Assembly: GCA_003971905.1 (NCBI GenBank)
Contig: RSEE01000068.1
Span: forward strand, 62,001 to 116,481
DNA length: 54,481 nucleotides
Direction of reading: 5' to 3'
Source of the DNA: Moniliella sp. 'wahieum'
Taxonomy: Eukaryota
In this document: in pieces, positions 1-54,481 of the stretch
Position numbering within the stretch: the first letter of the stretch is position 1
How the letters are laid out: the number at the start of each line of letters is the position of its first letter
Notes under the pieces: generated by a model
Database searches by the model: none
Seen by the model: the letters and a program-made list of their open reading frames with translations, nothing else
Told to the model about the DNA's origin: nothing
Translations under genes and position numbers: made by a program

Positions 1-2636
1 ATGGGCTGGGCTCGAACCAGACCAAACTCCGTTCCTCCCAGTCTTCTTCCCAAGGTTCCAGCCAGTCCCAGAGCCTGACGGCCGGCGTGGCGTTTACCGG
101 GGCAGCGGATGAATCGGCCTGGGTGGGCCGGCTGCTGTTGGTGCTCAAGTACGGGGATGGGTTTACCAAGTCGGTCATCTTTAAGCTGGGCAACCTGGTC
201 GAACCGCTGAGCATCTGGGCGCGGTTTGTCGATGCGTGTGAAGCGTACAATGGGGGCACGATGGACGAGGACGAAGTGCGTAAGAAACAGGAGCTCAAAG
301 TGTTGCTCAAGGCGGTGGCCAAGGTGTTGGGGGAACAACCGGGGGCGGATAAAGTGGCGAGTGAATTGCTCGAGTTTGCACGGATGAATGATCTGCGTGC
401 GTACCGCCTGTTGCGGGTCAGTATGGACCCGAAACAGGACATGAAGAGTCTGCTCAAGGCGCGCTTGGAACTGCGTCGTCGCTCGAGGCCAACAACAAGT
501 CGCTCGTCCCGACCCTGATGCATTTTTGGCGCGGGGCCAGTTCTCCCGCTGGTCAACCGTACCACGGTGAGCCAGTTGCTCAAGGGCATCCAGCAAGGCC
601 CTGGCTCGTCGGCCGCGAGCCAGGCCAGTGCCGATTCCCTCTTGCCCCTCGGCCCCAACAAGGTGAGCTTGGCGGGTACGAGGTGTTTGTGGAAAACGCG
701 ACGGCCGTCTTGACCCAGGTCACCAAGTCCCACCCCCATGCTCATTCCCTTTGTGCCCGAACTGATCCGGATCGTTCGCGATGGCGAGGCCAGTGGCGAC
801 GAGAACCCGTACGCGACGACGGTGGCGCTGCGTGCGCTGGCGGTGATTGCTCGTGGGGACGACAAGCGACCAAGTTGATGCGCGAGCCCAAGGCCATCGA
901 CGCCCTCTGCCATTTCGCCCTCGAGGGCCAAGTGGAAGAAGCCAAGTTTGCCACCGAGACGCTGGCGGCGATGAGTGAGCGCGACACGTTGCTGCGGCAA
1001 GGCGAAGGTGCCGCGCGGTACACGGCGCCCGGCGGGGCGCCGCTGGCCAAATCCGATCTGCTCACCGCGCAACACGCACTGCACCACGTGCTCACTACGA
1101 TTTCCGATCAACTGAGTGTGGTACGGGAGGGCAAGTTGGCCAGTCACCTGGCTGCGCTCCTGGCTTTGGTCAAGTACGCGCCCGATGTATTTGAGGACCG
1201 GGCCCAGTCGATCATCAAGGACGTGCTGGCCGCAATCAAGCGGCCGTGGATGGAAGTGAAGGACGAGGCTGGCGGCATGCGCGCGGTCCAAGCCGAAGAG
1301 TGGATGGAGGAGGAGGAGCAAGAGGAGTGGGTCGAAGCGGAGGATGTGGACGACAATACGCGGTCGCGCATGCTGGGCTTGCGGGTGATCACCAAGCGGG
1401 CCGAGGTGTATGCGCATACCGAGCACGCCGAGATGACCGTCAAGCCCATCTGCGGTTTTTGTACCATGCCCTGGGCGCCGGCGAAGTGGATAGCGCCACG
1501 GGCGAGCCCAAGAAACCGAATGCGTTGCCTGCCATGCCGGGCCACGCGCGCGCCTGGCTGCGCTTCACGTCCGGCCGCCTGCCTGCTCAAGTTGGCGCGC
1601 CACAAGGCGTATGCGATGCTGGTGACGCGCCAAATGCTGCCGTTGGCATTTGTGGTGCAAGACCGAAGCTTTGGGGTGCGCAACCTGTTCTTGCGCAAGC
1701 TGTGCGCCTACCTCTCGTGCAACAAACTGCCCCCGGCGTTTTATGCGGTCCCTTTCCTGGTCGCGTTGGACCCCGAAGAGGAAAACTTGCATCTGGTGCG
1801 CTACTTTTTGCGCAAAGTCATCTGGGGCGTCTCGACCGCCCAACGGTTCAAGACGGTGGAATACACCTTTGCTCGCTTCCTCCACCTGCTTGCGCACCAC
1901 CCCGACTTTCACCGGGAGGACGTGACGGAAGCGCTGTTTGCTCGCTATGTCGACTTTTACCTGACCAGCGTGGCCAACGAGGAGAACATCAATTTGTTCT
2001 GGTACATGTGCAGCCGGCTCAAGACGCTTCGTGCGGCAGACAGCGTAGGCGCAAGTGAGAACTTGTATGCGCTGTGTGAGCTGGCGCAGCTGCGGATCAA
2101 GCGCAAGGCGCTGTCCAATGGCTGGACCATTGAACCCTGGCCGGGCAAGGTGGCGATGCCCTCAGACATTTTCCGTCCCTTGCCCAACAAGGAAGTGCAG
2201 AAGGAAATTTACTCGCGGCAGTACTTGCCCGATGAGGTGGTGCGGCGGCTGACAGAGGACTTGGACCAAGTCTCCAGCCGCAAACGACCGCCAGCCGAAA
2301 AAGTGATTGACATTCCCAAACCAACCAAGACGTCCCGCGCGCCTCGCGCTCGCCAGCCCAGCCCCACCGACGATTCCGACGAGGAGATGCAAGAAGCGCA
2401 AGAGCAGGCGGAGACCACACCCAAGCCCACGCGGGCGCGGCCTAAGCCTAGGGCGGCCAAGGCCACGGCCTCGCGCGCGGTCGGCGCTGCGGACGAGAGT
2501 TCCGAGGACAACGAGGAAGAGGAACAGGAGGAGGAAGATGAGGGGGGAAGAAGAGGAAGAAGAGGAAGAAGAGGAGGCGGAGAAGGAAAGCAGTCCGCCT
2601 CCTGCGAAGCGCGCGCGTCGGGCTGGGCGCCGTTGA
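1..2636 (+). CDS. PDS5: Sister chromatid cohesion protein Pds5 (HEAT-repeat), C-terminal part; 5' end outside window; frameshifted
   Basis: Pds5-typical C-terminal segments: 'CLLKLAR...LAFVVQDRSFGVRNLFLRKL', 'PFLVALDPEEE', 'FARFLHLLAHHPDF', 'SENLYALCELAQ', 'WPGKVAMPSDIFRPLP'. Acidic/basic tail 'EEEEAEKESSPPPAKRARRAGRR*' ends at 2636. Confidence 0.9.
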
Positions 2637-2864
2637 ACGTTGAACCGAGAACCGATCTGATCTACGTTTGGGGTCTATGCGTCTATGAACCTGGTGGGTG
2701 TCCTTGACTCGGCCGAGGAGCGCTTTTAGTTGATACAATAATGAACCCGTTTTAAGCAAACAAGAAAGAAAGGCTACAGACCCTGCGCGTAGCCGACACG
2801 CGCCATCCCACAGACAGACGCGCCATGCCGTGCCATCCACTCCACCCCAGGCCAGGCGAACTGA

Positions 2865-3929
2865 TTAACCACTACTCAGGCGGCGGGCGTCGGCATACGA
2901 GCCTATCCGACTGGCTAGTCGACTGAGGAAGAGGTACGCCACCACCGCAGCGGCAAAGGCGACTTTGCGCTGGCCTAGACTGAACAAGGTGCCGAACATG
3001 CCCCGTGGGGGCCGCGCATTCGGCATCTCGTTGACCTTGCCTCCCCGGTTGGCTTTCCGGTTGGCTCGCCGCGCCGCCGGCCCCGTCAGAGCCGCTCTTC
3101 CGGCGCGGGGGGGGGAGCACGGTGACGGAATCTCCGCGCGGTGGACCGAGTCGGGACAGGAGCAGTGGCAGGATCAAGAGAGGCAGGTGGGTCGGGGGCG
3201 CTGGACGGGGGTGGGGCGGGCCGCTGGCCCATGTTGGGCAGGGGGGTGGCAGTCGCATGCGCGTACTCGGGAAAGAGCGCAACAAATTTCCGTTGCTTGA
3301 TGTTCCAGGCGTGGGAGGCCTGTGCGTACGCCCTCCGATCCGCAGCGCTCGCCGATACACTTCCGGTCGTCATCTCCTCGCCCGTCATGAACGACAGCAG
3401 GCCCACGAGACTAGCCCCGCGTTCATCGTGTCAGTCGGGTCAGTCGGGCGTGCCACCGTGCGCGGCAAGCAGGGGGAAGGGACGTACATGTTGGCCACAC
3501 TCCAGCTGGGGTTCCAGCTGCCAGGATGAAAGTCGCTCATCGAGGTGCAGATCTTGGTGTTGGGACTGAAACGGCCACTGGGCGTCTGCACCTTGATGCC
3601 CCTGGACACCGGCCAGGCGGGGGTCAGCAAGGCGTCGCGAGCAAGGGACCCGGGGAGGAGACGTACGGAGGCTTGAACGGGTAGTCGCTCGGGAAGAGGA
3701 GTTGGCCCCAGTACTCTCCCCCGTCATAAGGGGTGTCGGGGGGGCCACGGAGGAAAAGTGCCACTCGAGCACGTTGTCTTCGCGCGGCCGGGCATAGCAG
3801 TAGGGCGGCGCATCGGCTTCCATGTTGATGGCCTCCTTTGCGAGCTGGGGGACGGAACAGCGTCAGCAGAGCAAGGGGCGCAGGGCGGGATGGACAACAT
3901 ACGCGCTTGGCAGCGGCTTTGCTGGCCAT
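2865..3929 (-). CDS. UBC6: Ubiquitin-conjugating enzyme E2, Ubc6/UBE2J2 type, C-terminal membrane anchor; about 3 introns
   Basis: 'MASKAAAKR', '[18 protein letters not shown]', '[27 protein letters not shown]', '[31 protein letters not shown]' (catalytic Cys), '[15 protein letters not shown]', hydrophobic tail '[16 protein letters not shown]'. Confidence 0.93.
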
Positions 3930-4876
3930 GGTGGCGGGGAGCACGGGCGATGGCGGTGGCGGCTCGGCGGCGATGGTGGTGGATTGAGCTGATCTGGCCC
4001 GCCAATCGCAGCGCCTCAGCGCCAGCCGCATGCAACTTTCAGAATGCGCTTCAATGTTGCAAGTAGCACGTGCAGTGTTGAAACGTTCAACGTCCAAACG
4101 TTCCACGCGCCACTCACTCGGTGGCGGCGCTGACCTCATCGACCTCCGCTCTCCGAAAGCTATTTATACTCAACTAGTAACACTATGTGCGGCCCGCCCT
4201 GTACGCGCCCTTTTTCGGCGCTTCGCTAGAGAAGCAAGCCCCGAAAATACTCGGTGCGTACCCACGCCCAAGTCAACCCATCTCCGATTATCGCGTCGAC
4301 CTGTAGCGCCCCGGTCAGATTGATATCAACGGTTTATCGCGCTCAACTGAGCGTTTTGATATCCGCTGCGCACTGTCCCCTGCTGAATTGCTCAGCCCCC
4401 AAGAAATCGTGCCAACAAAAACACATTGTGGAGGTAGTAGGGCACTTGAAATACTGATCGAACTGATCTCTGGTATGCGCGCCTCTATTCTCGGCGCCAT
4501 GCAGTAGGGAGACGAGCAACATCAGCAGGGCGTGTCTATTTTCGGCCGCCAAACCCCAATCTCGGCCCTGGGGCAATCTCGGTCTTTGCGGTATTGGCAC
4601 TCACTGTGGGGGGTTAGATTAATTGCAGTAGCTCCAACGAAGCACATGCACACTGCAATCCAATCCACGCTGCGTGTTTGATGGTGCTCCGTGCGTCCCC
4701 TTGCCCCAACAGCACACGCCACAAAGGTTTATAAACGAGACCCTCTTCTGGGGCATACGCCCAATAATCTCTTTCCTTCCAGCTGCATTCGCCTCTCGCC
4801 TCTTTTCGTCTGCACAACCCAACCCGAACAACAACACCATGTTTCATGCTGGCTTCAAGGAAAAGATGAATCCAGG

Positions 4877-6038
4877 ATGGGTTCCGCCAACCCTTACTCG
4901 GATTATCACGAGCCCACAGCTTCCTCCTCCTCGGACGAAGACGAAGTTGGCTTCCCGCACGATACGAAGGCGCGCCCTTCTTCGCCTTCTGGGGCATCGC
5001 GCAAGCGATCAGCATACACAAGTACGAGTGGGAGTGCGAGTCCTCCCGAGTACGCTCGTCATGACCCCTTGTTGGGGGTAGTGCCTCGGCCTCGGCCGCC
5101 CCAGCCCGGCGGGGCCAGTCCTCGTTCGCGGGCTCAACGGCCCCCTGGCAAAGTCCCTGCCGGCCGCACCGACGCTCGCTAGGCCTCTTCCCCTCCTGGG
5201 CCCAGCACAACACGCAGCAAACGTTCAAGCTTACTTGTCCGCCTGCGTTTTCCTCCAAGGTATTTGCCACGGACGTGCGGAGCGGGGTGACGCTGTTTCA
5301 GTGGAAGAGCCTGGCACGGCAGTTGCTCTCGGGCTTTCGTCCGTCAGCCTTTTTGGTGGAGAATGCGCGGACGAACGAGCCGCTGCTGGAGGTGCAGCAC
5401 GACATGGCCTCGGGCAATGGCGAGTGGATCCTTTCGCGTCCGACAGGCAGGATGGGCCAAGGTCAAGGCCAAGGGCCAGTAGGCGAGGTGCTCTGCACCG
5501 TCTCCTCCTCGGTTGGGGATGGGTACGGATCGACGATGCAGATGGACGTGTGCTTTGCCAATTCGGCGGGGCATGGAGCGGAAATGCAGTTGGTGCTTGT
5601 CTATGACCCTATGGAGGCGCGATGGGACTTGCTCGACATGGACGGCACCGTGCTGGGGCAAGTGAGTGGAGCAACAGGGCCAGTTTGCCCAACGAAGCAG
5701 TGGTGACCAGTACGTTCCGTTTTCTCTCTCTCTCTTTCTCTTCGGTCCGAGACTGACCACGTGGATCCACCTCAGTACCAGCCTATGCCGATACACTCTT
5801 CCTTGTCGTCTTGGCCATGATCACGCGCGAGGAAGACTTGATCCGTCAACAGCAACCGTCGGTACCGGCCGGTGATGGGCGGGGGCATGGGGGAGCACCG
5901 GTATGGTTCGGGTATGGGGGTGCTGGGGTACCGTGCGGGGAGGCCTGCGCGGAGCACTGCTTGGTCCGGGCCAAGCGTATGTGGGACGCAGGCGCGGCGG
6001 ATTGCTCGGTGGCGTTGTGGCTCGGGCTCGATGAGTAG
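4877..6038 (+). CDS. Hypothetical protein: Ser/Pro-rich N-terminus plus a beta-rich domain, possibly LURP-one/Tubby-C-like; ends approximate
   Basis: Protein-like frames 'MGSANPYSDY...PPEY', 'KVFATDVRSGVTLFQWK...FLVENARTNEPLLEVQHD...WDLLDMDGTVLGQV'. Intron from GTACGT (~5710) via CTGAC to CAG (~5775), then helix 'LVVLAMITREE'. The fold guess is from pattern only. Confidence 0.5.
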
Positions 6039-7045
6039 AGGCGCGGTAGTGGGGGGGCCGTTCCAGGCGCCTCTGCGCGCGCCCCTCGGTCGCATGAGGC
6101 GGAAGGGCTGTACTATTGATCGAATGATGCGCCTGAGAATCGGAGGGCCTGAGCGTGCTGCATTGGTCAGTCTCCCAAAGCGACATGACCAGCGACCTGC
6201 ACCAGGGGGGTTGTGGATCGAGGGGGTTTCTTTCTTCCCCAGCCGTTCGTATAGCCGAGCAGCAATGGACACTGAACATATGAACGCTGTGAACGTATAG
6301 TAGGCTCTTTGCTGGCGGTATTTCGCTTTGTCCTCTTAGGTAATAAGAAGGGCCGTATCTTCTTGGCGTGCATGTTGCTTCGCCCTGCCAGCGATGCCTG
6401 GCCTGGCTTTGCGCGGGCTCGGTTATCGATTATCGATCTTGTCTGCGAGCGGGCGCTCGCTGAGCACGGACATGTGACAAGGGAGATGCAATCCACGCTG
6501 GAGGAGCCGGGGCGCGGAACACCAGACGCGGAAACGCGAAAATGAGCGGAGCGGGCGGTAGGGTTGGCGCTGGCGTGGGGCGCGGCGTGGCTTGCGTGTG
6601 CGGCGGCCGTGCACGAGAAGGTTTCGCGCCGGCACGGGCGCAGTGTGGAGCGTGACCATTCTTCTGTGGCGGGCGCCGCACCACACCCCTGTCCACCTCA
6701 CCCGTCACCACCCCCCGCCGCCCGCACGGCGCCAGTGCGCGTGCGTTGGGGCCCACGCCCGCCTGTCTCAGCGGGCGCGCAGCAGGCGAGTGTCGGGCGG
6801 AATGTCACGCACGCGCGCTGCTCATGCGTCGCGTGGGCGGCAGCGTGGCAGCGTGTAGGGTTGGCCCAGGCCGCCCAGCCTGTCCACACTGCCCACACTG
6901 CCCACGCCGCCCGGCTGACGACGGACTAACCCCCTCGACACGCGACCAGCGCCTCGGCCTTTGCCCAACCCCCCCATCCATCCCACCCGACGACGACGCC
7001 CAGACCTCCAGCCTGTTGCACTGCGTCGCGCTCTCCCGCTGCGAC

Positions 7046-9548
7046 ATGGCTCCTTCGCTCGTCTCTGAGCCGCCCGGCGTCGACCCCTTTGTCCGCCGCC
7101 CCCCTGCGCGCGTCCGCGCGCTCCGCCCTCCGCCCCCGCCCGTGCCCGCGACGACACGGCCGCCGCCCAGAGCTGCGCGCCCAGTTCCCCGACCAACTGC
7201 GCCAACTCCGTGTGCCTTCCCCGACTGGTCCGATGAGACCTGCTCTTTGTCCTCGGCGATGCCGGCGGCGAGGTCGAGGCCGCCGCCGGCCTGATTGGCG
7301 ACGGCTTTGCGACCCAGTTTGCCTCGGTCAAGACCCACCCCCCCAAGAAAGAACCCCGGAGGAGCACCCTGTTCCTTCCTCCAGCCCCGCCCCTGCCTCG
7401 GTCGCGCGTGCCGGCCGGCCTGTCTCCTCGGCTGCCGGCCGGGGCGGCGGCCGGCCGGCCGCGGGGCCGTCCCCAGGGCCCCGGAACCAAGTCGAATGCC
7501 TCGTCGGATGGCAAGACGGCCGCTGCACCTGCACCTCCTGCATCTGCGCCCGCCCCCAAGCCCGCCGCGCCTAGTTGGGCCGACAGGATCAAAACGTCGC
7601 AGGCCAACAAGGCCGCTGCCGTGGCCGCCGCCCGTGCATCGCGCGCTGCGGCCCAAGCGTCCCATGAGCCCCCCAAAGCGGACGATGCCCGCAAGAGTTG
7701 CCCGCCGAAGATGCGTTCCCGCCAGTGACGAGTCGGCGCCCTCGTCTTCGTCCCCAGTTGCGCCTGCGGTGCCGCCTGCGCCGACAGGCGACGCTGCATC
7801 CAAGCCCGCTATGAGCTGGGCCCAGATCGTGACCCCCACCCCAAGCCCGCTCCCGCCGCTGCGGCCCACGAGGAGCCGAGCCCTGCCGAACCGGAACCAA
7901 CCGAGGCGACCGAATCGCACGAAACTGCACCCGCCTCCGCAGAGGTTGCGCCGGAGAACGAGACTGCCCCCGCTCCCGAGGCACAAGAAGAACCGGCCCC
8001 TGCGCTGCCCCCGAAGAACCGCGGGAGCAGATCAGGGTCTGAACCCCACCCGAACCCCTCCCTGAAGTCACTGAATCTGCTCCGGAACCTGCTTCGGAGC
8101 CCGCCCCGCGCCGGCGCCCGAACCGGAACCCGAGGCGGTGCAAGAAGAACCCCCCAAGGCATCCTCGCCTGCACCTGCACCTGTTCTGCCCCGCCCCGCT
8201 CCTGCTGCTGCTCCTGTCCTCTCTGCCCCCAGCCCCAGCGCCAGCAGCCGCTGGAGGAGCCATCAAGATCCCTGCTACGCGCAAGCAAGCCCAGCCGCTC
8301 GTCATCCCCGTGTCCCTGCGTTCGCTGGAGAGCCTGGGTGTGCAGTTTGGTTCGTTGGGGGTCGAGTCGGAGGCTGCGCCTGCGCTGGCTCCCGCTGCGC
8401 CTCCCGCCGCTGCCGCTGCACCTTCTGCCGCTGCCCTATGGATGCGAGCGCAGCTGTCGAGCCGCCGCGTGGCGCGGCGCCTCCCGGTGCGGCCTCGTTG
8501 CCGCCCAACCATTGACCGGAGCGCCGGCCATGCCGACGGCCGCGCCGGGCCTGATACCGGTTCCATCCGTCGTTTGCCAACCTCCGCATGCGGCGCAGGC
8601 CGGCGCGCCGCGGCTGCCTCAGCCCCCTCCCGTGCCCACGCCCAATGCGCCTTTGCCACGCCGCCATCCCAACGGCAGCGATGCGACGGGGCAGCCCATC
8701 CCGCCGCTGGGTTTGAGGGGTACACGGGGTACGGCTTCCCCTCGGCGCCGGCCCCGACGGCCGCCACGGCGCCGTATGGGCTGGGCCGACGCCGGGCGCC
8801 GGCCTGGCGCGGGGACCGACCCGCCGCCGCCGCCGCCGGCCCAGCAAGAGTACGGGTACCAAGGGCGCGATGCGCGCAACCTGAGCCACTTTTACGGCGC
8901 GCGTACGACCCCAGTGCGCTGCCCTGCGCGGGGAGGACAAGGCGGCTGGCGCAAGCCGGCGGCAGCCGGTGCCGGGGCGCGGTGCCGACGCCCGGACAAG
9001 CGGGCCCGCCGACGCAGCCGCCGGCGCAGCCGCAGCAGTACCCGAGATGATGCCGTACTTTACCAGCCGTTACATGCCGAACCAGTACCAGTACGGGCAG
9101 CCGGGTACATGCCGGTGTATGGGCAGGGCCAGCCGCAGGTGGGCAAGTATGCGCCGGGGCAGGGGGGCTACTACGCGACGCCGGGCACCGAGTTTGGCGC
9201 GGGCGGCGGGGCGGGCCGTCGGAGTACAGCAACAAGCTACCAGCCGGGGCTGCTGAAGCCGACGGCGCCGGCGGCGGTGGCGGGTGCGGGCAAGTCGTCG
9301 CCGGCGCTGGCGAATGCGGGGCTGGACTACCGCTTTGACCAAGGCGGGTGCGGCGGGTGCGGGCGCGGGCGCGGCGGGCGCGCTGGAGCAGGGCACGCCG
9401 CGCTCGACGCCGGCAGCGCCGCGCGCGCCCAGCCGGGGCAGAGCTTCTACACTACGGCTACAACCAGACGGGCTACGGCACGTATCCCTACAACCTTCCC
9501 GCAGGGCAACGCACGCGCCTGGCGCCAGGCGAGTCTGAGTGCACGTGA
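7046..9548 (+). CDS. Def1/UBAP2L(Lingerer)-like protein: N-terminal CUE/UBA-like domain, long Pro/Ala/Glu-rich region, Tyr/Gln/Gly-rich C-terminus; heavily frameshifted
   Basis: 'ELRAQFPDQLRQLR.AFPDWSDE.LLFVLGDAGGEVEAAAGLI' (CUE-like), repeated 'SWADRIK'/'MSWAQIV' motifs, 'LGVQFGSLG', C-terminal 'MMPYFTSRYMPNQYQYGQPG'. Confidence 0.7.
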
Positions 9549-9684
9549 CATGAATCGCTTCGATCGCCTGGGGTGCGTAGTGCCTTAGGCGTTAGTATAT
9601 AGACTCCCGCACGGCGCCCGTGTGGGTGGTTGCCCACCGGCTGCCCTTCCCACCGCCACCGCCCATAGCATGCCCCCACACATA

Positions 9685-9724
9685 TAGCATCCGCAGCATG
9701 TAGCATCCGCAGCATGTAGCATCC
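9685..9724 (+). repeat. 2.5 copies of the 16-bp unit TAGCATCCGCAGCATG, followed by an ~18-nt poly-C run (9731-9748)
   Basis: Read directly: units at 9685-9700 and 9701-9716, partial unit at 9717-9724. Confidence 0.9.
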
Positions 9725-9756
9725 AGGCCACCCCCCCCCCCCCCCCCCACCTCCCC

Positions 9757-12081
9757 ATGTCCCTCGCCTCCCCCCTCAGCGCCGTGGCCGTCGCGACAAC
9801 TACCCCGTCGCCCCCCGCCCCCCCTGCGCGCCACCACCACCTCCCCGCTCTGCCCGCACCCCACTCGGCGTGCCCGCCGCCCCACTCGGCACCCTCGCCG
9901 CAACCAGAGCCAGCTGCACAACACGCGCCGGACACCCACCACGCTTCCTTGGCCCACGCCCTGGCATCCGCCCAGCTGGTCGCGCCCTCGGTGTCCTCGT
10001 GCCGGCCGTGGTGCAGCCCCGCGCTGCCCCTGCGCTGCTCACCCGCCCCCCTCGCGCCGGCCGCATCGGGAGGCGGGTGGGTGCCGAGCGTTGGGCCGTC
10101 GGTGGCGTCGGTACCGCTTAGCTTTGGTCCGGTTCCGTCGCTCGGCCCGGACCTCGCCCTCGCCCTGCCGCCCGCGGCGAGCGGGGTGGGAAGCGGGCTG
10201 CCACTGCCTGAGCCCAGTCCCGCACCTGCGTTGCTTGCTGTTGATGCGTGCTCGACGCTGGAGGGCGAGGCGCGGGCACAGGCGACGGCCATCATCCATT
10301 CCCTCGTCACTGCCGCCTGGCAGTTGGGTTGGGACCGGACTACGGTCGCCAGCCGCATCACCGAGCAACTCAATCAGCGCCTGGGCCGCTCTTGGTCGAC
10401 GATCGTCGGGCCGTCGTTTGCGTTTATGTGCGGGAGCGGCCGCACAGCTTGCTCAACGTCCGTACGTGTGCGCCTCGTTGATTTGCTTGTTGCGTGTATT
10501 GTGTGTGTGTGTCGTGCTGGGCAAGGGTTGACTGTGTACATGCGTGACTAGGGATTGGCGACTGGTGGGTGGCCGCGTGGAAGGGCGAGGTGGGCGTGGG
10601 CAAGTCGAACAATAAGGAGGTGGAGTGTACCGTGTCAAGGGATCCAGACCGAAGTGAGCAACAAGGTGATGGAGGTGGTGCGAGACTCGATGGCGCAACA
10701 AGCGTCCCTGGTCGGTGCCGAACTTACGTACTTCCTCGCACATACTCCAACGGCTTCACCACTCCTCGGGCCCGGCTGGACCTGGTACCCGAGACGAATG
10801 TCAGTCTCTACACGCAGTTCCCGTCGGCCTTCTGTTTCCGTGCGGGCGAACAGGATTGGACCGTGTGGAACGAGCGGGACGCCAGCACGCATTCCCTCGG
10901 CTCCCTCAGCACCCTTGCTTCCGGCATGGTCTTGACTGGGACGGTGTCCGTGACGTCCGTGACTTTAGTCTGTCCGGCTTGTCGGCCTCGCAGAAATCGT
11001 ACGCCACGTCGTCAGCCTCGACGACGCTGGTGCAAAAGTGCAAAACTACGTGGCGAGCTACGCGCGCAAGTGCAAGCCGGGCGGGAACGGTGCAGATTGG
11101 CTCGTCGCACATGACTGATGCGTCGTATCACAATGCGGTATTGGATGTTTCCCTCGCGGCGATCGCCGAAGCGTCGGCGACGGTGGACAAGCAACAGGCC
11201 ACCACCCTTGTCACCAACCGTCTGCGTACCCTCTTTGGTCCGGCCTGGCACGCCCACATTGCCACCGACACCTTTGTGCCGGTGAATGCGCCGGCGCTGC
11301 AGGTGCTCACCTACCGTCTGGACGACAAGTTTGTCACGCTCTGGCAAGCGCAAGCCACCGCAGTGCAGACCACCTCCGAACCCGAGACGGAATGGGAATG
11401 GAGATGGGCCACGCGCAGCCCTGCAGCACAATAACAATGGCAGCAGCCTAACGTCCACCCACCAGGCCCTGCAGCACAACAAGCCTAGCCTGCTCAAACA
11501 GGCAGCGGGAGTAGCTGGTGGAGCTGCGATGGCCGGGTTGGGGTATGGACTGTACAAGCACCATCAGCATACGACCACAACGACCAGAACCCTCCCCCCG
11601 CTCAGCCGGATCTGGATACAGTCCACCAAACCCTCAATACACCACACGCACCCAAACGGGACCCAGCACGACCAGCGTTGACGCCCCCGGCACCGTGGCC
11701 GTTGGAACGTTGGCTGCGGCGCACAACGCCATCCGGGTCGAGAATCTACGCTGGCGGCAGCCGAGCAGGCCGTGCTGCTAGAGGTGGCGGCGGAAGCGGT
11801 GGCGTGGCACTCGATGGCCGCGCGCACGTTTGCGCTCTGGCTCGAGTCGGCGCTGGACCGGACGATGAAGTGGGATGGGTGGCACGTTGTGGTGGAACGT
11901 GGCGAGTTTTGGCGCTTCGTCCTACCCGGACTACCGCGAGGCGCTGAACCGCATCCGCTTTCGCTGGGACGACAAGTACGGACGGTGTGGCAAGGCGCGC
12001 AGTCCACGGGCCAGGGCCAGGGCCGGGGTGTCGTGGACGCGCTCCGCGCACCTCGGTGACGGATACGTTTGTGTGGAGTGA
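9757..12081 (+). CDS. Protein with about four tandem dynein light chain (LC8)-like domains (paralogue A); intron 10462-10551; frameshifted
   Basis: Repeated helix-helix-'G..W.h.h.G'-beta pattern of LC8: 'VASRITEQLNQRLGRSWSTIVGPSF...IGDWWVAAWK'; 'VSNKVMEVVRDSM...LLGPGW...FRAGEQDWTVWN'; 'VQIGSSHMTDASYHNAVLDVSLAAI...VTNRLRTLFGPAWHAHIA...LTYRLDDKFVTLWQA'; 'LLEVAAEAV...WLESALDRTMKWDGWHVVV...FRWDDKYGRVWQ'. Confidence 0.65.
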
Positions 12082-13316
12082 GCAGGTGCCGAGCGGGACG
12101 GAGTGGACGGGGACGCAGAAGGGGAACTTGCTCCTCCCCCGCTCTGGTGTAGGTTCGGTTGCGGCTCGGTGTGGGGCTCCGGTTCAGCTGGATCAGAATC
12201 GGGATCGGGATCGGTTAGCTCGTCCGACTTAGCGTCCTCGTCCAACTTTACAGCTTCCACCTGGTGGTCAAGTTGTAGTCTGTCTCTATCCTCCGAGTCA
12301 TGCACGATGCGCTTTGCGTCATCTCGAGGAAACAAATGTCCCTCTCTCTCTCTCTCTTCTTCGCCCACGTCCAAATCATCTATAGCACCACAGCTTTTCT
12401 CCAAGTTCCTCTGCCCTGCCCCGATTTGTCATCATTCCTGGGCCACAATAGGGCGAATACATTGGTCAACTTGACAGCTTTTCCACACTGGTCTTCCTGG
12501 TCGCTTTGTTATCATCTCTCATTTCCCTCCAGGGCCGAGAAGAGGTAGCAATAGACGTGTTGGTACAAAACGCCATATGACGGTGTAGGTATAATCCTCG
12601 ATGGTTATTGTACTGACAGACGGAGAGTAAGGCAGGCCGGGACAGGCAGTGTGAACAGGCACGTGTCTCCTCCCCAACACTCTCAGTGTTCTCTGTATGA
12701 TTTAGGGGGCTGGGTGGTGTGTGCGCTGCGGATGGCCTCTCGGGAGGGGTCGAACACAGCACCGGTAGGGCAAGGCTTCTCTGCGCTCAATCGCTGGCCT
12801 TGTGCGAGCAAATGTGCGATCCAAGAGGGGAGATGGGATGCGATCTATTCCAAGCGGTGGGGGTCATGAATATATCAGTACTCCGTGGGCGGAGCGCAGA
12901 CTGGGCCCGTGCCCGCCAGACGCCCAGCGAGGCCGCCCACCGCACGGTTGTTTCTCGGCACATGTGGAGTGTGCTGGGGTGCCTGGGTGGCGCAGTGCTC
13001 CCACCAAGGAGAACCGAAGAGCGGCTGACGTGCTGCCGTGCCAGCCGTGCGCTTTGGCTTCGCTTGGCCCCTCGTGCTCTCTGCCGAACGATCCCTTAGG
13101 CCGTACCCCCCCCCACCGCCAGCATACTAGCCTGCCCTTCCCCACCGGAAGATGGAAGCTTAAGCACACACACATCCTCTGGCCCCCAGCCCCTCTCTCT
13201 CACCCCCAGCCCATCTCTACATCGCCTATCCGTTTTGCGCATGCGGGATTAGTAGCTGCTGTGCGTCGTGCGCTCTTCTTGCTCCGTCGCTCGCACCCAA
13301 TGCGTAATAAAGTGTC

Positions 13317-13323
13317 TATATAA
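13317..13323 (+). promoter_or_regulatory. TATA box of paralogue B
   Basis: TATATAA ~140 bp upstream of ATG 13463, followed by a pyrimidine-rich leader in GC-rich DNA. Confidence 0.5.
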
Positions 13324-13462
13324 GCCAAAGCACAAGCCTGTTCCCGCCCCCCACCCCTTTCCCGCAGCCCTTTCCCCCCCCTTCTTCCACCGTTGCAAGC
13401 GTGACCACTCGCGTCCTACCACCGCGCACGTCCCATCTACTACCCCTCTCGCCACCATTATC

Positions 13463-15478
13463 ATGTCCTCCTCGCTTTCATCTTCGCTGTCCATCACCGT
13501 GTCCACCGTCGAGTCGACGGTGCAGGAATCGCTGACGTCGCTCGTGACCGCCGCGCTAGCGCGGCTGAATGGCGCGCCGCTGCTGGAGCGCACGCGTGCC
13601 GAGCTGGCGCGGTACATTATCGCTACCCGCCGAAGCGCGCCACGGACTGTTTTGGCACTTCGTCATGGGCAGTGACTGGGTGTACGCGTCTCACGAGAGC
13701 GAATGCGACTGGGGCACGGTTGGAAGGCGTGCTGGAGTACCAAGGCGAACCGATCAAGTTACCCTGTGGCAAACCAAGTGGACCGGCGCGGCGGGCACAG
13801 GGGTGCCGGGTCCACCCAGTTCACCGCCTCGACCCTCCCGGGCCCGATCCAGTCCCGCCTCGTGTCCTGATCCAACAGCTGTACAGCCTGCATGGCGCCC
13901 AGGCCGCTGCTCTCGCCCCCGTCTTTCTCGCCGACAACCTCAATGCCAGTTTCGGTTCGGGCTGGGTCGTCGTCGTCGGCACAGCAGCGGCGTCGTTGCC
14001 GAGCAGCGTGTATGCCACGTTCGTACTTTTTCTTCATTCCGTTTCATTTCTTTGGTGTCTTCCTGCCTTACGCCAACCTTGGCATACACTGACCTCGTTT
14101 GCACCCTATCGACGCTCCCACAGAGATTGGCAAGGACGTGTTCACGCTATGGAAAGCCCCGGGCGGGAGCCAGGAGGAAGAGACTTCGGTGTACCTGACT
14201 GGGACGCGCTTTGTCCGCCACCACCCATCCCTTCTCCTAGCTCCATCCGACCCCTCGCAGTATCGACGTGGTCGTACCCTCGGTCCAGCCGTGCCGCAGC
14301 TGGGTCCCCAGCCGGTGGCTCCGTCTGTTTCTACAACGTCTGTGGAAGTGCAGCAGGTTCCCCAGGTGGTCTCCAGCCTGCTTCAGCCTGCACCTCAGCC
14401 TTCTTCCAGCCCAGTCCGCAGCCTGCCCCGCAGCCATCTTCCACCCGGCTCCCGCTCCGCAGCCGGCGCCTGAGCTCACCACCCAGGTGTCAGATCTCCC
14501 AGCCCGTTCCGCAGCCTGCGCCACGGTCTATCCCGCAGCAGCTTGCGCCGCAATCCAGTTCTCAAACGTTCGTGGGGGTGCCTGCGACGCTGGCCTCCTC
14601 CCGCGGTTCCGACGACGCAGACGCAGCAGTCCGAATGGTCCGAGCTGCACACTTCGATCCAACACTCGCTGGTTGCGCCCGAGGCGTCGGTGGACAAGCT
14701 GCGTTCGTCGATCGTGATTGAGCGTACGACGCTCGCTGCGTCCGAGCAGAGCCAAGTGATCAACCTTGTGATTGCCACCTTGCTCCAGCACATCTCTGCG
14801 GCAAGACCACGTCGCCTGCGGACTTGGCGGTGCTGAAGCAAACGCTTTCGACGCAGCTGGATGGATGGCAAGTGCTTGTCGGCCCTACGGCTCGCACTCC
14901 GTAGCGATGCCAAGAACTTCTGGCGTTCTGTACGTTTTTCCCATACTCTTTTCTGCTTGCTATGCGCCCCCGTATTGACTCTGTGTGGGCAGCCATCGCG
15001 GCTACTACCTCGCGCTTGTCCGCCCCTCGCGGAGCACCATCAAGGTGTCTCTCACGACGACGACCGTGGGCGAGAAGGCTGTGGAGCAGGTGGGCATTGT
15101 GGAGCAGGCGGTGGATGGACAACCGTCGGGCCAAGTCAAGGTGGTTGCCTCGGACTGGAAGACGGCGAACGACCAGGTGTCGCGCGCCTGTACGGCATCA
15201 TTGGCGGCGCGCTCTTGTCGCACAACAGCACCTGCTTGCCCTGGACGAGCTGGCGCACTACCTGGGCCAGCGGCCAGTGCCGCGCTCGGCGCTGGCTGGA
15301 CGCACAGGTCTCGGAGCAGCCGTTTGCCCCGACCATAGCCTCGGTGTTGGGCGCGAGCTATGTTGTGGTCGGCGCAGGTGGGGGGCAAGACGTTGCATGT
15401 GGTGCTGTACATTCGGCGCCCGCCCCATCTGTGAAAGGGCGTGTTTGGGCGGTTGGATCCATGGGTGTCTACACATGA
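13463..15478 (+). CDS. Protein with about four tandem LC8-like domains and a central Gln/Pro/Ser-rich linker (paralogue B); introns ~14023-14123 and 14930-14992; frameshifted
   Basis: 'VQESLTSLVTAAL...ELARYII...EARHGLFWHFVMGSDW...VTLWQT'; 'FLADNLNASFGSGWVVVVG...IGKDVFTLWKA'; 'IERTTLAASEQSQVINLVIATL...LKQTLSTQLDGWQVLVG'; 'VKVVASDW...LDELAHYLGQ.ASAALGAGW'. Confidence 0.6.
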
Positions 15479-15945
15479 GCACCACATTCTACACGGACAC
15501 CTCTTCCCGTCCAGAGCTCTGGGGGCTGGGGCCATTTCCCACCAGCTATAGCGTGTGATATGATCTCTGATTGTTTTGATGCTAGCTGTGCACGAGGAGG
15601 GCGGTAGTGTGACAGGACGGCGTGCTGGGCGGTTGTGGCTGCCTGGGGCGGGGAGCGGAAGAGAGAGGAGGCAGTCGCATGGCCAGCTGAGTGTATCCGT
15701 CTGTATTGGATGTGTATTGGTGTACCAGAGGCTCTGATCTGTCGTGCGCTGCGCTGCTTACGTTGCGTGCAGCTAACCCTATGCTGCACCCGGCGCGGGG
15801 ACGGGATGACATAAGCAGGCAGGGCAGGGCCAGTGCGACGTCGCAGCCACCCGCCCGACCAGCTGAGCCACTCAGCACGCCCCAGGCCTGCTTGTCCCAG
15901 CCGCCTCCATCCCTTGCTTCGTCCAGCCGCCTCCATCCCTCCGCC

Positions 15946-17264
15946 ATGGCCGACGACCGCCCCTTGTCGTCGACAACGGCACCGGCTTCGTCAAGGCTGG
16001 CTATGCCGGCAGCAACTTCCCCGCCCACATCTTCCCCTCCATTGTCGCCGCCCCATCCTGCGGTGTCGAGGAGCGCGACCACGTCGATTCGAGATCAAGG
16101 ACATCATGGTGGGCGACGAGGCCGCCGCCGTGCGCAACTATCTCCAGGTCTCCCAGCCGATGGAGCATGGTGTGGTCAAGGACTTTGCCGACATGCGCCA
16201 TGTGTGGAACTACACCTTTGACGAGAAACTCAAGGTCGACCCCCAGGGCCGCAAGATCCTTCTGACCGAACCCCCGATGAACCCCAAGCGCAACGCGAGG
16301 AGATGTGCCAGATCATGTTTGAAGAGTATGGGTTTGACGGCGTGTATGTGGCGATCCAGGCAGTGCTCACCCTCTATGCCCAGGGGCTGCAGACCGGCGT
16401 CGTCGTCGACTCGGGCGACGGCGTAACCCACGTGGTACCCGTGTACGAAGGGTTGCTCTTCCCCACCTCACTCGCCGTCTGGATGTGGCCGGACGCGATG
16501 TGACACGCTACCTCATCAAGCTGTTGCTGATGATGCGAGGCTATGCCTTTAACCGCACGGCCGACTTTGAGACTGTGCGCGAGATCAAGGAAAAGCTGAG
16601 CTACGTCAGGTGAGTCCCCCCCCCCTCACCTCTATTCTTCTCCTGCACACCCTCCTGACCCTTCTCACCAGTTACGACATTGCCATGGACAAGAAACTGG
16701 CTGAGGAGACGAAACACTGGTGGAGCAATACGAAGTAAGTAATGTGGCCCTTTCCCCTTTCCCCGCTCCCTTCTCTCGTAGCCAGAGCCCTTAATCGCTA
16801 ACGATATATTCTCTCTTCAGTTGCCCGATGGCCGCATTATCAAGGTTGGTTCCGAGCGCTTTGAGGCACCGGAATGCTTGTTCCAGCCCGAGCTGGTCGA
16901 TGTGGAGCAGCCAGGGATGGGAGAGCTGTTGTTTAACACAATCCAAGCTGCTGCTGGACACGCGTGCTGAACTGTACAAGCACATTGTGCTTTCCGGTGG
17001 TTCGTCCATGTACCCTGGTCTGCCCAGCCGTCTGGAAAGAGAGATGAAACAACTCTACCTCACGGCGTCTTGCATGGCGACGCTTCCCGTCTGCCTGGCT
17101 TCAAAATCCGGATCGAGGACCCACCGCGTCGCAAGCACATGGTGTTTCTTGGTGGTGCGGTGCTGGCCGACATTATGAAGAACCGCGAGTCGTTCTGGGT
17201 CAGCCGGCAGGAGTGGTACGAAAAGGGTCCTGCGGCGCTGGACAAGCTAGGCCGTGACGCTTAA
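15946..17264 (+). CDS. ARP2: Actin-related protein 2 (Arp2/3 complex); 2 introns (~16610-16670, ~16735-16820)
   Basis: '[17 protein letters not shown]', '[10 protein letters not shown]', '[14 protein letters not shown]', '[34 protein letters not shown]', '[21 protein letters not shown]', '[19 protein letters not shown]'. Confidence 0.97.
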
Positions 17265-17340
17265 CTAGTCAAATGAATGCATACTTGCTGCTGTCTGCTA
17301 ACGCTAGGAAAAGGGAGAGAGGAGGGCAAGGCAGTCCAAT

Positions 17341-19564
17341 TCATTCAGAGTCGTCTTCCGACGCCTCCTCTGCTTCATCGTCGAGCAAGGCTCGGGCGGC
17401 CTGGCGAGATGGCTGCCTTTTGGCTGGCGTGGCTCTTCCTCCTCCGAGCTTTCATCCTCGACTCTTCCGACATCCACAATAAAGTCGTCCAGGCTACCGG
17501 CTCGTCGGCTTCTTCGTCGGTGTCCTCCTCGGAATCCGATTCTTCCGCGTCGCTGGGCTGGTCTGGCTTTCCTCTGGATCGGAGGAGGACTGCAAGGCAT
17601 TATCTTCCATTGCCTCGCTACCCTCCTCGTCGCCATCCTGTTCGCCTTCTGCTTCGGAATCCTCCTCGGCCGATTCAGGACCCGAGTCGTCAGCCCCAGG
17701 GCAATGTCTTGGGTGTCCCCATCTTCTTCGCTTGGACCACAGGCGCCTCCTCCGTCGCATCCTGAACCAGGTTGGCGCGCATCTCGAGTTGCGCCAGAAT
17801 CAGGTCCAGTCGGCCACGAAGCTCGGTAAGCTTATCCCTCCCTTTGAGGCGCGCTTCCAGCGCGGCATTCAGCTCGGCCAGCCGGTCGACCCAGGCCGGC
17901 AAGGTCATTAGGTAGCGCGTGTGGGTGATGAGTACCAGTCGGACCCACTGGATGAGGCGGGGTGGGTACGCATGGGTCCCGTGATCGGATTCTCGAGTCG
18001 GTCCAAGGCCGCTTGCAATACCTGGACCGCAACGGGGCCGACCAGGCGTTTGACCGCTCCCTTCATAACCGCCGCAGCGAGGTGGGCGTGGACCAAGAGT
18101 TCAGTGACCATAACTCATTCGAAGCCGTTACCCCGCTTCCGTCAAGGCACGCGCCAGCGCCGTCGCATCCATCTTGCCGAGCGAAATGCCATAGGTCACA
18201 GACCCAGTTGCCGAGTCGGAGCCGAGGGAAGCATGCATGTCGAGTCCCTTGAGGCGCGCCTCGAGCGACGGCTCGGCCACTTCCATCTCTACGTCCACTG
18301 GCGAGTCGCGCTGACTTGGGGGCAGCGCCTTTCACCACCACCTCGGTCGGCTGCGTGTCGATGGAGAGGAAAGAGGGGTCGAGTTGCGCCAGCTGAACCA
18401 AAGGAACATAGGGCCGGTCTGGCGAAGCACGAACGACCACCGTCATCATTCCCAGGTTGGCTCCGTTGGATACAACGAGTGTCAGCTCGGTCGTGCAGAA
18501 GAAGAGGCGGAGGGCAGGGCGGCATCCACCACGGTTTGGCCTTCAGGTACTGTCGCTGGACCGTCGTGGTTGTGGGCACGGTGAAGCCCTTGGACTTGCG
18601 TCGCTTTTTGCTCGAGCCAGTCGCGTCGGAATCAAACGTGCTGGGCACGAGAAAGAGATACGTTGTGCCTGTCACATCGACCGGCACGACCCTGGTCGCA
18701 CCGTCGCGTCGGCCCCGTATGCGCCAAGGGCGTAGATGGGGCTGAGGTGACGAGGTGCGCTTCAGGAACGGGGTGACTGCTTGCTTCTTCTGGTACACGA
18801 CCAAATCCGTGCCTCGTTCGACCCGCGGGTGGTAGAGATAAATCGCCTGGGACCGATCCAGGTCAAGTGCGTGAGCGGTTCGCCATGACTCGTGAACGTG
18901 TGGGAAGGGGCGGGGGGAGCGGGGAGCCCGGAGCAGCAAATGAATACAAGTGCACGTCCGTGTCGCCCACAAGGAGCCCCGTTGCGTTAGAGGCGAGTAC
19001 CTTGGGCAACTTGGAGTCTGGCACCTCGATCCGGCCCAACGGAGAGCAGGTCGTTGCCGCCCCGTCCTGAACATCAAACATGCGCACCATCCCGTCCGCA
19101 TACCCAGCGTAGAGATAGTTCCCCTCGGAGGTGATACTGATTACCGACCGTTCCTCCGCAGTCAGGAGATCGTCGACCAGAATTGGGTCACCACAGCCCG
19201 GCTAGGGCTCAAGAGCAGCACACGGCATCGTGCGTGCCAAGCGCCAGGGGGGGAGGGGTGCTGGTCTGTGTGCCGAGGGAGCGCCGTTTGGCGTGCTTGC
19301 CACGGGGGGCGAGAGCCAGGCGAGACAAGTGTGTGCACGTCGGCAAGTTCAAAGTCGGACAGGAGCTTGGCGGGCGTCTGGGCGCACTGGCGGCGTCGGT
19401 GTGTGGCGGGGAGGAGAGGGAGAAGACGCGCAACCGGTCCTTGCCCGCTGGGGGAGCAGGGAGGCGAGCAGGCTCCCATCTGGCGAAAAAGCATGCAGCT
19501 CGGGTCCAGACGAAGCGGACTGGGACGACCGGCGTGCCTTGCGGGCCGCTTTGGATTTGGCCAT
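17341..19564 (-). CDS. UTP5: U3 snoRNA-associated protein Utp5/WDR43-like (WD40-like N-terminus, Utp12 domain, acidic tail)
   Basis: 'MAKSKAARK...HAFSPDGSLLA', 'VRMFDV', C-terminal Utp12-type helices 'AVKRLVGPVAVQVLQAALDRL...LAELNAALEARLKGRDKLTELRGRLDLILAQLEMR', then a D/E-rich tail. Confidence 0.75.
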
Positions 19565-19826
19565 GGCGTGCAGGCTGGGGAAGAGAGGGGAGTTGGACTT
19601 GTAGAGAAAAATAACCCAGTAGTGGTTGAGCGTTGAGGGCATCAGAAAAAAAATGGCGGAACTGCGGCCATTCCGCCTCGGCTGGGCTGTCACCGCGGGC
19701 GCGCCAGGACGGGGGTATCTGGCATGACCTATGAGCTCCCCGCCATTCTCTTTCCTGCCATATTGTCTCGACAATACAATGCCATGGCTGTTGGGCCCTG
19801 AGGATCACTAAGGAACCATGAAAAAC

Positions 19827-20906
19827 TTACTTCCAAGCCAGAGCCTTGCGAGCCATAGCCAGCGCGCCCTCCTGGTTTGTTTCCTCCGATAAAGCCCGAG
19901 GCGTGGACGAAGACGCCGCCAGGAATGCCCGTGACGTCCGACAGCTGGTCATCCCGCACACCGCGCCACGGCTCGGGGAGAGCCTTGGGGAGATGAAGCT
20001 CGACTCGGAGACGGGACCGCTTGAATCCGCCAGCTGCCGCCTCGTCCGGGAAGACAACGTAGAGGATGTTGTTGTCCTCGGTCAACCCCAGCTTCTTCCC
20101 GCCGAAAATGTGCGACTTTCCAGTTGACGTACTCGGTGAGGAGGAGAATGCGCCCATCGGCGTCGGGAACGAGCTCGGTGCGCTTGGCCAGAGCCGCGTC
20201 GACAGTTCCCGAGCAGGTAGCCAGGACTTCATCGTCCACTCGACGCGGTTCCAGAACTGGTCCCAGCCATAGCGCTGGCCTGCTCAAAGCGCTCCATCCG
20301 GCTCGCATCGTTCTTCAGCTCGGGCTCGTTCCAGGAAGGGTTGAGCGTGCCCACGCGCGCGCTCAGATCCGTGCGCGACTGTACCGCGGCTCCCCCATCA
20401 AAACGCCGAGATGCATTGTCAATCCGTCGATGGCCTGCACAAAGTCGTCGTACAGCTTAAGCCACAGTTCCCCACCAACTCCTGTCCAGCTTGGGAAAGT
20501 TGTGGGCGAGGATTTCTGGCCAAAATGCCTGTCCTTGCGTTAGCATCGAAGGGCAATCGGTCGGCGCGCCGGGAGCTGGCGCGCGCACGGGAGGAGTGAA
20601 GGGGAGGGGGGGGGGAGGTACACATACTTCCAAGTCAGACCGGCCGAAGAAAGCTTAATGGCGTGGTTGTCGTCAAAGGTGGTGTTGAACCCGCGCTGGT
20701 GATGGTCGAACCGTTGCTTTTCCGGCTCGTACGTGGCACCTACATCGACCACAATCGTGCCGCGGTCGATGAGTGCCGGGTCACGAGTGCGGGTGAGGGG
20801 GAGCTGACTGAAGCGGCAGACGGCGCAAAAGCGATACGGCCAGCGCCTCGTCAGCGTGAAAGTCGCCCGAGTGGGTCACGATTCCGAGGGGCTCTTGGGC
20901 GGACAT
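19827..20906 (-). CDS. MYG1: MYG1 family (UPF0160) metal-dependent exonuclease; at least one intron
   Basis: 'IVTHSGDFHADEALAV', 'VVDVGATYEPEKQRFDHHQRGF', 'KLSSAGL', 'LPEPWRGVRDDQLS...IPGGVFVHASGFIGGNK', 'GALAMARKAL'. Confidence 0.93.
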
Positions 20907-21369
20907 GTGGTGGGGGCTGGGCCGGTGCGAGGACGCTTGGGAGAAGAAGGAGTGGCCATGGGGTTTAGGCGGACGTTGCGATTTTGCGAAGAAAAAAAAT
21001 GAGGCAGCGAATGGGTGCGGTCGGCCTTTGCTTGAATTTACCAGTGCTGGCCCCAACACCAATTTCTGCGGGGGAGGGTAGGGTTTGCAATTAGTAATAG
21101 ATGAAATTGCAACACAGACACTGCCCCTGTGGATGGCTTTTGTGTGGTGTGTCGACTGGGCGAGGCCATCCTTGGTCCGTCCCCGACGTGCTGAAGGCGG
21201 GGCGAGGCGTCGCGAGCGCAAGCTCGCGTGCGTGCAAGCCAGCGGCGGGCGTCTGGCCGGACGGGGCCGGTCCGTCCCTTTGCGGGTCCTCCGCATCCCA
21301 GCCAGACACTGCCCGCTGTGCTCCGTCCCCTTCGCTCTCCCTGGGCGCCTACCCTGCGCCGTTCTCCTC

Positions 21370-22140
21370 TTCACTCTTCTGCCCAAAGGTACGTCTCCTT
21401 CCCCACGCCCCCGTTCCCGATACTGACTTATGTCTAGCACGCGCTGATCCAAGCAGCGAGCAAGCTGCGGCTCAGTTCCCCCGCTTCTGCTACCACGAGC
21501 GCCTCAACGTGGCCGGTAATTGCTGCATGTGTCTGATAGAGAGCAATGGAGGAGGCGCTGGCGGGCTCACCTGGATTTGCGCAACTGTTCCAGGCCGCCC
21601 AGAGGGCCATGATCGTGGTGGGCAGTGCAGTACTGGAAAATGCGGATGGCAAGCACATTCTTAGCGGTATTGCCTAGCACATCAAGGATCGCTTTGCCCA
21701 ATTTTTCATGCCTGAATGGACGGACTGAGCATCCTGCAACGCACGGCCTCCCGCAACGACGCGCGAGCCCTCGGCCGTGCTCCTTCCGAGGCAGCAAAGA
21801 AGACGGAGCCCAAGTTCATGTACCTGCTCAACGCGACCGACTTTGGCCCTGCCTCGATTCCCGAGGAGGCGTTTGCAGTGTACCAAGGACATCACGGCGA
21901 CATGGGGTCGCAGTATGCGGATGTGGCCCTGCCCGGTGCTGCTACACGGAGAAGAACTGATTGCGGGCGGCAACTTGGCGGAGGGAATGGGTGTGCCATT
22001 GATCAACCCGATCAAGAACTTTTACCAGACCGGCCATCAGTCGTGCATCGCCGACGATGGTCAAGTCTGTCAAGGCTTTCGGAACAGCTGCCGCGGGAAC
22101 CGATCGAGGAGCCGCTGCCGCCGCACGCCCACCTTGTGTG
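21370..22140 (+). pseudogene. NDUFS1: Internally deleted relic of NADH:ubiquinone oxidoreductase 75-kDa subunit (NDUFS1/NuoG)
   Basis: '[21 protein letters not shown]' (N-terminal 2Fe-2S motif) joins directly to C-terminal 'MIVVGSAV', 'SILQRTASR', 'KFMYLLNA.DF...VYQGHHGDMGSQYADVALPGA.YTEK', then 'PIKNFYQT..ISRASPTM'. In-frame TAG at 21675-21677. Only ~0.75 kb, versus ~2.2 kb for a full gene. Confidence 0.8.
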
Positions 22141-22560
22141 AAGCGCACGGAGGGCACCTGTGCGGTCCGCCGCAGGGGAGCTCTTGCTATAGTATTCTGC
22201 ATTGCATCGCGTTGGGCTTGCTTGGCTTGTCCTGGTTTGAAGGGTCAGCGGGCGTTGAGGCCGTCAAGCGCGCGCGTCAAGGCCGTCGGGGCGGAGAGGG
22301 GAAGACAAGGACCGAGGCGAGCGCGTAGATGATTTCGATGATTATAGCACCCGCCGAAGCAAGCGGGCGGTGGAAACTGCTGATAGCACGTGCGATTTGG
22401 ATTGATGTCCGTCGCGGCACTAGGCCAGTCTCTGGCCTCCCCGTTGCCTATTTAGTCCATGGGCCAGAATGAGCTTGCGTGAAGCTTGAAGCTTGACTCG
22501 ACGGGCGGACAATTTCTGCCGTTTGCCTCCCACCCCTTCCCCTTCCCTCCCCCCACCAGC

Positions 22561-24150
22561 ATGTCCGCCGAGCAGCCGTGGAACCTGTACGAGGGCCACC
22601 GGGTGCCCGCTGACCTGCTCCCGCGCCCCATCCCCGGCCCCACCTCTCAATCCAGCATCCTGGCCAGCGGCCAGTCCTACCTCCTCTTCCCGCGCTTCCG
22701 CCTCGACAGCGGCACGGTTTTGACCAATGCCGTCGTGGCGTACAAGACGTGGGGCGAACTCGACCCGATCAGCAAGGGAAACGCGCTGGTTGTCACGCAT
22801 GCCCTGACAGGCAGTGCCGACGTGGAGGACTGGTGGGGACCGCTTTTGGGCCCCGGCAAGGTCTTTGACCCGACTCGCTACTTCATTGTCTGTGCCAACG
22901 TTCTTGGCTCCCCCTATGGCTCGTCGGCGCCCACTACCCACAAGGGGGGCGAGCTGACTGACCGTGCCTCGCCCACTGCGAAAGATGGGTCGGAGTGGTG
23001 GGGGCCTGACTTCCCGGAAACTGTGGTGCGTGACGATGTGCGTCTGCAGAAGGCGCTGTTGGACTACCTTGGTGTCCACCACGTGGCCGCCGTGATTGGG
23101 GGTTCGATGGGTGGCATGGCCGTGCTGGAGTGGCCCCTGTGCTTCCCTGTGCGCTACTTTGTGCCGGTCGAATGAGCAAGAGCGGTACATTGATGCCATT
23201 GTGCCGATCGCCACAGCTGCCTCGCATTCGCATGGGGAATTAGCTGGGCCGAGACCCAGCGGCAAGCCATCGCATCGGACCCAGCCTACCACGACGGATA
23301 CTACGATCCTGCGACCCTCCGCGGTCTGGACTAGCGGCGGCTCGTATGGCCGCCCTGCTTACCTACCGCAGTCGCGAGAGCTTCGAATCTCGCTTTGGTC
23401 GGCGTACGGGCAACAAAAAGGCGCCGCCCGTCGCCGCCCAAGGAGGCTCCCAAGGAGGATGGGAAACTCCGGACGGGCGAAATGGCCAACGAGCCCCCGC
23501 CCAAGAACGTGTTTAGTGCACAGTCGTATCTGCGCTACCAGGGTGACAAGTTTGTCAAACGGTTTGACGCCAACTGCTACATGCACCTCAGCCAGAAGAT
23601 GGACTCGCATGATGTGGCCCGCGGCCGTCGTACGTGGGGCTCGGCTGGCGGACAGGAGCACGAGTGGGCCGGTTTCTCGATTTCTGGTGGCGAACTGGCC
23701 TCGGTGGGGTCTGCGCATGCGGACAATGTTCCGTTTGGCTCGGACGACGAGCACGCAGCCACGGTCCAGTCCGTTTTGGGAGTCCTCTCGACCGGCAGCA
23801 CGCGTTTTGGGGCGCTGTCGCCTGCTGTGCACATTGTCTCGATCGAATCGGATGGTCTGTTTGCTCCGCCTGAGCAAACCTTTCTGGCCAACAGCATCAA
23901 GGGAAGCGCATTTGACTCGGTCCGCAGTTCGGATGGGCACGACGGCTTCCTGCTCGAGTTTGAGCAGATGGACGAGTTTATCCAACGCTTCCTTCATGCC
24001 CACCTTGCGTCGATTTACGCCACACCTCAGGGCGCAGGCTGGACCAAGTGGCATGATTGGCCCCAAACTGCTGAGGCGGGTCCGAACCACAAGGTCAAGG
24101 AGTCGACCTTGGCGAGGTGGAAGACCCGACCCGCTGGTAACTTTGATTAA
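22561..24150 (+). CDS. MET2: Homoserine O-acetyltransferase (alpha/beta hydrolase); frameshifted
   Basis: 'VAYKTWGEL', 'HALTGSADVEDWWGPLLG', 'ANVLGSPYGS', 'IGGSMGGMAVLEW' (catalytic Ser), 'FSAQSYLRYQGDKFVKRFDANCY', 'SSDGHDGFLLE'. Confidence 0.95.
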
Positions 24151-25119
24151 CCCAGCAGGGCCGCCCCATTCTTCAAATCGTTTTACCTGCTCCCAACATA
24201 ATGATATCAGAGCGCTCTGAGCCGCTCCACTCTAGACGACGTCCAACCGTTCGCCTTCACCCACTGTGTATCCAACTTGCATCTGTACTTTGCGCATGTA
24301 TCAACTACCATGTCCGCGCGTCCCGCGTGTATCCAACTACATGACACTTCCCAATCATCATCATGATATCCTCTCTTACCTTTATACAGCCTGCAACGCG
24401 CAAAGATTAGTTCCTCCTAATATACATGCTGTACATAGGTTTGTTTTCCCTCTGAACAGGTGTAGAAGAACCCCTTGCCGTCTCGCACCAAGATCAGCGC
24501 TCAATGGCGGATAAGGACCACAACTGTGTCGTTTTCCTCGTTTCGAGTTGTCTTCGGGGTTTCTTGCGCCAGCTCCGGGCCCTCGAGAGAGGCGAGTTCA
24601 GCAGTGGACTTGGCCTGGCCCGGTTGCCATCCGTAGTCATTTCGTATGGGATCTCATTCACTTGCTTTCGCCTCTCCATTTCCAAGTGCCCTTCTTCCCT
24701 CCCTAGCCTATATGTATACCGCGCGCGTCAAAACCGATTTTCGCGCCTCTCCCTTTTTGGCCATTGGCATGCCTTGCCCACATGCATTGACCATAGTTAG
24801 TCGACTCGACAAGAACACTGCAGTAAGTCGCCCTTGCCAGGTTTTCTTCGCCCCGCTTGCCGCTGATTCCCCACCCATAGACTTGAAAGCAGAACTAGAT
24901 AGCAGATAGCAAAACAGGCATGGGGGCACTCTGTACGGAGATAGTTGACTTGCAGTCAAGTATTTTTTCCCAGGCACAATTCGCAGCCTTCTTTGGCGGT
25001 TCGGTGGCGACATAAGATTGCTTCCATCGCATTCGGTTTTGCGAGAACCGCAAGCCCTATCCTACAGTCCATTCGCTTGTTTCGCCATCTTTCCCACCAA
25101 CCGTTTGTTTGTTGCAACG

Positions 25120-26108
25120 ATGGCAGTCCCTGAACGACCTGAACCGATGCCATGGTCCTCCGTGTGCGCGCTTTCAATCGCTTCTATACGCACCAAGCTG
25201 GCGTACTCGACCGGTACTTGGGATCAGATCTGAGCCTGACCGAGATCCGTATTATGTACGAGTTGGCTCATGCCGGTCTACCCCCGGCACAGATGGCCAC
25301 AGGTCCCAGTCCCGGCTTAACCTCCACTCAGCTTTCCACTCAGCTCGGGTTGGACGCCGGCTACCTTTCCCGCCTGCTCAAACTTTTGTCTCCCGCGGCT
25401 GGGTGGCGCGCACGCCGGACCCAACCGACAAACGACGCGCACTGCTCCATCTGACTCCCTCGGGATGGAAGCATATGCTCCTCTGCTCCACAAGTCCAAT
25501 GAAGAGGTCGCTGCTCGCCTCGCCCCCTGCCTCCTGATCAGCAAGGTGAGCTGGCTCAGGCCATGGATACGATTGAACGTGTCTTTTCCATGGCCCCACC
25601 GGCGCTGGAGCTACGGAGCCAGGGCCTGGCGATCTTGGCTGGGTAGTGTCCCAACACGGAGAGATATACGCCAAGGAGTACGGGTGGGATGCGTCGTTTG
25701 AGGCACTGGTCGCCGACCTCGCGGCTGGGCTGCTCCGCACCCTCGACCTGCGTATGAACGTGGATGGATCGCGCACCTAAACGGACAGCGGGGGGGATCT
25801 ATCTTCCTTGTCCGTTCCCAGCCTGGCGTCGCCAAGATTCGCCTCCTGCTCCTCACCCGGGCCGCACGGTATGGGCCTGGGCTCCACCCTGGTAGATGAG
25901 CGTTGGCGTTTGCTCGCTCCAAGGGCTACACCGCGTGGAACTTTGGACACACTCTTGTCTCCAAGCTGCACGCACCCTCTATTCGCGTAGGGTTCCAGCT
26001 GGTGGAGGAGAACCCGTACGTTGGGTTTGGCGGCACGAGCTGGGGGTGAGCAATGGTCGTTGGATTTGGAGGCCGCGCCTTCCTCCCCCTCGGAGCACCA
26101 ACGTGTAA
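25120..26108 (+). CDS. Bacterial-type bifunctional MarR winged-helix / GNAT acetyltransferase fusion; intronless; frameshifted
   Basis: 'VRAFNRFYTHQAGVLD.YLGSDLSLTEIRIMYELAH', 'LGLDAGYLSRLLK', 'PDPTDKRRALLHLTPSG', 'PGDLGWVVSQHGEIYAKEYGWDASFEALVA', 'ERGWIA', 'AKIRLLL', 'GLGSTLVDE', 'VELWTHSCLQAARTLY', 'GFQLVEE', 'EQWSLDL'. Confidence 0.88.
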
Positions 26109-26840
26109 TTAGAAGGCGATTCCGTTCCCTTCAGCTGCCCTTGCACCACTTTGGCGAGGTGCTAGTCACGCCTCAAGGAGGCCATCATTTGACACCACTC
26201 ATCTTGCTTTCTCCTTCTCATGCTTTCTACTAGAGATGTGCTCCAGACTTTTGTGCTAATACTTGCTATGTTTCCCATTTTAAGGAAGCACTCAACTTCT
26301 TGAGTTTAGGTCCCACTAGTCCGTCGCAGAAAACGCCTGTGTTGTATAGCTTTTCCCCTTACAACGCTAACCTCGGGCAGGACTTCCCCACAATACTCAT
26401 AAGAATTGGCATTGGAGAATAACACTACTACTGTGGCCGCACAACCATAATGATCCCCAAAAATGGAAGGAATACTGCAGGCGGAGACAATAAATGGGAG
26501 AGAGTTATGATCACAAGTTGCAAGTATGGCGAGAGCGGTCTGTTGCGCAGGCGCTAACTCGGCAGCTAAGCTAGCTGTGCAGTTATATGTCACCGTCCTA
26601 TGGGAGTTGGAAACGTTAAAGCGCGTCTCGAAGCACCCGAGTACATAAACAACTAACGAGGGACAGCCTAACAAGATGGTTGGTACACGACCCACCCTAG
26701 CACTTATGCCCGTGTTAGGGAACTGCTGATGGATACATAAGTGCATTGCGCAATTGTGGACCTTGGCACCCAGGCCCCAACCCGACTCAGGCGTCATGAG
26801 AGCTGCCAAGGTAAAGGCGCTGTTATTTAGAAGGACAGTT

Positions 26841-27912
26841 TCAATCCACTCGGATGTAGCGCTCGCCTTCAGTCGTAAACGTCGCGAGGACACTTTCGAT
26901 TTCCGCCAGATCCTCCTTCGAGAGGGTAATGGTCGCGGCGGCTACATTCTCGTCAATGTGCTTGATGTTGGTCGAACCGGGGATGGGCAACACATCCTCT
27001 CCTGCGCAAACAGCCAGGCAAGCGCCACCTGTCCGGCGTGTACCCTAACTTGTCTGCAATCTGTAAGTAGAAAAAAAACGTCAGTTCTTGCTCTTCGTCG
27101 GTGTGGAAGGGGCGGGAGGTGGGAGGGAAAGGGGGTCGGGGCGGGTACGCACAGCCTTGACCTTGTTGACCAGAACCAAGTTCTTGGGGAAGTTCTCCTC
27201 GCTAAAGCGGGTTGGTTGGAAAGACGGAAGTCGTCAGGCGTAAAGTCCGCGCGGGACTTGATCTGACCCGTGAGGAAGCCACGTCCCAAGGGCGAGTAAG
27301 CAACAATTGCCGTGCCGTTCTTCTTGGCCCAGTCGTAGATGCCATTGGTGAAAATGTTGGGCGTAAACAGACTAGCTTCGACTGAAGCGCATCAATGTGA
27401 ACGATCTTTTCGGCGCGTTCCAGCTGCTCCAGCGAGTACTCCGAAACACCCACGTACTTAGTCTTGCCGGCCTCCTTGAGCGCCTTCAAGCCCTCAAGCG
27501 TGGGCTCATCGGCTCCACCGCCCGGTGGGCATAGTACAGATCGACGTGATCCGTGTTGAGCTTGAGCGACTTTTCGAGGGCCTGGAGCGTGTACTCGGTT
27601 GAGGGCGTAGTGATGCCCCTTTCCCCCGTTTCGGAGATGGAGAAGATATGCTTGGTAGCGAGGAAAAACGAGTCACGCGCCTGGATGCGCTGGAAAAAGG
27701 AGCCAATCTGTTCTTCGTTTTCTCCCAGCGAAGGACGCGTGCTGTAGATGTCGTGGTATCAATGTGGGTTACCCCTGCTTGATGAGATGGGCCAGGACAG
27801 CGTCGACTTCGGGCTGGGTTTTGGGCGCGCCGTAGAAGGCGGCGAGGGACATCAACCCGGCACCCAGGTTGGACACGGACGTTGTGCCGATCTTGCGTTG
27901 CGGAAGAGGCAT
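26841..27912 (-). CDS. Aldo-keto reductase, YakC/AKR13 (pyridoxal-reductase-like) type; at least one intron (~27062-27155)
   Basis: 'MPLPQRKIG', 'FFLATK', 'DHVDLYYAH', '[14 protein letters not shown]', '[14 protein letters not shown]', 'GQVALAWL', '[14 protein letters not shown]'. Confidence 0.88.
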
Positions 27913-27981
27913 GCTGGGGGGAAGGCGAGAGAAGGTGGTGGGGAGGGCAGACGCAGCAAGAGGACCGGGGATAGCCTACCC

Positions 27982-27987
27982 TTTATA
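27982..27987 (-). promoter_or_regulatory. TATA box of the YakC-type AKR gene
   Basis: TATAAA on the minus strand ~70 bp upstream of ATG 27912. Confidence 0.45.
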
Positions 27988-28553
27988 TCCCGCCCAGGTG
28001 CCCCACATGCTTTTCCGCGGACGCAGCACTTGGCGTTTTTCTGCTGATGCGTGCTGACGCTGACGTTTGTGCCAGTGGGGGTGGACGCACGGACGCCATG
28101 ACGATATCCGCCTGCCGTGGAACGGGCAAACGCGGGTGTTGGTGTGACGGAGGTGAGGCGGTGATGCAAGATTGCAGCTTTGGCTGATGCTGTGGCCGCC
28201 AGCACGGGGCCACTCAGCGCCACCTCTGCCTGGTGCGGGCAGCCCTGCGCAGCCCCCTTTTCCCCATTCTGTCGGTGTGCGCTCGTGTTGCGTGTCTCCC
28301 GGCGTCTCCTCGCCGCCGCCACGACACCATTCGCTCGTTGCGCTTCGCTCCTCGGATAGACGGCGTGCTCGCTTCTTGCACCGTTGGAATGGGGAAGCTG
28401 GATCTGCCTTCTTGTTTATACAGCTGTGCGCCGGAGAGAGTGATCTGTATCCACAGGGTGCAGCAGTGGCCGAGATGATACTCGATTAGATGGCGTGCAC
28501 ACGTGCACATTGTCCGGTTGGCCGTTGGGGCCGGCAGTGATTAATTCGATTAA

Positions 28554-29020
28554 TGAGTACTCAGACTGAGTACTCAGGCACTGAGTCACGAGAGTCACCT
28601 GTCAATTGCCAACTCAGTAACTCAGTCTCGAGACACGTTGATCGGGTTGATCAGCAGCATCATCGATGGAGCATCGGCCTCATCCATCTCATCCATCTCA
28701 TTGCGCCACCACCTCGCCAGCTCCCAACGCGGAATGCAGCAATCGTCTCCCTTGTCGGCAACAGCCGCGCCACTGCGCCGAGGGCGGCCGGGCTTGGCCT
28801 GCCCCGAACAGGCGCTCGTTCAATCGTTTACGCGAGCAACGTGCGCGCCGCGCTTGGGCGCAACCATTGTGCATTGCAGGGAAGCGGACCGCCGACCGGG
28901 GCCGGAAGCGGACGCCTTCCATAAGATCTAAGATCGACCTTTATCAGATTGTGGCTGTCTAACGTGCTCAACGCTACACGCTCCGACTAAGTTATCAGTA
29001 CCGAGTACTCAGTACTCAGT
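28554..29020. repeat. Palindromic GAGTACTC/ACTCAG motif clusters at both ends of a ~460 bp intergenic segment, with a 10-bp inverted repeat
   Basis: TGAGTACTCA 28554-28563, CTGAGTACTCAG 28566-28577, TGAGTCA 28582-28588, ACTCAGTAACTCAG 28612-28625, GAGTACTCAGTACTCAGT 29003-29020. ACTGAGTACT (28565-28574) is the reverse complement of 29011-29020. Confidence 0.7.
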
Positions 29021-29500
29021 TGGTTCCGCCCCGTTCCGAGTCTCCATCTTCTCTCCCAGTTCCCTTCTCTTCCAAGTTCCGAGCACCGACGATGCGCGGA
29101 TCGGCCAGCAGGTCGCCCTGTTCTCAAGTCTTACTTTGTGCCCTGAGTGGTGACGGCAACGCGACCGCAGGACGTACTACCCTTGCCTCCCCCCGTAACG
29201 CGTAACATAAGCAGCAGAAACCCGTCCCCATCAACTTGGATGTGCAAACACTCAACAACGCAACAGGCAATGGCCCAGCTCCGCCCCGATCCCGCTGCTG
29301 CTCGTTAAAACCTGATCTACTGTATCTGGGAGCTGGATACGCCCAGAGCGCGTTCGATCCGAGGCCGAGCTGCGCTTTTGTGCCCCAAGAGCGTGCCATG
29401 GCGGGAATCGTCTATGGAGAAAGGGAACTCCCATGTGGTGAGATGCATGAAACGCAATGGATGCCATTAGCCTTGGGGAAAGTGAGTGAGGTCGCAACAA

Positions 29501-30542
29501 TTAATCCAGCTTGGACTGGGCCTTGTCGTTGTACTCGGGGTGCTTGTCCTCAAAAATGTCATAGTTGCAGTCGTCCGACTGGTCACACACGCGTGGGCGG
29601 GTGCGCGTTGGCGGCCGCCTCGATCGCGTCGAATTCGGCCTTGGTGAGGGTAATGTAGGCCATGTTGGACTCGATGCGGGACGGGGTGACACTCTTGGGC
29701 AAAACCACCAGGCCGCGGCTCAGGAGCCAGGAAATGACGACCGTAGCAGGCGGCACGCCGCGTGCCTTGGCCACCTCCTCAATCGCCGGCGACGAGTTGT
29801 ACTTGGCACCGGTCGAGCCAAGCGGCGAGTAGGCCTCGACGACAATGTCGTGGCGCTGCAGCCAGTCAATCAGGTCGGGTTGCGGGTTGCCAAAGTTGAC
29901 TTCGATCTGGTTGGCCACCGGCTTGATCTCGGCGTTTTGGAGAATGTAGCGCGTCTTGCGCACATTAAAGATACCAATGCTCTTGACCAAGCCCTTCTTG
30001 ACCAGCGCCTCCATCTTGCGCCACGTGGGCAGAGGGTCATCGGACATCTCCTTGTTGATAATGTACTTGCCCTCGCTCGTCTTCTTCTCCTCAGTGGGGA
30101 GCGAACCATCCGAGGTGGGCACCGGCTCAAAGGCAACAGGCCAGTGCACGAGGTAGAGGTCAAGGTATTCCAGTCCCAGGTCGCTGAGCGTCTTGCGCAC
30201 CGCGCCTCGGGGTCGGCGTGGTGGATCTCGTAGCACTTGCTCGTCACAAAGATCTGGTCGCGCGGCACGCCCGAGTCCTTGATGCCTTGGCCCACTTCAT
30301 TTTCGTTGCCGTAGCACCAGGCTGCGTCAATCAGCTTCTGGCCGTGGGTCAGGGCGTGGGCCACAGCCGTCTCCACCTGGCCGGGGGCACTCTTCCAGGT
30401 GCCGAGGCCCAGAGAGGGGATGGTGTTGCCGTTGGACAGCTTGTAGGAAGCAACAGGCCTACGGCAGAAGACATATCAGCATCTGGGGCACAGAAGAAAA
30501 GGGAGGGAGGAGGCGTGGGACATACTCGTGGTAGGAAACCAT
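29501..30542 (-). CDS. Aldo-keto reductase, Gcy1/Ypr1-like; intron 30459-30525
   Basis: Spliced start 'MVSYHE|PVASYKLSNGNTIPSLGLGTW', 'IDAAWCYGNENEVG', 'IFVTSK', 'LEYLDLYLVHWP', 'EAYSPLGS', 'VLPKSVTPSRIESN'. Confidence 0.92.
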
Positions 30543-31452
30543 GGTGGAGAAGAGATGTGTGTAGAGGTGGTGGTGGTGTGGAAGACGAGTGCATGGCGCG
30601 GGGCCGAGGTGTTAATAGGCCCAAGGGCCTGGGGAAGCTGCCCAGCTACTACGCGCAGAGATAATCGATCCAGCGATAGTCGACAGTCGTGGGTGGATCG
30701 CGGGTGGCACGGACCACAGCCACACCTGCCTCTTGCGGGGGGGGGCGAGGGAGGGAGGACACTGGCGCTGTGCCGCCATCGGGTAATTCTCACGTCGCAA
30801 TATAGTCCGGCCGGCAGCCACGTGGCGCTGCAATTGCTAATTGAGGTGGGCGTTTGGTTTGGCGCTGGCGCTGGGCGCGTGGCGGGGGCCATGTAACGTT
30901 TGGCCACACCCAGGCCAGGCGGAAGATCCCTGACAGATCTCAGATCGCGGCGCAGAAGAGACGGTGCCTGTCCCTCTGGCCTCAAGCTCAAGCCGCCTGG
31001 GCCGACCCACTCGGCGCCTCATCCGTCCACCGTCTCGCCTTGCCGGCCGCCACATCAGCCTATCTCGGGGGCCATGCCCGCTGGCCCCCTTTTCCACATT
31101 CTCTCGTCGGAATATACATTGGCAGACAGACGCACAACCCGCGGGCCTACCGGCCTACCCCGCCTCCTCTCTCCATCATGCATCAACCGAACAAGAGCTT
31201 GTGACGCGGCCCCCATCTCGCGCGCCTGCCTTGCGCTGCAACAAGCCGCCCTAATTCAATACTTTGGTTGGTCGTATCACTGTCTGGAACCAGCCCTGCC
31301 AAGTCACTATAGCACCTGTGCCCGCACTCGCCGTGCCCGGAAGGGTGAGCGTGGAACGAGCGACTTCGGCCAGATCCCGCCTTGATCAACGATTATCGAT
31401 TAGATTAGAACAGTGTATCCTTCAATGGATACAATCGCCAACAATAAAAAAG

Positions 31453-31548
31453 TGGTCAATATGAGGCTTGAACTCATGACCTTGGCATCACCAACACTCC
31501 GAGGCGGATGTATTAGTACCACGCTCTGACCAACTGAGCTAATCGACC
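31453..31548 (-). tRNA. tRNA-Ile (anticodon AAU) with a 22-nt intron (31489-31510)
   Basis: Reverse complement GGTCGATTAGCTCAGTTGGTCAGAGCGTGGTA-CT-AAT-A-[intron]-ATGCCAAGGTCATGAGTTCAAGCCTCATATTGACCA. A box, T-loop GTTCAA, paired stems, intron after position 37, and a downstream T6 Pol III terminator (31446-31451). Confidence 0.93.
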
Positions 31549-31667
31549 GATGTTTAACCAGTTCTTCGTGCCTATTGTGTGCCAACAGCTGCTTTGCCTC
31601 GCTTGTTCGCTGACTGGCTTCTTCTTGCCTGGCCTTGGCCACCTGCTGTGGGTGGGCGAGGCGCAGG

Positions 31668-33186
31668 ATGCCACCTCCTTCGCGTCTGGGTGTGGTCGTT
31701 GCCGCGTCGGGCGGAGCGACTCGGTGGGGCTGCTGCTGCTGTGTGCGCAGGTGGCCCGCGCCGCGCCCTGGCTGCACGTGGAGGCGGTGACGTGCGACCA
31801 CGGGTTGCGCCCCAGCAGCGCGGACGAAGCGCGCGGGGTGGCGAGCCTGGCCGCGCGCCTGGGCCTCCGCCACACCACCTACCGTCTCCCCGCCGCCCCC
31901 GCCGGCGCAGCAGTGGTGCCATGTGGATCGCGCGAGGACGCGCTGCGCACGTGGAGGTACCGCTGTCTGGCGTCGCATCTGCACACATCCCGCGCCCACG
32001 TCCTCCTCACCGCCCACCACGCCCAAGATCAAGTGGAGACAATGGCTTTGCGCTGGGCCGGCGGCTCGCGATCCGCCTCGGACGGGCTGGCTGGCATGCG
32101 TACCGTAACCCGCCTTGCGCCAGCTCGGTTTGGTCTGCCCCCCTGGCCGTTGGCGCAGCAGGCGGAGCAAGCGGCGGCGGCGGTGGGTGGCGACGCGGTG
32201 CGGGCGCATGGGGTGGCGCATCGCATGCTCGTTGCGGACCAAGCGCCCGGGATGGAAGAGCAGTTGCTCGTTCGTCCGTTTTTGCAGGTGAACAAGACGA
32301 CGTTGCGCAACGTGTGTCTGGCGCGCGGGGAGCGGTGGTTCGAGGACGAAAGCAATACCGATCCCACCGTCGGCGTGCGCAACGAGATTCGTGCGTTTCT
32401 GGCCGACCCAAAGGCGGACAAGGTGAGTGAAGCAATGCGGTGCAAGTACACGTCCCTTTTCCAGGATCTTGGCTCGGCGTTCGCGCTGGAGGACCGGAGC
32501 CCCCGGGGTTTGGCCCGCCTCGTCACGCAGCTCGCCACCCAACGCAACCACTGGACTTGGAGGCGGAAGCGGTAGCGATGGCCATGCAAATCCGCCTGCC
32601 TGCCCCGGTCTGGATGCCAGACACGACGCGTTGGGGGCTGCCGGCGCATCCACGTTCGAGTCTGCTGGTTGGACCGTACCCGGCGTCAGCACCGGCGCCG
32701 GTCCGCGCCCACGCACTCGCTCTCCTGCTCGATGCCGTGTCACCGTTCCCCAGCGGCAGCCCCGAAGCGCGCGGCCGCTCTTCGCGCTCCTGGGACGCGG
32801 CATGTACCTTGTTGGACCCCGACCCCGACCCCGACTCCGACCCAGCCCTCCGACCCGGCCCAGGCAAACTGACCTTGGCCGGGGTCCAAATACGAAGGAC
32901 AACGATTCGTGCTCGAGGCCAGCCCTCACCCGGGCCATCGTCTTGTCGCGCCAACCGCCGACGCGGGAAGAAGGCAATCGCAACGAGTGCGCTGGCTCAC
33001 TTGCCCGAAGCGTGGACGCTGCTGGACCAACGCCTGCTCCTTCGTCCCTCGCGACAGGCACAGGGGGTGGAACAGTACTGGGCTCGGCCCGGGTGCAACT
33101 CCAGTCCACCCTGCCTCCTGGTTGGCGAGTTGGTGGTTCGGCTGCAACAGGCTGCGGAGCTCTACCGCCACGGTCCTGGTCGGTAA
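31668..33186 (+). CDS. tilS: TilS-like PP-loop ATPase (tRNA(Ile)-lysidine synthetase family); C-terminal half poorly conserved; frameshifted
   Basis: 'MPPPSRLGVVVAASGGA(D)S' (P-loop, one base missing), 'VTCDHGLRPSSADEA', 'RTWRYRCL', 'LLTAHHAQDQVETM', 'GLAGMR', 'LVRPFL', 'WFEDESNTDP...RNEIR'. Confidence 0.85.
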
Positions 33187-33439
33187 ACGGGTAGGCATCA
33201 CCGCGTCTCCTCCTTCTCTCTCGCCTGCGGGCGTTCATCGACGTGACCTTTCGGTCAATCCATTAATTACTATTCAAATGAGCGACAGGGCTCGGATCGA
33301 GGGATCCGCAGCGTTCGTTAGCGCTACGCGGGGGCTGGCAAGAAGGGTAAAGAGCCAAGGGGGAAAGGGATTGCAAGGAGTGCAGAGAATAGGTAGACAA
33401 GGGGAATAAGGGGAAGGAGGGGGCAGGCAGGGGAAAGAA

Positions 33440-36400
33440 GGGGTCAGCACGGCATGGACGACAGCAGCCCCTGCGTCGTAGCCACCGCTGCCATCTTCCA
33501 CCATGTTCCGAGCCAGGCGTTCCAGAGCGCTTGACGTTCACGCCAAGTCACTGGGGGGGGGAGGCTTGGGCCGATCCGGACCAAGTAGCGATTCGAGTGC
33601 TTTGAGCGCTTTGGCCAGCGCGTAGCACGCGCGTGCCAAGCTGGCCTTATCGCCGGCGCTCACTCTCGCCTCCGGCGCGCGTACGCTCCTGGACAGCGAC
33701 CAGGACGTCACATGGTCCTGCCAAGGCGCTCAGCACCCGCTCCGCTTCCGGATCGGTGCCCTTCTCCCGACCGCGTAGCCGAGGCAGATGGTCCACCGAA
33801 ATGGCCTGGATGGCCATGGCAAACGTGACGATCTGTCCCAAGGAACTGGTCAGCGCCTCACCCGTTGGTCCCGTTGGTCCTGCACTGCGCAGCAGGCCGA
33901 GCAACTCGGACACACTACCAAAAATGGCACGGGTTTGCACCTCAATGTACCGTCGCAACTCGAACGTTTCCGCCTTGGGACGTTGGTGCACGGGCAAGGT
34001 GCCTTGCGACCAGACCGACATGCGGCCCGCCCCGGACGTCGCCGTGCTCGTTCGTGCTCCTGCTGGCTCCGCACTCGTCTCATCCAGCTCGTCGTCCCCG
34101 TCCCGCGGAGCCGGCGGGGTGGTGGCAACCTTGGCTCGAGCGGAGGCGAACGCGCCTCGTCCCGTTTGGGCAGCGATCGGTCCTGCTCGGCCCACGAGGG
34201 CGAGACGGGATTGGAGGTAGTAGCACAGTGGTATCGGGCGAAGGCGGGGCCGAGGGGGATCTTTGTGGGAGTGAGCTTTCGTATTGGCGGGCGGGAGAAG
34301 AAGGCCGTGTCACCGGCCGAGGTGGAAGTGGAAGCGGACGAAGTGGAGGCCAAGGGGTGCTCGGGATCGGGATCGCCATCCAAAGTCAAAGGCGTCCCCA
34401 GCATCTGGCCCAATTGGTCCAACAAGGCTTGCACCGCCCTGTCGAGGTTTCCTTGGGTCGTGGGCGTAGGGTTGTCCCCCCGTTCCCGCACCGAGGAAAT
34501 CAGGTGCTCCAACACGGGCCCCACCGCCGCGCAACGTTCCGCCGTCTGGCCGCGGCACACAGTCGTCACAGCCTTGGCGACTTGTTGAACGGCGAGGAGA
34601 ACCTCGTCAGAGGCACCTACATGGTTGGCCGCTGCAGCTCCTCCACACTTGCCAACAGGTAAGCCACGTCGCTGCTCGTATCGGGCAGGGCGCTTCCGTT
34701 CCGCCCGGGGACGAGGCGAGGCGGATAGTAGCGCGCAAAGCACGATATTTGCGTTGCCACGTCCGAAGTTGTCGTTGGGCCTCGTCGAGTTGCCGTCCTT
34801 GGCGCTCATTTCGCGCAGCAGTTCGTCGTTGGCCAGGCCTAGGGCTTGCATCTCTGCCATCAACGCTGTTACTTTTTCTCGTGCCGCCAGCACGCTCGGG
34901 GGAATCTCCACGGCAGCGGGGGCAAGGCCAACTTGGTCTCCAATGCAGCCTTGTTCGATTCCAACTGGGCGCGCACCTGACTCTCCTCTTTAAGCGCATG
35001 CTGGCATTTTGTCAAGTCAGCATGGGCAACTGAAAGATCCGAACGCAACTCGGTTTCGGTGTGACGAGGGATTCCAGTTGTGTTCGAACGAGGTTCAACT
35101 CTGTCCTCAGATCCTCTTTGCTCCCCGCAGGCTTGTGGCGGAAGGGCCAAGGCAGTGTTCGAAGGCGGACTCGACGCTCGGCGCACTCGGCTCAGAGGAC
35201 GCAGGAGCCATTTGAGCCAGCTCCAATTCCAGGGCAGCCATCGCATCTTCGGGCTGCTGTCGCGTATCTGTAGGCGATACTGCATTCTCGCGAGCCTGCA
35301 TGCCTTGCTTGTCCCACCCCCATGATTTCAATCCGCCAATTCCCCTCAGTGGGGGGGGGGTAGGCCAAGCCGACTTGGCTTCGCCTGGGGGTGAGGGGTC
35401 GAGCGGCGAGGCGTCCGAGTCTGGCGTAGTCTGCGTAAGGGAAGGGCGGGGCGCCGGATGGCTTGGGTCCCAGGTAAGTGAGGTGGGCGTGGTGGATGAA
35501 TCGTCACTTTTCCTGTCGAGGAAACGGGGCGATTGGAAGAAGGCGGGGCGCCCATAGCGCTGGCGGTCGCAGCGCCTGCACTGGCGGATGCGGGCGGGCC
35601 CGGAGCCGAGCGGGAAGCAAGCGGCAACGCGGCGACGGGACGTTCTACCGACGTTTCCCGCGACAAGACGCCGCCCGAGGAGGATTCTCCCCACGAGAAG
35701 CGCCAGGTGCCATGGGACGAGCGGGTAGAGTGCCGCGGCCCGGCAGCTTCGTCATGGGACCCTGGTTGAGGCGAGGAGGAAGTCCCCAACAGCAGCAGGG
35801 GTGGGATCAGGGTAGGGACGAGAGCGATCCGGCCGATCTGGTAGCTCGTGGACAGAGTCGAGGCGTTCCGAGGCAAACTGTCCGAGAAGGTGCTGCTGTT
35901 GTGACCCGAGTGAGCATAGGCCGGGTTGATGGGCGGCAAAGGAGGGACGGTAGTGTCGTCGGACAGCCGCCAAGGCTGGTGGGATGGGGTGAAGGAGGAT
36001 TGGCTGGTGGCCGGTGAGGACAGGCCCAGGGACCGCCAAGAGGTAACCGCGTCGGGTTCGGACGTCTGGGCGAGGATATGTGGGTAAGAGTCAGAATGCG
36101 GTTCAAGCATCTGTTCTTCTAGGCCCGAGCCGTCGTGGCCGTGGGCGTTGCCGCGGGGTCGTGCTCTGCGTCGGATCTGTGTCCGGCTCGGCGGGGGCGT
36201 AGGGCACTTCGATCACAGCATCCTCGACGGTGGCCTTGGAAGGGGGGAAGGATGTGCTGGGTGCTGACGCTAGGGGCGGCCGAGGCAGGCGTAGTTGGGG
36301 AGTAGGGGAGGGAGCGAAGGCGGGCGGGGCCGGGGGTGGGGGTGGGGGCCGAGGGTGGGACGGGGGTGGGCGGGGCAAGATGGGTTGCGGCGCTCAATCT

Positions 36401-37003
36401 CGAGGTAGACGTCGGCGGCAAGGTCCTTGAAGCGGCCGTTGGGCAGAGCAGAGAGTTTGGTGCGCGTGGCGTTGCGTTTGGGATGGTAGGTGGGCACGGG
36501 CGGCAGGGCGGGGGGGGCGGGGGGGGCGGTAGGAGTGGTGCGCGCGCGAGCGAGGGCGTCGCGGCGGAGAAGCTCGTCGTAGACATCGGCTGAGCTCGCC
36601 AAACTGGTTGGGGGAGAGGCGGAGGAGCTTGCCGCGGGCAGCGCGGCGGTCGTTGGGCGGGGCCGAGGGCGGGGGCAGGTGGGAGGGCGGGTAGGGGGCG
36701 AGGGAGGCATGGAGGTTGTGGCGCCTGAGGAAGGCGTCGAGCGCAGCGTGGTGCTCGGCGGCGATGCGCTGGAGACTGCGGGTGCTGCGGCGGCGGGTGC
36801 GCTGGCGGGCGGGCGCCGGGGCGGCGCCGGGCCGGGGCCGGGCGGGGGCGCGGGAGGGTCGGCGGAGGGCGAGTGGGTGCGGCGGAGGGCAGAGAAGCTG
36901 AGGCCGCTGCTGACGCTGGCGCGCATCTCGCGGAGCGTGCGGTGGGTGTGGAGGGGCGAGGCGGGTCCGGGCCAAAGCCAGCCCCAGCGGGAGCGGCGTT
37001 CAT
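33440..37003 (-). CDS. SPA2: Polarisome scaffold Spa2-like protein (two GIT/SHD repeats, coiled coil, C-terminal helical bundle); ends approximate
   Basis: 'AARGKLLRLSPNQFGELSADVYDELLRR' and 'YHPKRNATRTKLSALPNGRFKDLAADVYLEIERR' (SHD-I repeats). C-terminal 'ELRRYIEVQTRAIFGSVSELLGLLRS...LGQIVTF...AYALAKALKAL'. Confidence 0.85.
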
Positions 37004-37595
37004 GGGCGGGGGGCGGCGGCGATGGAGGGGAGGGCACTGCGGGTGGCGAGCGTGCCCTTGGAGATGGGCGCGGCGGCTGTGGGGCGGCGGCTGGCGGTGC
37101 CGCCTGCTGGCTGCATGCATCACACTCGCCGTGGCGCCGGCAAGGGGCCGCTGCTTACCTCAGCACGCGCCGGGGGGTGCGCTGAACGTTTCACATCACC
37201 GCTGGGAATGGGGGTGCCCCACATTGTACGTAGCTGGGCCCACACCAGGTATATTTAGCCCCGCTCATCCGTCGGCGCTCGGCGGCCACCGTTGGTTGCA
37301 CGCACACGCGGCGCCGGGGCAAGTGGGCATAACCGTTAACGCCATGCGCAACGCCGCCTCCCACACCCGTCCACCGGGTGTAGAGCCACATCCGCATGCA
37401 GTGCAGTCAAACCAACCAAGAGTGTGTGTAGATATGTCGGCGCCTCTTCGGCTGGGTTATAGAGACGCCCCCCGCTTGGCCAGGGGCAGTCATAACCCCC
37501 CCTGGGTGTGGTGCTGGCTAGCCTCCAGATGGGGCGGGCAGGATCCCTACCCTCGCACCTGCCCCCCCTCCTTTTCCCCCCACTGTCCCACGCGC

Positions 37596-40096
37596 ATGTC
37601 GACGCCTTCCCCCCTCCCCCAACCCGTGGCCGAGGCGTGCGCCCCCCCCGCCGCGAGCCTGCCAGTGGTCCAGGCCGCGCTGCAGCAAGCCGAGGCGGAC
37701 CGCGAGGTGGCGCTGGCCGAGCGGCGGAAGCGTGTGGGAGCGGGACGTGGCGTGTGCAGAGCGGGACAGTGCGCAGCAGGCGCTCGCGCTCGCCGAAACG
37801 CGCGGGCACCAAGCCGCTCACGAAGCGCAGACGCAGTTGGAACGGATGCAGAAGGCGTATGACCAAGCCAAAGTCGAAGCGCACGATGCGTTGGGGACGC
37901 GCGATCTTGCACGAGCCGAGCGCGATGGGCGCGGAGCCGGAGAGACGAGGCGGTGGCAGCGCAGCACGCGTTGCAGGACGAATTGCAGAGCGCGCAACGG
38001 AGCGCGACGAGGCGCTCCAGTGGGCCGAGCGCGCCCGCCAAGACCAAGAGGCGCACAAGCACGTCGAAGCACAGCGCCAACGTGAGCTAGACCAGCTTCA
38101 GCAGTCGCTCCGCCAAGCACGGCAACGACGTGGCCCAGCGGAATGAGGAGCTGGAACGGGTGCGCGCCCAGCACGCCAGTCTCGAAGCAGCTCAGCTCCG
38201 GACGGTCCAGCGTTTTCCCAGGCCCAGGCCCAGATCACTGCCCTGGAGCAAACCCTGGCTGAAACGACGAGCCAAAGGGAGCAAGCGGACCAAACGTGGT
38301 CCAGCACGGTCCAGGAGGGGGAAGCGGCGGTACGTCAAGCGCAACAAGAGCGGGACGAAGCGATGGCCACCGTCGCGCGTCAACGCAAGCAGATGGAGCA
38401 AGTGCAACGTGCACTTACCCAGGCCAGGCCACTCACGAGCGGACCGGGCCACGTGGGACACCAACTCGCGCACGAAAAGCAGGACAGGGAGCGGTTGCAG
38501 CACCAGCTCACCCAACGGCACAAGGGTACTGTGTTGCGCCAGGAGCGGGAAGAGGTGGAGACCGAGTTGGTTGCCGCGCGCACGGAGCGGGATGAGGCGG
38601 TGCAGAAACGCACGAAGTGCAAGCCACCGCAGAGCGAACGTTGAAGAAGACGCAGGAGCAAGGCGAGCAGTGGCATGCCCAGCTGGCCAAGGTGGAGAAG
38701 GCATGGGAGGAAGCGGTGCGCCTGGGCCATCACGCCAAGGACGAGCGCGATGATGCGCAGAACCAGCTCCATACCACGCAACGAGAACTATCAGTGCCAA
38801 GCCAGGCTGACCACCGCCGAGGAGGCGAGCAAGAAGCTTCGCGAGGAGAAGGAAGTGCAGGAGAAGCAATGGAAACGTTCGCTTGCCATCGCGCACGAGG
38901 GTCGGCACAAGTGGGCGGTCAAGTTCCGGCTGAGCGAACAGGGCCGGCAGCAAGGCGAAGAGGAGTTGCTGTCCGCGTTGGACGAACGGGACCAAGCCAA
39001 GGCCAGTGCGCAAGCCGCGGAGCACGCGCGCCGACACGGAGCGCGTGTTGAACAATGTCATGCAAGCCCGGGAGTTGCTAGCGCAGCAACTGGCCAAGGC
39101 TGAAGATGGGACGAAGCGGTGCGCAAGGCACAGGCCACCTATACCGCCCAACTAGCTCTTTCACAGGGCAAGGGACGAAGCAGCTGATGCCAAGAACCAG
39201 GTCAATCAGCTTACCCAGCGCATTACCCATCTCGAGGCCCAGCTGAGCCAGGCTCAGTCCGATCACGCCGTGCTAAAGGGCGAGCGCGATCGCGCCCGAT
39301 GCCTCCACCTGGAAGAGCAGGACGAGTTGGAGGAGGTGCGGGACCGTTGGGAAGCGGCGCAGCTGGCGTTCGAGTTGGATACCAAGGCGGCCTGGGCCCA
39401 GGTCGCATCGGCGGACCAGCATGCGTCTCGTCTCAAGGAACAAATTACCAAACTGCAAGACCAAGTCCGGCGGCTGCGCAACCCCGAATCGTACGTGGAC
39501 GGGCCGGATGATGAGGACGGATACCTATGCAAGTTGATTGTCTCCCGGGCCCAGGCGCTGCAGCGAGCGTACGAGTCGGAGGAACGGGCTCAAGAAGCAC
39601 GTGAACAATTGGTGGATGTGTTGGAACGGGCACGCCAAGCGGAGGAAGACTTGGAACGGGTAAAGAAGAAGGCGGTGGAGGAGCAAGGTCTGCTGCGTCT
39701 CTCTCGTTCCACTGGACATGCCCCTTCCCCTCCGCTGACAGATCCGGTCTGGACCCGTCTGTTGACCACAATGGGCGAGCGAGATGATCTCCGGGCGGCA
39801 GTCAAGACCCTTGTGGCTCAGTTGGATCAGTTGAGGGCGAAACGAGGAAGACAGCAGCAAGGCCACGTAGCTGGACACGACCCAGTTCCCGCAACACCTC
39901 CTTCTGACGGAGTGAAACTAGCAGGCCCCAGGACGAACCAGCAACATGGTCTGTGCTCCTCTCCGAGCTGAACCGGCTGCATCATGAGTTGGACGTGGCG
40001 CAGCGGGGTCAGGCCAAGGTCCAGCGGGAGCGCGAGTGGGTGCGCAACAAGAATGTGGGCGCACCGGCGCCGGCCGACCGGTCTTGTATCTACTAA
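37596..40096 (+). CDS. Long coiled-coil protein of unknown family with recurring ERDxA motifs; frameshifted; end approximate
   Basis: E/Q/A/R/K-rich heptad-like frames across the region: 'AERDSAQQ', 'TERDEALQ', 'TERDEAVQ', 'DERDDAQN', 'DERDQAKA', 'LKEQITKLQDQVRRL'. Confidence 0.6.
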
Positions 40097-40413
40097 GGAC
40101 TCGCTTCTGCCCCCCGGGTCGAGGGCCGCCTCACTTTTCTGTTGTTTAATTGGTCCCAACAATGACTTATCAGCATGGATTCCCGCGAGTTCGAAGCACA
40201 AACGAACCCCACCGCATGGTGCACGCAGGCTATGAGGGAAAATAGCGTTTAGACTAGTGTGGTCCAAAGCAGAAGAGAGGGAGCGAGGTTGCGCAACGGA
40301 GGAAACCATGAACAGCAACGACGCGGGGAGGTTATTAGGGCAGACTCATTACAGCGGCTGCCAGAGGGGCATAAGTCATCGGATCGGATCCCATGCCGTC
40401 AAGTAAAACTCGT

Positions 40414-42679
40414 TTACCACTGACCGGGGTCGGCGGGGCGCAGTTCGCGGTAGAGCGGTACCCAGGCACGGTGCCGGGCCAACTTCTCCATTTCCTCGAG
40501 CGTGTCGGGCAAGTCGTCGGCCCGAGCCAGCCCTTCCTTCTTGGCAGCCAGTGCGACGGCAGCCGAGACCTTCATGCTGACGTTGCGCATATCGGTCAGG
40601 TCGGGCAAGAGGGACGCATCCGGGTCCTTGAGCGCCGGGCTGAGCGAAGCAATCGCATCTACCCCGGCGACAATCATGCTGTCGGTCAAGTGCTTTGCCT
40701 TGGCCAAGATCACGCCGCCGCCCAAGCCAGGGAAGCCAAGGGCATTGTTCGATTCGGCCACCGTGTACATCTTGTTCGAGTTGGGGATGGGCACGGGGGG
40801 GAAGGGGGAGCCGGTAGCGATCAAGGCACGACCATGCGACCATTCGTGATCTCGTCCGGCCGGGCTTCGGAGAGACGGGACGGGTTGGAGAGGCGGTAGG
40901 ATGGCGGGGCGCTCGCAGTGCGCCGACATTTCCCGCACCACAGCCTCGGTGAACGCCCCCCCCTGGCCCGATACGCCAATCAGAACAGTAGGTTTCACTT
41001 GCTTGACCACTTCCAGCAGGGGGAACCCATGCCCCTCTTTGGGCGCGGGCCAGTTGGCCACCTCTTCCTTCTCTCGGGCAAAGGGACTTGCGCTTCGCGC
41101 AGCTCAACCTCGCCCTTGACCAGCAACCCTTCCCGGTCGATGAGCCACAGCCGCTTGGCAGCCTCTTCCTTACTCAGACCCTGGCGGATGGAAATGGCAT
41201 CACGAATTTGGGCTGCAATGCCGAGGCCGGCAGTGCCCGCGCCAAAGATAATGTACCGCTGGTCCTTAAGCGTCGACTTGGTCACCTTGACCGCCGACAA
41301 GACCGCAGCCAGCGTCACAGCCGCTGTGCCCTGGAGAAAACGAAAACAGGTGAGTCTGGGTTCAGGGGATGGGAATGGGAATGGGTAAGGGGACGTGGCC
41401 AGTTCCAACATACCTGCTCGTCATCCCAAAAGACATTGTACTGCGGCCGGTACTTGAGCAGCAGACGGTGGGCATTTTGGGTTCCAAAGTCCTCGTAGTG
41501 AAGCAACGCGTTGGGGAAGCAGGTGCTGGCTACGCTAGTGTAATCGTCCATAAAGGCATCGTACTCGGCACCACGCAGCCGAGGGTTCCGCCAGCCCAAG
41601 TACAACGGGTCGGCGAGCATGCTCGCATTGTTGGTGCCGACATCCAGGCCGATACTAAGCATGCGCTGCGGGTCAAAGCCGCCGCCGACGGCGTAGATGG
41701 TGTTCTTGCCAATGGCAATGTTAATTCCGCCAACACCTAATCGAAACGGTTAGCAGTCGTGTGGGATGGGTGCTACCAACCAAAAGAGCCGAGGAGAGAA
41801 GAAGAGAAGCGGAACACGTACCCTGGTCGCCAATGCCAGAATTCCTTCACTGTCTGTGCACGTCAGCAAATCCACATCGTCCGGTCCCAAGTGGCCGTAG
41901 TGCGTGATGGCGTCCTGGATGTACTTGCGTCCGGCGTCGCGGTCGCCACCAGAAGCGTCAATGGCAGCCTTGTACGCGGGTAGAGATGTAGGTGCCATCG
42001 GGGGGCGGAAGATGCGCGAGTAGTTGGTGATCGCAGACCCGACGACGGGGGTGTAAATGATGCGCAGGGTTTCCTTCAGGTTGCGGAACAGCAGCGCATA
42101 AAATAGAATCGCATTCTGGTCCTTCAATGAGCGCAGAAAGGTGTACTGCATAATGTCACCGTCGTCCTCATTGCCGTACTTGGCGATGCGTTGGCGCAGC
42201 TTGAGCTGGTTGTACGCCCGGTCCACCTGGGTGGACAGGGTGTGGATGCTGTGAGGCAAAAAGGGGCTGAGACCAAGCGACTCACGCTCGGCCCAACTGT
42301 GCGCGGCACCGTAGTTGCTCATCGGGTCTTCCAGCACCTCGCCCCCGCGCTTGTGGACATACAACACCGGCAGCGGCGGCGAGCCAGGCGGGTTGCTTGG
42401 GTGCACTGTGCGCTCGGACGAGGAGCCGGGGGCCCCGGCAAGCGCGTGGGGCGCCGGACGCGCACGACGCGACGGACCGTAGGGCTGCTCTTGTTTGGGC
42501 GCCGCAGCGCCTGCCTTGGTGTGCTTGGCCTCGGTCGCATAGCGACGACGATGGGCCGACGGGTCGGCAGCGGTGGTGGAGAGGGCACGCCGGGCAGCCA
42601 CGAAGACGGGAGGGGGCGCGCGGGCGGTGGTGGCCGCCGCGGCCGCGTGGACGGGGCGTGCGAGACGCGGGAGCAGCAT
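40414..42679 (-). CDS. MAE1: NAD(P)-dependent malic enzyme, mitochondrial precursor; 2 introns
   Basis: Arg/Ala-rich presequence 'MLLPRLARPV', 'IIYTPVVG', 'TDSEGILA', 'LDVGTNN...LADPLYLGWRNPRLRG', 'DDEQ|GTAAV', 'FGAGTAGLGIA', 'KPTVLIGVSG', 'ATGSPF', 'ESNNALGFPGLG'. Confidence 0.95.
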
Positions 42680-43299
42680 GGGGGGAGGAGGAGGAGGTTG
42701 CTGCGCACCGACGGGAGGACGGCAGATGGGAGTCTGGCAAGAGCGGTCGAGCCACTGGAACGGGGCAACCGGTAAGATCGTAAGAGAGCACAGCACGGCA
42801 CACATATCCCACGCCACACTGCCCCCCTGCGGCGGCCCTAGCATCGAGCATCTAAAAGGGGGTCGGTCGGCAGAGTGGCGCAGTGCGGCGGCCGAGACGC
42901 GAGGCAGGAGGCGAGTGCGGCGGCCCGGCGGCTGAGCGAGTTCTTCGCCGCCTCGCCGCCCCAAGTTCGCGCTGAGGTTTGGGCCTTGGAGCCGTGGGAT
43001 GCGTGGGAGCCATGGGAGGCCTTGGGGGCTAGGTTGCCGTCTGAACCTCCGCTACCACCTTCCGTCAGTTTCGTTGGCGCTCATCTTGATGGCCACGACG
43101 CAATGGAATACATTTTGTACACACAGCACAACAGGGGGCAGACACACATCGCAGGCGGCTAGGGCAAGCTAGAGCCCACACATGCACACATCGTGTACGC
43201 AACGGCAGGCAGATCAGGCACAAGAAAAAAAAAACACAGGCAGCAAACAGGGGGGTAGGCAGCGATAGATGTAGAGCAAGAGCAAGGCAGTGGGGAGGA

Positions 43300-46200
43300 T
43301 AAGGTGGGGAGAGCAAGACAGGACCGGCGGCCACCCGAACCAACGTCGACATCACCTTGTCCGCACAGGCCCCAGCCTACCACCGCTCGTCGCGGTGGCC
43401 CGGTGGAGGTCCTGGCGGCGGCGGTGGGCCGCGAACCCGCGCCCGACCCCCAAGGGCGACCAGGACGCGGTGGATAGCCCACCGCGTCTCCGCGTGGGTC
43501 ACGAGGATCGCGCGGGTCGCGTGGATCACGAGGGTCGCGAGGTCACGAGGGTCACGAGGGTCGCGAGGTCGCGTAGGTCGCGTGGGTCGCGCAGGTCACG
43601 CCGCGGCGCATTAGGCACCCAGGGAGGAGGATAATACGGGGGCCGGGGGGCGGGCCGACCGAGTACGGGGCATGCCAGCGTGCGCGGCCGGATGGGGCGG
43701 CAAGTGCGGTGGTCGGTCTCGCTGCAATCGACGGGCCTCGGGAGGGCCAAGCCCATCGGTCGCTCGTCCATCGCGGCCATTGCTCCGGGGCCCCATGTCG
43801 TCCCGTCGGGGACCAGGAGGGAGCATACGGGGGGCGGCGGAGGAGGTGGACCGGGTGGGTTGGTTGGCGCGCCCATCATCGCCGCGTGGGCCCTTGGGAG
43901 GGTCAAAGGTGCCTGGGCCTGGCCGGGGCGCATTGACCGAGGACCACCCAAGGGCACGTCGGTGGTGGCGCCGAGCCAAGTACGGGAGAGATACTGGGCC
44001 GAGCAGTAGGCAAGCCCGCAGACCCGAACGAAGGTGATGGGCTCGGCCCGGGCGGGGGGAATGGGCCAGGGGCGGGGCGGCGCGCACGGAACGTCGGGGC
44101 GGGGGAGAACGGACTGGCATGGCTGGAGAGGCGGCAGAGACAACCCCCCCGCACACTCGGGGAGGGCGCATGTTGCGTTGCAGCCGAGGAGGGGAGCGAC
44201 GGTGAGGGGGGACGACGCATCGTAAAAGAAGGGAGCGAATTAAGCGGAGACTTCTTCTTGGGAGGCGCAGGCGAAATCGCTCCATCTTCCGAGGCGGGCT
44301 CGAAACGCGACCTCGGCACACGACCTGGGGGTGGGAATGGGCACACTGGTTCAGAGCTCAGCGAAGGGGTCGGAGCCGATGCAGCAGCGGAGCCTCTTCG
44401 ACACCCGACATGGGCTCAGGCTCGGGGGCAGGACGAGGAGGCACGTCTCGTTCGGCTGGGTCATCGGCCGCTGCCTGGCGCTTCTGTGCCATACGCTGCC
44501 GGTACGCAGTCAACGACAGCTTGGTCCGTTGGGGTTCTGGATCCGGCACAGGCGCGGGGACAGGACCGGGCAGGACCAGGAGCAGGACCAGACCGGGAGT
44601 AGTAACGGGTGTTGCAGGCCCAGATTCCTGTGGCGATGCCGTGAGAGGAGCCGCAAGAGAGGCACAACCGCGTCGCGTGTGGGGGCCGGGGTGGCAAGCG
44701 TAGGTGGGAGCGGAGGCGGACCTGGAGGAGGAACAGCGGCCACATGCGAAGTCTCTGCCGACCTGAGCTCGTTCTCATCTTCCTCTCTTCAGAAAAGTCA
44801 AGCACACGTCGCTTTTTGGGGACGTGGAGAGAAATCGACTCGCGAGCCGCTTGTGGTTCATTCGCTCTGACGGAATGTCCCCGTCTTCCTGCCCAGGACT
44901 CTTCCCTCCCGGCTTCCCTCCCGAGATGGGCGCCGGTGAGAGAGAAGGAACCTGCTCTGCTTCTTCGCTCTCCTCAGCGTCATTCTGCTGCGCTCCTTCT
45001 GCTGCGCTTGCAACTTGGCCGCCCGAGCCCGCTCTCGCGCCTCACGTTTGCGTTTGCGGTCACGAGCGCGTTCCCGCTCTCTCGCTCCTCAATCTCCTCT
45101 TGAGTCAATTCCTTCTTCCGTCTCCGGACCGGGGGACGAGGGGCCTGAGGTTCCACCTCTTGTTCTTGCTCTTGCTCTCGCTGTGGCTCTTGCTTCCCCT
45201 CGTGCCGAGAAACAAGTTTCTCCCCATCCTCTCCACCCGAGAAGAATGAGACTCCGTGTCGCTTCCAGCCAACTGTTGCAGCATCCGGCGTACCCGCACA
45301 GCTGCAGCCGACTTGCGAGCTGAAACGCGCTCGGCGCCGGGTCACGCCGCCGAGACCGACGCCGATCGTCGCCGGATTCGGACGCGGGCTGCGTCCTCCT
45401 GCCGGAACTGCGACGACGCGAAGCGTCGCTCTCGCCCGAACTGCTCCGGCCTCCTCCTCCTCTTCCTCTCTCCTCCGAGTCGGTGTAAGTGCGGGAACGG
45501 CGGGGCGGGCGCCGTCGGGTGCGACTTTTGGCCTCGCTCTCTTCTTCGCCAAAGTCAAACATGCGAGGCAAGTTCATATCGGTCCGAAGGGCTTTGCGTT
45601 TCCCCCGGGTGCGGGACGAGAAGGTGGAAGCGGCAGCAATGGAGGCCTCGCGGGTAGCAATGTGTTGTTGGTGCATAGCTACTTCCGTCTCGTCAGCTTC
45701 CGAATCCGAAGAAGACAGCGAAGCCTTGATCCGCGTTCCTTGCACCCGCTTCTTGAGCGGTAAGACAGTGACTGTGGGTGCATCGATCACCATAGCTTTC
45801 GCCGGTGGCGTATGTGCCAACTTGGGCAACGAAAGAATCGTCTCGTCCGCCGTAGGATCGGTTGGAACCTCATCGTACTCTGGGTCGCTCATCCCCGATA
45901 GGGGGTCGGTGTCATATGCTTGCTCGGCGTGGGTGAAGGGACACGAGAACGCGAACGAGAAGCCGAACGCGAGGTTGGGCCGAAGGCGGAGCCTAGTGTC
46001 TCGGGATCAATTGGGCCCGATGAAGGGACAGGGAAAGAACTGCGGCCCCTGCTGGCACGTCCCTTGCTAGCAACCAGCCGCGACGCTGGTCGAGCAACGG
46101 TCGAAAATCAGGGGGTTTCGGCCGACGCTTTCGATCGTTTCCTGTCGGCAGGTCAGGTGCAGCTGCCAAAGGGTCCACGATTGTTTGCGACAGAACAGAC

Positions 46201-48500
46201 GCTGCAGCCGCATCCAGAAGTGGCATGCCTTGTCCCACACGTAGCATCTGGGCTACTGCGCAATCTTGCCTCCGGGCCAGGTTGGACGCTGTCGTCCCGC
46301 CGCCGCCGAGGCTCCCACTGCGTTCCCAACACAGCGCAGAGTGTCGAACCAAGCAAGTCTCGACTCGCTGCATTCATCCGCCGGCTAAGCAATGTGCCTT
46401 CATAAGGGAAGTCCCCCTTCGCCGCCAAGGCTGTGTGCGCAGCGGCGCGCTCTGCAGGGGTCAAAGAGACGCCCATTCCATCGGGCGATGTGAATGGTGA
46501 GACAGTCAACGCCGAATCAGGCAAAAGGGGTTGTCGACCAGCTTGGGAAGGAGATGTGCAACGTGGGCATCGTCCCATTCCCACCCTAGGGTAATCTCGT
46601 GGGCTTTGCTAATGTCGGTAAGAGCAAAAATCCCAAACACCAATTCGGGTTCGACCGCCGTATCCAATACGGTAGGAGAGTGGGGCTGGGATGGAGATGA
46701 CGGGTTAGACGTGGCAGATGGATCGGGGAGCGTGGAGGACACAATCCTTTCTGGCAGGGTGCTGCTTGAGATGGAGGAAGGTGTGCGGCGGTAGAGAATA
46801 GGTCGCAAACCGCGTTGGGGTGGCACGAGAAACGAGCAAAGCGAGCCAGGTTACCATAGCTGCGCATATCAATGACCAAATCGAGGGGGGGAGGGAAAAG
46901 GTGGACGTGTGGCTTGGTGCAGCCAATTTTGAAGTACATGTTCTTCGGATCAGACGGTAGGCGCTTGCGCGTTTCAACACACCCTTCATCTCGGTAATGA
47001 AGCAGCCACTGGGGATATGTTGGTTGGCGAACAAGCCATGCATCACCGGGCGGCTAAAGGTGCGGGAGCAGACCAGGGGGGTAGTGGACTGTGGGCACCC
47101 ACATGAGGAGGTAGCACATCCTTGAAGATAGCTGCTGATGCCGTATCAGATATTTGCTTGACATAGATCCGCATCCCTAACTTGGCCAATGGAGATGGAG
47201 AGCTGATGGCCACGGGCATGCACTCGTTCCCCACAGCACACAGTCCCTCAGCAGGCGAAGTGGTAAGCTGCGCAGGAGTGCGGGACCTGGATCCCTCGTC
47301 CTCGGTGCCCTCGGTGTTCACAGCGGGAAACCGCTGGGCGACCGAAGTGTGGGGCTTGGCTTTGAGAACAGGGACGATCCATTTGCCACCCTGGTGATGA
47401 ACTGCTCTTAGAGGGGGCTCAGTCCCGGGAATACCAGGGGTAGCCGCCCAGCGCTGGAAGGGAAGCATGGCCGCCTCCAGCTGGGGCTTGAGGGTGGGGT
47501 CAGCGAGGATGTTGCGAGCGAGGGGGGTGAACTCAACGCGCCACGCTTCGGTCACAACGGGGGACTCGGAAGAGCCCCGCTCGTCGTCCTTTCGGCGAGG
47601 GGCACGACGCTGGAAAGCAGTGACACTGTTGCTGCGCGACCCCATCGCCTCAGGTGCCAAAGCTGATGGCGTGTGGGCGCCCGGACCCATTGCAGACGTG
47701 GAGGACTCATACCAAGAGGGGAAGCGTTACCAGGCAAGGATGGATGTGGCGCATTTCCCCCTCCTGTCTTGTCCTCCTGTCCCTGGAGCGAGACGGAGAG
47801 TTGATCGGGACTGGGAATTACGCTGGCGTTGACGCGCCGATGCTGGGAGATGGCGGCCTGGTACAGTTCATTGCGGCGGCGCTCGTCGTCGCGCTTTCGT
47901 GTTTGGATAGCGCGTGCGTAGGCAGCATCGACGCGTCTGTCAGGGTTGGGATCACAGCGCTCACACAGATAATCGTCGGGCACCATCGAAGGTGAGGTCA
48001 TGCCCATGCAGGCGCAATGTTGCCACACGAGACAGCGATCGCACTGGATGGTGAAGCCATCATCGTCGCTTATCTCGCAAATACATCTGATCCAGAAGAG
48101 GTAGAAGGGACGTGTTAGCGAATTCGAACGCGCGCGCGCGAGAGGCGTAACGTACCGGATGACATCGTCGGCTGGACGGTCGTCGTGGACGTCGTCGCCG
48201 CCTGCGGGGGCCGTCGTCATCGTTCCTGTTGCCATCGATGGCGTCGGGGGGCGGATCCTCGCGTTGGGAAGTGGAGTGCGCAGAGGGTGTTCGTGGGGGC
48301 TGCGGCGGGGGGCGAAGGGGGAGGCGGGCGGAGGAAGGCAGAGCGGCGTCGTCGTCGAGATGCTCGTCGGGGTCGTCGTAGGGACGCAGGTCGACGGGCC
48401 GCGCAGACGACGCGGAGGGCGGGACGACGGGGGGGAGGCGCAAGCGCAGCCATCCCGGGTGGTGGCAGGGGCGGCTGGCAGCAAGCCAAGACGGGGCGTG
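43300..48500 (-). CDS. SET3: PHD finger plus SET domain protein, Set3/Set4 (MLL5/UpSET) family; both ends approximate; intron ~48089-48155
   Basis: PHD '[30 protein letters not shown]...YLCERCDP'. SET '[16 protein letters not shown]', '[23 protein letters not shown]', '[23 protein letters not shown]'. Long low-complexity C-terminus with '[10 protein letters not shown]'. Confidence 0.85.
43492..43600 (-). repeat. About 12 copies of a degenerate 9-bp unit encoding (RDP/RDL)n
   Basis: Plus-strand units such as GGGTCACGA/GGGTCGCGT/AGGTCGCG; the minus strand reads '[12 protein letters not shown]...'. Confidence 0.8.
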
Positions 48501-49420
48501 GGGGATGGTGGTGGTGGTGGTGGTGGAAGGGCGGACGTGGCGGCGTCTGTCCGGTCGGCGTTTCCTCTGGCCGAGTGCCTGCGTTGCCTCTCGGCCGGCC
48601 AGCGCACCCAGCGCGCCCCGTGCCCCCTTGAAAAATTCCCGTCTGCTGAGGTAAGCCGCGCCCCCATTCCGCCCCAGGCCTGCTTTCGTATAAATTCCGG
48701 CCTTGGCCCGCTTCTTTTGCGACCATCTCCTGCCGGGCGCAGGGAGGGACCCCGAGGACAGTTGCTCTAGGCCTCACCCTCGCCCATTCAAGGCTCTACG
48801 GGCATACAGATGCTGTTGGTTGCAATGGCTACTCCAGGCGATGGCGGCAAGTTTGCTTTGGTCTCCACCCTCCAAATGGGGTTTGTTTTATTAGTCCTTT
48901 TGTTTCCTATTTTCCACAGCGTTTCCTCTCGCCTCCCGCCCATCTCTTCGTCACGGAAGAACGAAATAGTAGTCTGGCCCTGCGAGGGCTCCATGGAACA
49001 GCAGCCAGAGGCACCATGGCGCCACTGGGGATGTGCGTGTTGGCTGGCCAGTGCTTGAAGCTTGAAGCGTGCAGACAAGGTGCTGTTTCCGCTGCGCGGA
49101 GCGAGCCTAGCGAGGCCCCTCAACGAAGCGGTGGGCAGCACCACTCCACTGCACCGCACGGCGCCACACCCGCACAGGGCTAGGGTTGGCCCAGCTGCCT
49201 TGGGCCAGAGGACGCCGCAGGGAGCGGGATCGACGAGACTCGGAGGCGTAGACGAACACTGGCGCAGAGGCGCGCCCGTGCGCTCCCGGCCTTCCACGTT
49301 GCAGGGCGCAGTGCCCACCTCGGAGCCTGTCCCAGTCCTCTCCGCCCGGCGCAGGGCCAGTGAGCCACCCAAAGCTTCTTTGTGCGCGCGCCGCCTTGCC
49401 CCCCCTTCCAGCCGCCCAGC

Positions 49421-49426
49421 TATAAA
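49421..49426 (+). promoter_or_regulatory. TATA box of NDP kinase
   Basis: TATAAA ~60 bp upstream of ATG 49485, which has a CACCATG context. Confidence 0.55.
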
Positions 49427-49484
49427 GCTCCGCGGCCGTCCCGGCTCTCTCCCCCTTCCCACCACACACCTCTGTCTGTCCACC

Positions 49485-50062
49485 ATGTCGTCCCAGTCCA
49501 TTGCCGGTGTCACGGGCACGCCCAGCGAGCGCAGCTACATCATGATCAAGCCTGACGGCACTGCCCGCCAGCTCATCGGCGAGATCATCTCCACGTTCGA
49601 GAAGCGCGGCTACCTGCTCGCCGGCCTCAAGATGGTCGTGCCCAGCCAGGAGCTGGCCAAGAAGTACGTTCTCTTGCTCCAGTGTTTCCCCCTTGCTGCC
49701 CCTACCGATCCTGACTTGCCCCCCCCCCCTTTTCCAGGCACTACGCCGACCTTGCCGGCAAGCCCTTCTTCGCCGGGCTCGTCGAGTACATTACCTGCGG
49801 CACCCCCGTTGTCGCCATGGTCTGGCAGGGTACCGATGTGGTCAAGCAGGGCCGCAAGATGGTGGGTGCCACCAACCCGCTTGTTGCCGCTGACCAGCCC
49901 GGCAGCATCCGTGGCAAGTACGCCATCTCGGTCGGCCGCAACCTCATCCACGCCTCTGACTCGGCCGAGAGCGCGGAGAAGGAGATTAGCCTCTGGTTCA
50001 AGCCCGAGGAGCTTGCCTCGTACCAGACCGCCAACTTCTCCTGGATCTTTGCCGACAACTAA
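49485..50062 (+). CDS. NDK1: Nucleoside diphosphate kinase; intron 49664-49737; frame intact
   Basis: '[11 protein letters not shown]', '[12 protein letters not shown]', '[10 protein letters not shown]', 'PGSIRG', '[10 protein letters not shown]' (catalytic His), 'EISLWF'. Confidence 0.97.
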
Positions 50063-50502
50063 GCTGCCCCCTCAAGCTTCAAGCTTGTCCCCGGGTGTCG
50101 CTGACGTTGGCTGACGTTGCGTGATCAATGCACTGGTATTCCAAGTCCCATGGCTTCTGTGTAATAGTCGTCTTGTCATCTGCACAGCGCGCAGGATGCG
50201 TGTAGCCATTGTCAGTCAGTCCGGTCCAGGGCAGAGCGTCGAGTGGTTAATTGCACTGGGACACGCTGGCTTGATGGTTCCGAAGCTTCATGCATCCCAC
50301 GGTTGATTATAAATGGTTGAGACGCGAGAAGCCGCCCAGTCGGTGCAAGGGAGCGATTACGTCAGGATGCCGACGGCTGGTGGCGGCCAGAAGGACCGGA
50401 GGTAAGGCGGGCCGGGCGTATGGGCAAAGCGGCGGCTTGCGTATCGGAAGGGGGAGGAGACGCCCACACGTTCTTGCCACCCCACCACCACTTGTGTTCC
50501 CC

Positions 50503-51024
50503 ATGCTGCGCTCTGCCTTTGGCCTTGTGCGTTCCACCGTCCCGCTGCGTGCGGTCCCGCGTGCCGGTGCATCTGCATCGGTTGCTGCCATGCGCCCGGC
50601 CCTGTCGGCGGGCCAGGTGCGCCTGCTGTCGGCCGAGACGCGGTCCAAGATTGACGCGGCTGTCAAGGCCAAGCCGCTGGTCGTCTTTATCAAGGGCACA
50701 CTCGAAGCGCCCATGTGCGGATTCAGCCGCCGCGTGGTCACCATCCTCGACATGGCCGACGTGCCCCCTCCAAGATCCAGTCGTACAATGTCTTGGCGGA
50801 CGATGAGCTGCGGCAGAGCATGAAGGAGTACTCCGACTGGCCCACCTTCCCCCAGATGTACCTCGATGGCGAGTTTGTCGGAGGCGCAGACATTGTTGTG
50901 CAAAGTACGTGTGTTTTCTCAGGTGTGACAAGGATCGAATACTGACGTTGCATCTCGGTGGGTAGTGTACCAGTCCGGGGAGCTGAGCAAGGCCCTGAAA
51001 GACGCTGGGGTTACCACCAAGTAA
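50503..51024 (+). CDS. GRX5: Mitochondrial monothiol glutaredoxin; intron 50905-50965
   Basis: Presequence, 'VVFIKGT...PMCGFS', '[37 protein letters not shown]', 'MYQSGEL'. Confidence 0.93.
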
Positions 51025-51387
51025 TGCCTTATGCGCGTCCCTTCCATCTCCTGCTGTGGGCAGATGCATTGATCCTCTACTGTGCGCGTTGTTCTCCTGG
51101 GGGACTGGGTCGTTCTTTGTCATCTAGCCTATTAACAGACCGCTACTCATGCAGTGACAAGATCAGTTTGGGTACGAAGCGTATGTAGAGTCCCACATTG
51201 TGGAAAAAGAAGGGAAGCAGAAGGAATGGATAATGGCGAGGAGGAGCGACAAGCCCGCGAATCGGAACCCCCGGCCCCGTTCCCGCGCGGCAGCCACGAG
51301 CCTGGGGGGCAAGAGGAAACAAATACAGGTTAAGAGTCAGGAACAGGCAGGTCAAGATACATTTTCAGGACTCGAGAAACAATGCGA

Positions 51388-54300
51388 TCAAACGAAACAG
51401 GAACCAAGGCAAACTCCCATGCCAAAGGCATGAGATGCCCCTTTTCTGAGGGGGGGAACAACGACAGGGGGAATGGGGACAAACATCAAACCTGATGCAG
51501 CTGCACACCAACATTCTCTCATGGAGAGCCCCAACTCCCCAAGTCGGCGAAACAAAGAGAGAAAGCAGCAACAAGGGCCGAGGCGAATGGGACAAGGACG
51601 GTCTTCACATTGGCACTGCTCATCGCACAGGGAGGTGATGCGACGGACGATATCGAGAGCTAACTCAATACGGTTGTGGGCGTCGCTACCGACCGGTGCG
51701 GCCGTTTGCAGATTCTGGAGCAAAAGACTGTACTTCATTACACGTTGTGTCCTGCCAAACGGGTTCTGGTCAGTCAGCAAGTTCTCCTCGTGTTGCCCCA
51801 CGCACAAGCGACAAAGCAGCCATCATCCACGTACGGCATAATCACAATGTCAAACGGAGACAAGTCCTTGCCTATCGGTACCGTTTCCAGCCAGCTGGCG
51901 GACCCGAGCGCAGGCAAGCTGGCCTTACGTTTGGCCGTTGGCGGCCGCTCGCAAGGCCCGAGCGAGGCAGATGTCGCTGGCCACAAGTCCAGGTAGCCGA
52001 CAACAACGGCATCAACGTGGTCATTCCCATCGAGTCGCCCTGTACCCACCCCCCATCTCCCGCTGTGGGGGAACTTGAATCGTGCGACGGAAGCGTCGAT
52101 AGATGAAAGGACAAGCTGGCAAGGGACAAGTCGACCTCATCCAAGTCCAGAGCGTTTTCATCACGGTCCCTTGGGCGCGAGGCGAGGGCGCTGGCGAGGG
52201 CGAAGGTCGCGCTACATGGATCGTCGATGGGTTGGAAAGGTTGGGATGGGTCTCGCCCACGCAGCTGGTGGGACGAACGGAGATGAGCCGATGCGGAATC
52301 GAGTTGGATCGTCCGTCTCTTTTCGTTTTTTGGGCTTGGGGCACTCGAGCTCGAACGCACTGAGCCCGCTCATAACCTGGGGCACAACTTTGCTCCAGTC
52401 CACCAACGTTGCTTCCAGGTGGGCGCCACATCCGCAAATGCCATGCCTACCCCGGCGGCGGTGGCGTGAGCTCCAATGTGACAGGAGCCTCTTGCTCACC
52501 CCAATCACTCGCGGAAGAGTGGTAGCCAAGGTGATCAGATGGGAGGGAGGTGCACTCGCCGGCGCGTCCCCAGTTCCTGCTCCTGCTCCTGCTCTGGCGC
52601 CGCGTCGAGGCCTTCTGCCTCCTCGTTCTTGCCCAAGACAGCCCGAACGGTCGCCAAGAGGCCATCCATGTACCGCACATACGACCGTTCCCCCAGAATG
52701 AGTTCACGAATGACAAAGAGAGCGTGTACCTCTTTTCGCCACGCTGCGTCGTCAGTAAACGTCGACGACGGTCCACGGTCACCGAATCTTGGCCTGACAC
52801 TTGACCCACTCTGGCCAGCAGAGCAAAGGCCTCAGGATCGGGAATGGACTGGCGCTTCAGCAGCCCCGTGGCTGAACCGCTCCACGAACGAATTGGTTTG
52901 CGCTGCACCGATCCGACAGCGCCAGTGTCGTGCTCCAGCTTGGCACCGCTGGGTCAGACAGCTCCGGCAACGTGTCCGACGAAGTGACCGAGTTGGAGTG
53001 GTGTGATCCAGAGGCGGGGGCGCTTGGTGGCACGGGTGAACCGGTCGATGGGTCGCAACGTGCTCGGAATCCGAGGCGTCACGGAGCAAAGCTTCCCGCC
53101 ATATTGCGATGTGGGGTCCGAGGGCGAATGAGGGGACGTAATGGATTCAGGTGAGGGGTAAAAGCTGCTGCCGCATCTGTTCCGACCCCCCCCCTTGAGG
53201 TTGGTGTCCCGTCCTTTTGTCCGCTCCCCAGCCTGACCGCATCGTCGTCTGCGTCGAGCCCGATAAACTGCGAGAGGCGGTGATGCAGGGCGAATGGACG
53301 CTCCCTGTGCTCTGGCTGCTATCGGTCGACAAGGCGGACAAGGGCCGAAGCGGGTGGGTGGGGGACGCGCTGGTCTCGGTGGGCTGAAGAGGCGGGCTAG
53401 GAGAGGCCGCTGAGGCGGGAAAGGACGCACAGTAACTTTCTCGCAGCTGTTCCAGCAGCGCGTAGAAGGTAGCGTCGTCTCCAATGAAGGACAAGTGAGA
53501 TGGGTGGGCCGGCCGGGCCTCCGGTGCAGCAGGAGTAGTAGTGTCCAGGTGGGCATCTTCAGCCCCAGCCGGACCGAGCGGTGGCGGAGCGAGTGGGCGT
53601 GCGTGCCGAATCCTCCGCCAAACAAATCGGTCGTGATCGCAGCCGACAGCGCCGGGACGCGCTGGACAAGGCTGACCCGGCGGGTTTGTACACATTGCCG
53701 CCCCGGCAGGGCAGTGGAAGAGGACTCTAGCGTTGGTGCTTGTCGTGGTACTGCTGTCTGGGGCGGGGGCCGCAGGCTGGGGCAGGGCGTAGGCGTGGGT
53801 GGAGAGGGCTGGGTTCCGTCAGACGCATGGCTTGTCGTGCAGATGGGTGACCCCTGGGAAGAGGTGGTAGAACAGTCGGCAGAGGTATTTTCGATGGCTT
53901 TGCGCCGACTTTGACCGCGCCTGGGTGGAGGCGGAACAGAAATGGGATGAAGATCCCGAGGGCTGAGGGTGGGGTTCATTGGCAGGTTCGTTTGGGCGGC
54001 CAAGGCACTGCCGAATGCGCAAGAGCCGGCACAGTGGTCGGCCTGTTGCTCAGCAACTGCGCCTGCGAAAGCAGCTCCAAGAAGATGCGCCTCTCGCAGC
54101 GACAGAGCCCCTACGACCCAAACGGGCTCGCATCCCTGCACCGGCGTTGGCTTTTGTAATGGAAGAGTACCGGAAGAGAGGGCAAGGCGAAGTCGTCGCG
54201 CTTTTCTCGCTTCCCCCGCTTCCCTAATCTTTCGTACCATGATCGTTATGGCCTCTGCCACTCGGGACGTTGTCGCGGGCGTTGTCGCGGACGATGTCGG

Positions 54301-54428
54301 CGAAGTCAACGGACGCTTGGCGCGTGTTGCCTCGTTGTTGTGGGTAGTGTACACCAATGTGGAGATGGAACATTCGGATCGAGACCGACGTAGGGGGATG
54401 GAAGAGGAGACGGTGGGCGCGAGCATCA
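51388..54428 (-). CDS. Rho guanine nucleotide exchange factor (Dbl-homology domain) with a long disordered N-terminus; ends approximate, may begin beyond the window
   Basis: DH start 'VIRELILGERSYVRYM' (~52665-52715). DH end 'LSPFDIVIMP|TQRVMKYSLLLQNL...IELALDIVRRITSLCD', with an intron donor GTACGT at ~51834. Confidence 0.75.
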
Positions 54429-54481
54429 TAGTTGTAGTTCGGGCCAATCCGTCGCGTACCAAAGGACCTGAACCGGCTGGG

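Follow-up and report, generated by a model that had tools for sequence, protein, structure and literature searches.

Candidate introns at a shared site in the divergent LC8-like repeats of two adjacent genes

Two adjacent + strand genes in the window analysed, a stretch of 54,481 nucleotides from Moniliella sp. 'wahieum' (contig RSEE01000068.1), are best explained as genes of an Exobasidiomycete-like fungus whose products are chains of very divergent LC8-fold domains with low-complexity linkers between them (gene A, about 9757–12059, and gene B, 13463–15434). Three of the domains carry a short candidate spliceosomal intron. The codon that is split is the same aligned codon in two of these domains, as confirmed by sequence alignment, and, more weakly, in the third. 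The new part at the locus is this intron evidence: cuts at the same spot in three of the copies suggest that a single ancestral unit, duplicated several times over, gave rise to them all. The pattern is best read as inheritance of the intron from one ancestral repeat that carried it, followed by losses, a reading that we consider about equally likely to be right or wrong.

Gene A extends from an ATG at 9757 to a stop at 12057–12059 and encodes an N-terminal region rich in Pro and, after it, four LC8-like domains with Ser/Thr/Gln-rich linkers between them. Gene B extends from an ATG at 13463 to a stop at 15432–15434 and holds three supported LC8-like domains and a doubtful one. A TATA-like box is found for gene B at about 13318. 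The chains measure about 737 and 602 codons respectively, with the seven supported domains between them. Several 1-nt frame breaks in gene A originate from the assembly, and the neighbouring + strand gene ARP2 (15947–17261, followed as a frame path) was utilized as a yardstick for such errors. A piece of it at 16088–16294 is 91% identical to an actin-like protein of Tilletiaria anomala (P0017), and close matches in other sources are named actin-related protein 2. The ARP2 coding sequence of about 1.15 kb contains five frame shifts of −1 and one of −2, and the loss rate of the assembly gauged on it is roughly 1 base per 170 nt. The domain sequences described below were stitched over many frame breaks, and these breaks were picked by eye.

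The domains are all on the + strand and range from 85 to 101 residues. Within gene A, A1 (10237–10604) is split by intron 1 and is by sequence the most LC8-like of the domains, A2 (10617–10889) is without an intron and has at least two frame breaks, A3 (11084–11365), also intronless, is the sole domain kept in one frame from end to end, and A4 (11722–12005) is likewise intronless. Within gene B, B1 (13484–13781) is without an intron and has several frame breaks, B2 (13814–14170) and B3 (14690–15041) are split by introns 2 and 3, and the proposed domain B4 (15132–15431) is doubtful, with four frame breaks assumed.

Kinship among the repeats was evaluated by pairwise scores and by leave-one-out profiles. 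Eight of the 28 domain pairs reached a z of at least 4.4, against a maximum of 3.2 in the reversed-sequence control, and these pairs join seven domains across both genes. Cross-gene links include A4–B3 (z 11.6) and A1–B2 (z 7.8); further links are A3–A4 (10.4), B1–B2 (6.9), A2–A3 (6.0) and B2–B3 (4.4). Six of the eight domains were recovered by leave-one-out profiles at E<0.05 (Z=1375), among them B2 (1.2e-5), A4 (2.1e-3), B1 (2.7e-3) and B3 (2.9e-3, covering its first two thirds only), and A2 was marginal (0.38). Homology between the repeats of genes A and B, as proposed in the earlier note, is thus supported by sequence comparison. The note's count of about eight domains fared less well, as no pairwise link of B4 to the other domains was significant (best z 1.0) and its leave-one-out profile failed (E 250). 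The domain count supported by the comparisons is seven, with B4 doubtful.

The resemblance to LC8 was evaluated by structure modelling and by profile comparison. The fold was modelled for A3 alone, for which AlphaFold2 returned a best model with a pLDDT of 76.4 (the other four of five at 55.7–65.5) and a pTM of 0.68. In this model a strand and two helices are followed by three strands, which is the order of the LC8 fold, and the chain ends in a hairpin. A Foldseek search of the PDB gave 71 matches at E<=1e-3, and all 32 of the matches listed are LC8/DYNLL-type light chains (TM 0.70–0.82, rmsd 2.1–3.1 A over 84–91 alignment columns), with which A3 shares 8–22% identity. Language-model features also placed A3 nearest to clusters carrying PF01221 (score 0.91). 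A profile built from six window pieces retrieved 13 proteins at E<=1e-3 among 1,835,955,588, and 12 of the 13 pass the Pfam cut-off for Dynein_light, the remaining one being a TPR-type false match. An HMM of these 12 proteins, partly circular as they were chosen by the window's own profile, scored A1 at 27.9 bits before splicing and at 40.6 bits once it was spliced and stitched, and B2 at 23.3 bits in a phase-1 reading and 19.9 bits in the as-assembled reading.

None of the window pieces reached the Pfam cut-off for PF01221 (29.1 bits), and 12 of 13 pieces had no PF01221 match at all, a test in which the pieces other than A3 are handicapped as fragments cut by frame breaks, although A3, which is whole, was also without a match. 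The exception was the A1 piece at 10261–10425, whose top match was PF01221 (E 6.9e-4, 20.4 bits against the 29.1 required). The core Gly-x-x-Trp ... Val-Gly recurs in the window domains, and its Trp is invariant in the six aligned window pieces and present in seven of the eight domains. The earlier description of the repeats as LC8-like therefore stands, and that they are real LC8-type domains is supported, in fold by the one model and in family by profile comparison. The free-standing single-domain form of about 89 residues was not what was found, as the seven supported domains are distributed over two chains. Each domain may, by analogy with LC8, be a small peptide-binding or pairing module, in which case the chains would be multivalent scaffolds.

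The three intron candidates are intron 1 (10462–10551, 90 nt, GTACGT...TAG, with a (GT)n run inside), intron 2 (14023–14123, 101 nt, GTACTT...CAG, T-rich, with a CTGAC branch-like site and an alternative acceptor at 14125) and intron 3 (14930–14992, 63 nt, GTACGT...CAG), all on the + strand. The acceptor AGs end at 10551, 14123 and 14992 and are followed by GG+ATT+GGC, AG+ATT+GGC and CC+ATC+GCG; the letters, two nucleotides and then an Ile codon, are as the earlier note had them. A TGAC-type branch-like site occurs in each candidate, and the GC content is 0.49–0.52 within them against 0.59–0.67 in the 200-nt flanks, a dip of 0.08–0.18. The two ARP2 introns of the same window are 61–85 nt long and have the same kind of signals. 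In the coding spans of genes A and B, 60-nt windows with a GC content below 0.50 occur only at 13990–14040 and 14900–14910, in candidates 2 and 3, and non-repeat GT[AG]NGT donors occur only at 10462, at 14930 and in two GTGGGT sites. That these three are the only intron candidates in genes A and B is supported. The remaining low-GC windows and donor-like sites fall between the genes, at 12149–13290.

If introns 1 and 3 are read as coding in the frame of the strand upstream of them, stops appear at 10479 and 14976, and the sequence spliced at intron 1 aligns without gaps to the intronless A3 across the junction. Intron 2 is open throughout in one forward frame (ORF 13405–14721), so that the case for an intron here is made by its splice signals, its GC dip and the homology of the hairpin downstream. 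All three candidates are probably spliced. The three intron sequences are weakly alike (z 2.1–2.9), and introns 2 and 3 have their first 17 or so bases in common, one missing G aside.

The positions of the introns were compared in a MAFFT alignment of the eight domains with seven Pfam-validated Dynein_light domains. The split codons of A1, B2 and B3 fall in one column of this alignment, located behind a conserved Val, towards the end of the last strand but one and just ahead of the final hairpin. In the frame used, the preceding codon is Val in all three (GTC, GTT and GTT). Splicing gives A1 and B2 hairpins of 17 residues that, scored with a profile from which they had been left out, come within the top 2.5e-5 of the 81,166 17-mers of the window. 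The hairpin of B3 was not reached by the HMM alignment in either reading, and the placement of intron 3 therefore rests on MAFFT and spacing. The claim of one intron position thus holds firmly for A1 and B2 and more weakly for B3. For three introns scattered uniformly over some 1,339 codons, the chance of their falling on one domain column in three different domains is about 1.2e-5, and for a fall to within one column it is 7.9e-5.

Intron phase was also claimed to be shared, which is not what the assembled sequence gives: the phases are 1 for intron 1, 0 or 1 for intron 2 and 2 for intron 3. In the frame that encodes the preceding strand, reached through a single frame shift near 10425, intron 1 is in phase 1 (C|GG), and the frame upstream of its donor is backed by the GC content by codon position (0.75/0.36/1.0). 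For intron 2 the assembled letters stay in frame only via the GAG acceptor at 14125 (phase 0); given one base missing upstream, the intron is in phase 1 (C|AG), a reading preferred by the leave-one-out profiles by 4.7–5.6 bits. Intron 3 is in phase 2 as assembled (CT|C), and phase 1 needs at least two further sequence errors. Here the Ile reading, said to need one indel, turned out to require the frame to change both before and after the junction. Scored with the profile of the hairpin, the 17-mer as assembled is unexceptional (8% of the null reach its score) and the phase-1 reading stands at 1.2e-3, and base composition directly upstream of the donor gives the as-assembled frame no preference.

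In the preferred reading, one ancestral LC8-like repeat would already have carried the intron, the intron-bearing repeat would then have been amplified within and between genes A and B, and the intron would later have been lost from the other four or five domains. The introns are accordingly taken as probably homologous, and losses, more than gains, as the likely cause of the pattern. An intron-containing single ancestor had been proposed in the earlier note, and one shared codon beyond chance speaks for it. The part of the proposal that fits less well is the distribution of the intron. Four domains read straight across the intron column (A2, which runs uninterrupted across it in the alignment, A3, A4 and B1) and one domain is undecidable, and as a result several losses must be assumed. 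Moreover, the best-scoring paralogue of B3 is the intronless A4. A tree of the domains with B4 left out had no well-supported branch among 11, and the best tree needs three changes of intron state. A clade of the three intron-bearing domains is absent from this tree, yet it is not rejected, as forcing A1, B2 and B3 together costs 3.8 log-likelihood units (p-AU 0.20).

The coincidence of sites could have arisen in other ways. At least one candidate, most likely intron 3 or 2, may be no intron at the exact junction, the coincidence then resulting in part from the choice of frames and junctions by eye. The base losses of the assembly gauged on ARP2 and the open frame through intron 2 are in line with this, as are the frame changes needed either side of intron 3, the compositionally unclear frame just upstream of its donor and the failure of the profile to align the B3 hairpin. 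All three candidates nevertheless combine a donor, a branch-like site and an acceptor with a length of 63–101 nt and a GC dip, windows with a GC content below 0.50 occur in the coding spans only within them, and introns 1 and 3 meet stops when read through. In addition, the hairpins formed at the A1 and B2 junctions match the profile of the family at the 2.5e-5 level, and a coincidence of just two sites would already be improbable by chance. We regard a false junction as unlikely, though as the least unlikely of the rival explanations. Somewhat more doubtful is an intron older than the repeat family, inherited from the free-standing LC8 gene of the lineage, in which case the site would reflect LC8 ancestry. 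The domains are LC8 homologues, and canonical LC8 genes do have introns near the site: among the best 80 of 347 metagenome loci nine are interrupted, six of them by an intron that follows codon 80 in phase 0, which is three codons past the column, and three in codon 67. None of these nine, however, splits the equivalent codon (about 77). The 80 loci are probably mostly non-fungal and 71 of them are uninterrupted, so that they say little on this fungus.

Least probable of the explanations weighed is that three domains, separate by then, each gained an intron independently at the same site, for example because the sequence context favoured insertion. Such gains would fit the scatter of intron-bearing domains over the best tree, the small amount of sequence shared by the intron bodies and the phases, which differ as assembled in the way expected of separate events. 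The few exon bases ahead of the donors are alike and could mark a preferred target. This likeness is accounted for by the conserved Val codon, however, and the usual proto-splice site is MAG|R, which the spliced junctions (TCC|GG, TTC|AG and TCT|CC) do not look like. Unless the target preference were strong, three independent hits on a single codon out of about 1,339 would be very improbable (1.2e-5), and the common start of introns 2 and 3 also counts against separate gains.

Among known systems, the closest in fold is LC8 itself (DYNLL1-2, yeast Dyn2; PF01221, dynein light chain type 1), which has the same order of secondary structure as the A3 model and the core motif in common with the window domains. 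LC8 is free-standing, about 89 residues long and very strongly conserved, whereas here three to four repeats occur per chain, separated by long linkers, at low identity to LC8 and below the Pfam cut-off. In animals, flatworm tegument proteins join EF-hands to one dynein-light-chain domain. In this architecture an LC8-type domain lies within a larger protein, as it does here, but a single such domain is combined with a different fold and there is no tandem array, unlike in genes A and B. Flatworm tegument proteins are the subject of PMC4315118 and PMC5372573. Seven unnamed proteins from metagenomes and read assemblies (P0003, P0004, P0006, P0007, P0008, P0009 and P0012) likewise have more than one LC8-type domain per chain, with two Pfam stretches each. 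They differ in having just two or three domains and, in five of them, a hydrophobic tail at the end, and, at profile E values of 7.6e-5 to 7.8e-4, none is a close relative. Among 5.8 billion proteins, just one is a relative of P0009. The alignment of P0009 and P0006 with the window domains runs the full length of the domain and takes in both the final hairpin and the loop that follows the first strand.

Local alignment supports kinship of the LC8-like domains across gene A (9757..12059, +), which holds A1 to A4, and gene B (13463..15434, +), which holds B1 to B3 and a doubtful B4. Each domain was stitched by coordinates from in-frame pieces, with X at frame breaks, resulting in lengths of 85–101 residues, and the 28 domain pairs were scored as z values against 300 shuffles. 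Eight pairs reached z values of 4.4–11.6, at a reversed-sequence maximum of 3.2, namely A4-B3 (11.6), A3-A4 (10.4), A1-B2 (7.8), B1-B2 (6.9), A2-A3 (6.0), A1-A3 (5.3), A3-B2 (5.1) and B2-B3 (4.4). The alignments were collinear along the domain and joined seven domains into one connected set that spans both genes, with B4 linked to none. In a leave-one-out search, with each profile made from the other domains of the window, 6 out of 8 domains were recovered at E<0.05 (Z=1375), while A2 was marginal (E 0.38) and B4 failed. An earlier note on this DNA had proposed about eight such domains and named a failure of the domains to align as a result that would speak against them. Seven domains were found to align and are supported; B4, with no pairwise link and no recovery by its profile, is doubtful.

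Evidence for LC8 likeness from the sequence of individual pieces is thin, and three stronger tests, based on fold, profile and language model, agree. Among 13 in-frame pieces, the Pfam model Dynein_light (PF01221) produced a match to A1 alone, over its first two thirds (E 6.9e-4, 20.4 bits, cut-off 29.1). A phmmer search with A3 against the 1,375 six-frame fragments of the window recovered no other domain, even without filters; searching with a single sequence lacks the power that these repeats require. The fold of A3 (11084-11365), the only unbroken domain, was predicted from a 6-row alignment of window pieces, taken in place of MAFFT alignments of many short in-frame pieces that were partly misaligned and left unused. 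The best model (pLDDT 76.4, pTM 0.68; the other four, pLDDT 55.7–65.5) had the order strand, helix, helix, strand, strand, strand. Foldseek against the PDB gave 71 matches at E<=1e-3, and all 32 matches listed were LC8/DYNLL-type chains, at TM 0.70–0.82 over 84–91 columns. The 6-piece profile, searched against 1.84 billion representative proteins, gave 13 matches at E<=1e-3, of which 12 were above the Dynein_light cut-off and the remaining one was a TPR false match. By language-model features, A3 adjoins clusters with 15–18% PF01221-carrying members (score 0.91). An HMM built from the 12 Dynein_light proteins placed pieces of genes A and B in the first five ranks among the 1,375 window fragments, a result with some circularity, since those proteins had themselves been selected by the profile from the window. 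HMM search of the window found no canonical LC8 gene, and a weak minus-strand match at 24410-24500 was dismissed as intergenic. Complex prediction for two copies of A3 scored 0.01 against a mark of 0.32, which speaks neither for nor against pairing.

The window is eukaryotic with a GC of 0.55–0.73 per 2 kb, and the neighbouring ARP2 gene (15947..17261, +) was utilized as a yardstick for host and assembly. A 69-residue piece of the gene from 15947 onward was 91% identical to an Arp2-type protein of Tilletiaria anomala and 88–90% identical to the Arp2-type proteins of Tilletiopsis, Ceraceosorus and Meira, which places the organism among smut-related, Exobasidiomycete-like fungi. When compared with the Tilletiaria protein, the ARP2 frame contained five -1 slips, one -2 slip and no +1 slips in roughly 1.15 kb of coding sequence, a loss of about 1 base per 170 nt. 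This lost-base-only pattern looks like that of a deletion-prone long-read assembly, and it touches every statement on frame or phase in genes A and B as well as any frame-based reading in the genome. Counted roughly by eye, gene A lacks about 13 bases over 2.2 kb and gene B about 19 over 1.8 kb. That the two genes are pseudogenes, as frame breaks might indicate, was rejected on the ground that the essential gene ARP2 has frame breaks at a similar rate.

Simple sequence was also observed around gene A. A run of 18 C lies at 9731-9748, just upstream of the ATG, and somewhat farther upstream, at 9688-9722, is a direct repeat of about two 16-base units; both may belong to the promoter region. An open frame of 165 residues, very rich in Asp/Glu, runs on the opposite strand at 11931-12428 (-), overlapping both gene A at its 3' end and the spacer, and may be the gene of a small acidic protein or a product of chance.

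Candidate introns of 90, 101 and 63 nt interrupt A1 (intron 1, 10462..10551), B2 (intron 2, 14023..14123) and B3 (intron 3, 14930..14992). The acceptors read as previously described, AG ending at 10551, 14123 and 14992 and followed by two bases and then ATT, ATT and ATC, respectively. The donors are GTACGT at 10462, GTACTT at 14023 and GTACGT at 14930. GC inside the candidates is 0.49–0.52 as compared to 0.59–0.67 in the flanks, all three contain a TGAC-type branch-like site, and the two ARP2 introns of the window resemble them in these signals. Along the coding spans of genes A and B, GC drops below 0.50 in 60-nt windows at candidates 2 and 3 alone, and the only non-repeat GT[AG]NGT donors are those at 10462 and 14930 together with two GTGGGT sites; all other windows of low GC and sites resembling donors sit between the two genes. 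If introns 1 and 3 are translated in the frame of the upstream strand, stops appear at 10479 and 14976, and intron 2 is open in one frame (ORF 13405-14721). The first ~17 bases of introns 2 and 3 (14023-14039 and 14930-14947) are alike but for one G that intron 2 lacks, and as the assembly loses bases, the intron 2 donor may truly be GTACGT. A crude donor-type scan for intron-like sites, which missed the known ARP2 introns and was not used, placed GTACGT donors at two further candidate sites. Intron 1 also holds a (GT)n microsatellite at 10499-10512.

The three junctions all fall inside one codon. In a MAFFT alignment of the eight window domains with seven Pfam-validated Dynein_light domains, the split codons of A1, B2 and B3 occupied a single column, which corresponds to residue 78 of the A3 model, where the second-last strand ends, two residues short of the turn in the last hairpin. 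The codon preceding it is Val in all three domains, and A2, A3, A4 and B1 continue through the column with no interruption. Placement is firm for A1 and B2: the A1-A3 alignment is ungapped across the intron 1 junction, splicing raised the HMM score of A1 from 27.9 to 40.6 bits, and the spliced 17-residue hairpins of A1 and B2 ranked in the top 2.5e-5 of 81,166 window 17-mers under profiles made without them. B3 is placed more weakly, as its HMM alignment ends short of the hairpin. Under a model of three introns dropped uniformly on the ~1,339 codons of the two genes, the probability of hitting one column of three different domains was 1.2e-5, or 7.9e-5 with one column of slack, and the positional coincidence is real.

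The identical phase proposed for these introns in the earlier note was not confirmed; as assembled, the phases are 1 for intron 1, 0 or 1 for intron 2 and 2 for intron 3. Intron 1 is in phase 1 (C|GG) in the frame of the preceding strand, which needs one -1 slip near 10425 and is backed by the GC pattern over codon positions. Upstream of intron 2, the assembled frame closes with a complete codon, and it is kept only by way of the poor GAG acceptor at 14125 (phase 0). Should one base be missing from the final 60 nt of this exon, an error of the type usual in this assembly, the junction becomes C|AG in phase 1 with a CAG acceptor, and this reading gains 3.4 bits against the Dynein_light HMM and 4.7–5.6 bits in leave-one-out profiles. 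Intron 3 as assembled is in phase 2 (CT|C) and its product is without the Ile. The Ile reading given earlier is self-consistent at the junction (T|CC) and was favoured by the hairpin profile (1.2e-3 of the null against 8e-2 for the assembled reading), and the assembled frame finds no support in the base composition immediately ahead of the donor. The Ile reading requires, however, either a shift of frame on both sides or a stop at 14902 in frame plus one lost base, and the errors it assumes exceed those of the assembled reading by at least two.

Common descent of the introns from one intron-bearing repeat is the best reading, ranked first because it is the simplest account of three introns on one codon, and we consider it about as probable as not. 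The LC8 chains would then have been built by duplicating a unit that bore the intron, with loss of the intron afterwards. The likeness of introns 2 and 3 over their first ~17 bases was counted in its favour, as were spliced junctions unlike the usual proto-splice motif. It needs several intron losses, and the best partner of B3 is A4, which has no intron. A domain tree that left out B4 had no well-supported branch among 11 and required three changes of intron state; a clade of A1, B2 and B3 was neither found nor rejected (p-AU 0.20). An older origin, in which the intron was inherited from the canonical LC8 gene, appears unlikely. The best 80 of 347 metagenome matches to canonical LC8, of unknown origin, included 71 uninterrupted loci, and the other loci (L010, L016, L017, L020, L027, L033 and L043-L045) carried a phase-0 intron after codon 80 (6 of 80) or a phase-2 intron in codon 67 (3 of 80). 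None of the 80 had an intron in the equivalent codon, although a sample of such uncertain source cannot speak for this fungus. The word 'intron' is absent from the text of the Aspergillus nudG paper (PMC2133080).

A more far-reaching form of descent from an intron-bearing repeat, which we hold to be improbable, is that genes A and B belong to a lineage-specific single-chain 'poly-hub' family that grew by unequal recombination in an intra-fold phase-1 intron, with Thr-Gln-Thr triplets as built-in ligands. Each amplified unit would run from the last strand of one domain through the linker into the following domain, as far as the second-last strand there. Thr-Gln-Thr is the anchor of LC8-binding motifs, and exact triplets occur in frame at 11650-11658 (+), 26 residues N-terminal to the first strand of A4, and at 14615-14623 (+), 31 residues N-terminal to that of B3. 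A4 and B3 are mutual best-scoring domains and the best-matching pair across the genes. By a hand estimate ~0.4 exact triplets are expected by chance in ~1,300 residues, and seven looser matches were found across all three frames of both genes. If this reading were true, such ligands could let the chains bind themselves or each other, or be clamped by ordinary LC8.

No close relative was found in the protein libraries searched, and a word-index search with A3 for longer proteins found none. The nearest relatives are unnamed Dynein_light proteins with two or three domains. Five of these (P0003, P0004, P0007, P0008 and P0012) have two Dynein_light domains and a hydrophobic tail, and two others (P0006 and P0009) have two or three LC8-like domains that resemble the window domains along their entire length; each group is possibly an undescribed family. 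The titles and abstracts of papers found by literature search held no description of chains of LC8 domains.

The intron argument is an ordinary and useful kind of evolutionary evidence, drawn here from a poor assembly. The shared site offers a concrete, testable clue to how LC8 chains arose and a marker that can be traced in relatives. On the model of LC8, every domain would serve as a small module for pairing or peptide binding, which would make the chains multivalent scaffolds. LC8 itself, a very small free-standing dimer of extreme conservation, is known for zipping disordered partners together, and chains of divergent LC8 folds would represent a use of the fold that is different from this free-standing form.

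Follow-up and report, generated by a model that had tools for sequence, protein, structure and literature searches.

The region from 9757 to 12081 of the window, by which is meant the whole 54,481-nt stretch of DNA analysed here, is best explained overall as a nuclear basidiomycete gene, broken by indels, that would encode three or four diverged LC8/DYNLL-fold modules in tandem, a reading which we regard as reasonably probable. The locus is probably a real gene, and the tandem arrangement of cryptic LC8-fold domains is probably new. LC8 is among the most conserved and best studied eukaryotic hub proteins: a protein with one domain and about 89 aa, highly conserved across eukaryotes, with a fold of two helices on a sheet (beta-alpha-alpha-beta-beta-beta-beta), assembled as a strand-swapped homodimer with two peptide grooves and binding TQT-type linear motifs. 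To our knowledge LC8 is known only as a single-domain dimer, and the earlier remark that such an architecture had not been described in fungi agrees with a phrase-based full-text literature search, in which no tandem LC8-fold protein was found.

The first-pass annotation had treated 9757-12081 as one coding unit. An ATG at 9757 and a stop at 12079-81 do lie in frame 1, yet they are not connected by any ORF: the region is without a continuous ORF, and the LC8-like pieces change frame and are spread over all three forward frames. The longest forward ORFs are 9688-10551 (287 aa, frame 1) and 10670-11434 (254 aa, frame 2). The four-module reading requires one 90-nt GT..AG intron, at least six frame changes within or beside the modules and further ones in the linkers (Table 1), and the exact protein is uncertain given the one-base errors of the draft sequence. 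Upon re-reading of the sequence, the peptide strings that had been quoted were all located, VQIGSSHMTDASYHNAV...FGPAWHAHIA...LTYRLDDKFVTLWQA in frame 2 at 11090-11350 and VASRITEQLNQRLGRSWSTIVGPSF in frame 1 at 10345-10419.

Table 1. Features read in paralogue A, and position of paralogue B (window coordinates)
Feature	Position	Strand	Reading
Putative N-terminal Pro/Ala/Ser-rich low-complexity region	9757..10227	+	Starts at the sole frame-1 ATG ahead of D1; whether it is coding, and from where, is uncertain
Module D1, exon part 1	10243..10461	+	Frame 1 to 10425, then frame 3 (10425-10460)
Predicted intron within D1	10462..10551	+	90 nt, GTACGT...TGACTAG, read from the sequence
Module D1, exon part 2	10552..10595	+	Frame 3, IGDWWVAAWKGE, last strand of the LC8-like pattern
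Module D2, tentative	10630..10886	+	Frame 1 (IQTEVSNKVMEVVRDSMAQQ...), then frame 3 (ETNVSLYTQFPSAFCFRAGEQDWTVWNE); break somewhere in 10743-10790
D2-D3 linker	10887..11086	+	Codon-usage frames 3, 2 and 1; possibly a 40-nt intron (10929-10968)
Module D3	11087..11356	+	Sole unbroken module (frame 2 throughout); LC8-like predicted fold
D3-D4 linker	11357..11706	+	Q/N/T/H/G-rich, low complexity, frame assignment uncertain
Module D4	11707..12008	+	Codon-path junctions at 11748, ~11921 and 11979
3' end	12009..12081	+	Stop at 12057-59 if frame 3 continues, or at 12079-81 in frame 1
Paralogue B	13463..15434	+	Second frame-hopping gene, about four LC8-like modules

With a codon-usage model, the region 10228-12010 scored +104 bits on the forward strand and -51 on the reverse strand, and the spacer 12082-13462 scored negative on both; a minus-strand gene was dropped because of the negative coding score there. 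The GC3 plot tracked the frames of the first-pass annotation, and a Viterbi path through the codon-usage model, which was trained only on conserved genes of the window and without any LC8 information, recovered the junctions at 10425 and within D4. In D1, frame 1 ends in ...GRSWSTIVGPSFAF and is continued in frame 3 as YVRERPHSLLNV; the one-base break lies at a TTT run, and the codon-usage path switches at exactly 10425. The predicted D1 intron lies between the strands aligning to LC8 beta4 and beta5 and holds a (GT)n run; the flanking frames have stops and frame 3 is preserved across it. The second exon part was matched in its native ORF by phmmer with the script-joined D1, of which it is a member by construction. 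The frame 1 to frame 3 switch of D2 was seen in both GC3 and the codon path, and D4 reads from frame 1 (AHNAIRVE) to frame 3 (TLAAAEQ...DGWHVVVERGEF), back to frame 1 (YPDYREALNRIRFRWDDKY) and again to frame 3 (TVWQGAQ). In the N-terminal region, frame 1 is open from 9688, the codon log-odds are about zero on the forward strand and negative on the reverse strand, the codon-usage path changes frames, and a Pfam scan gave no match besides D1.

The case for an LC8-like fold of D3, drawn from its sequence and from a predicted model, is good, as is that for an LC8-like sequence in D1. Dynein_light was the only Pfam match of D3 (E 0.1, 13.4 bits, residues 3-86 on profile positions 3-84 of 86) and matched the 66-aa D1 fragment (10228-10425) with E 4.8e-4 and 20.9 bits (profile positions 13-62 of 86), both scores lying under the Pfam gathering score of 29.1 bits. 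The D2N, D2C, D4N and D4M pieces had no Pfam match; D1, D2 and D4 were scanned against Pfam only as frame-broken fragments, by which their scores are lowered. Among 251 control ORF translations elsewhere in the window, none matched Dynein_light at E<=0.01. When the D1 fragment was compared with the PDB by phmmer, three of the five matches were dynein light chains, all weak (E 0.42-2).

The single-sequence AlphaFold2 model of D3 (pLDDT 68.3, pTM 0.64) displays a helix-helix-strand-strand-strand order (H16-33, H39-54, E58-63, E74-82, E85-92), matching that of LC8, while the first and the swapped strand of LC8 are not called. A structural match to LC8, as sought by the first-pass annotation, was obtained for this model: Foldseek returned 71 PDB matches at E<=0.001 with LC8/DYNLL chains at the top (E 2.4e-5, TM 0.62-0.75), superposing over 85-93 columns, although the model is only 10-19% identical to LC8 chains. 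The other four AlphaFold models had a pLDDT of 45.8-52.2, and a complex prediction with two D3 copies (scores of 0.01 and 0.03 against a mark of 0.32) speaks neither for nor against pairing. In the ESM Atlas, the three clusters nearest to D3 (scores 0.92, 0.91 and 0.90, with 212-213 of 256 features in common) carry PF01221 in 15-22% of their members, and 14 of 30 feature matches fell in the PF01221-bearing set; the frame-3 reading of D4 reached a best score of 0.87 with no family.

The interface strand of LC8 opens with a conserved Trp-His ('WHCIVG'-type motif). The corresponding strings are WHAHIA in D3, WHVVVE in D4, WSTIVG in D1 and WTWY in D2, with the Trp in all four and the His in two, and both the 'G-x-x-W-H/S...' strand and a final '...W-K/Q' strand are found repeatedly among the modules. 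As regards the four LC8-fold segments originally claimed, D1 and D3 are supported by Pfam (D3 also by fold and Atlas), and an LC8-like nature of D4 is supported through its sequence relation to D3. D2, which was nonsignificant in unbiased tests, is a tentative LC8-like module, proposed because of its motif pattern and a single, biased pairwise score.

The relation between D3 and D4 was seen in two comparisons. Script-joined D4 matched the native D3 ORF over its full length by phmmer (E 0.0019, 1377 sequences), and Smith-Waterman alignment of D3 with the downstream path scored 58, a value reached in 0 of 500 shuffles. These sequence comparisons show D3 and D4 to be homologous. The signal was weak in an unbiased, frameshift-aware alignment of D3 over the whole window: D4 was the top non-self hit at 49, but the background went up to 44 and the reversed null to 43. 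An HMM of D1, D2 and D4, run on 1377 sequences, ranked the untouched D3 ORF first among the non-members (E 0.0072). Between D2 and D3, the Smith-Waterman z was 5.2 (1 of 1000 shuffles, with frames chosen by the analyst) and the phmmer match of D2 to the D3 ORF was full length and collinear with E 0.28, but the D2 score of 37 in the frameshift-aware alignment of D3 with the window is noise. Leave-one-out HMMs missed D1, D2 and D4 each, frameshift-aware scans with averaged profiles scored the left-out modules no higher than the reversed-sequence null, no pairwise similarity was seen for D1-D4 or D2-D4, and a blastp self-comparison of the codon-path translation of A gave no off-diagonal match.

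The label 'paralogue A' had implied a partner, and a very diverged one of the same layout was found 1.4 kb downstream. Paralogue B was noticed by reading the sequence; tblastn of eight A pieces against the window gave no paralogue at E<0.09. It was traced by the codon path also, scores +73 on the forward strand against -40 on the reverse strand, and is the best non-member match of the four-module HMM (E 0.03). Two of its modules have predicted GTAC-donor introns at the beta4/beta5 position, equivalent to the D1 intron. A TQT tripeptide is present in both genes, in A at 11650-11658 (frame 1) within the D3-D4 linker, 25 residues ahead of the D4 start, and in B at 14615-14623, 30 residues ahead of the third module. 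The best blastp match between A and B had E 0.57, 12 pieces of B gave no match to Pfam, and a 25-aa piece of B compared with the PDB by phmmer gave nothing.

Searches for homologues were performed with several pieces of A. The 135 aa of 11027-11431 had one match among 1.84 billion representative proteins (E 2.3e-5), a 1005-aa protein made up of some ten nearly identical repeats that was judged spurious, being a summed-repeat artefact; the phmmer matches of the same 135 aa in the PDB, to designed WD40 repeats matching 'DDKFVTLW' and to ribosomal L13, were set aside on the same ground. In a word-indexed protein search, the frame-1 N-part gave 6805 candidates and the D1 fragment one, with 0 matches in either case. 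As the nearest named relative by the malic enzyme fragment, Tilletiaria anomala, is only 58% identical, the absence of homologues says little. A secreted effector was also considered and dropped, the N-termini being unlike signal peptides by eye.

Assembly indels, and not gene decay, most likely account for the frame hops. The same frame changes without introns occur in the malic enzyme, an Arp, MYG1, PDS5 and two aldo-keto reductases (AKR) of the window, and because these conserved genes carry them, the breaks of the modules are probably assembly errors as well. Neighbouring parts of one Pfam profile are read from different frames in the malic enzyme, Arp, MYG1 and two AKR genes, too close together for an intron to fit, and four such breaks (MYG1, malic enzyme, Arp and one AKR) were confirmed base by base. 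The frame hops numbered six in 871 nt in AKR2, three in 911 in the malic enzyme, two in 1311 in PDS5, one in 821 in AKR1 and none in 686 in PP-loop. The advice of the first-pass annotation to fix the indels was thus the right instinct. Since the break density of the LC8-like modules, about 5 per 1.1 kb, exceeds the conserved-gene average of 12 in 4.6 kb, some real decay is possible. A decaying pseudogene array, in which A and B would be remnants of LC8-like gene duplicates with frameshifts and stops that are, at least in part, genuine, is nonetheless considered unlikely. It would agree with this density, with the in-frame TAA after D3, with the lack of homologues in the protein searches, with the extreme divergence of A and B from each other and with a coding score per nt of 0.04-0.06 in the modules against 0.10-0.18 in the conserved genes, although the latter scores are inflated, those genes being the training set. 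Housekeeping genes nearby are however broken in the same way, AKR2 as heavily as given above, while GC3 and codon bias still follow the module frames, D3 is intact for 90 codons and predicted to fold, and the intron signals are retained in both A and B. A chance resemblance, whereby free frame choice in GC-rich DNA open in all frames would build up an LC8-like pattern, is very improbable and already contradicted for D1 and D3: D3 requires no frame choice and matches LC8 by three methods (Pfam, Atlas and Foldseek), the D1 match sits in one native frame, the control ORFs lacked a Dynein_light match, and the frame path was regained without LC8 information. What chance would account for is that unbiased scans leave D2 and most of the A-B similarities within the noise and that MAFFT on raw frame-wise fragments gave no meaningful alignment, with all Trp placed in one column.

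That the modules are all on one chain, as the word 'polyprotein' had proposed, is plausible from the arrangement of the sequence. The gap of only ~35 nt between D1 and D2, the lack of an own in-frame ATG upstream of D3 (frame 2 is ATG-free from 10935 to the D3 start) and the continuous forward coding signal over 10228-12010 favour it, while the in-frame frame-2 TAA at 11432-34, behind D3, counts against it. This stop would fit several separate small genes (e.g. D1+D2, D3 and D4) in a cluster coding for LC8-like proteins with one or two modules, as would the long, low-complexity D2-D3 and D3-D4 gaps (200 and 350 nt) with their ambiguous coding frame and the single-domain nature of canonical LC8. 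Such a cluster appears improbable: apart from the D1-D2 distance and the missing ATG, gaps of 200-350 nt are short for a 3'UTR, a promoter and a 5'UTR, the spacer 12082-13462 is clearly non-coding on both strands whereas 10228-12010 overall scores coding, and the multi-module layout is repeated in paralogue B.

Compared with LC8/DYNLL1-2 and yeast Dyn2 (PF01221), with which D1 and D3 share their Pfam match, the modules differ in being three or four in tandem with long linkers. The nematode and flatworm LC8-like 'hypothetical protein' clusters that are nearest to D3 by language-model features are likewise cryptic LC8 relatives, in view of their few members recognised by PF01221; they are, on the other hand, animal and of single-domain size (75-105 aa), and the likeness, a feature score, supports kinship only at the level of the shared fold family. 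Flatworm-restricted proteins are reported to combine a single DLC-like domain with EF hands (PMC12347358, PMC4300400, PMC5858670), and so resemble the present case as diverged DLC-like domains inside a larger, lineage-specific and dynein-unrelated protein; here, by contrast, EF hands were not found by Pfam, the modules come as repeats and the organism is fungal.

On the favoured reading the gene is real and belongs to the nuclear genome of a GC-rich basidiomycete, its frame probably shattered by frequent one-base assembly indels, with one predicted intron in D1 and a tandem paralogue of apparently the same layout downstream. The read-through protein would have ~700-770 residues, beginning with a Pro-rich N-terminus that is probably disordered and continuing with three or four LC8/DYNLL-fold modules, all very diverged and separated by low-complexity linkers. 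With all modules presumed to be on one polypeptide and each, by analogy with LC8, needing a partner strand, they would pair within or between chains and could form a multivalent scaffold for dimerisation or peptide binding. The TQT ahead of the last 'IRVE/IVIE' module in both paralogues may be a strand ligand for the modules or for the cell's LC8. A further-reaching proposal, which we hold to be speculative and rather unlikely, is that of a lineage-specific fungal family of two tandem genes in which LC8 modules, elsewhere free-standing obligate homodimers, would be concatenated and act as covalently linked pseudo-dimers, the linker TQT being either a built-in ligand through which the protein self-assembles or inhibits itself, or a site where the cell's LC8 docks. 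Such a family would represent a new way to build a multivalent hub from this fold, one missed by standard domain annotation.

Given that the assembly disrupts even housekeeping genes, gene calls or 'pseudogene' labels made in it need polished sequence first. If the tandem LC8-fold reading is true, the LC8 fold would be reusable as a repeat unit. Tandem LC8-fold proteins would then be hidden among 'hypothetical' fungal genes, past the reach of Pfam and BLAST, and the gene would provide a naturally occurring protein in which to test whether strand-swapped dimers of the LC8 type form within one chain.

The first-pass annotation read paralogue A, the plus-strand locus at 9757-12081, as four tandem modules (D1-D4) of the dynein light chain (LC8) type, and for the third module, D3, this reading was borne out. 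Searched against Pfam, D3 gave Dynein_light (PF01221) as its sole match at E ≤ 10 (E 0.1, 13.4 bits), with residues 3-86 aligned on profile positions 3-84 of 86 and no frame repair needed. Its single-sequence AlphaFold2 model (pLDDT 68.3, pTM 0.64) displays two helices then three strands, the other four models being poor (pLDDT 45.8-52.2), and Foldseek with this model returned 71 PDB matches at E ≤ 0.001; among the matches listed, all single-molecule rows were LC8, DYNLL, DLC or Dyn2 and the others represented chains within dynein or axonemal complexes. The best match was 4qh8_A (E 2.4e-5), and TM scores were 0.62-0.68 by query and at most 0.75 by target, at 10-19% identity. The predicted structure thus shows an LC8-type fold for D3. 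The three clusters closest to D3 in the ESM Atlas (scores 0.92, 0.91 and 0.90; 212-213 of 256 features in common) carried PF01221 on 15-22% of their members, and 14 of the 30 matches belonged to the PF01221-bearing set. An exhaustive search with D3 gave one match, which was spurious.

For D1, a 66-aa frame-1 fragment matched Dynein_light on profile positions 13-62 (E 4.8e-4, 20.9 bits), and dynein light chains made up three of its five phmmer matches in the PDB (E 0.42, 0.55 and 2); the top one, an Fn3 domain (E 0.035), was unrelated. No Dynein_light match at E ≤ 0.01 was found in 251 control ORFs translated from other parts of the window. Because D1 and D3 are both under the Pfam cut-off of 29.1 bits, they are termed LC8-fold or LC8-like modules and not certified family members.

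The other two modules were compared with D3 after their frame pieces had been joined by script, for local tests only. When D4 was searched by phmmer against 1377 sequences, the untouched D3 ORF was the best non-self match, over its full length (E 0.0019), and D3 scored 58 against the downstream codon-path translation, a value reached by 0 of 500 shuffles. A D3-only frameshift-aware scan was less clear-cut: its top non-self match, D4, scored 49, with background at 44 and null at 43, and D2 scored 37, which is noise. Between D2 and D3, phmmer gave E 0.28; a pairwise z of 5.2 (1 in 1000 shuffles) was obtained only with frames picked by the analyst. An HMM of D1, D2 and D4 recovered the D3 ORF (E 0.0072); leave-one-out HMMs recovered none of D1, D2 and D4, and no left-out module exceeded reversed-sequence nulls in averaged-profile frameshift-aware scans. 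Comparison of D4 with D1 and D2 revealed no similarity, blastp found no internal repeat in A, and the frame-3 reading of D4 retrieved nothing from the ESM Atlas. Consequently, of the four segments claimed, D1 and D3 are well supported, D4 is so through D3, and D2 is tentative.

Both peptides quoted earlier are present, at 11090-11350 (frame 2) and 10345-10419 (frame 1), and the end codons of the proposed gene, ATG 9757 and the stop at 12079-81, share frame 1; a continuous ORF between them does not exist, the LC8-like pieces being spread over all three plus-strand frames. Directly 5' of the ATG, at 9687-9756, two direct tandem copies of a unit of about 16 nt (CATCCGCAGCATGTAG) are followed by a long C-rich run (about 20 C) reaching the start codon; this stretch may belong to the promoter or 5'UTR, and homopolymer errors are likely to concentrate in it. 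Just 5' of D3, at 10969-11088 (+), codon usage prefers frame 1 (…VVSLDDAGAKVQNYVASYARKCKPGGN), and this stretch resembles a helix pair, possibly what is left of a half-module or else a structured linker.

Coordinates, reading frames and scores of features in the window
Feature	Position	Strand	Detail
D1	10243-10595	+	f1 up to 10425, f3, intron, f3
D1 intron (predicted)	10462-10551	+	90 nt, GTACGT..TAG
D2	10630-10886	+	f1, f3
D3	11087-11356	+	entirely f2
D4	11707-12008	+	f1, f3, f1, f3
TQT in A	11650-11658	+	f1
Coding score	10228-12010		+104 bits on +, −51 bits on -
Coding score, spacer	12082-13462		negative on + and -
B introns (two, predicted)	~14023-14125, 14932-14993	+	GTAC donors, beta4/beta5 position
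TQT in B	14615-14623	+	f2
Aldo-keto reductase (AKR), first	26844-27758	-	2 kb from other AKR gene
AKR, second	29586-30475	-	2 kb from other AKR gene
AKR breaks (both genes)			Pfam pieces in different frames
Malic enzyme break	~41064-41091	-	Malic_M 1-90 vs 82-257
Arp break			Actin 35-127 vs 103-167, one-base offset
MYG1 break	~20814	-	profile 2-24 stops 20814, 25-88 begins 20815
Other break examples, conserved genes	16273-16348	+
	30203-30215	-
	26880-27750	-
AKR2, Viterbi path			6 hops, 871 nt
Malic enzyme, Viterbi path			3 hops, 911 nt
PDS5, Viterbi path			2 hops, 1311 nt
AKR1, Viterbi path			1 hop, 821 nt
PP-loop gene, Viterbi path			0 hops, 686 nt

The frame breaks could reflect real decay of the A gene or indel errors of the assembly, and the conserved genes of the window (62.7% G+C) bear on both. 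There are 275 ORFs of 110 aa or longer; a scan of 143 of them, spanning positions 1-43051, identified intron-containing fungal genes for PDS5, ubiquitin-conjugating enzyme, Arp, Utp12, MYG1, malic enzyme, two aldo-keto reductases, a PP-loop ATPase and a Spa2/GIT protein. When their ORF pieces were scanned in all frames, five genes had neighbouring parts of one Pfam profile in different frames across a gap too small for an intron, and four breaks (MYG1, malic enzyme, Arp and one AKR gene) were confirmed at base level; in Arp, one base is missing and the conserved actin motif resumes in another frame. PDS5 is also among the conserved genes with intron-less one-base breaks. Indel errors are thus frequent in the assembly, which puts all its gene calls in doubt. 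A codon log-odds model built from 1614 codons of the conserved genes, which contains no LC8 information, was run as a frame-hopping Viterbi path; on 9700-12120 it reproduced the frame path of the first-pass annotation, with junctions at 10425, 11748, ~11921 and 11979, and the GC3 plot agrees with it. Short homopolymer runs (TTT, CCC, TTTT, GG) at the module junctions are compatible with indel errors, as weak evidence, such runs being common. The breaks in A are therefore probably not real; decay is unlikely, and is retained because break density in the modules (about 5 per 1.1 kb) exceeds the conserved-gene mean (12 in 4.6 kb). The AKR gene at 26844-27758 (-), with up to six hops in 871 nt, has the highest density observed and may be a true pseudogene in addition to assembly errors.

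That a single chain carries three or four modules is moderately favored over several proteins. The spacer after 12081 scores non-coding and is real intergenic sequence, the D1-D2 gap is about 35 nt, no frame-2 ATG occurs from 10935 to D3, and the multi-module layout recurs in paralogue B; against a single chain stands an in-frame TAA after D3. The D2-D3 and D3-D4 linkers (200 and 350 nt) are of low complexity. Upstream of A, 6000-9600 has 69-73% G+C, 600-aa ORFs open on either strand and no Pfam match on either; the plus-strand coding signal over 7700-9700 is weak (+40 bits), a Gly/Tyr/Gln/Pro-rich reading lies at ~9100-9550, and a low-complexity protein gene may be present.

Paralogue B, found by reading downstream sequence, is a second frame-hopping gene with LC8-like modules at 13463-15434 (+), separated from A by the non-coding spacer. 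Its strings include FWHFVMGSDWVYASHESE, FGSGWVVVVG...IGKDVFTLWKAPGG and also IVIERTTLAASEQ, which is similar to AIRVE..TLAAAEQ in D4, and its predicted introns share their beta4/beta5 position with that of D1. Statistically the putative A-B link is weak: no blastp E value is better than 0.57, a four-module HMM ranks B first among non-members (E 0.03), and 12 pieces of B had no Pfam match. In both paralogues TQT, the tripeptide that anchors LC8-binding motifs, lies in-frame 25-30 residues ahead of the homologous 'IRVE/IVIE' module; this arrangement was noticed post hoc and is a lead only. All six frames of the 54.5-kb window together contain 17 TQT.

Two word-indexed protein searches with pieces of A gave no matches. 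The searched protein database holds no close annotated relative, so that missing homologues of a fast-evolving domain are weakly informative; for a malic-enzyme fragment the best named relative was Tilletiaria anomala (58% identity), with two further records at 80% and 68%. The arrangement of the cryptic LC8-fold modules that A encodes was not found described in a full-text literature search, which yielded no tandem LC8-fold protein; 'tandem LC8' there denotes tandem binding sites within client proteins. The known DLC-like fusions are trematode EF-hand+DLC proteins (e.g. PMC12347358, PMC4300400), whereas A consists of repeated LC8-like modules.

Taken together, A is a real gene, probably intact, seen through an error-rich assembly. 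In LC8 a partner contributes the strand that completes the fold, and peptide ligands dock as an additional strand at the partner interface. Modules of the chain would pair mutually or with modules of another copy of the chain, giving a putative multivalent scaffold, in which the linker TQT may serve as a ligand in cis or as a handle for the cell's own LC8.

What the first reader, a model, noticed from the sequence alone, without database searches (positions are those of the whole stretch)
25120..26108. Bacterial MarR-GNAT one-component regulator in a fungal chromosome (candidate horizontal transfer)
Established: the fusion of 'RxFNRFYT...SLTE.R..YEL...LGLDAGYLSR' with 'PGD.GWVV..HG..YA.EYGWD..FEALVA...LWT...L.AAR..Y' is a widespread bacterial family, and MarR regulators are not native to eukaryotes. 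Seen: the full two-domain gene, without introns, lies between typical fungal genes. It carries an extra low-complexity loop 'GLPPAQMATGPSPG' inside the HTH region, suggesting residence time in the host. Retention of the DNA-binding domain raises the question of a prokaryotic-type regulator working in a nucleus.
Basis: partly seen in the sequence, partly recalled or inferred. Interest (0 to 1): 0.72.

Follow-up and report, generated by a model that had tools for sequence, protein, structure and literature searches.

The report
Bacterial MarR-acetyltransferase gene in noisy fungal assembly
A gene of a bacterial regulator-plus-acetyltransferase family sits between ordinary spliced fungal genes, most likely through an old gene transfer, but this assembly has so many missing bases that it cannot show whether the gene still works.

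Summary
The homology is real. Window 25149-26068 (+) aligns end to end with bacterial MarR-GNAT fusion proteins (168 of 289 identical to P0002), between MET2 and an aldo-keto reductase (AKR). It is not an open gene as assembled: the longest ORF is 100 aa and the alignment needs 10 frame switches, with no stop codon on the path.

The same breaks occur in host genes of this window: AKR 7, PDS5 8, malic enzyme 5, MET2 1-2. Earlier notes of this scan on other pieces of this genome report the same noise. They did not report this gene. So "dead transfer" cannot be concluded. Apart from the breaks, the copy keeps 76 of 85 conserved columns, like intact fungal homologues (75-83).

Bacterial origin is well supported. 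The copy falls in a 98/96-supported clade inside a Comamonadaceae-rich bacterial family, together with intact, already annotated homologues from Cutaneotrichosporon and Vanrija.

Verdict: a new member of a known kind, bacterium-to-fungus transfer. Whether it is alive is undecidable here, and any regulator role in a nucleus is untested. Interest is moderate to low.

The parts
25149..26068 (+). Whole region homologous to bacterial MarR-GNAT fusion proteins. It is read in three frames with 10 frame switches and no in-path stop codon.
   Evidence: Frameshift-aware alignment: 168/289 identical to P0002, 157/286 to Cutaneotrichosporon cavernicola P0086, 160/269 to Ramlibacter P0001. tblastn, (only copy in the window).
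25152..25607 (+). MarR-type winged helix-turn-helix half, starting at ATG 25152. It includes the recognition-helix motif LGLDAGYLSRLLK and the wing GWVARTPDPTDKRRALLHLT.
   Evidence: Pfam MarR_2 E 9.8e-5 and MarR E 0.019 on the fragments, both below gathering score. 36 of 40 conserved columns of this half are kept.
25275..25316 (+). Low-complexity stretch GLPPAQMATGPSPG. It makes a net 12-residue insert relative to bacterial homologues, in the loop between helix 2 (YELAH) and the first HTH helix.
   Evidence: Alignments. Helix positions come from the AlphaFold model of homologue P0112.
25613..26068 (+). GNAT acetyltransferase half (PGDLGWVV ... GMGLGSTLVDE ... ELWTHSCLQAARTLY ... GEQWSLDL).
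   Evidence: 40 of 45 conserved columns kept. Pfam found nothing on the short fragments. The acetyl-CoA loop R-G-x-G-x-G is cut by the break near 25867.
25384..26044 (+). The 10 frame breaks, at about 25384, 25458-25470, 25526-25532, 25609-25624, 25743-25758, 25852-25867, 25902, 25931, 25989 and 26032-26044.
   Evidence: (three references agree within a few codons).
22645..24147 (+). Upstream host gene MET2 (homoserine O-acetyltransferase). It carries 1-2 frame breaks of its own.
   Evidence: NCBIfam TIGR01392 E 1.5e-50. Direct frame switch at about 23313. Alignments.
26856..27912 (-). Downstream, convergent host aldo-keto reductase gene, with a 92-nt GT-AG intron (27061-27152) and 7 frame breaks, each as if one base were missing.
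   Evidence: 159/316 identical to P0260, 0 stops. Related references are named fungal proteins from Penicillium and Moniliophthora.
24148..25148 (.). Upstream spacer of 1.0 kb. GC is 0.53 for 24001-25000, lower than the coding flanks.
   Evidence: No flanking repeats of note.
26069..26855 (.). Downstream spacer shared with the 3' end of the reductase gene. After the end of homology there are stop codons at 26106-26108 and 26110-26112 in two frames, and only at 26231-26233 in the last homologous frame.

Best explanation
This is a single-copy, intronless gene of the bacterial 'bifunctional helix-turn-helix (MarR) regulator / GNAT N-acetyltransferase' family. It entered a fungal chromosome by horizontal transfer from a Burkholderiales-like (Comamonadaceae-type) bacterium and has been there long enough to lose the donor's codon bias and gain a 12-residue loop.

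The 10 frame breaks are mostly or wholly single-base gaps of this draft assembly, not mutations. In the organism the gene is probably one open frame of about 310-320 codons.

Inferred, not shown: the protein is an acetyl-CoA-dependent acetyltransferase acting on a small amine or amino-acid-like compound. Its MarR half serves as dimerisation and ligand or DNA-binding module, as in bacterial one-component systems. Whether that half binds fungal DNA is open.
For: 1. Family membership and bacterial origin. E is 9e-16 for an 80-aa piece, and the listed hits are bacterial or unnamed apart from two Cutaneotrichosporon rows. The nearest named ones to the window copy are Variovorax, Polaromonas, Pseudorhodoferax and Ramlibacter, at 50-51% over 310-316 aa. 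In the careful tree of 31 rows the window copy sits in a 98/96 clade nested among bacterial rows.

2. Real chromosomal residence. The copy lies between MET2 and an AKR that has a 92-nt GT-AG intron. GC is 0.60, like the host. It carries the same kind of breaks as the host genes.

3. The breaks look like assembly noise. All 17 breaks in this gene and the AKR equal 1 or 2 missing bases, and there is no stop on either path. Essential or housekeeping genes of the same window are broken too: PDS5 has 8 breaks in 2595 nt at 685/864 identity, and malic enzyme has 5 in 1608 nt. Pfam coordinates force frame switches with no room for an intron in MYG1 at about 20815 and 20261. At the AKR's rate, 10 or more breaks here has P = 0.11.

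4. Constraint apart from the breaks. The copy keeps 76 of 85 columns that are at least 90% conserved in 49 bacterial rows (2 fall on breaks, 7 changed). The nine intact fungal homologues keep 75-83. The MarR half keeps 36/40 and the GNAT half 40/45.

5. Residence time. GC3 is 0.66, against 0.79-0.96 in six bacterial relatives.
Against: Break density is about three times that of the host genes taken together: 10 observed against 2.3-3.0 expected, P about 1e-3 to 1.5e-4.

GC3 of 0.66 is below all ten host coding stretches measured (0.71-0.87), as expected for relaxed selection.

The last homologous frame has no stop for 55 codons after the homology ends.

The arginine of the acetyl-CoA loop falls on a break.

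Pfam scores on the fragments stay below gathering thresholds.

No substrate, DNA target or expression was tested.
Confidence: 0.58

Rival explanations
1. Dead transfer: the gene was acquired from bacteria but is now a pseudogene, and at least some of the 10 frame breaks are real mutations on top of the assembly noise.
For: 10 breaks in 867 nt against 2.3-3.0 expected from host genes, P 1e-3 to 1.5e-4. GC3 of 0.66 is lower than all ten host coding stretches. No stop codon follows the homology in its final frame. End branch is 1.05 against a median of 0.35.
Against: No stop codon on the path. All breaks are 1-2 missing bases, the same signature as in PDS5, malic enzyme and the AKR. 76 of 85 conserved columns are kept, within the range of intact fungal homologues. 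The adjacent AKR is nearly as broken (7 in 951 nt), which points to a locally noisy patch. Root-to-tip paths of intact fungal homologues are as long as this branch.
Confidence: 0.3
2. Bacterial contaminant or chimeric join: the stretch is bacterial DNA mis-assembled into a fungal contig.
For: Only the bacterial affinity of the protein. No reads could be examined.
Against: This would need two joins within about 2 kb. The flanks on both sides are host genes, 1.0 and 0.8 kb away. GC3 of 0.66 is unlike the bacterial relatives at 0.79-0.96. Best identity to any bacterial protein is only about 50-58%. A 12-residue low-complexity insert is absent from the bacterial rows aligned.
Confidence: 0.03
3. 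Same transfer as in Trichosporonales, or fungus-to-fungus spread: the window copy and the Cutaneotrichosporon/Vanrija genes descend from one entry into fungi.
For: All lie in one 98/96 clade and share the ELWTHSCL signature. The AU test does not reject a clade of window plus nine fungal rows at 0.05 (p 0.053, lnL difference 7.4).
Against: The best tree puts three unnamed, bacterial-length proteins (P0074, P0126, P0201) closer to the Trichosporonales clade than the window copy is (95/89). Identity to the fungal proteins (44-50%) is lower than to many bacterial ones (50-53%). The window copy lacks the long low-complexity linker seen in the fungal homologue aligned and modelled. The p value is borderline.
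Confidence: 0.15

Closest known systems
Bacterial 'bifunctional helix-turn-helix transcriptional regulator/GNAT family N-acetyltransferase' of Comamonadaceae (Ramlibacter P0001; Variovorax L074/L077; Polaromonas L053)
   Same: Same two-domain order and length. The short interdomain linker is the same. Identity is 50-58% over about 290-316 residues, and 76 of 85 conserved columns are kept.
   Different: The window copy has a 12-residue insert before the HTH, GC3 of 0.66 instead of 0.79-0.96, a eukaryotic chromosomal setting, and a frame broken in the assembly. The bacterial family itself has no solved structure of the fusion, no NCBIfam equivalog, no conserved gene neighbourhood in the 10 loci inspected, and no functional paper in my searches.
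Trichosporonales homologues: Cutaneotrichosporon oleaginosum 'transcriptional regulator, MarR family with acetyltransferase activity' (P0121), C. cavernicola (P0086), C. spelunceum (P0093), Vanrija albida (P0122), V. pseudolonga 'YbfA-like' (P0123)
   Same: Fungus-resident members of the same 98/96 clade. They share the ELWTHSCL signature, and both domains are conserved (MarR half 35-39 of 40 columns, GNAT half 38-44 of 45).
   Different: They are intact ORFs of 322-365 aa, and the member modelled (P0112) has a long disordered linker. They are only 44-50% identical to the window copy and are not its sister in the best tree.
E. coli MarR and other stand-alone MarR repressors (PDB 1jgs, 3vb2, 2nnn)
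   Same: Winged HTH fold and sequence motifs of the N-terminal half (P0002 residues 30-110 match MarR, E 1e-7).
   Different: These are about 140-aa proteins without an enzyme domain. Here a GNAT domain follows.
Small-molecule and N-terminal GNATs (Brucella RimI-like 4jwp, Agrobacterium 2ge3, P. aeruginosa PA4866 2j8m, phosphinothricin acetyltransferases 1yr0/5t7d, SpeG 6cy6)
   Same: Fold of the C-terminal half of homologue P0112 (Foldseek E 6e-11 to 2e-9, TM-score by target 0.65-0.81).
   Different: 15-23% identity. None carries a MarR domain. The spread of hits does not single out a substrate.

Membership tests
MarR-GNAT fusion family (Pfam MarR_2/MarR + Acetyltransf_1, NCBI name 'bifunctional HTH transcriptional regulator/GNAT N-acetyltransferase') | N-terminal MarR-type winged HTH domain | tested here: met
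   Fragments hit MarR_2 (E 9.8e-5) and MarR (0.019), below gathering because the pieces are short. Alignment to full-length members gives E 9e-16. 36 of 40 conserved columns are kept.
MarR-GNAT fusion family | C-terminal GNAT domain on the same polypeptide, in the same order | tested here: met
   The region is colinear with P0002 residues 13-315. 40 of 45 conserved columns are kept. Pfam gave no hit on the 27-44-aa fragments.
MarR-GNAT fusion family | Acetyl-CoA loop R/Q-x-x-G-x-G/A (recalled GNAT motif A). In this family the loop reads R-G-L-G-L-G. | tested here: inconclusive
   G-M-G-L-G is present, but the arginine position falls on the break near 25867.
MarR-GNAT fusion family | Placement inside the family tree | tested here: met
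   Careful tree of 31 rows: the copy sits in a clade supported 98/96, nested among bacterial rows.
Functional (intact) gene | One uninterrupted reading frame with start and stop | tested here: inconclusive
   Not met in the assembly: 10 breaks and a longest ORF of 100 aa. But the assembly breaks PDS5 (8), malic enzyme (5) and the AKR (7) in the same way.
Horizontally transferred bacterial gene in a fungus | Nearest relatives bacterial; patchy presence in fungi | tested here: met
   Named fungi among the 240 listed rows of two searches are Cutaneotrichosporon (3 species) and Vanrija (2) only. The lists show the best 120 rows each, so fungi further down could be missed.
Horizontally transferred bacterial gene in a fungus | Physical linkage to host genes with spliceosomal introns | tested here: met
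   AKR intron of 92 nt with GT-AG, with fungal best references. MET2. PDS5 on the same contig.
Horizontally transferred bacterial gene in a fungus | Read-level support for the joins | not testable with these tools
   No sequencing run was listed and no genome is held.
MarR-type transcription factor (function) | Sequence-specific DNA binding as a dimer, released by a ligand | not testable with these tools
   Only conservation of the recognition helix and wing was seen.

The most novel reading that the evidence does not exclude
A prokaryotic one-component regulator (a MarR DNA-binding domain fused to an acetyltransferase) has been kept under purifying selection, DNA-binding half included, in at least two separate basidiomycete lineages. 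It acts in the fungal nucleus as a ligand-responsive DNA-binding protein. Repeated capture from one fungus-associated bacterial lineage (the P0074/P0126/P0201 group) would explain the shared clade.
Probability: 0.1. Interest if true: 0.75.

Novelty: new member of a known kind. Interest (0 to 1): 0.33.

Why it matters
Bacterium-to-fungus transfer of metabolic genes is common. Transfer and retention of a bacterial DNA-binding regulator is much rarer, and it raises the question of what a MarR domain does in a eukaryote.

The useful result here is comparative. Nine intact fungal homologues keep 35-39 of 40 conserved MarR columns, so the question can be tested in tractable yeasts such as Cutaneotrichosporon oleaginosum rather than on this error-ridden copy.

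For the scan, the practical point is that frame breaks in this genome cannot be read as pseudogenisation without reads.

Tried and rejected
1. Whole-genome search for other copies: no genome is held for this window.

2. Sequencing runs: none was listed for 24300-27300, and no RNA holder was listed.

3. My first reading was 'region-specific pseudogene'. It rested on the 771-aa PDS5 ORF and long MET2 ORFs looking clean. I rejected it when a 79%-identical reference showed 8 breaks hidden inside the PDS5 ORF and 7 in the AKR.

4. Host identification. The PDS5 search returned 4 unnamed proteins. Cluster look-ups gave no organism for them. An Atlas search with the MET2 piece was uninformative. 'Smut-related basidiomycete' therefore rests only on earlier notes of this scan.

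5. The nature of P0074, P0126 and P0201. The genome-contig scan found nothing above 48% identity in a full-length match. The metagenome scan found nothing above 45%. The cluster look-up and Atlas gave no source organism.

6. A 41-nt 'intron' (25303-25343) proposed by the intron-aware aligner with two of three references. I rejected it. It would delete TSTQLSTQ, which fits the family's first HTH helix pattern (SASELSRE, TATEIART). It needs an extra frameshift, and it is shorter than the introns seen here (52-92 nt).

7. Flanking repeats or a mobile-element signature: only short chance-level matches.

8. Conserved bacterial neighbourhood as a clue to function: none was found across the 10 loci inspected. 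Three Variovorax loci have a radical-SAM gene upstream. Three loci (two Ramlibacter, one Caenimonas) have a chromate-transporter gene downstream.

9. Literature. No paper on this fusion family or on the fungal copies was found with the terms. The passages read were irrelevant.

10. The careful 59-row tree did not finish. I report the quick tree from it and the finished 31-row careful tree.

Full report
**What is in the sequence.** The ORF list gives nothing longer than 100 aa on this strand (25152-25454).

I aligned the DNA to full-length homologues with a frameshift-aware aligner. The region 25149-26068 is colinear with a metagenomic bacterial protein: P0002 residues 13-315, 168/289 identical. 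It is also colinear with Ramlibacter P0001 (160/269) and Cutaneotrichosporon cavernicola P0086 (157/286).

- Reading it needs 10 frame switches (9 with P0001, whose alignment ends earlier).
- Seven switches look like one missing base, and three like two missing bases or one extra.
- There is no stop codon on the path and no intron is needed.
- It is the only copy in the window.

The homology is far beyond chance. The first 80-aa piece alone reaches E 9e-16, and 2838 of 3258 candidates pass E 0.001. Pfam on the short fragments gives only sub-threshold MarR hits and no GNAT hit.

**Are the breaks real?** At first I took them for decay, because a 771-aa PDS5 ORF and long MET2 ORFs looked clean. 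Earlier notes of this scan on other pieces of the same genome said the assembly is littered with single-base gaps, so I tested that in this window with references.

| Gene | Reference | Identity | Breaks | Aligned coding nt | Stops on path |
|---|---|---|---|---|---|
| AKR, 26856-27912 (-) | P0260 | 159/316 | 7, each one missing base | 951 | 0 |
| PDS5 | P0232 (C-terminal 884 residues) | 685/864 | 8 | 2595 | 0 |
| Malic enzyme | E. coli MaeA | 217/521 | 5 | 1608 | 0 |
| MET2 | two bacterial MetX (L046, L047) | 135/330, 136/346 | 1-2 | 1026-1056 | 2 and 1 |

- The aldo-keto reductase (AKR) also has one 92-nt GT-AG intron. The malic enzyme alignment has three introns.
- The PDS5 breaks were hidden because the wrong frames stay open in this GC-rich DNA.
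- The stops on the MET2 paths lie in a locally unresolved stretch.
- Pfam coordinates force intron-free frame switches in MYG1 at about 20815 and 20261, and NCBIfam coordinates force one in MET2 at about 23313.

So an essential cohesion gene is broken at 3.1 per kb. The four host genes together give 3.4 per kb. The MarR-GNAT gene has 10 breaks in 867 nt. That is more than expected from the pooled host rate (P about 1e-3). It is not more than expected from its direct neighbour, the AKR (P 0.11). The AKR is itself high against the other three genes (P 0.016).

This pattern fits a locally noisier patch of about 3 kb. It does not exclude some real decay.

**Signs of constraint.** I aligned the window copy with 49 non-redundant bacterial and 9 fungal homologues.

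- The window copy keeps 76 of the 85 columns that are at least 90% conserved in the bacterial rows. Two fall on breaks. Seven are changed, four of them conservatively.
- The nine intact fungal proteins keep 75-83.
- Both halves are kept in the window copy: MarR 36/40 and GNAT 40/45.
- The recognition helix LGLDAGYLSRLLK and the wing D-x-R-x(5)-L-T are intact.
- The G-x-G-x-G part of the acetyl-CoA loop is present, but its arginine falls on a break.

Against a live gene, GC3 is 0.66, which is below all ten host coding stretches measured (0.71-0.87). It is also far below six bacterial relatives (0.79-0.96). That argues for long residence and against fresh contamination.

**Origin.**

- The family is abundant in bacteria.
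- The nearest named relatives of the window copy are Variovorax, Polaromonas, Pseudorhodoferax and Ramlibacter, at 50-51% identity.
- Named fungi among the 240 listed rows of two searches are only Cutaneotrichosporon cavernicola, C. spelunceum, C. oleaginosum, Vanrija albida and V. pseudolonga. All five are intact and annotated. Four unnamed proteins group with them.
- The finished careful tree has 31 rows: the window copy, 9 fungal rows and 21 of the 49 non-redundant bacterial rows, chosen by me. In it the window copy, the nine fungal rows and three unnamed bacterial-length proteins (P0074, P0126, P0201) form a 98/96 clade.
- Inside that clade the window copy is excluded from the rest at 95/89. 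The 59-row tree (quick method only; the careful search did not finish) gave the same picture.
- Forcing the window copy and the nine fungal rows into one clade costs 7.4 log-likelihood units (AU p 0.053). One entry into fungi is therefore neither shown nor rejected.
- The clade shares the signature ELWTHSCL.
- I could not establish what P0074, P0126 and P0201 come from.
- I could not confirm the host's taxon. 'Smut-related basidiomycete' comes from earlier notes only.

**Residence in the chromosome.** MET2 ends about 1.0 kb upstream, and the convergent AKR ends about 0.8 kb downstream. The spacers have lower GC (0.52-0.53) than the genes. No repeat or mobile-element signature flanks the gene. 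A contaminant would need two joins in 2 kb, and would also have to show the host's error signature and a non-bacterial GC3.

**The insert.** After YELAH the window copy has 24 residues where bacterial homologues have 12. The last eight, TSTQLSTQ, fit the first HTH helix. The net insert is therefore the proline-, glycine- and alanine-rich stretch around GLPPAQMATGPSPG (25275-25316).

In the AlphaFold model of homologue P0112 (mean pLDDT 85.4), this position is the loop between helix 42-53 and helix 60-67. An intron-aware alignment offered a 41-nt intron here with two of three references. I reject it for the reasons given under Tried and rejected.

**How it probably works.**

- Shown: two conserved domains in the bacterial order, joined by a short linker.
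- Shown for a homologue: a MarR fold, a disordered linker and a GNAT fold. The nearest solved relatives of that GNAT fold are small-molecule and N-terminal acetyltransferases (RimI-like, PA4866, phosphinothricin acetyltransferases, SpeG). TM-scores by target are 0.65-0.81 and identities 15-23%.
- No solved structure has the fusion. No NCBIfam equivalog covers it. Its bacterial neighbourhood is not conserved in the 10 loci inspected.
- Inferred: an acetyl-CoA-dependent acetyltransferase whose MarR half dimerises it and may couple ligand sensing to DNA binding. The strong conservation of the MarR half in nine fungal proteins suggests that half is still used in fungi, but nothing here shows that it binds DNA.

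**Literature.** Searches on Trichosporonales and horizontal transfer, MarR-GNAT fusions, MarR transfer to fungi, MarR with Cutaneotrichosporon, and YbfA gave nothing on this family or its fungal copies. I saw only the search listings, and I read passages in three papers that proved irrelevant (PMC11254643, PMC5025739, PMC12770482). That MarR regulators are not native to eukaryotes is general knowledge I did not test.

**Verdict.**

- The transfer interpretation is supported.
- The 'full gene' and 'regulator in a nucleus' parts are not established.
- The window copy is a new member of a known kind. It is best followed up by re-sequencing and by experiments on the intact homologues.

Noticed in passing
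window 27-2633 (+), 40525-42364 (-), 26856-27912 (-), 22645-23994 (+), 19732-20875 (-): Host genes PDS5 (8), malic enzyme (5), AKR (7), MET2 (1-2) and MYG1 (at least 2) all carry frame breaks equal to 1-2 missing bases, with no stops on the PDS5, malic enzyme and AKR paths. Long ORFs hide many of them because the wrong frames stay open in this GC-rich DNA.
   Followed up: yes
window 21540-22138 (+): Two pieces match Pfam Molybdopterin oxidoreductase (PF00384, profile 166-312; E 0.017 and 1.3e-10) between MYG1 and MET2. This may be a fragmentary complex-I 75-kDa-type or other molybdopterin-fold gene. Its extent and integrity were not worked out.
   Followed up: no
window 7001-10000 and 36001-38000: Stretches of 70-73% GC. 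The second has a GC skew of 0.40 at 36001-37000. Long ORFs lie on both strands and have no Pfam hit.
   Followed up: no
P0074, P0126, P0201 (database proteins): Three unnamed, bacterial-length MarR-GNAT proteins group with the fungal copies rather than with the named Comamonadaceae members. P0074 and P0201 share the ELWTHSCL signature, while P0126 reads ELWTQSVL. Their source organisms could not be found, and they may mark the donor lineage.
   Followed up: partly
L074, L077, L078 (Variovorax); L057, L059 (Ramlibacter); L064 (Caenimonas): In the three Variovorax loci the family member lies divergent from a large radical-SAM gene (Radical_SAM_N + DUF3362). In the two Ramlibacter loci and the Caenimonas locus a chromate-transporter-family gene lies downstream. 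No neighbourhood is shared across genera.
   Followed up: partly
window 49059-50059 (+): The nucleoside diphosphate kinase gene is split by a gap of about 65 nt between profile positions 47 and 45, which reads as an ordinary intron.
   Followed up: partly
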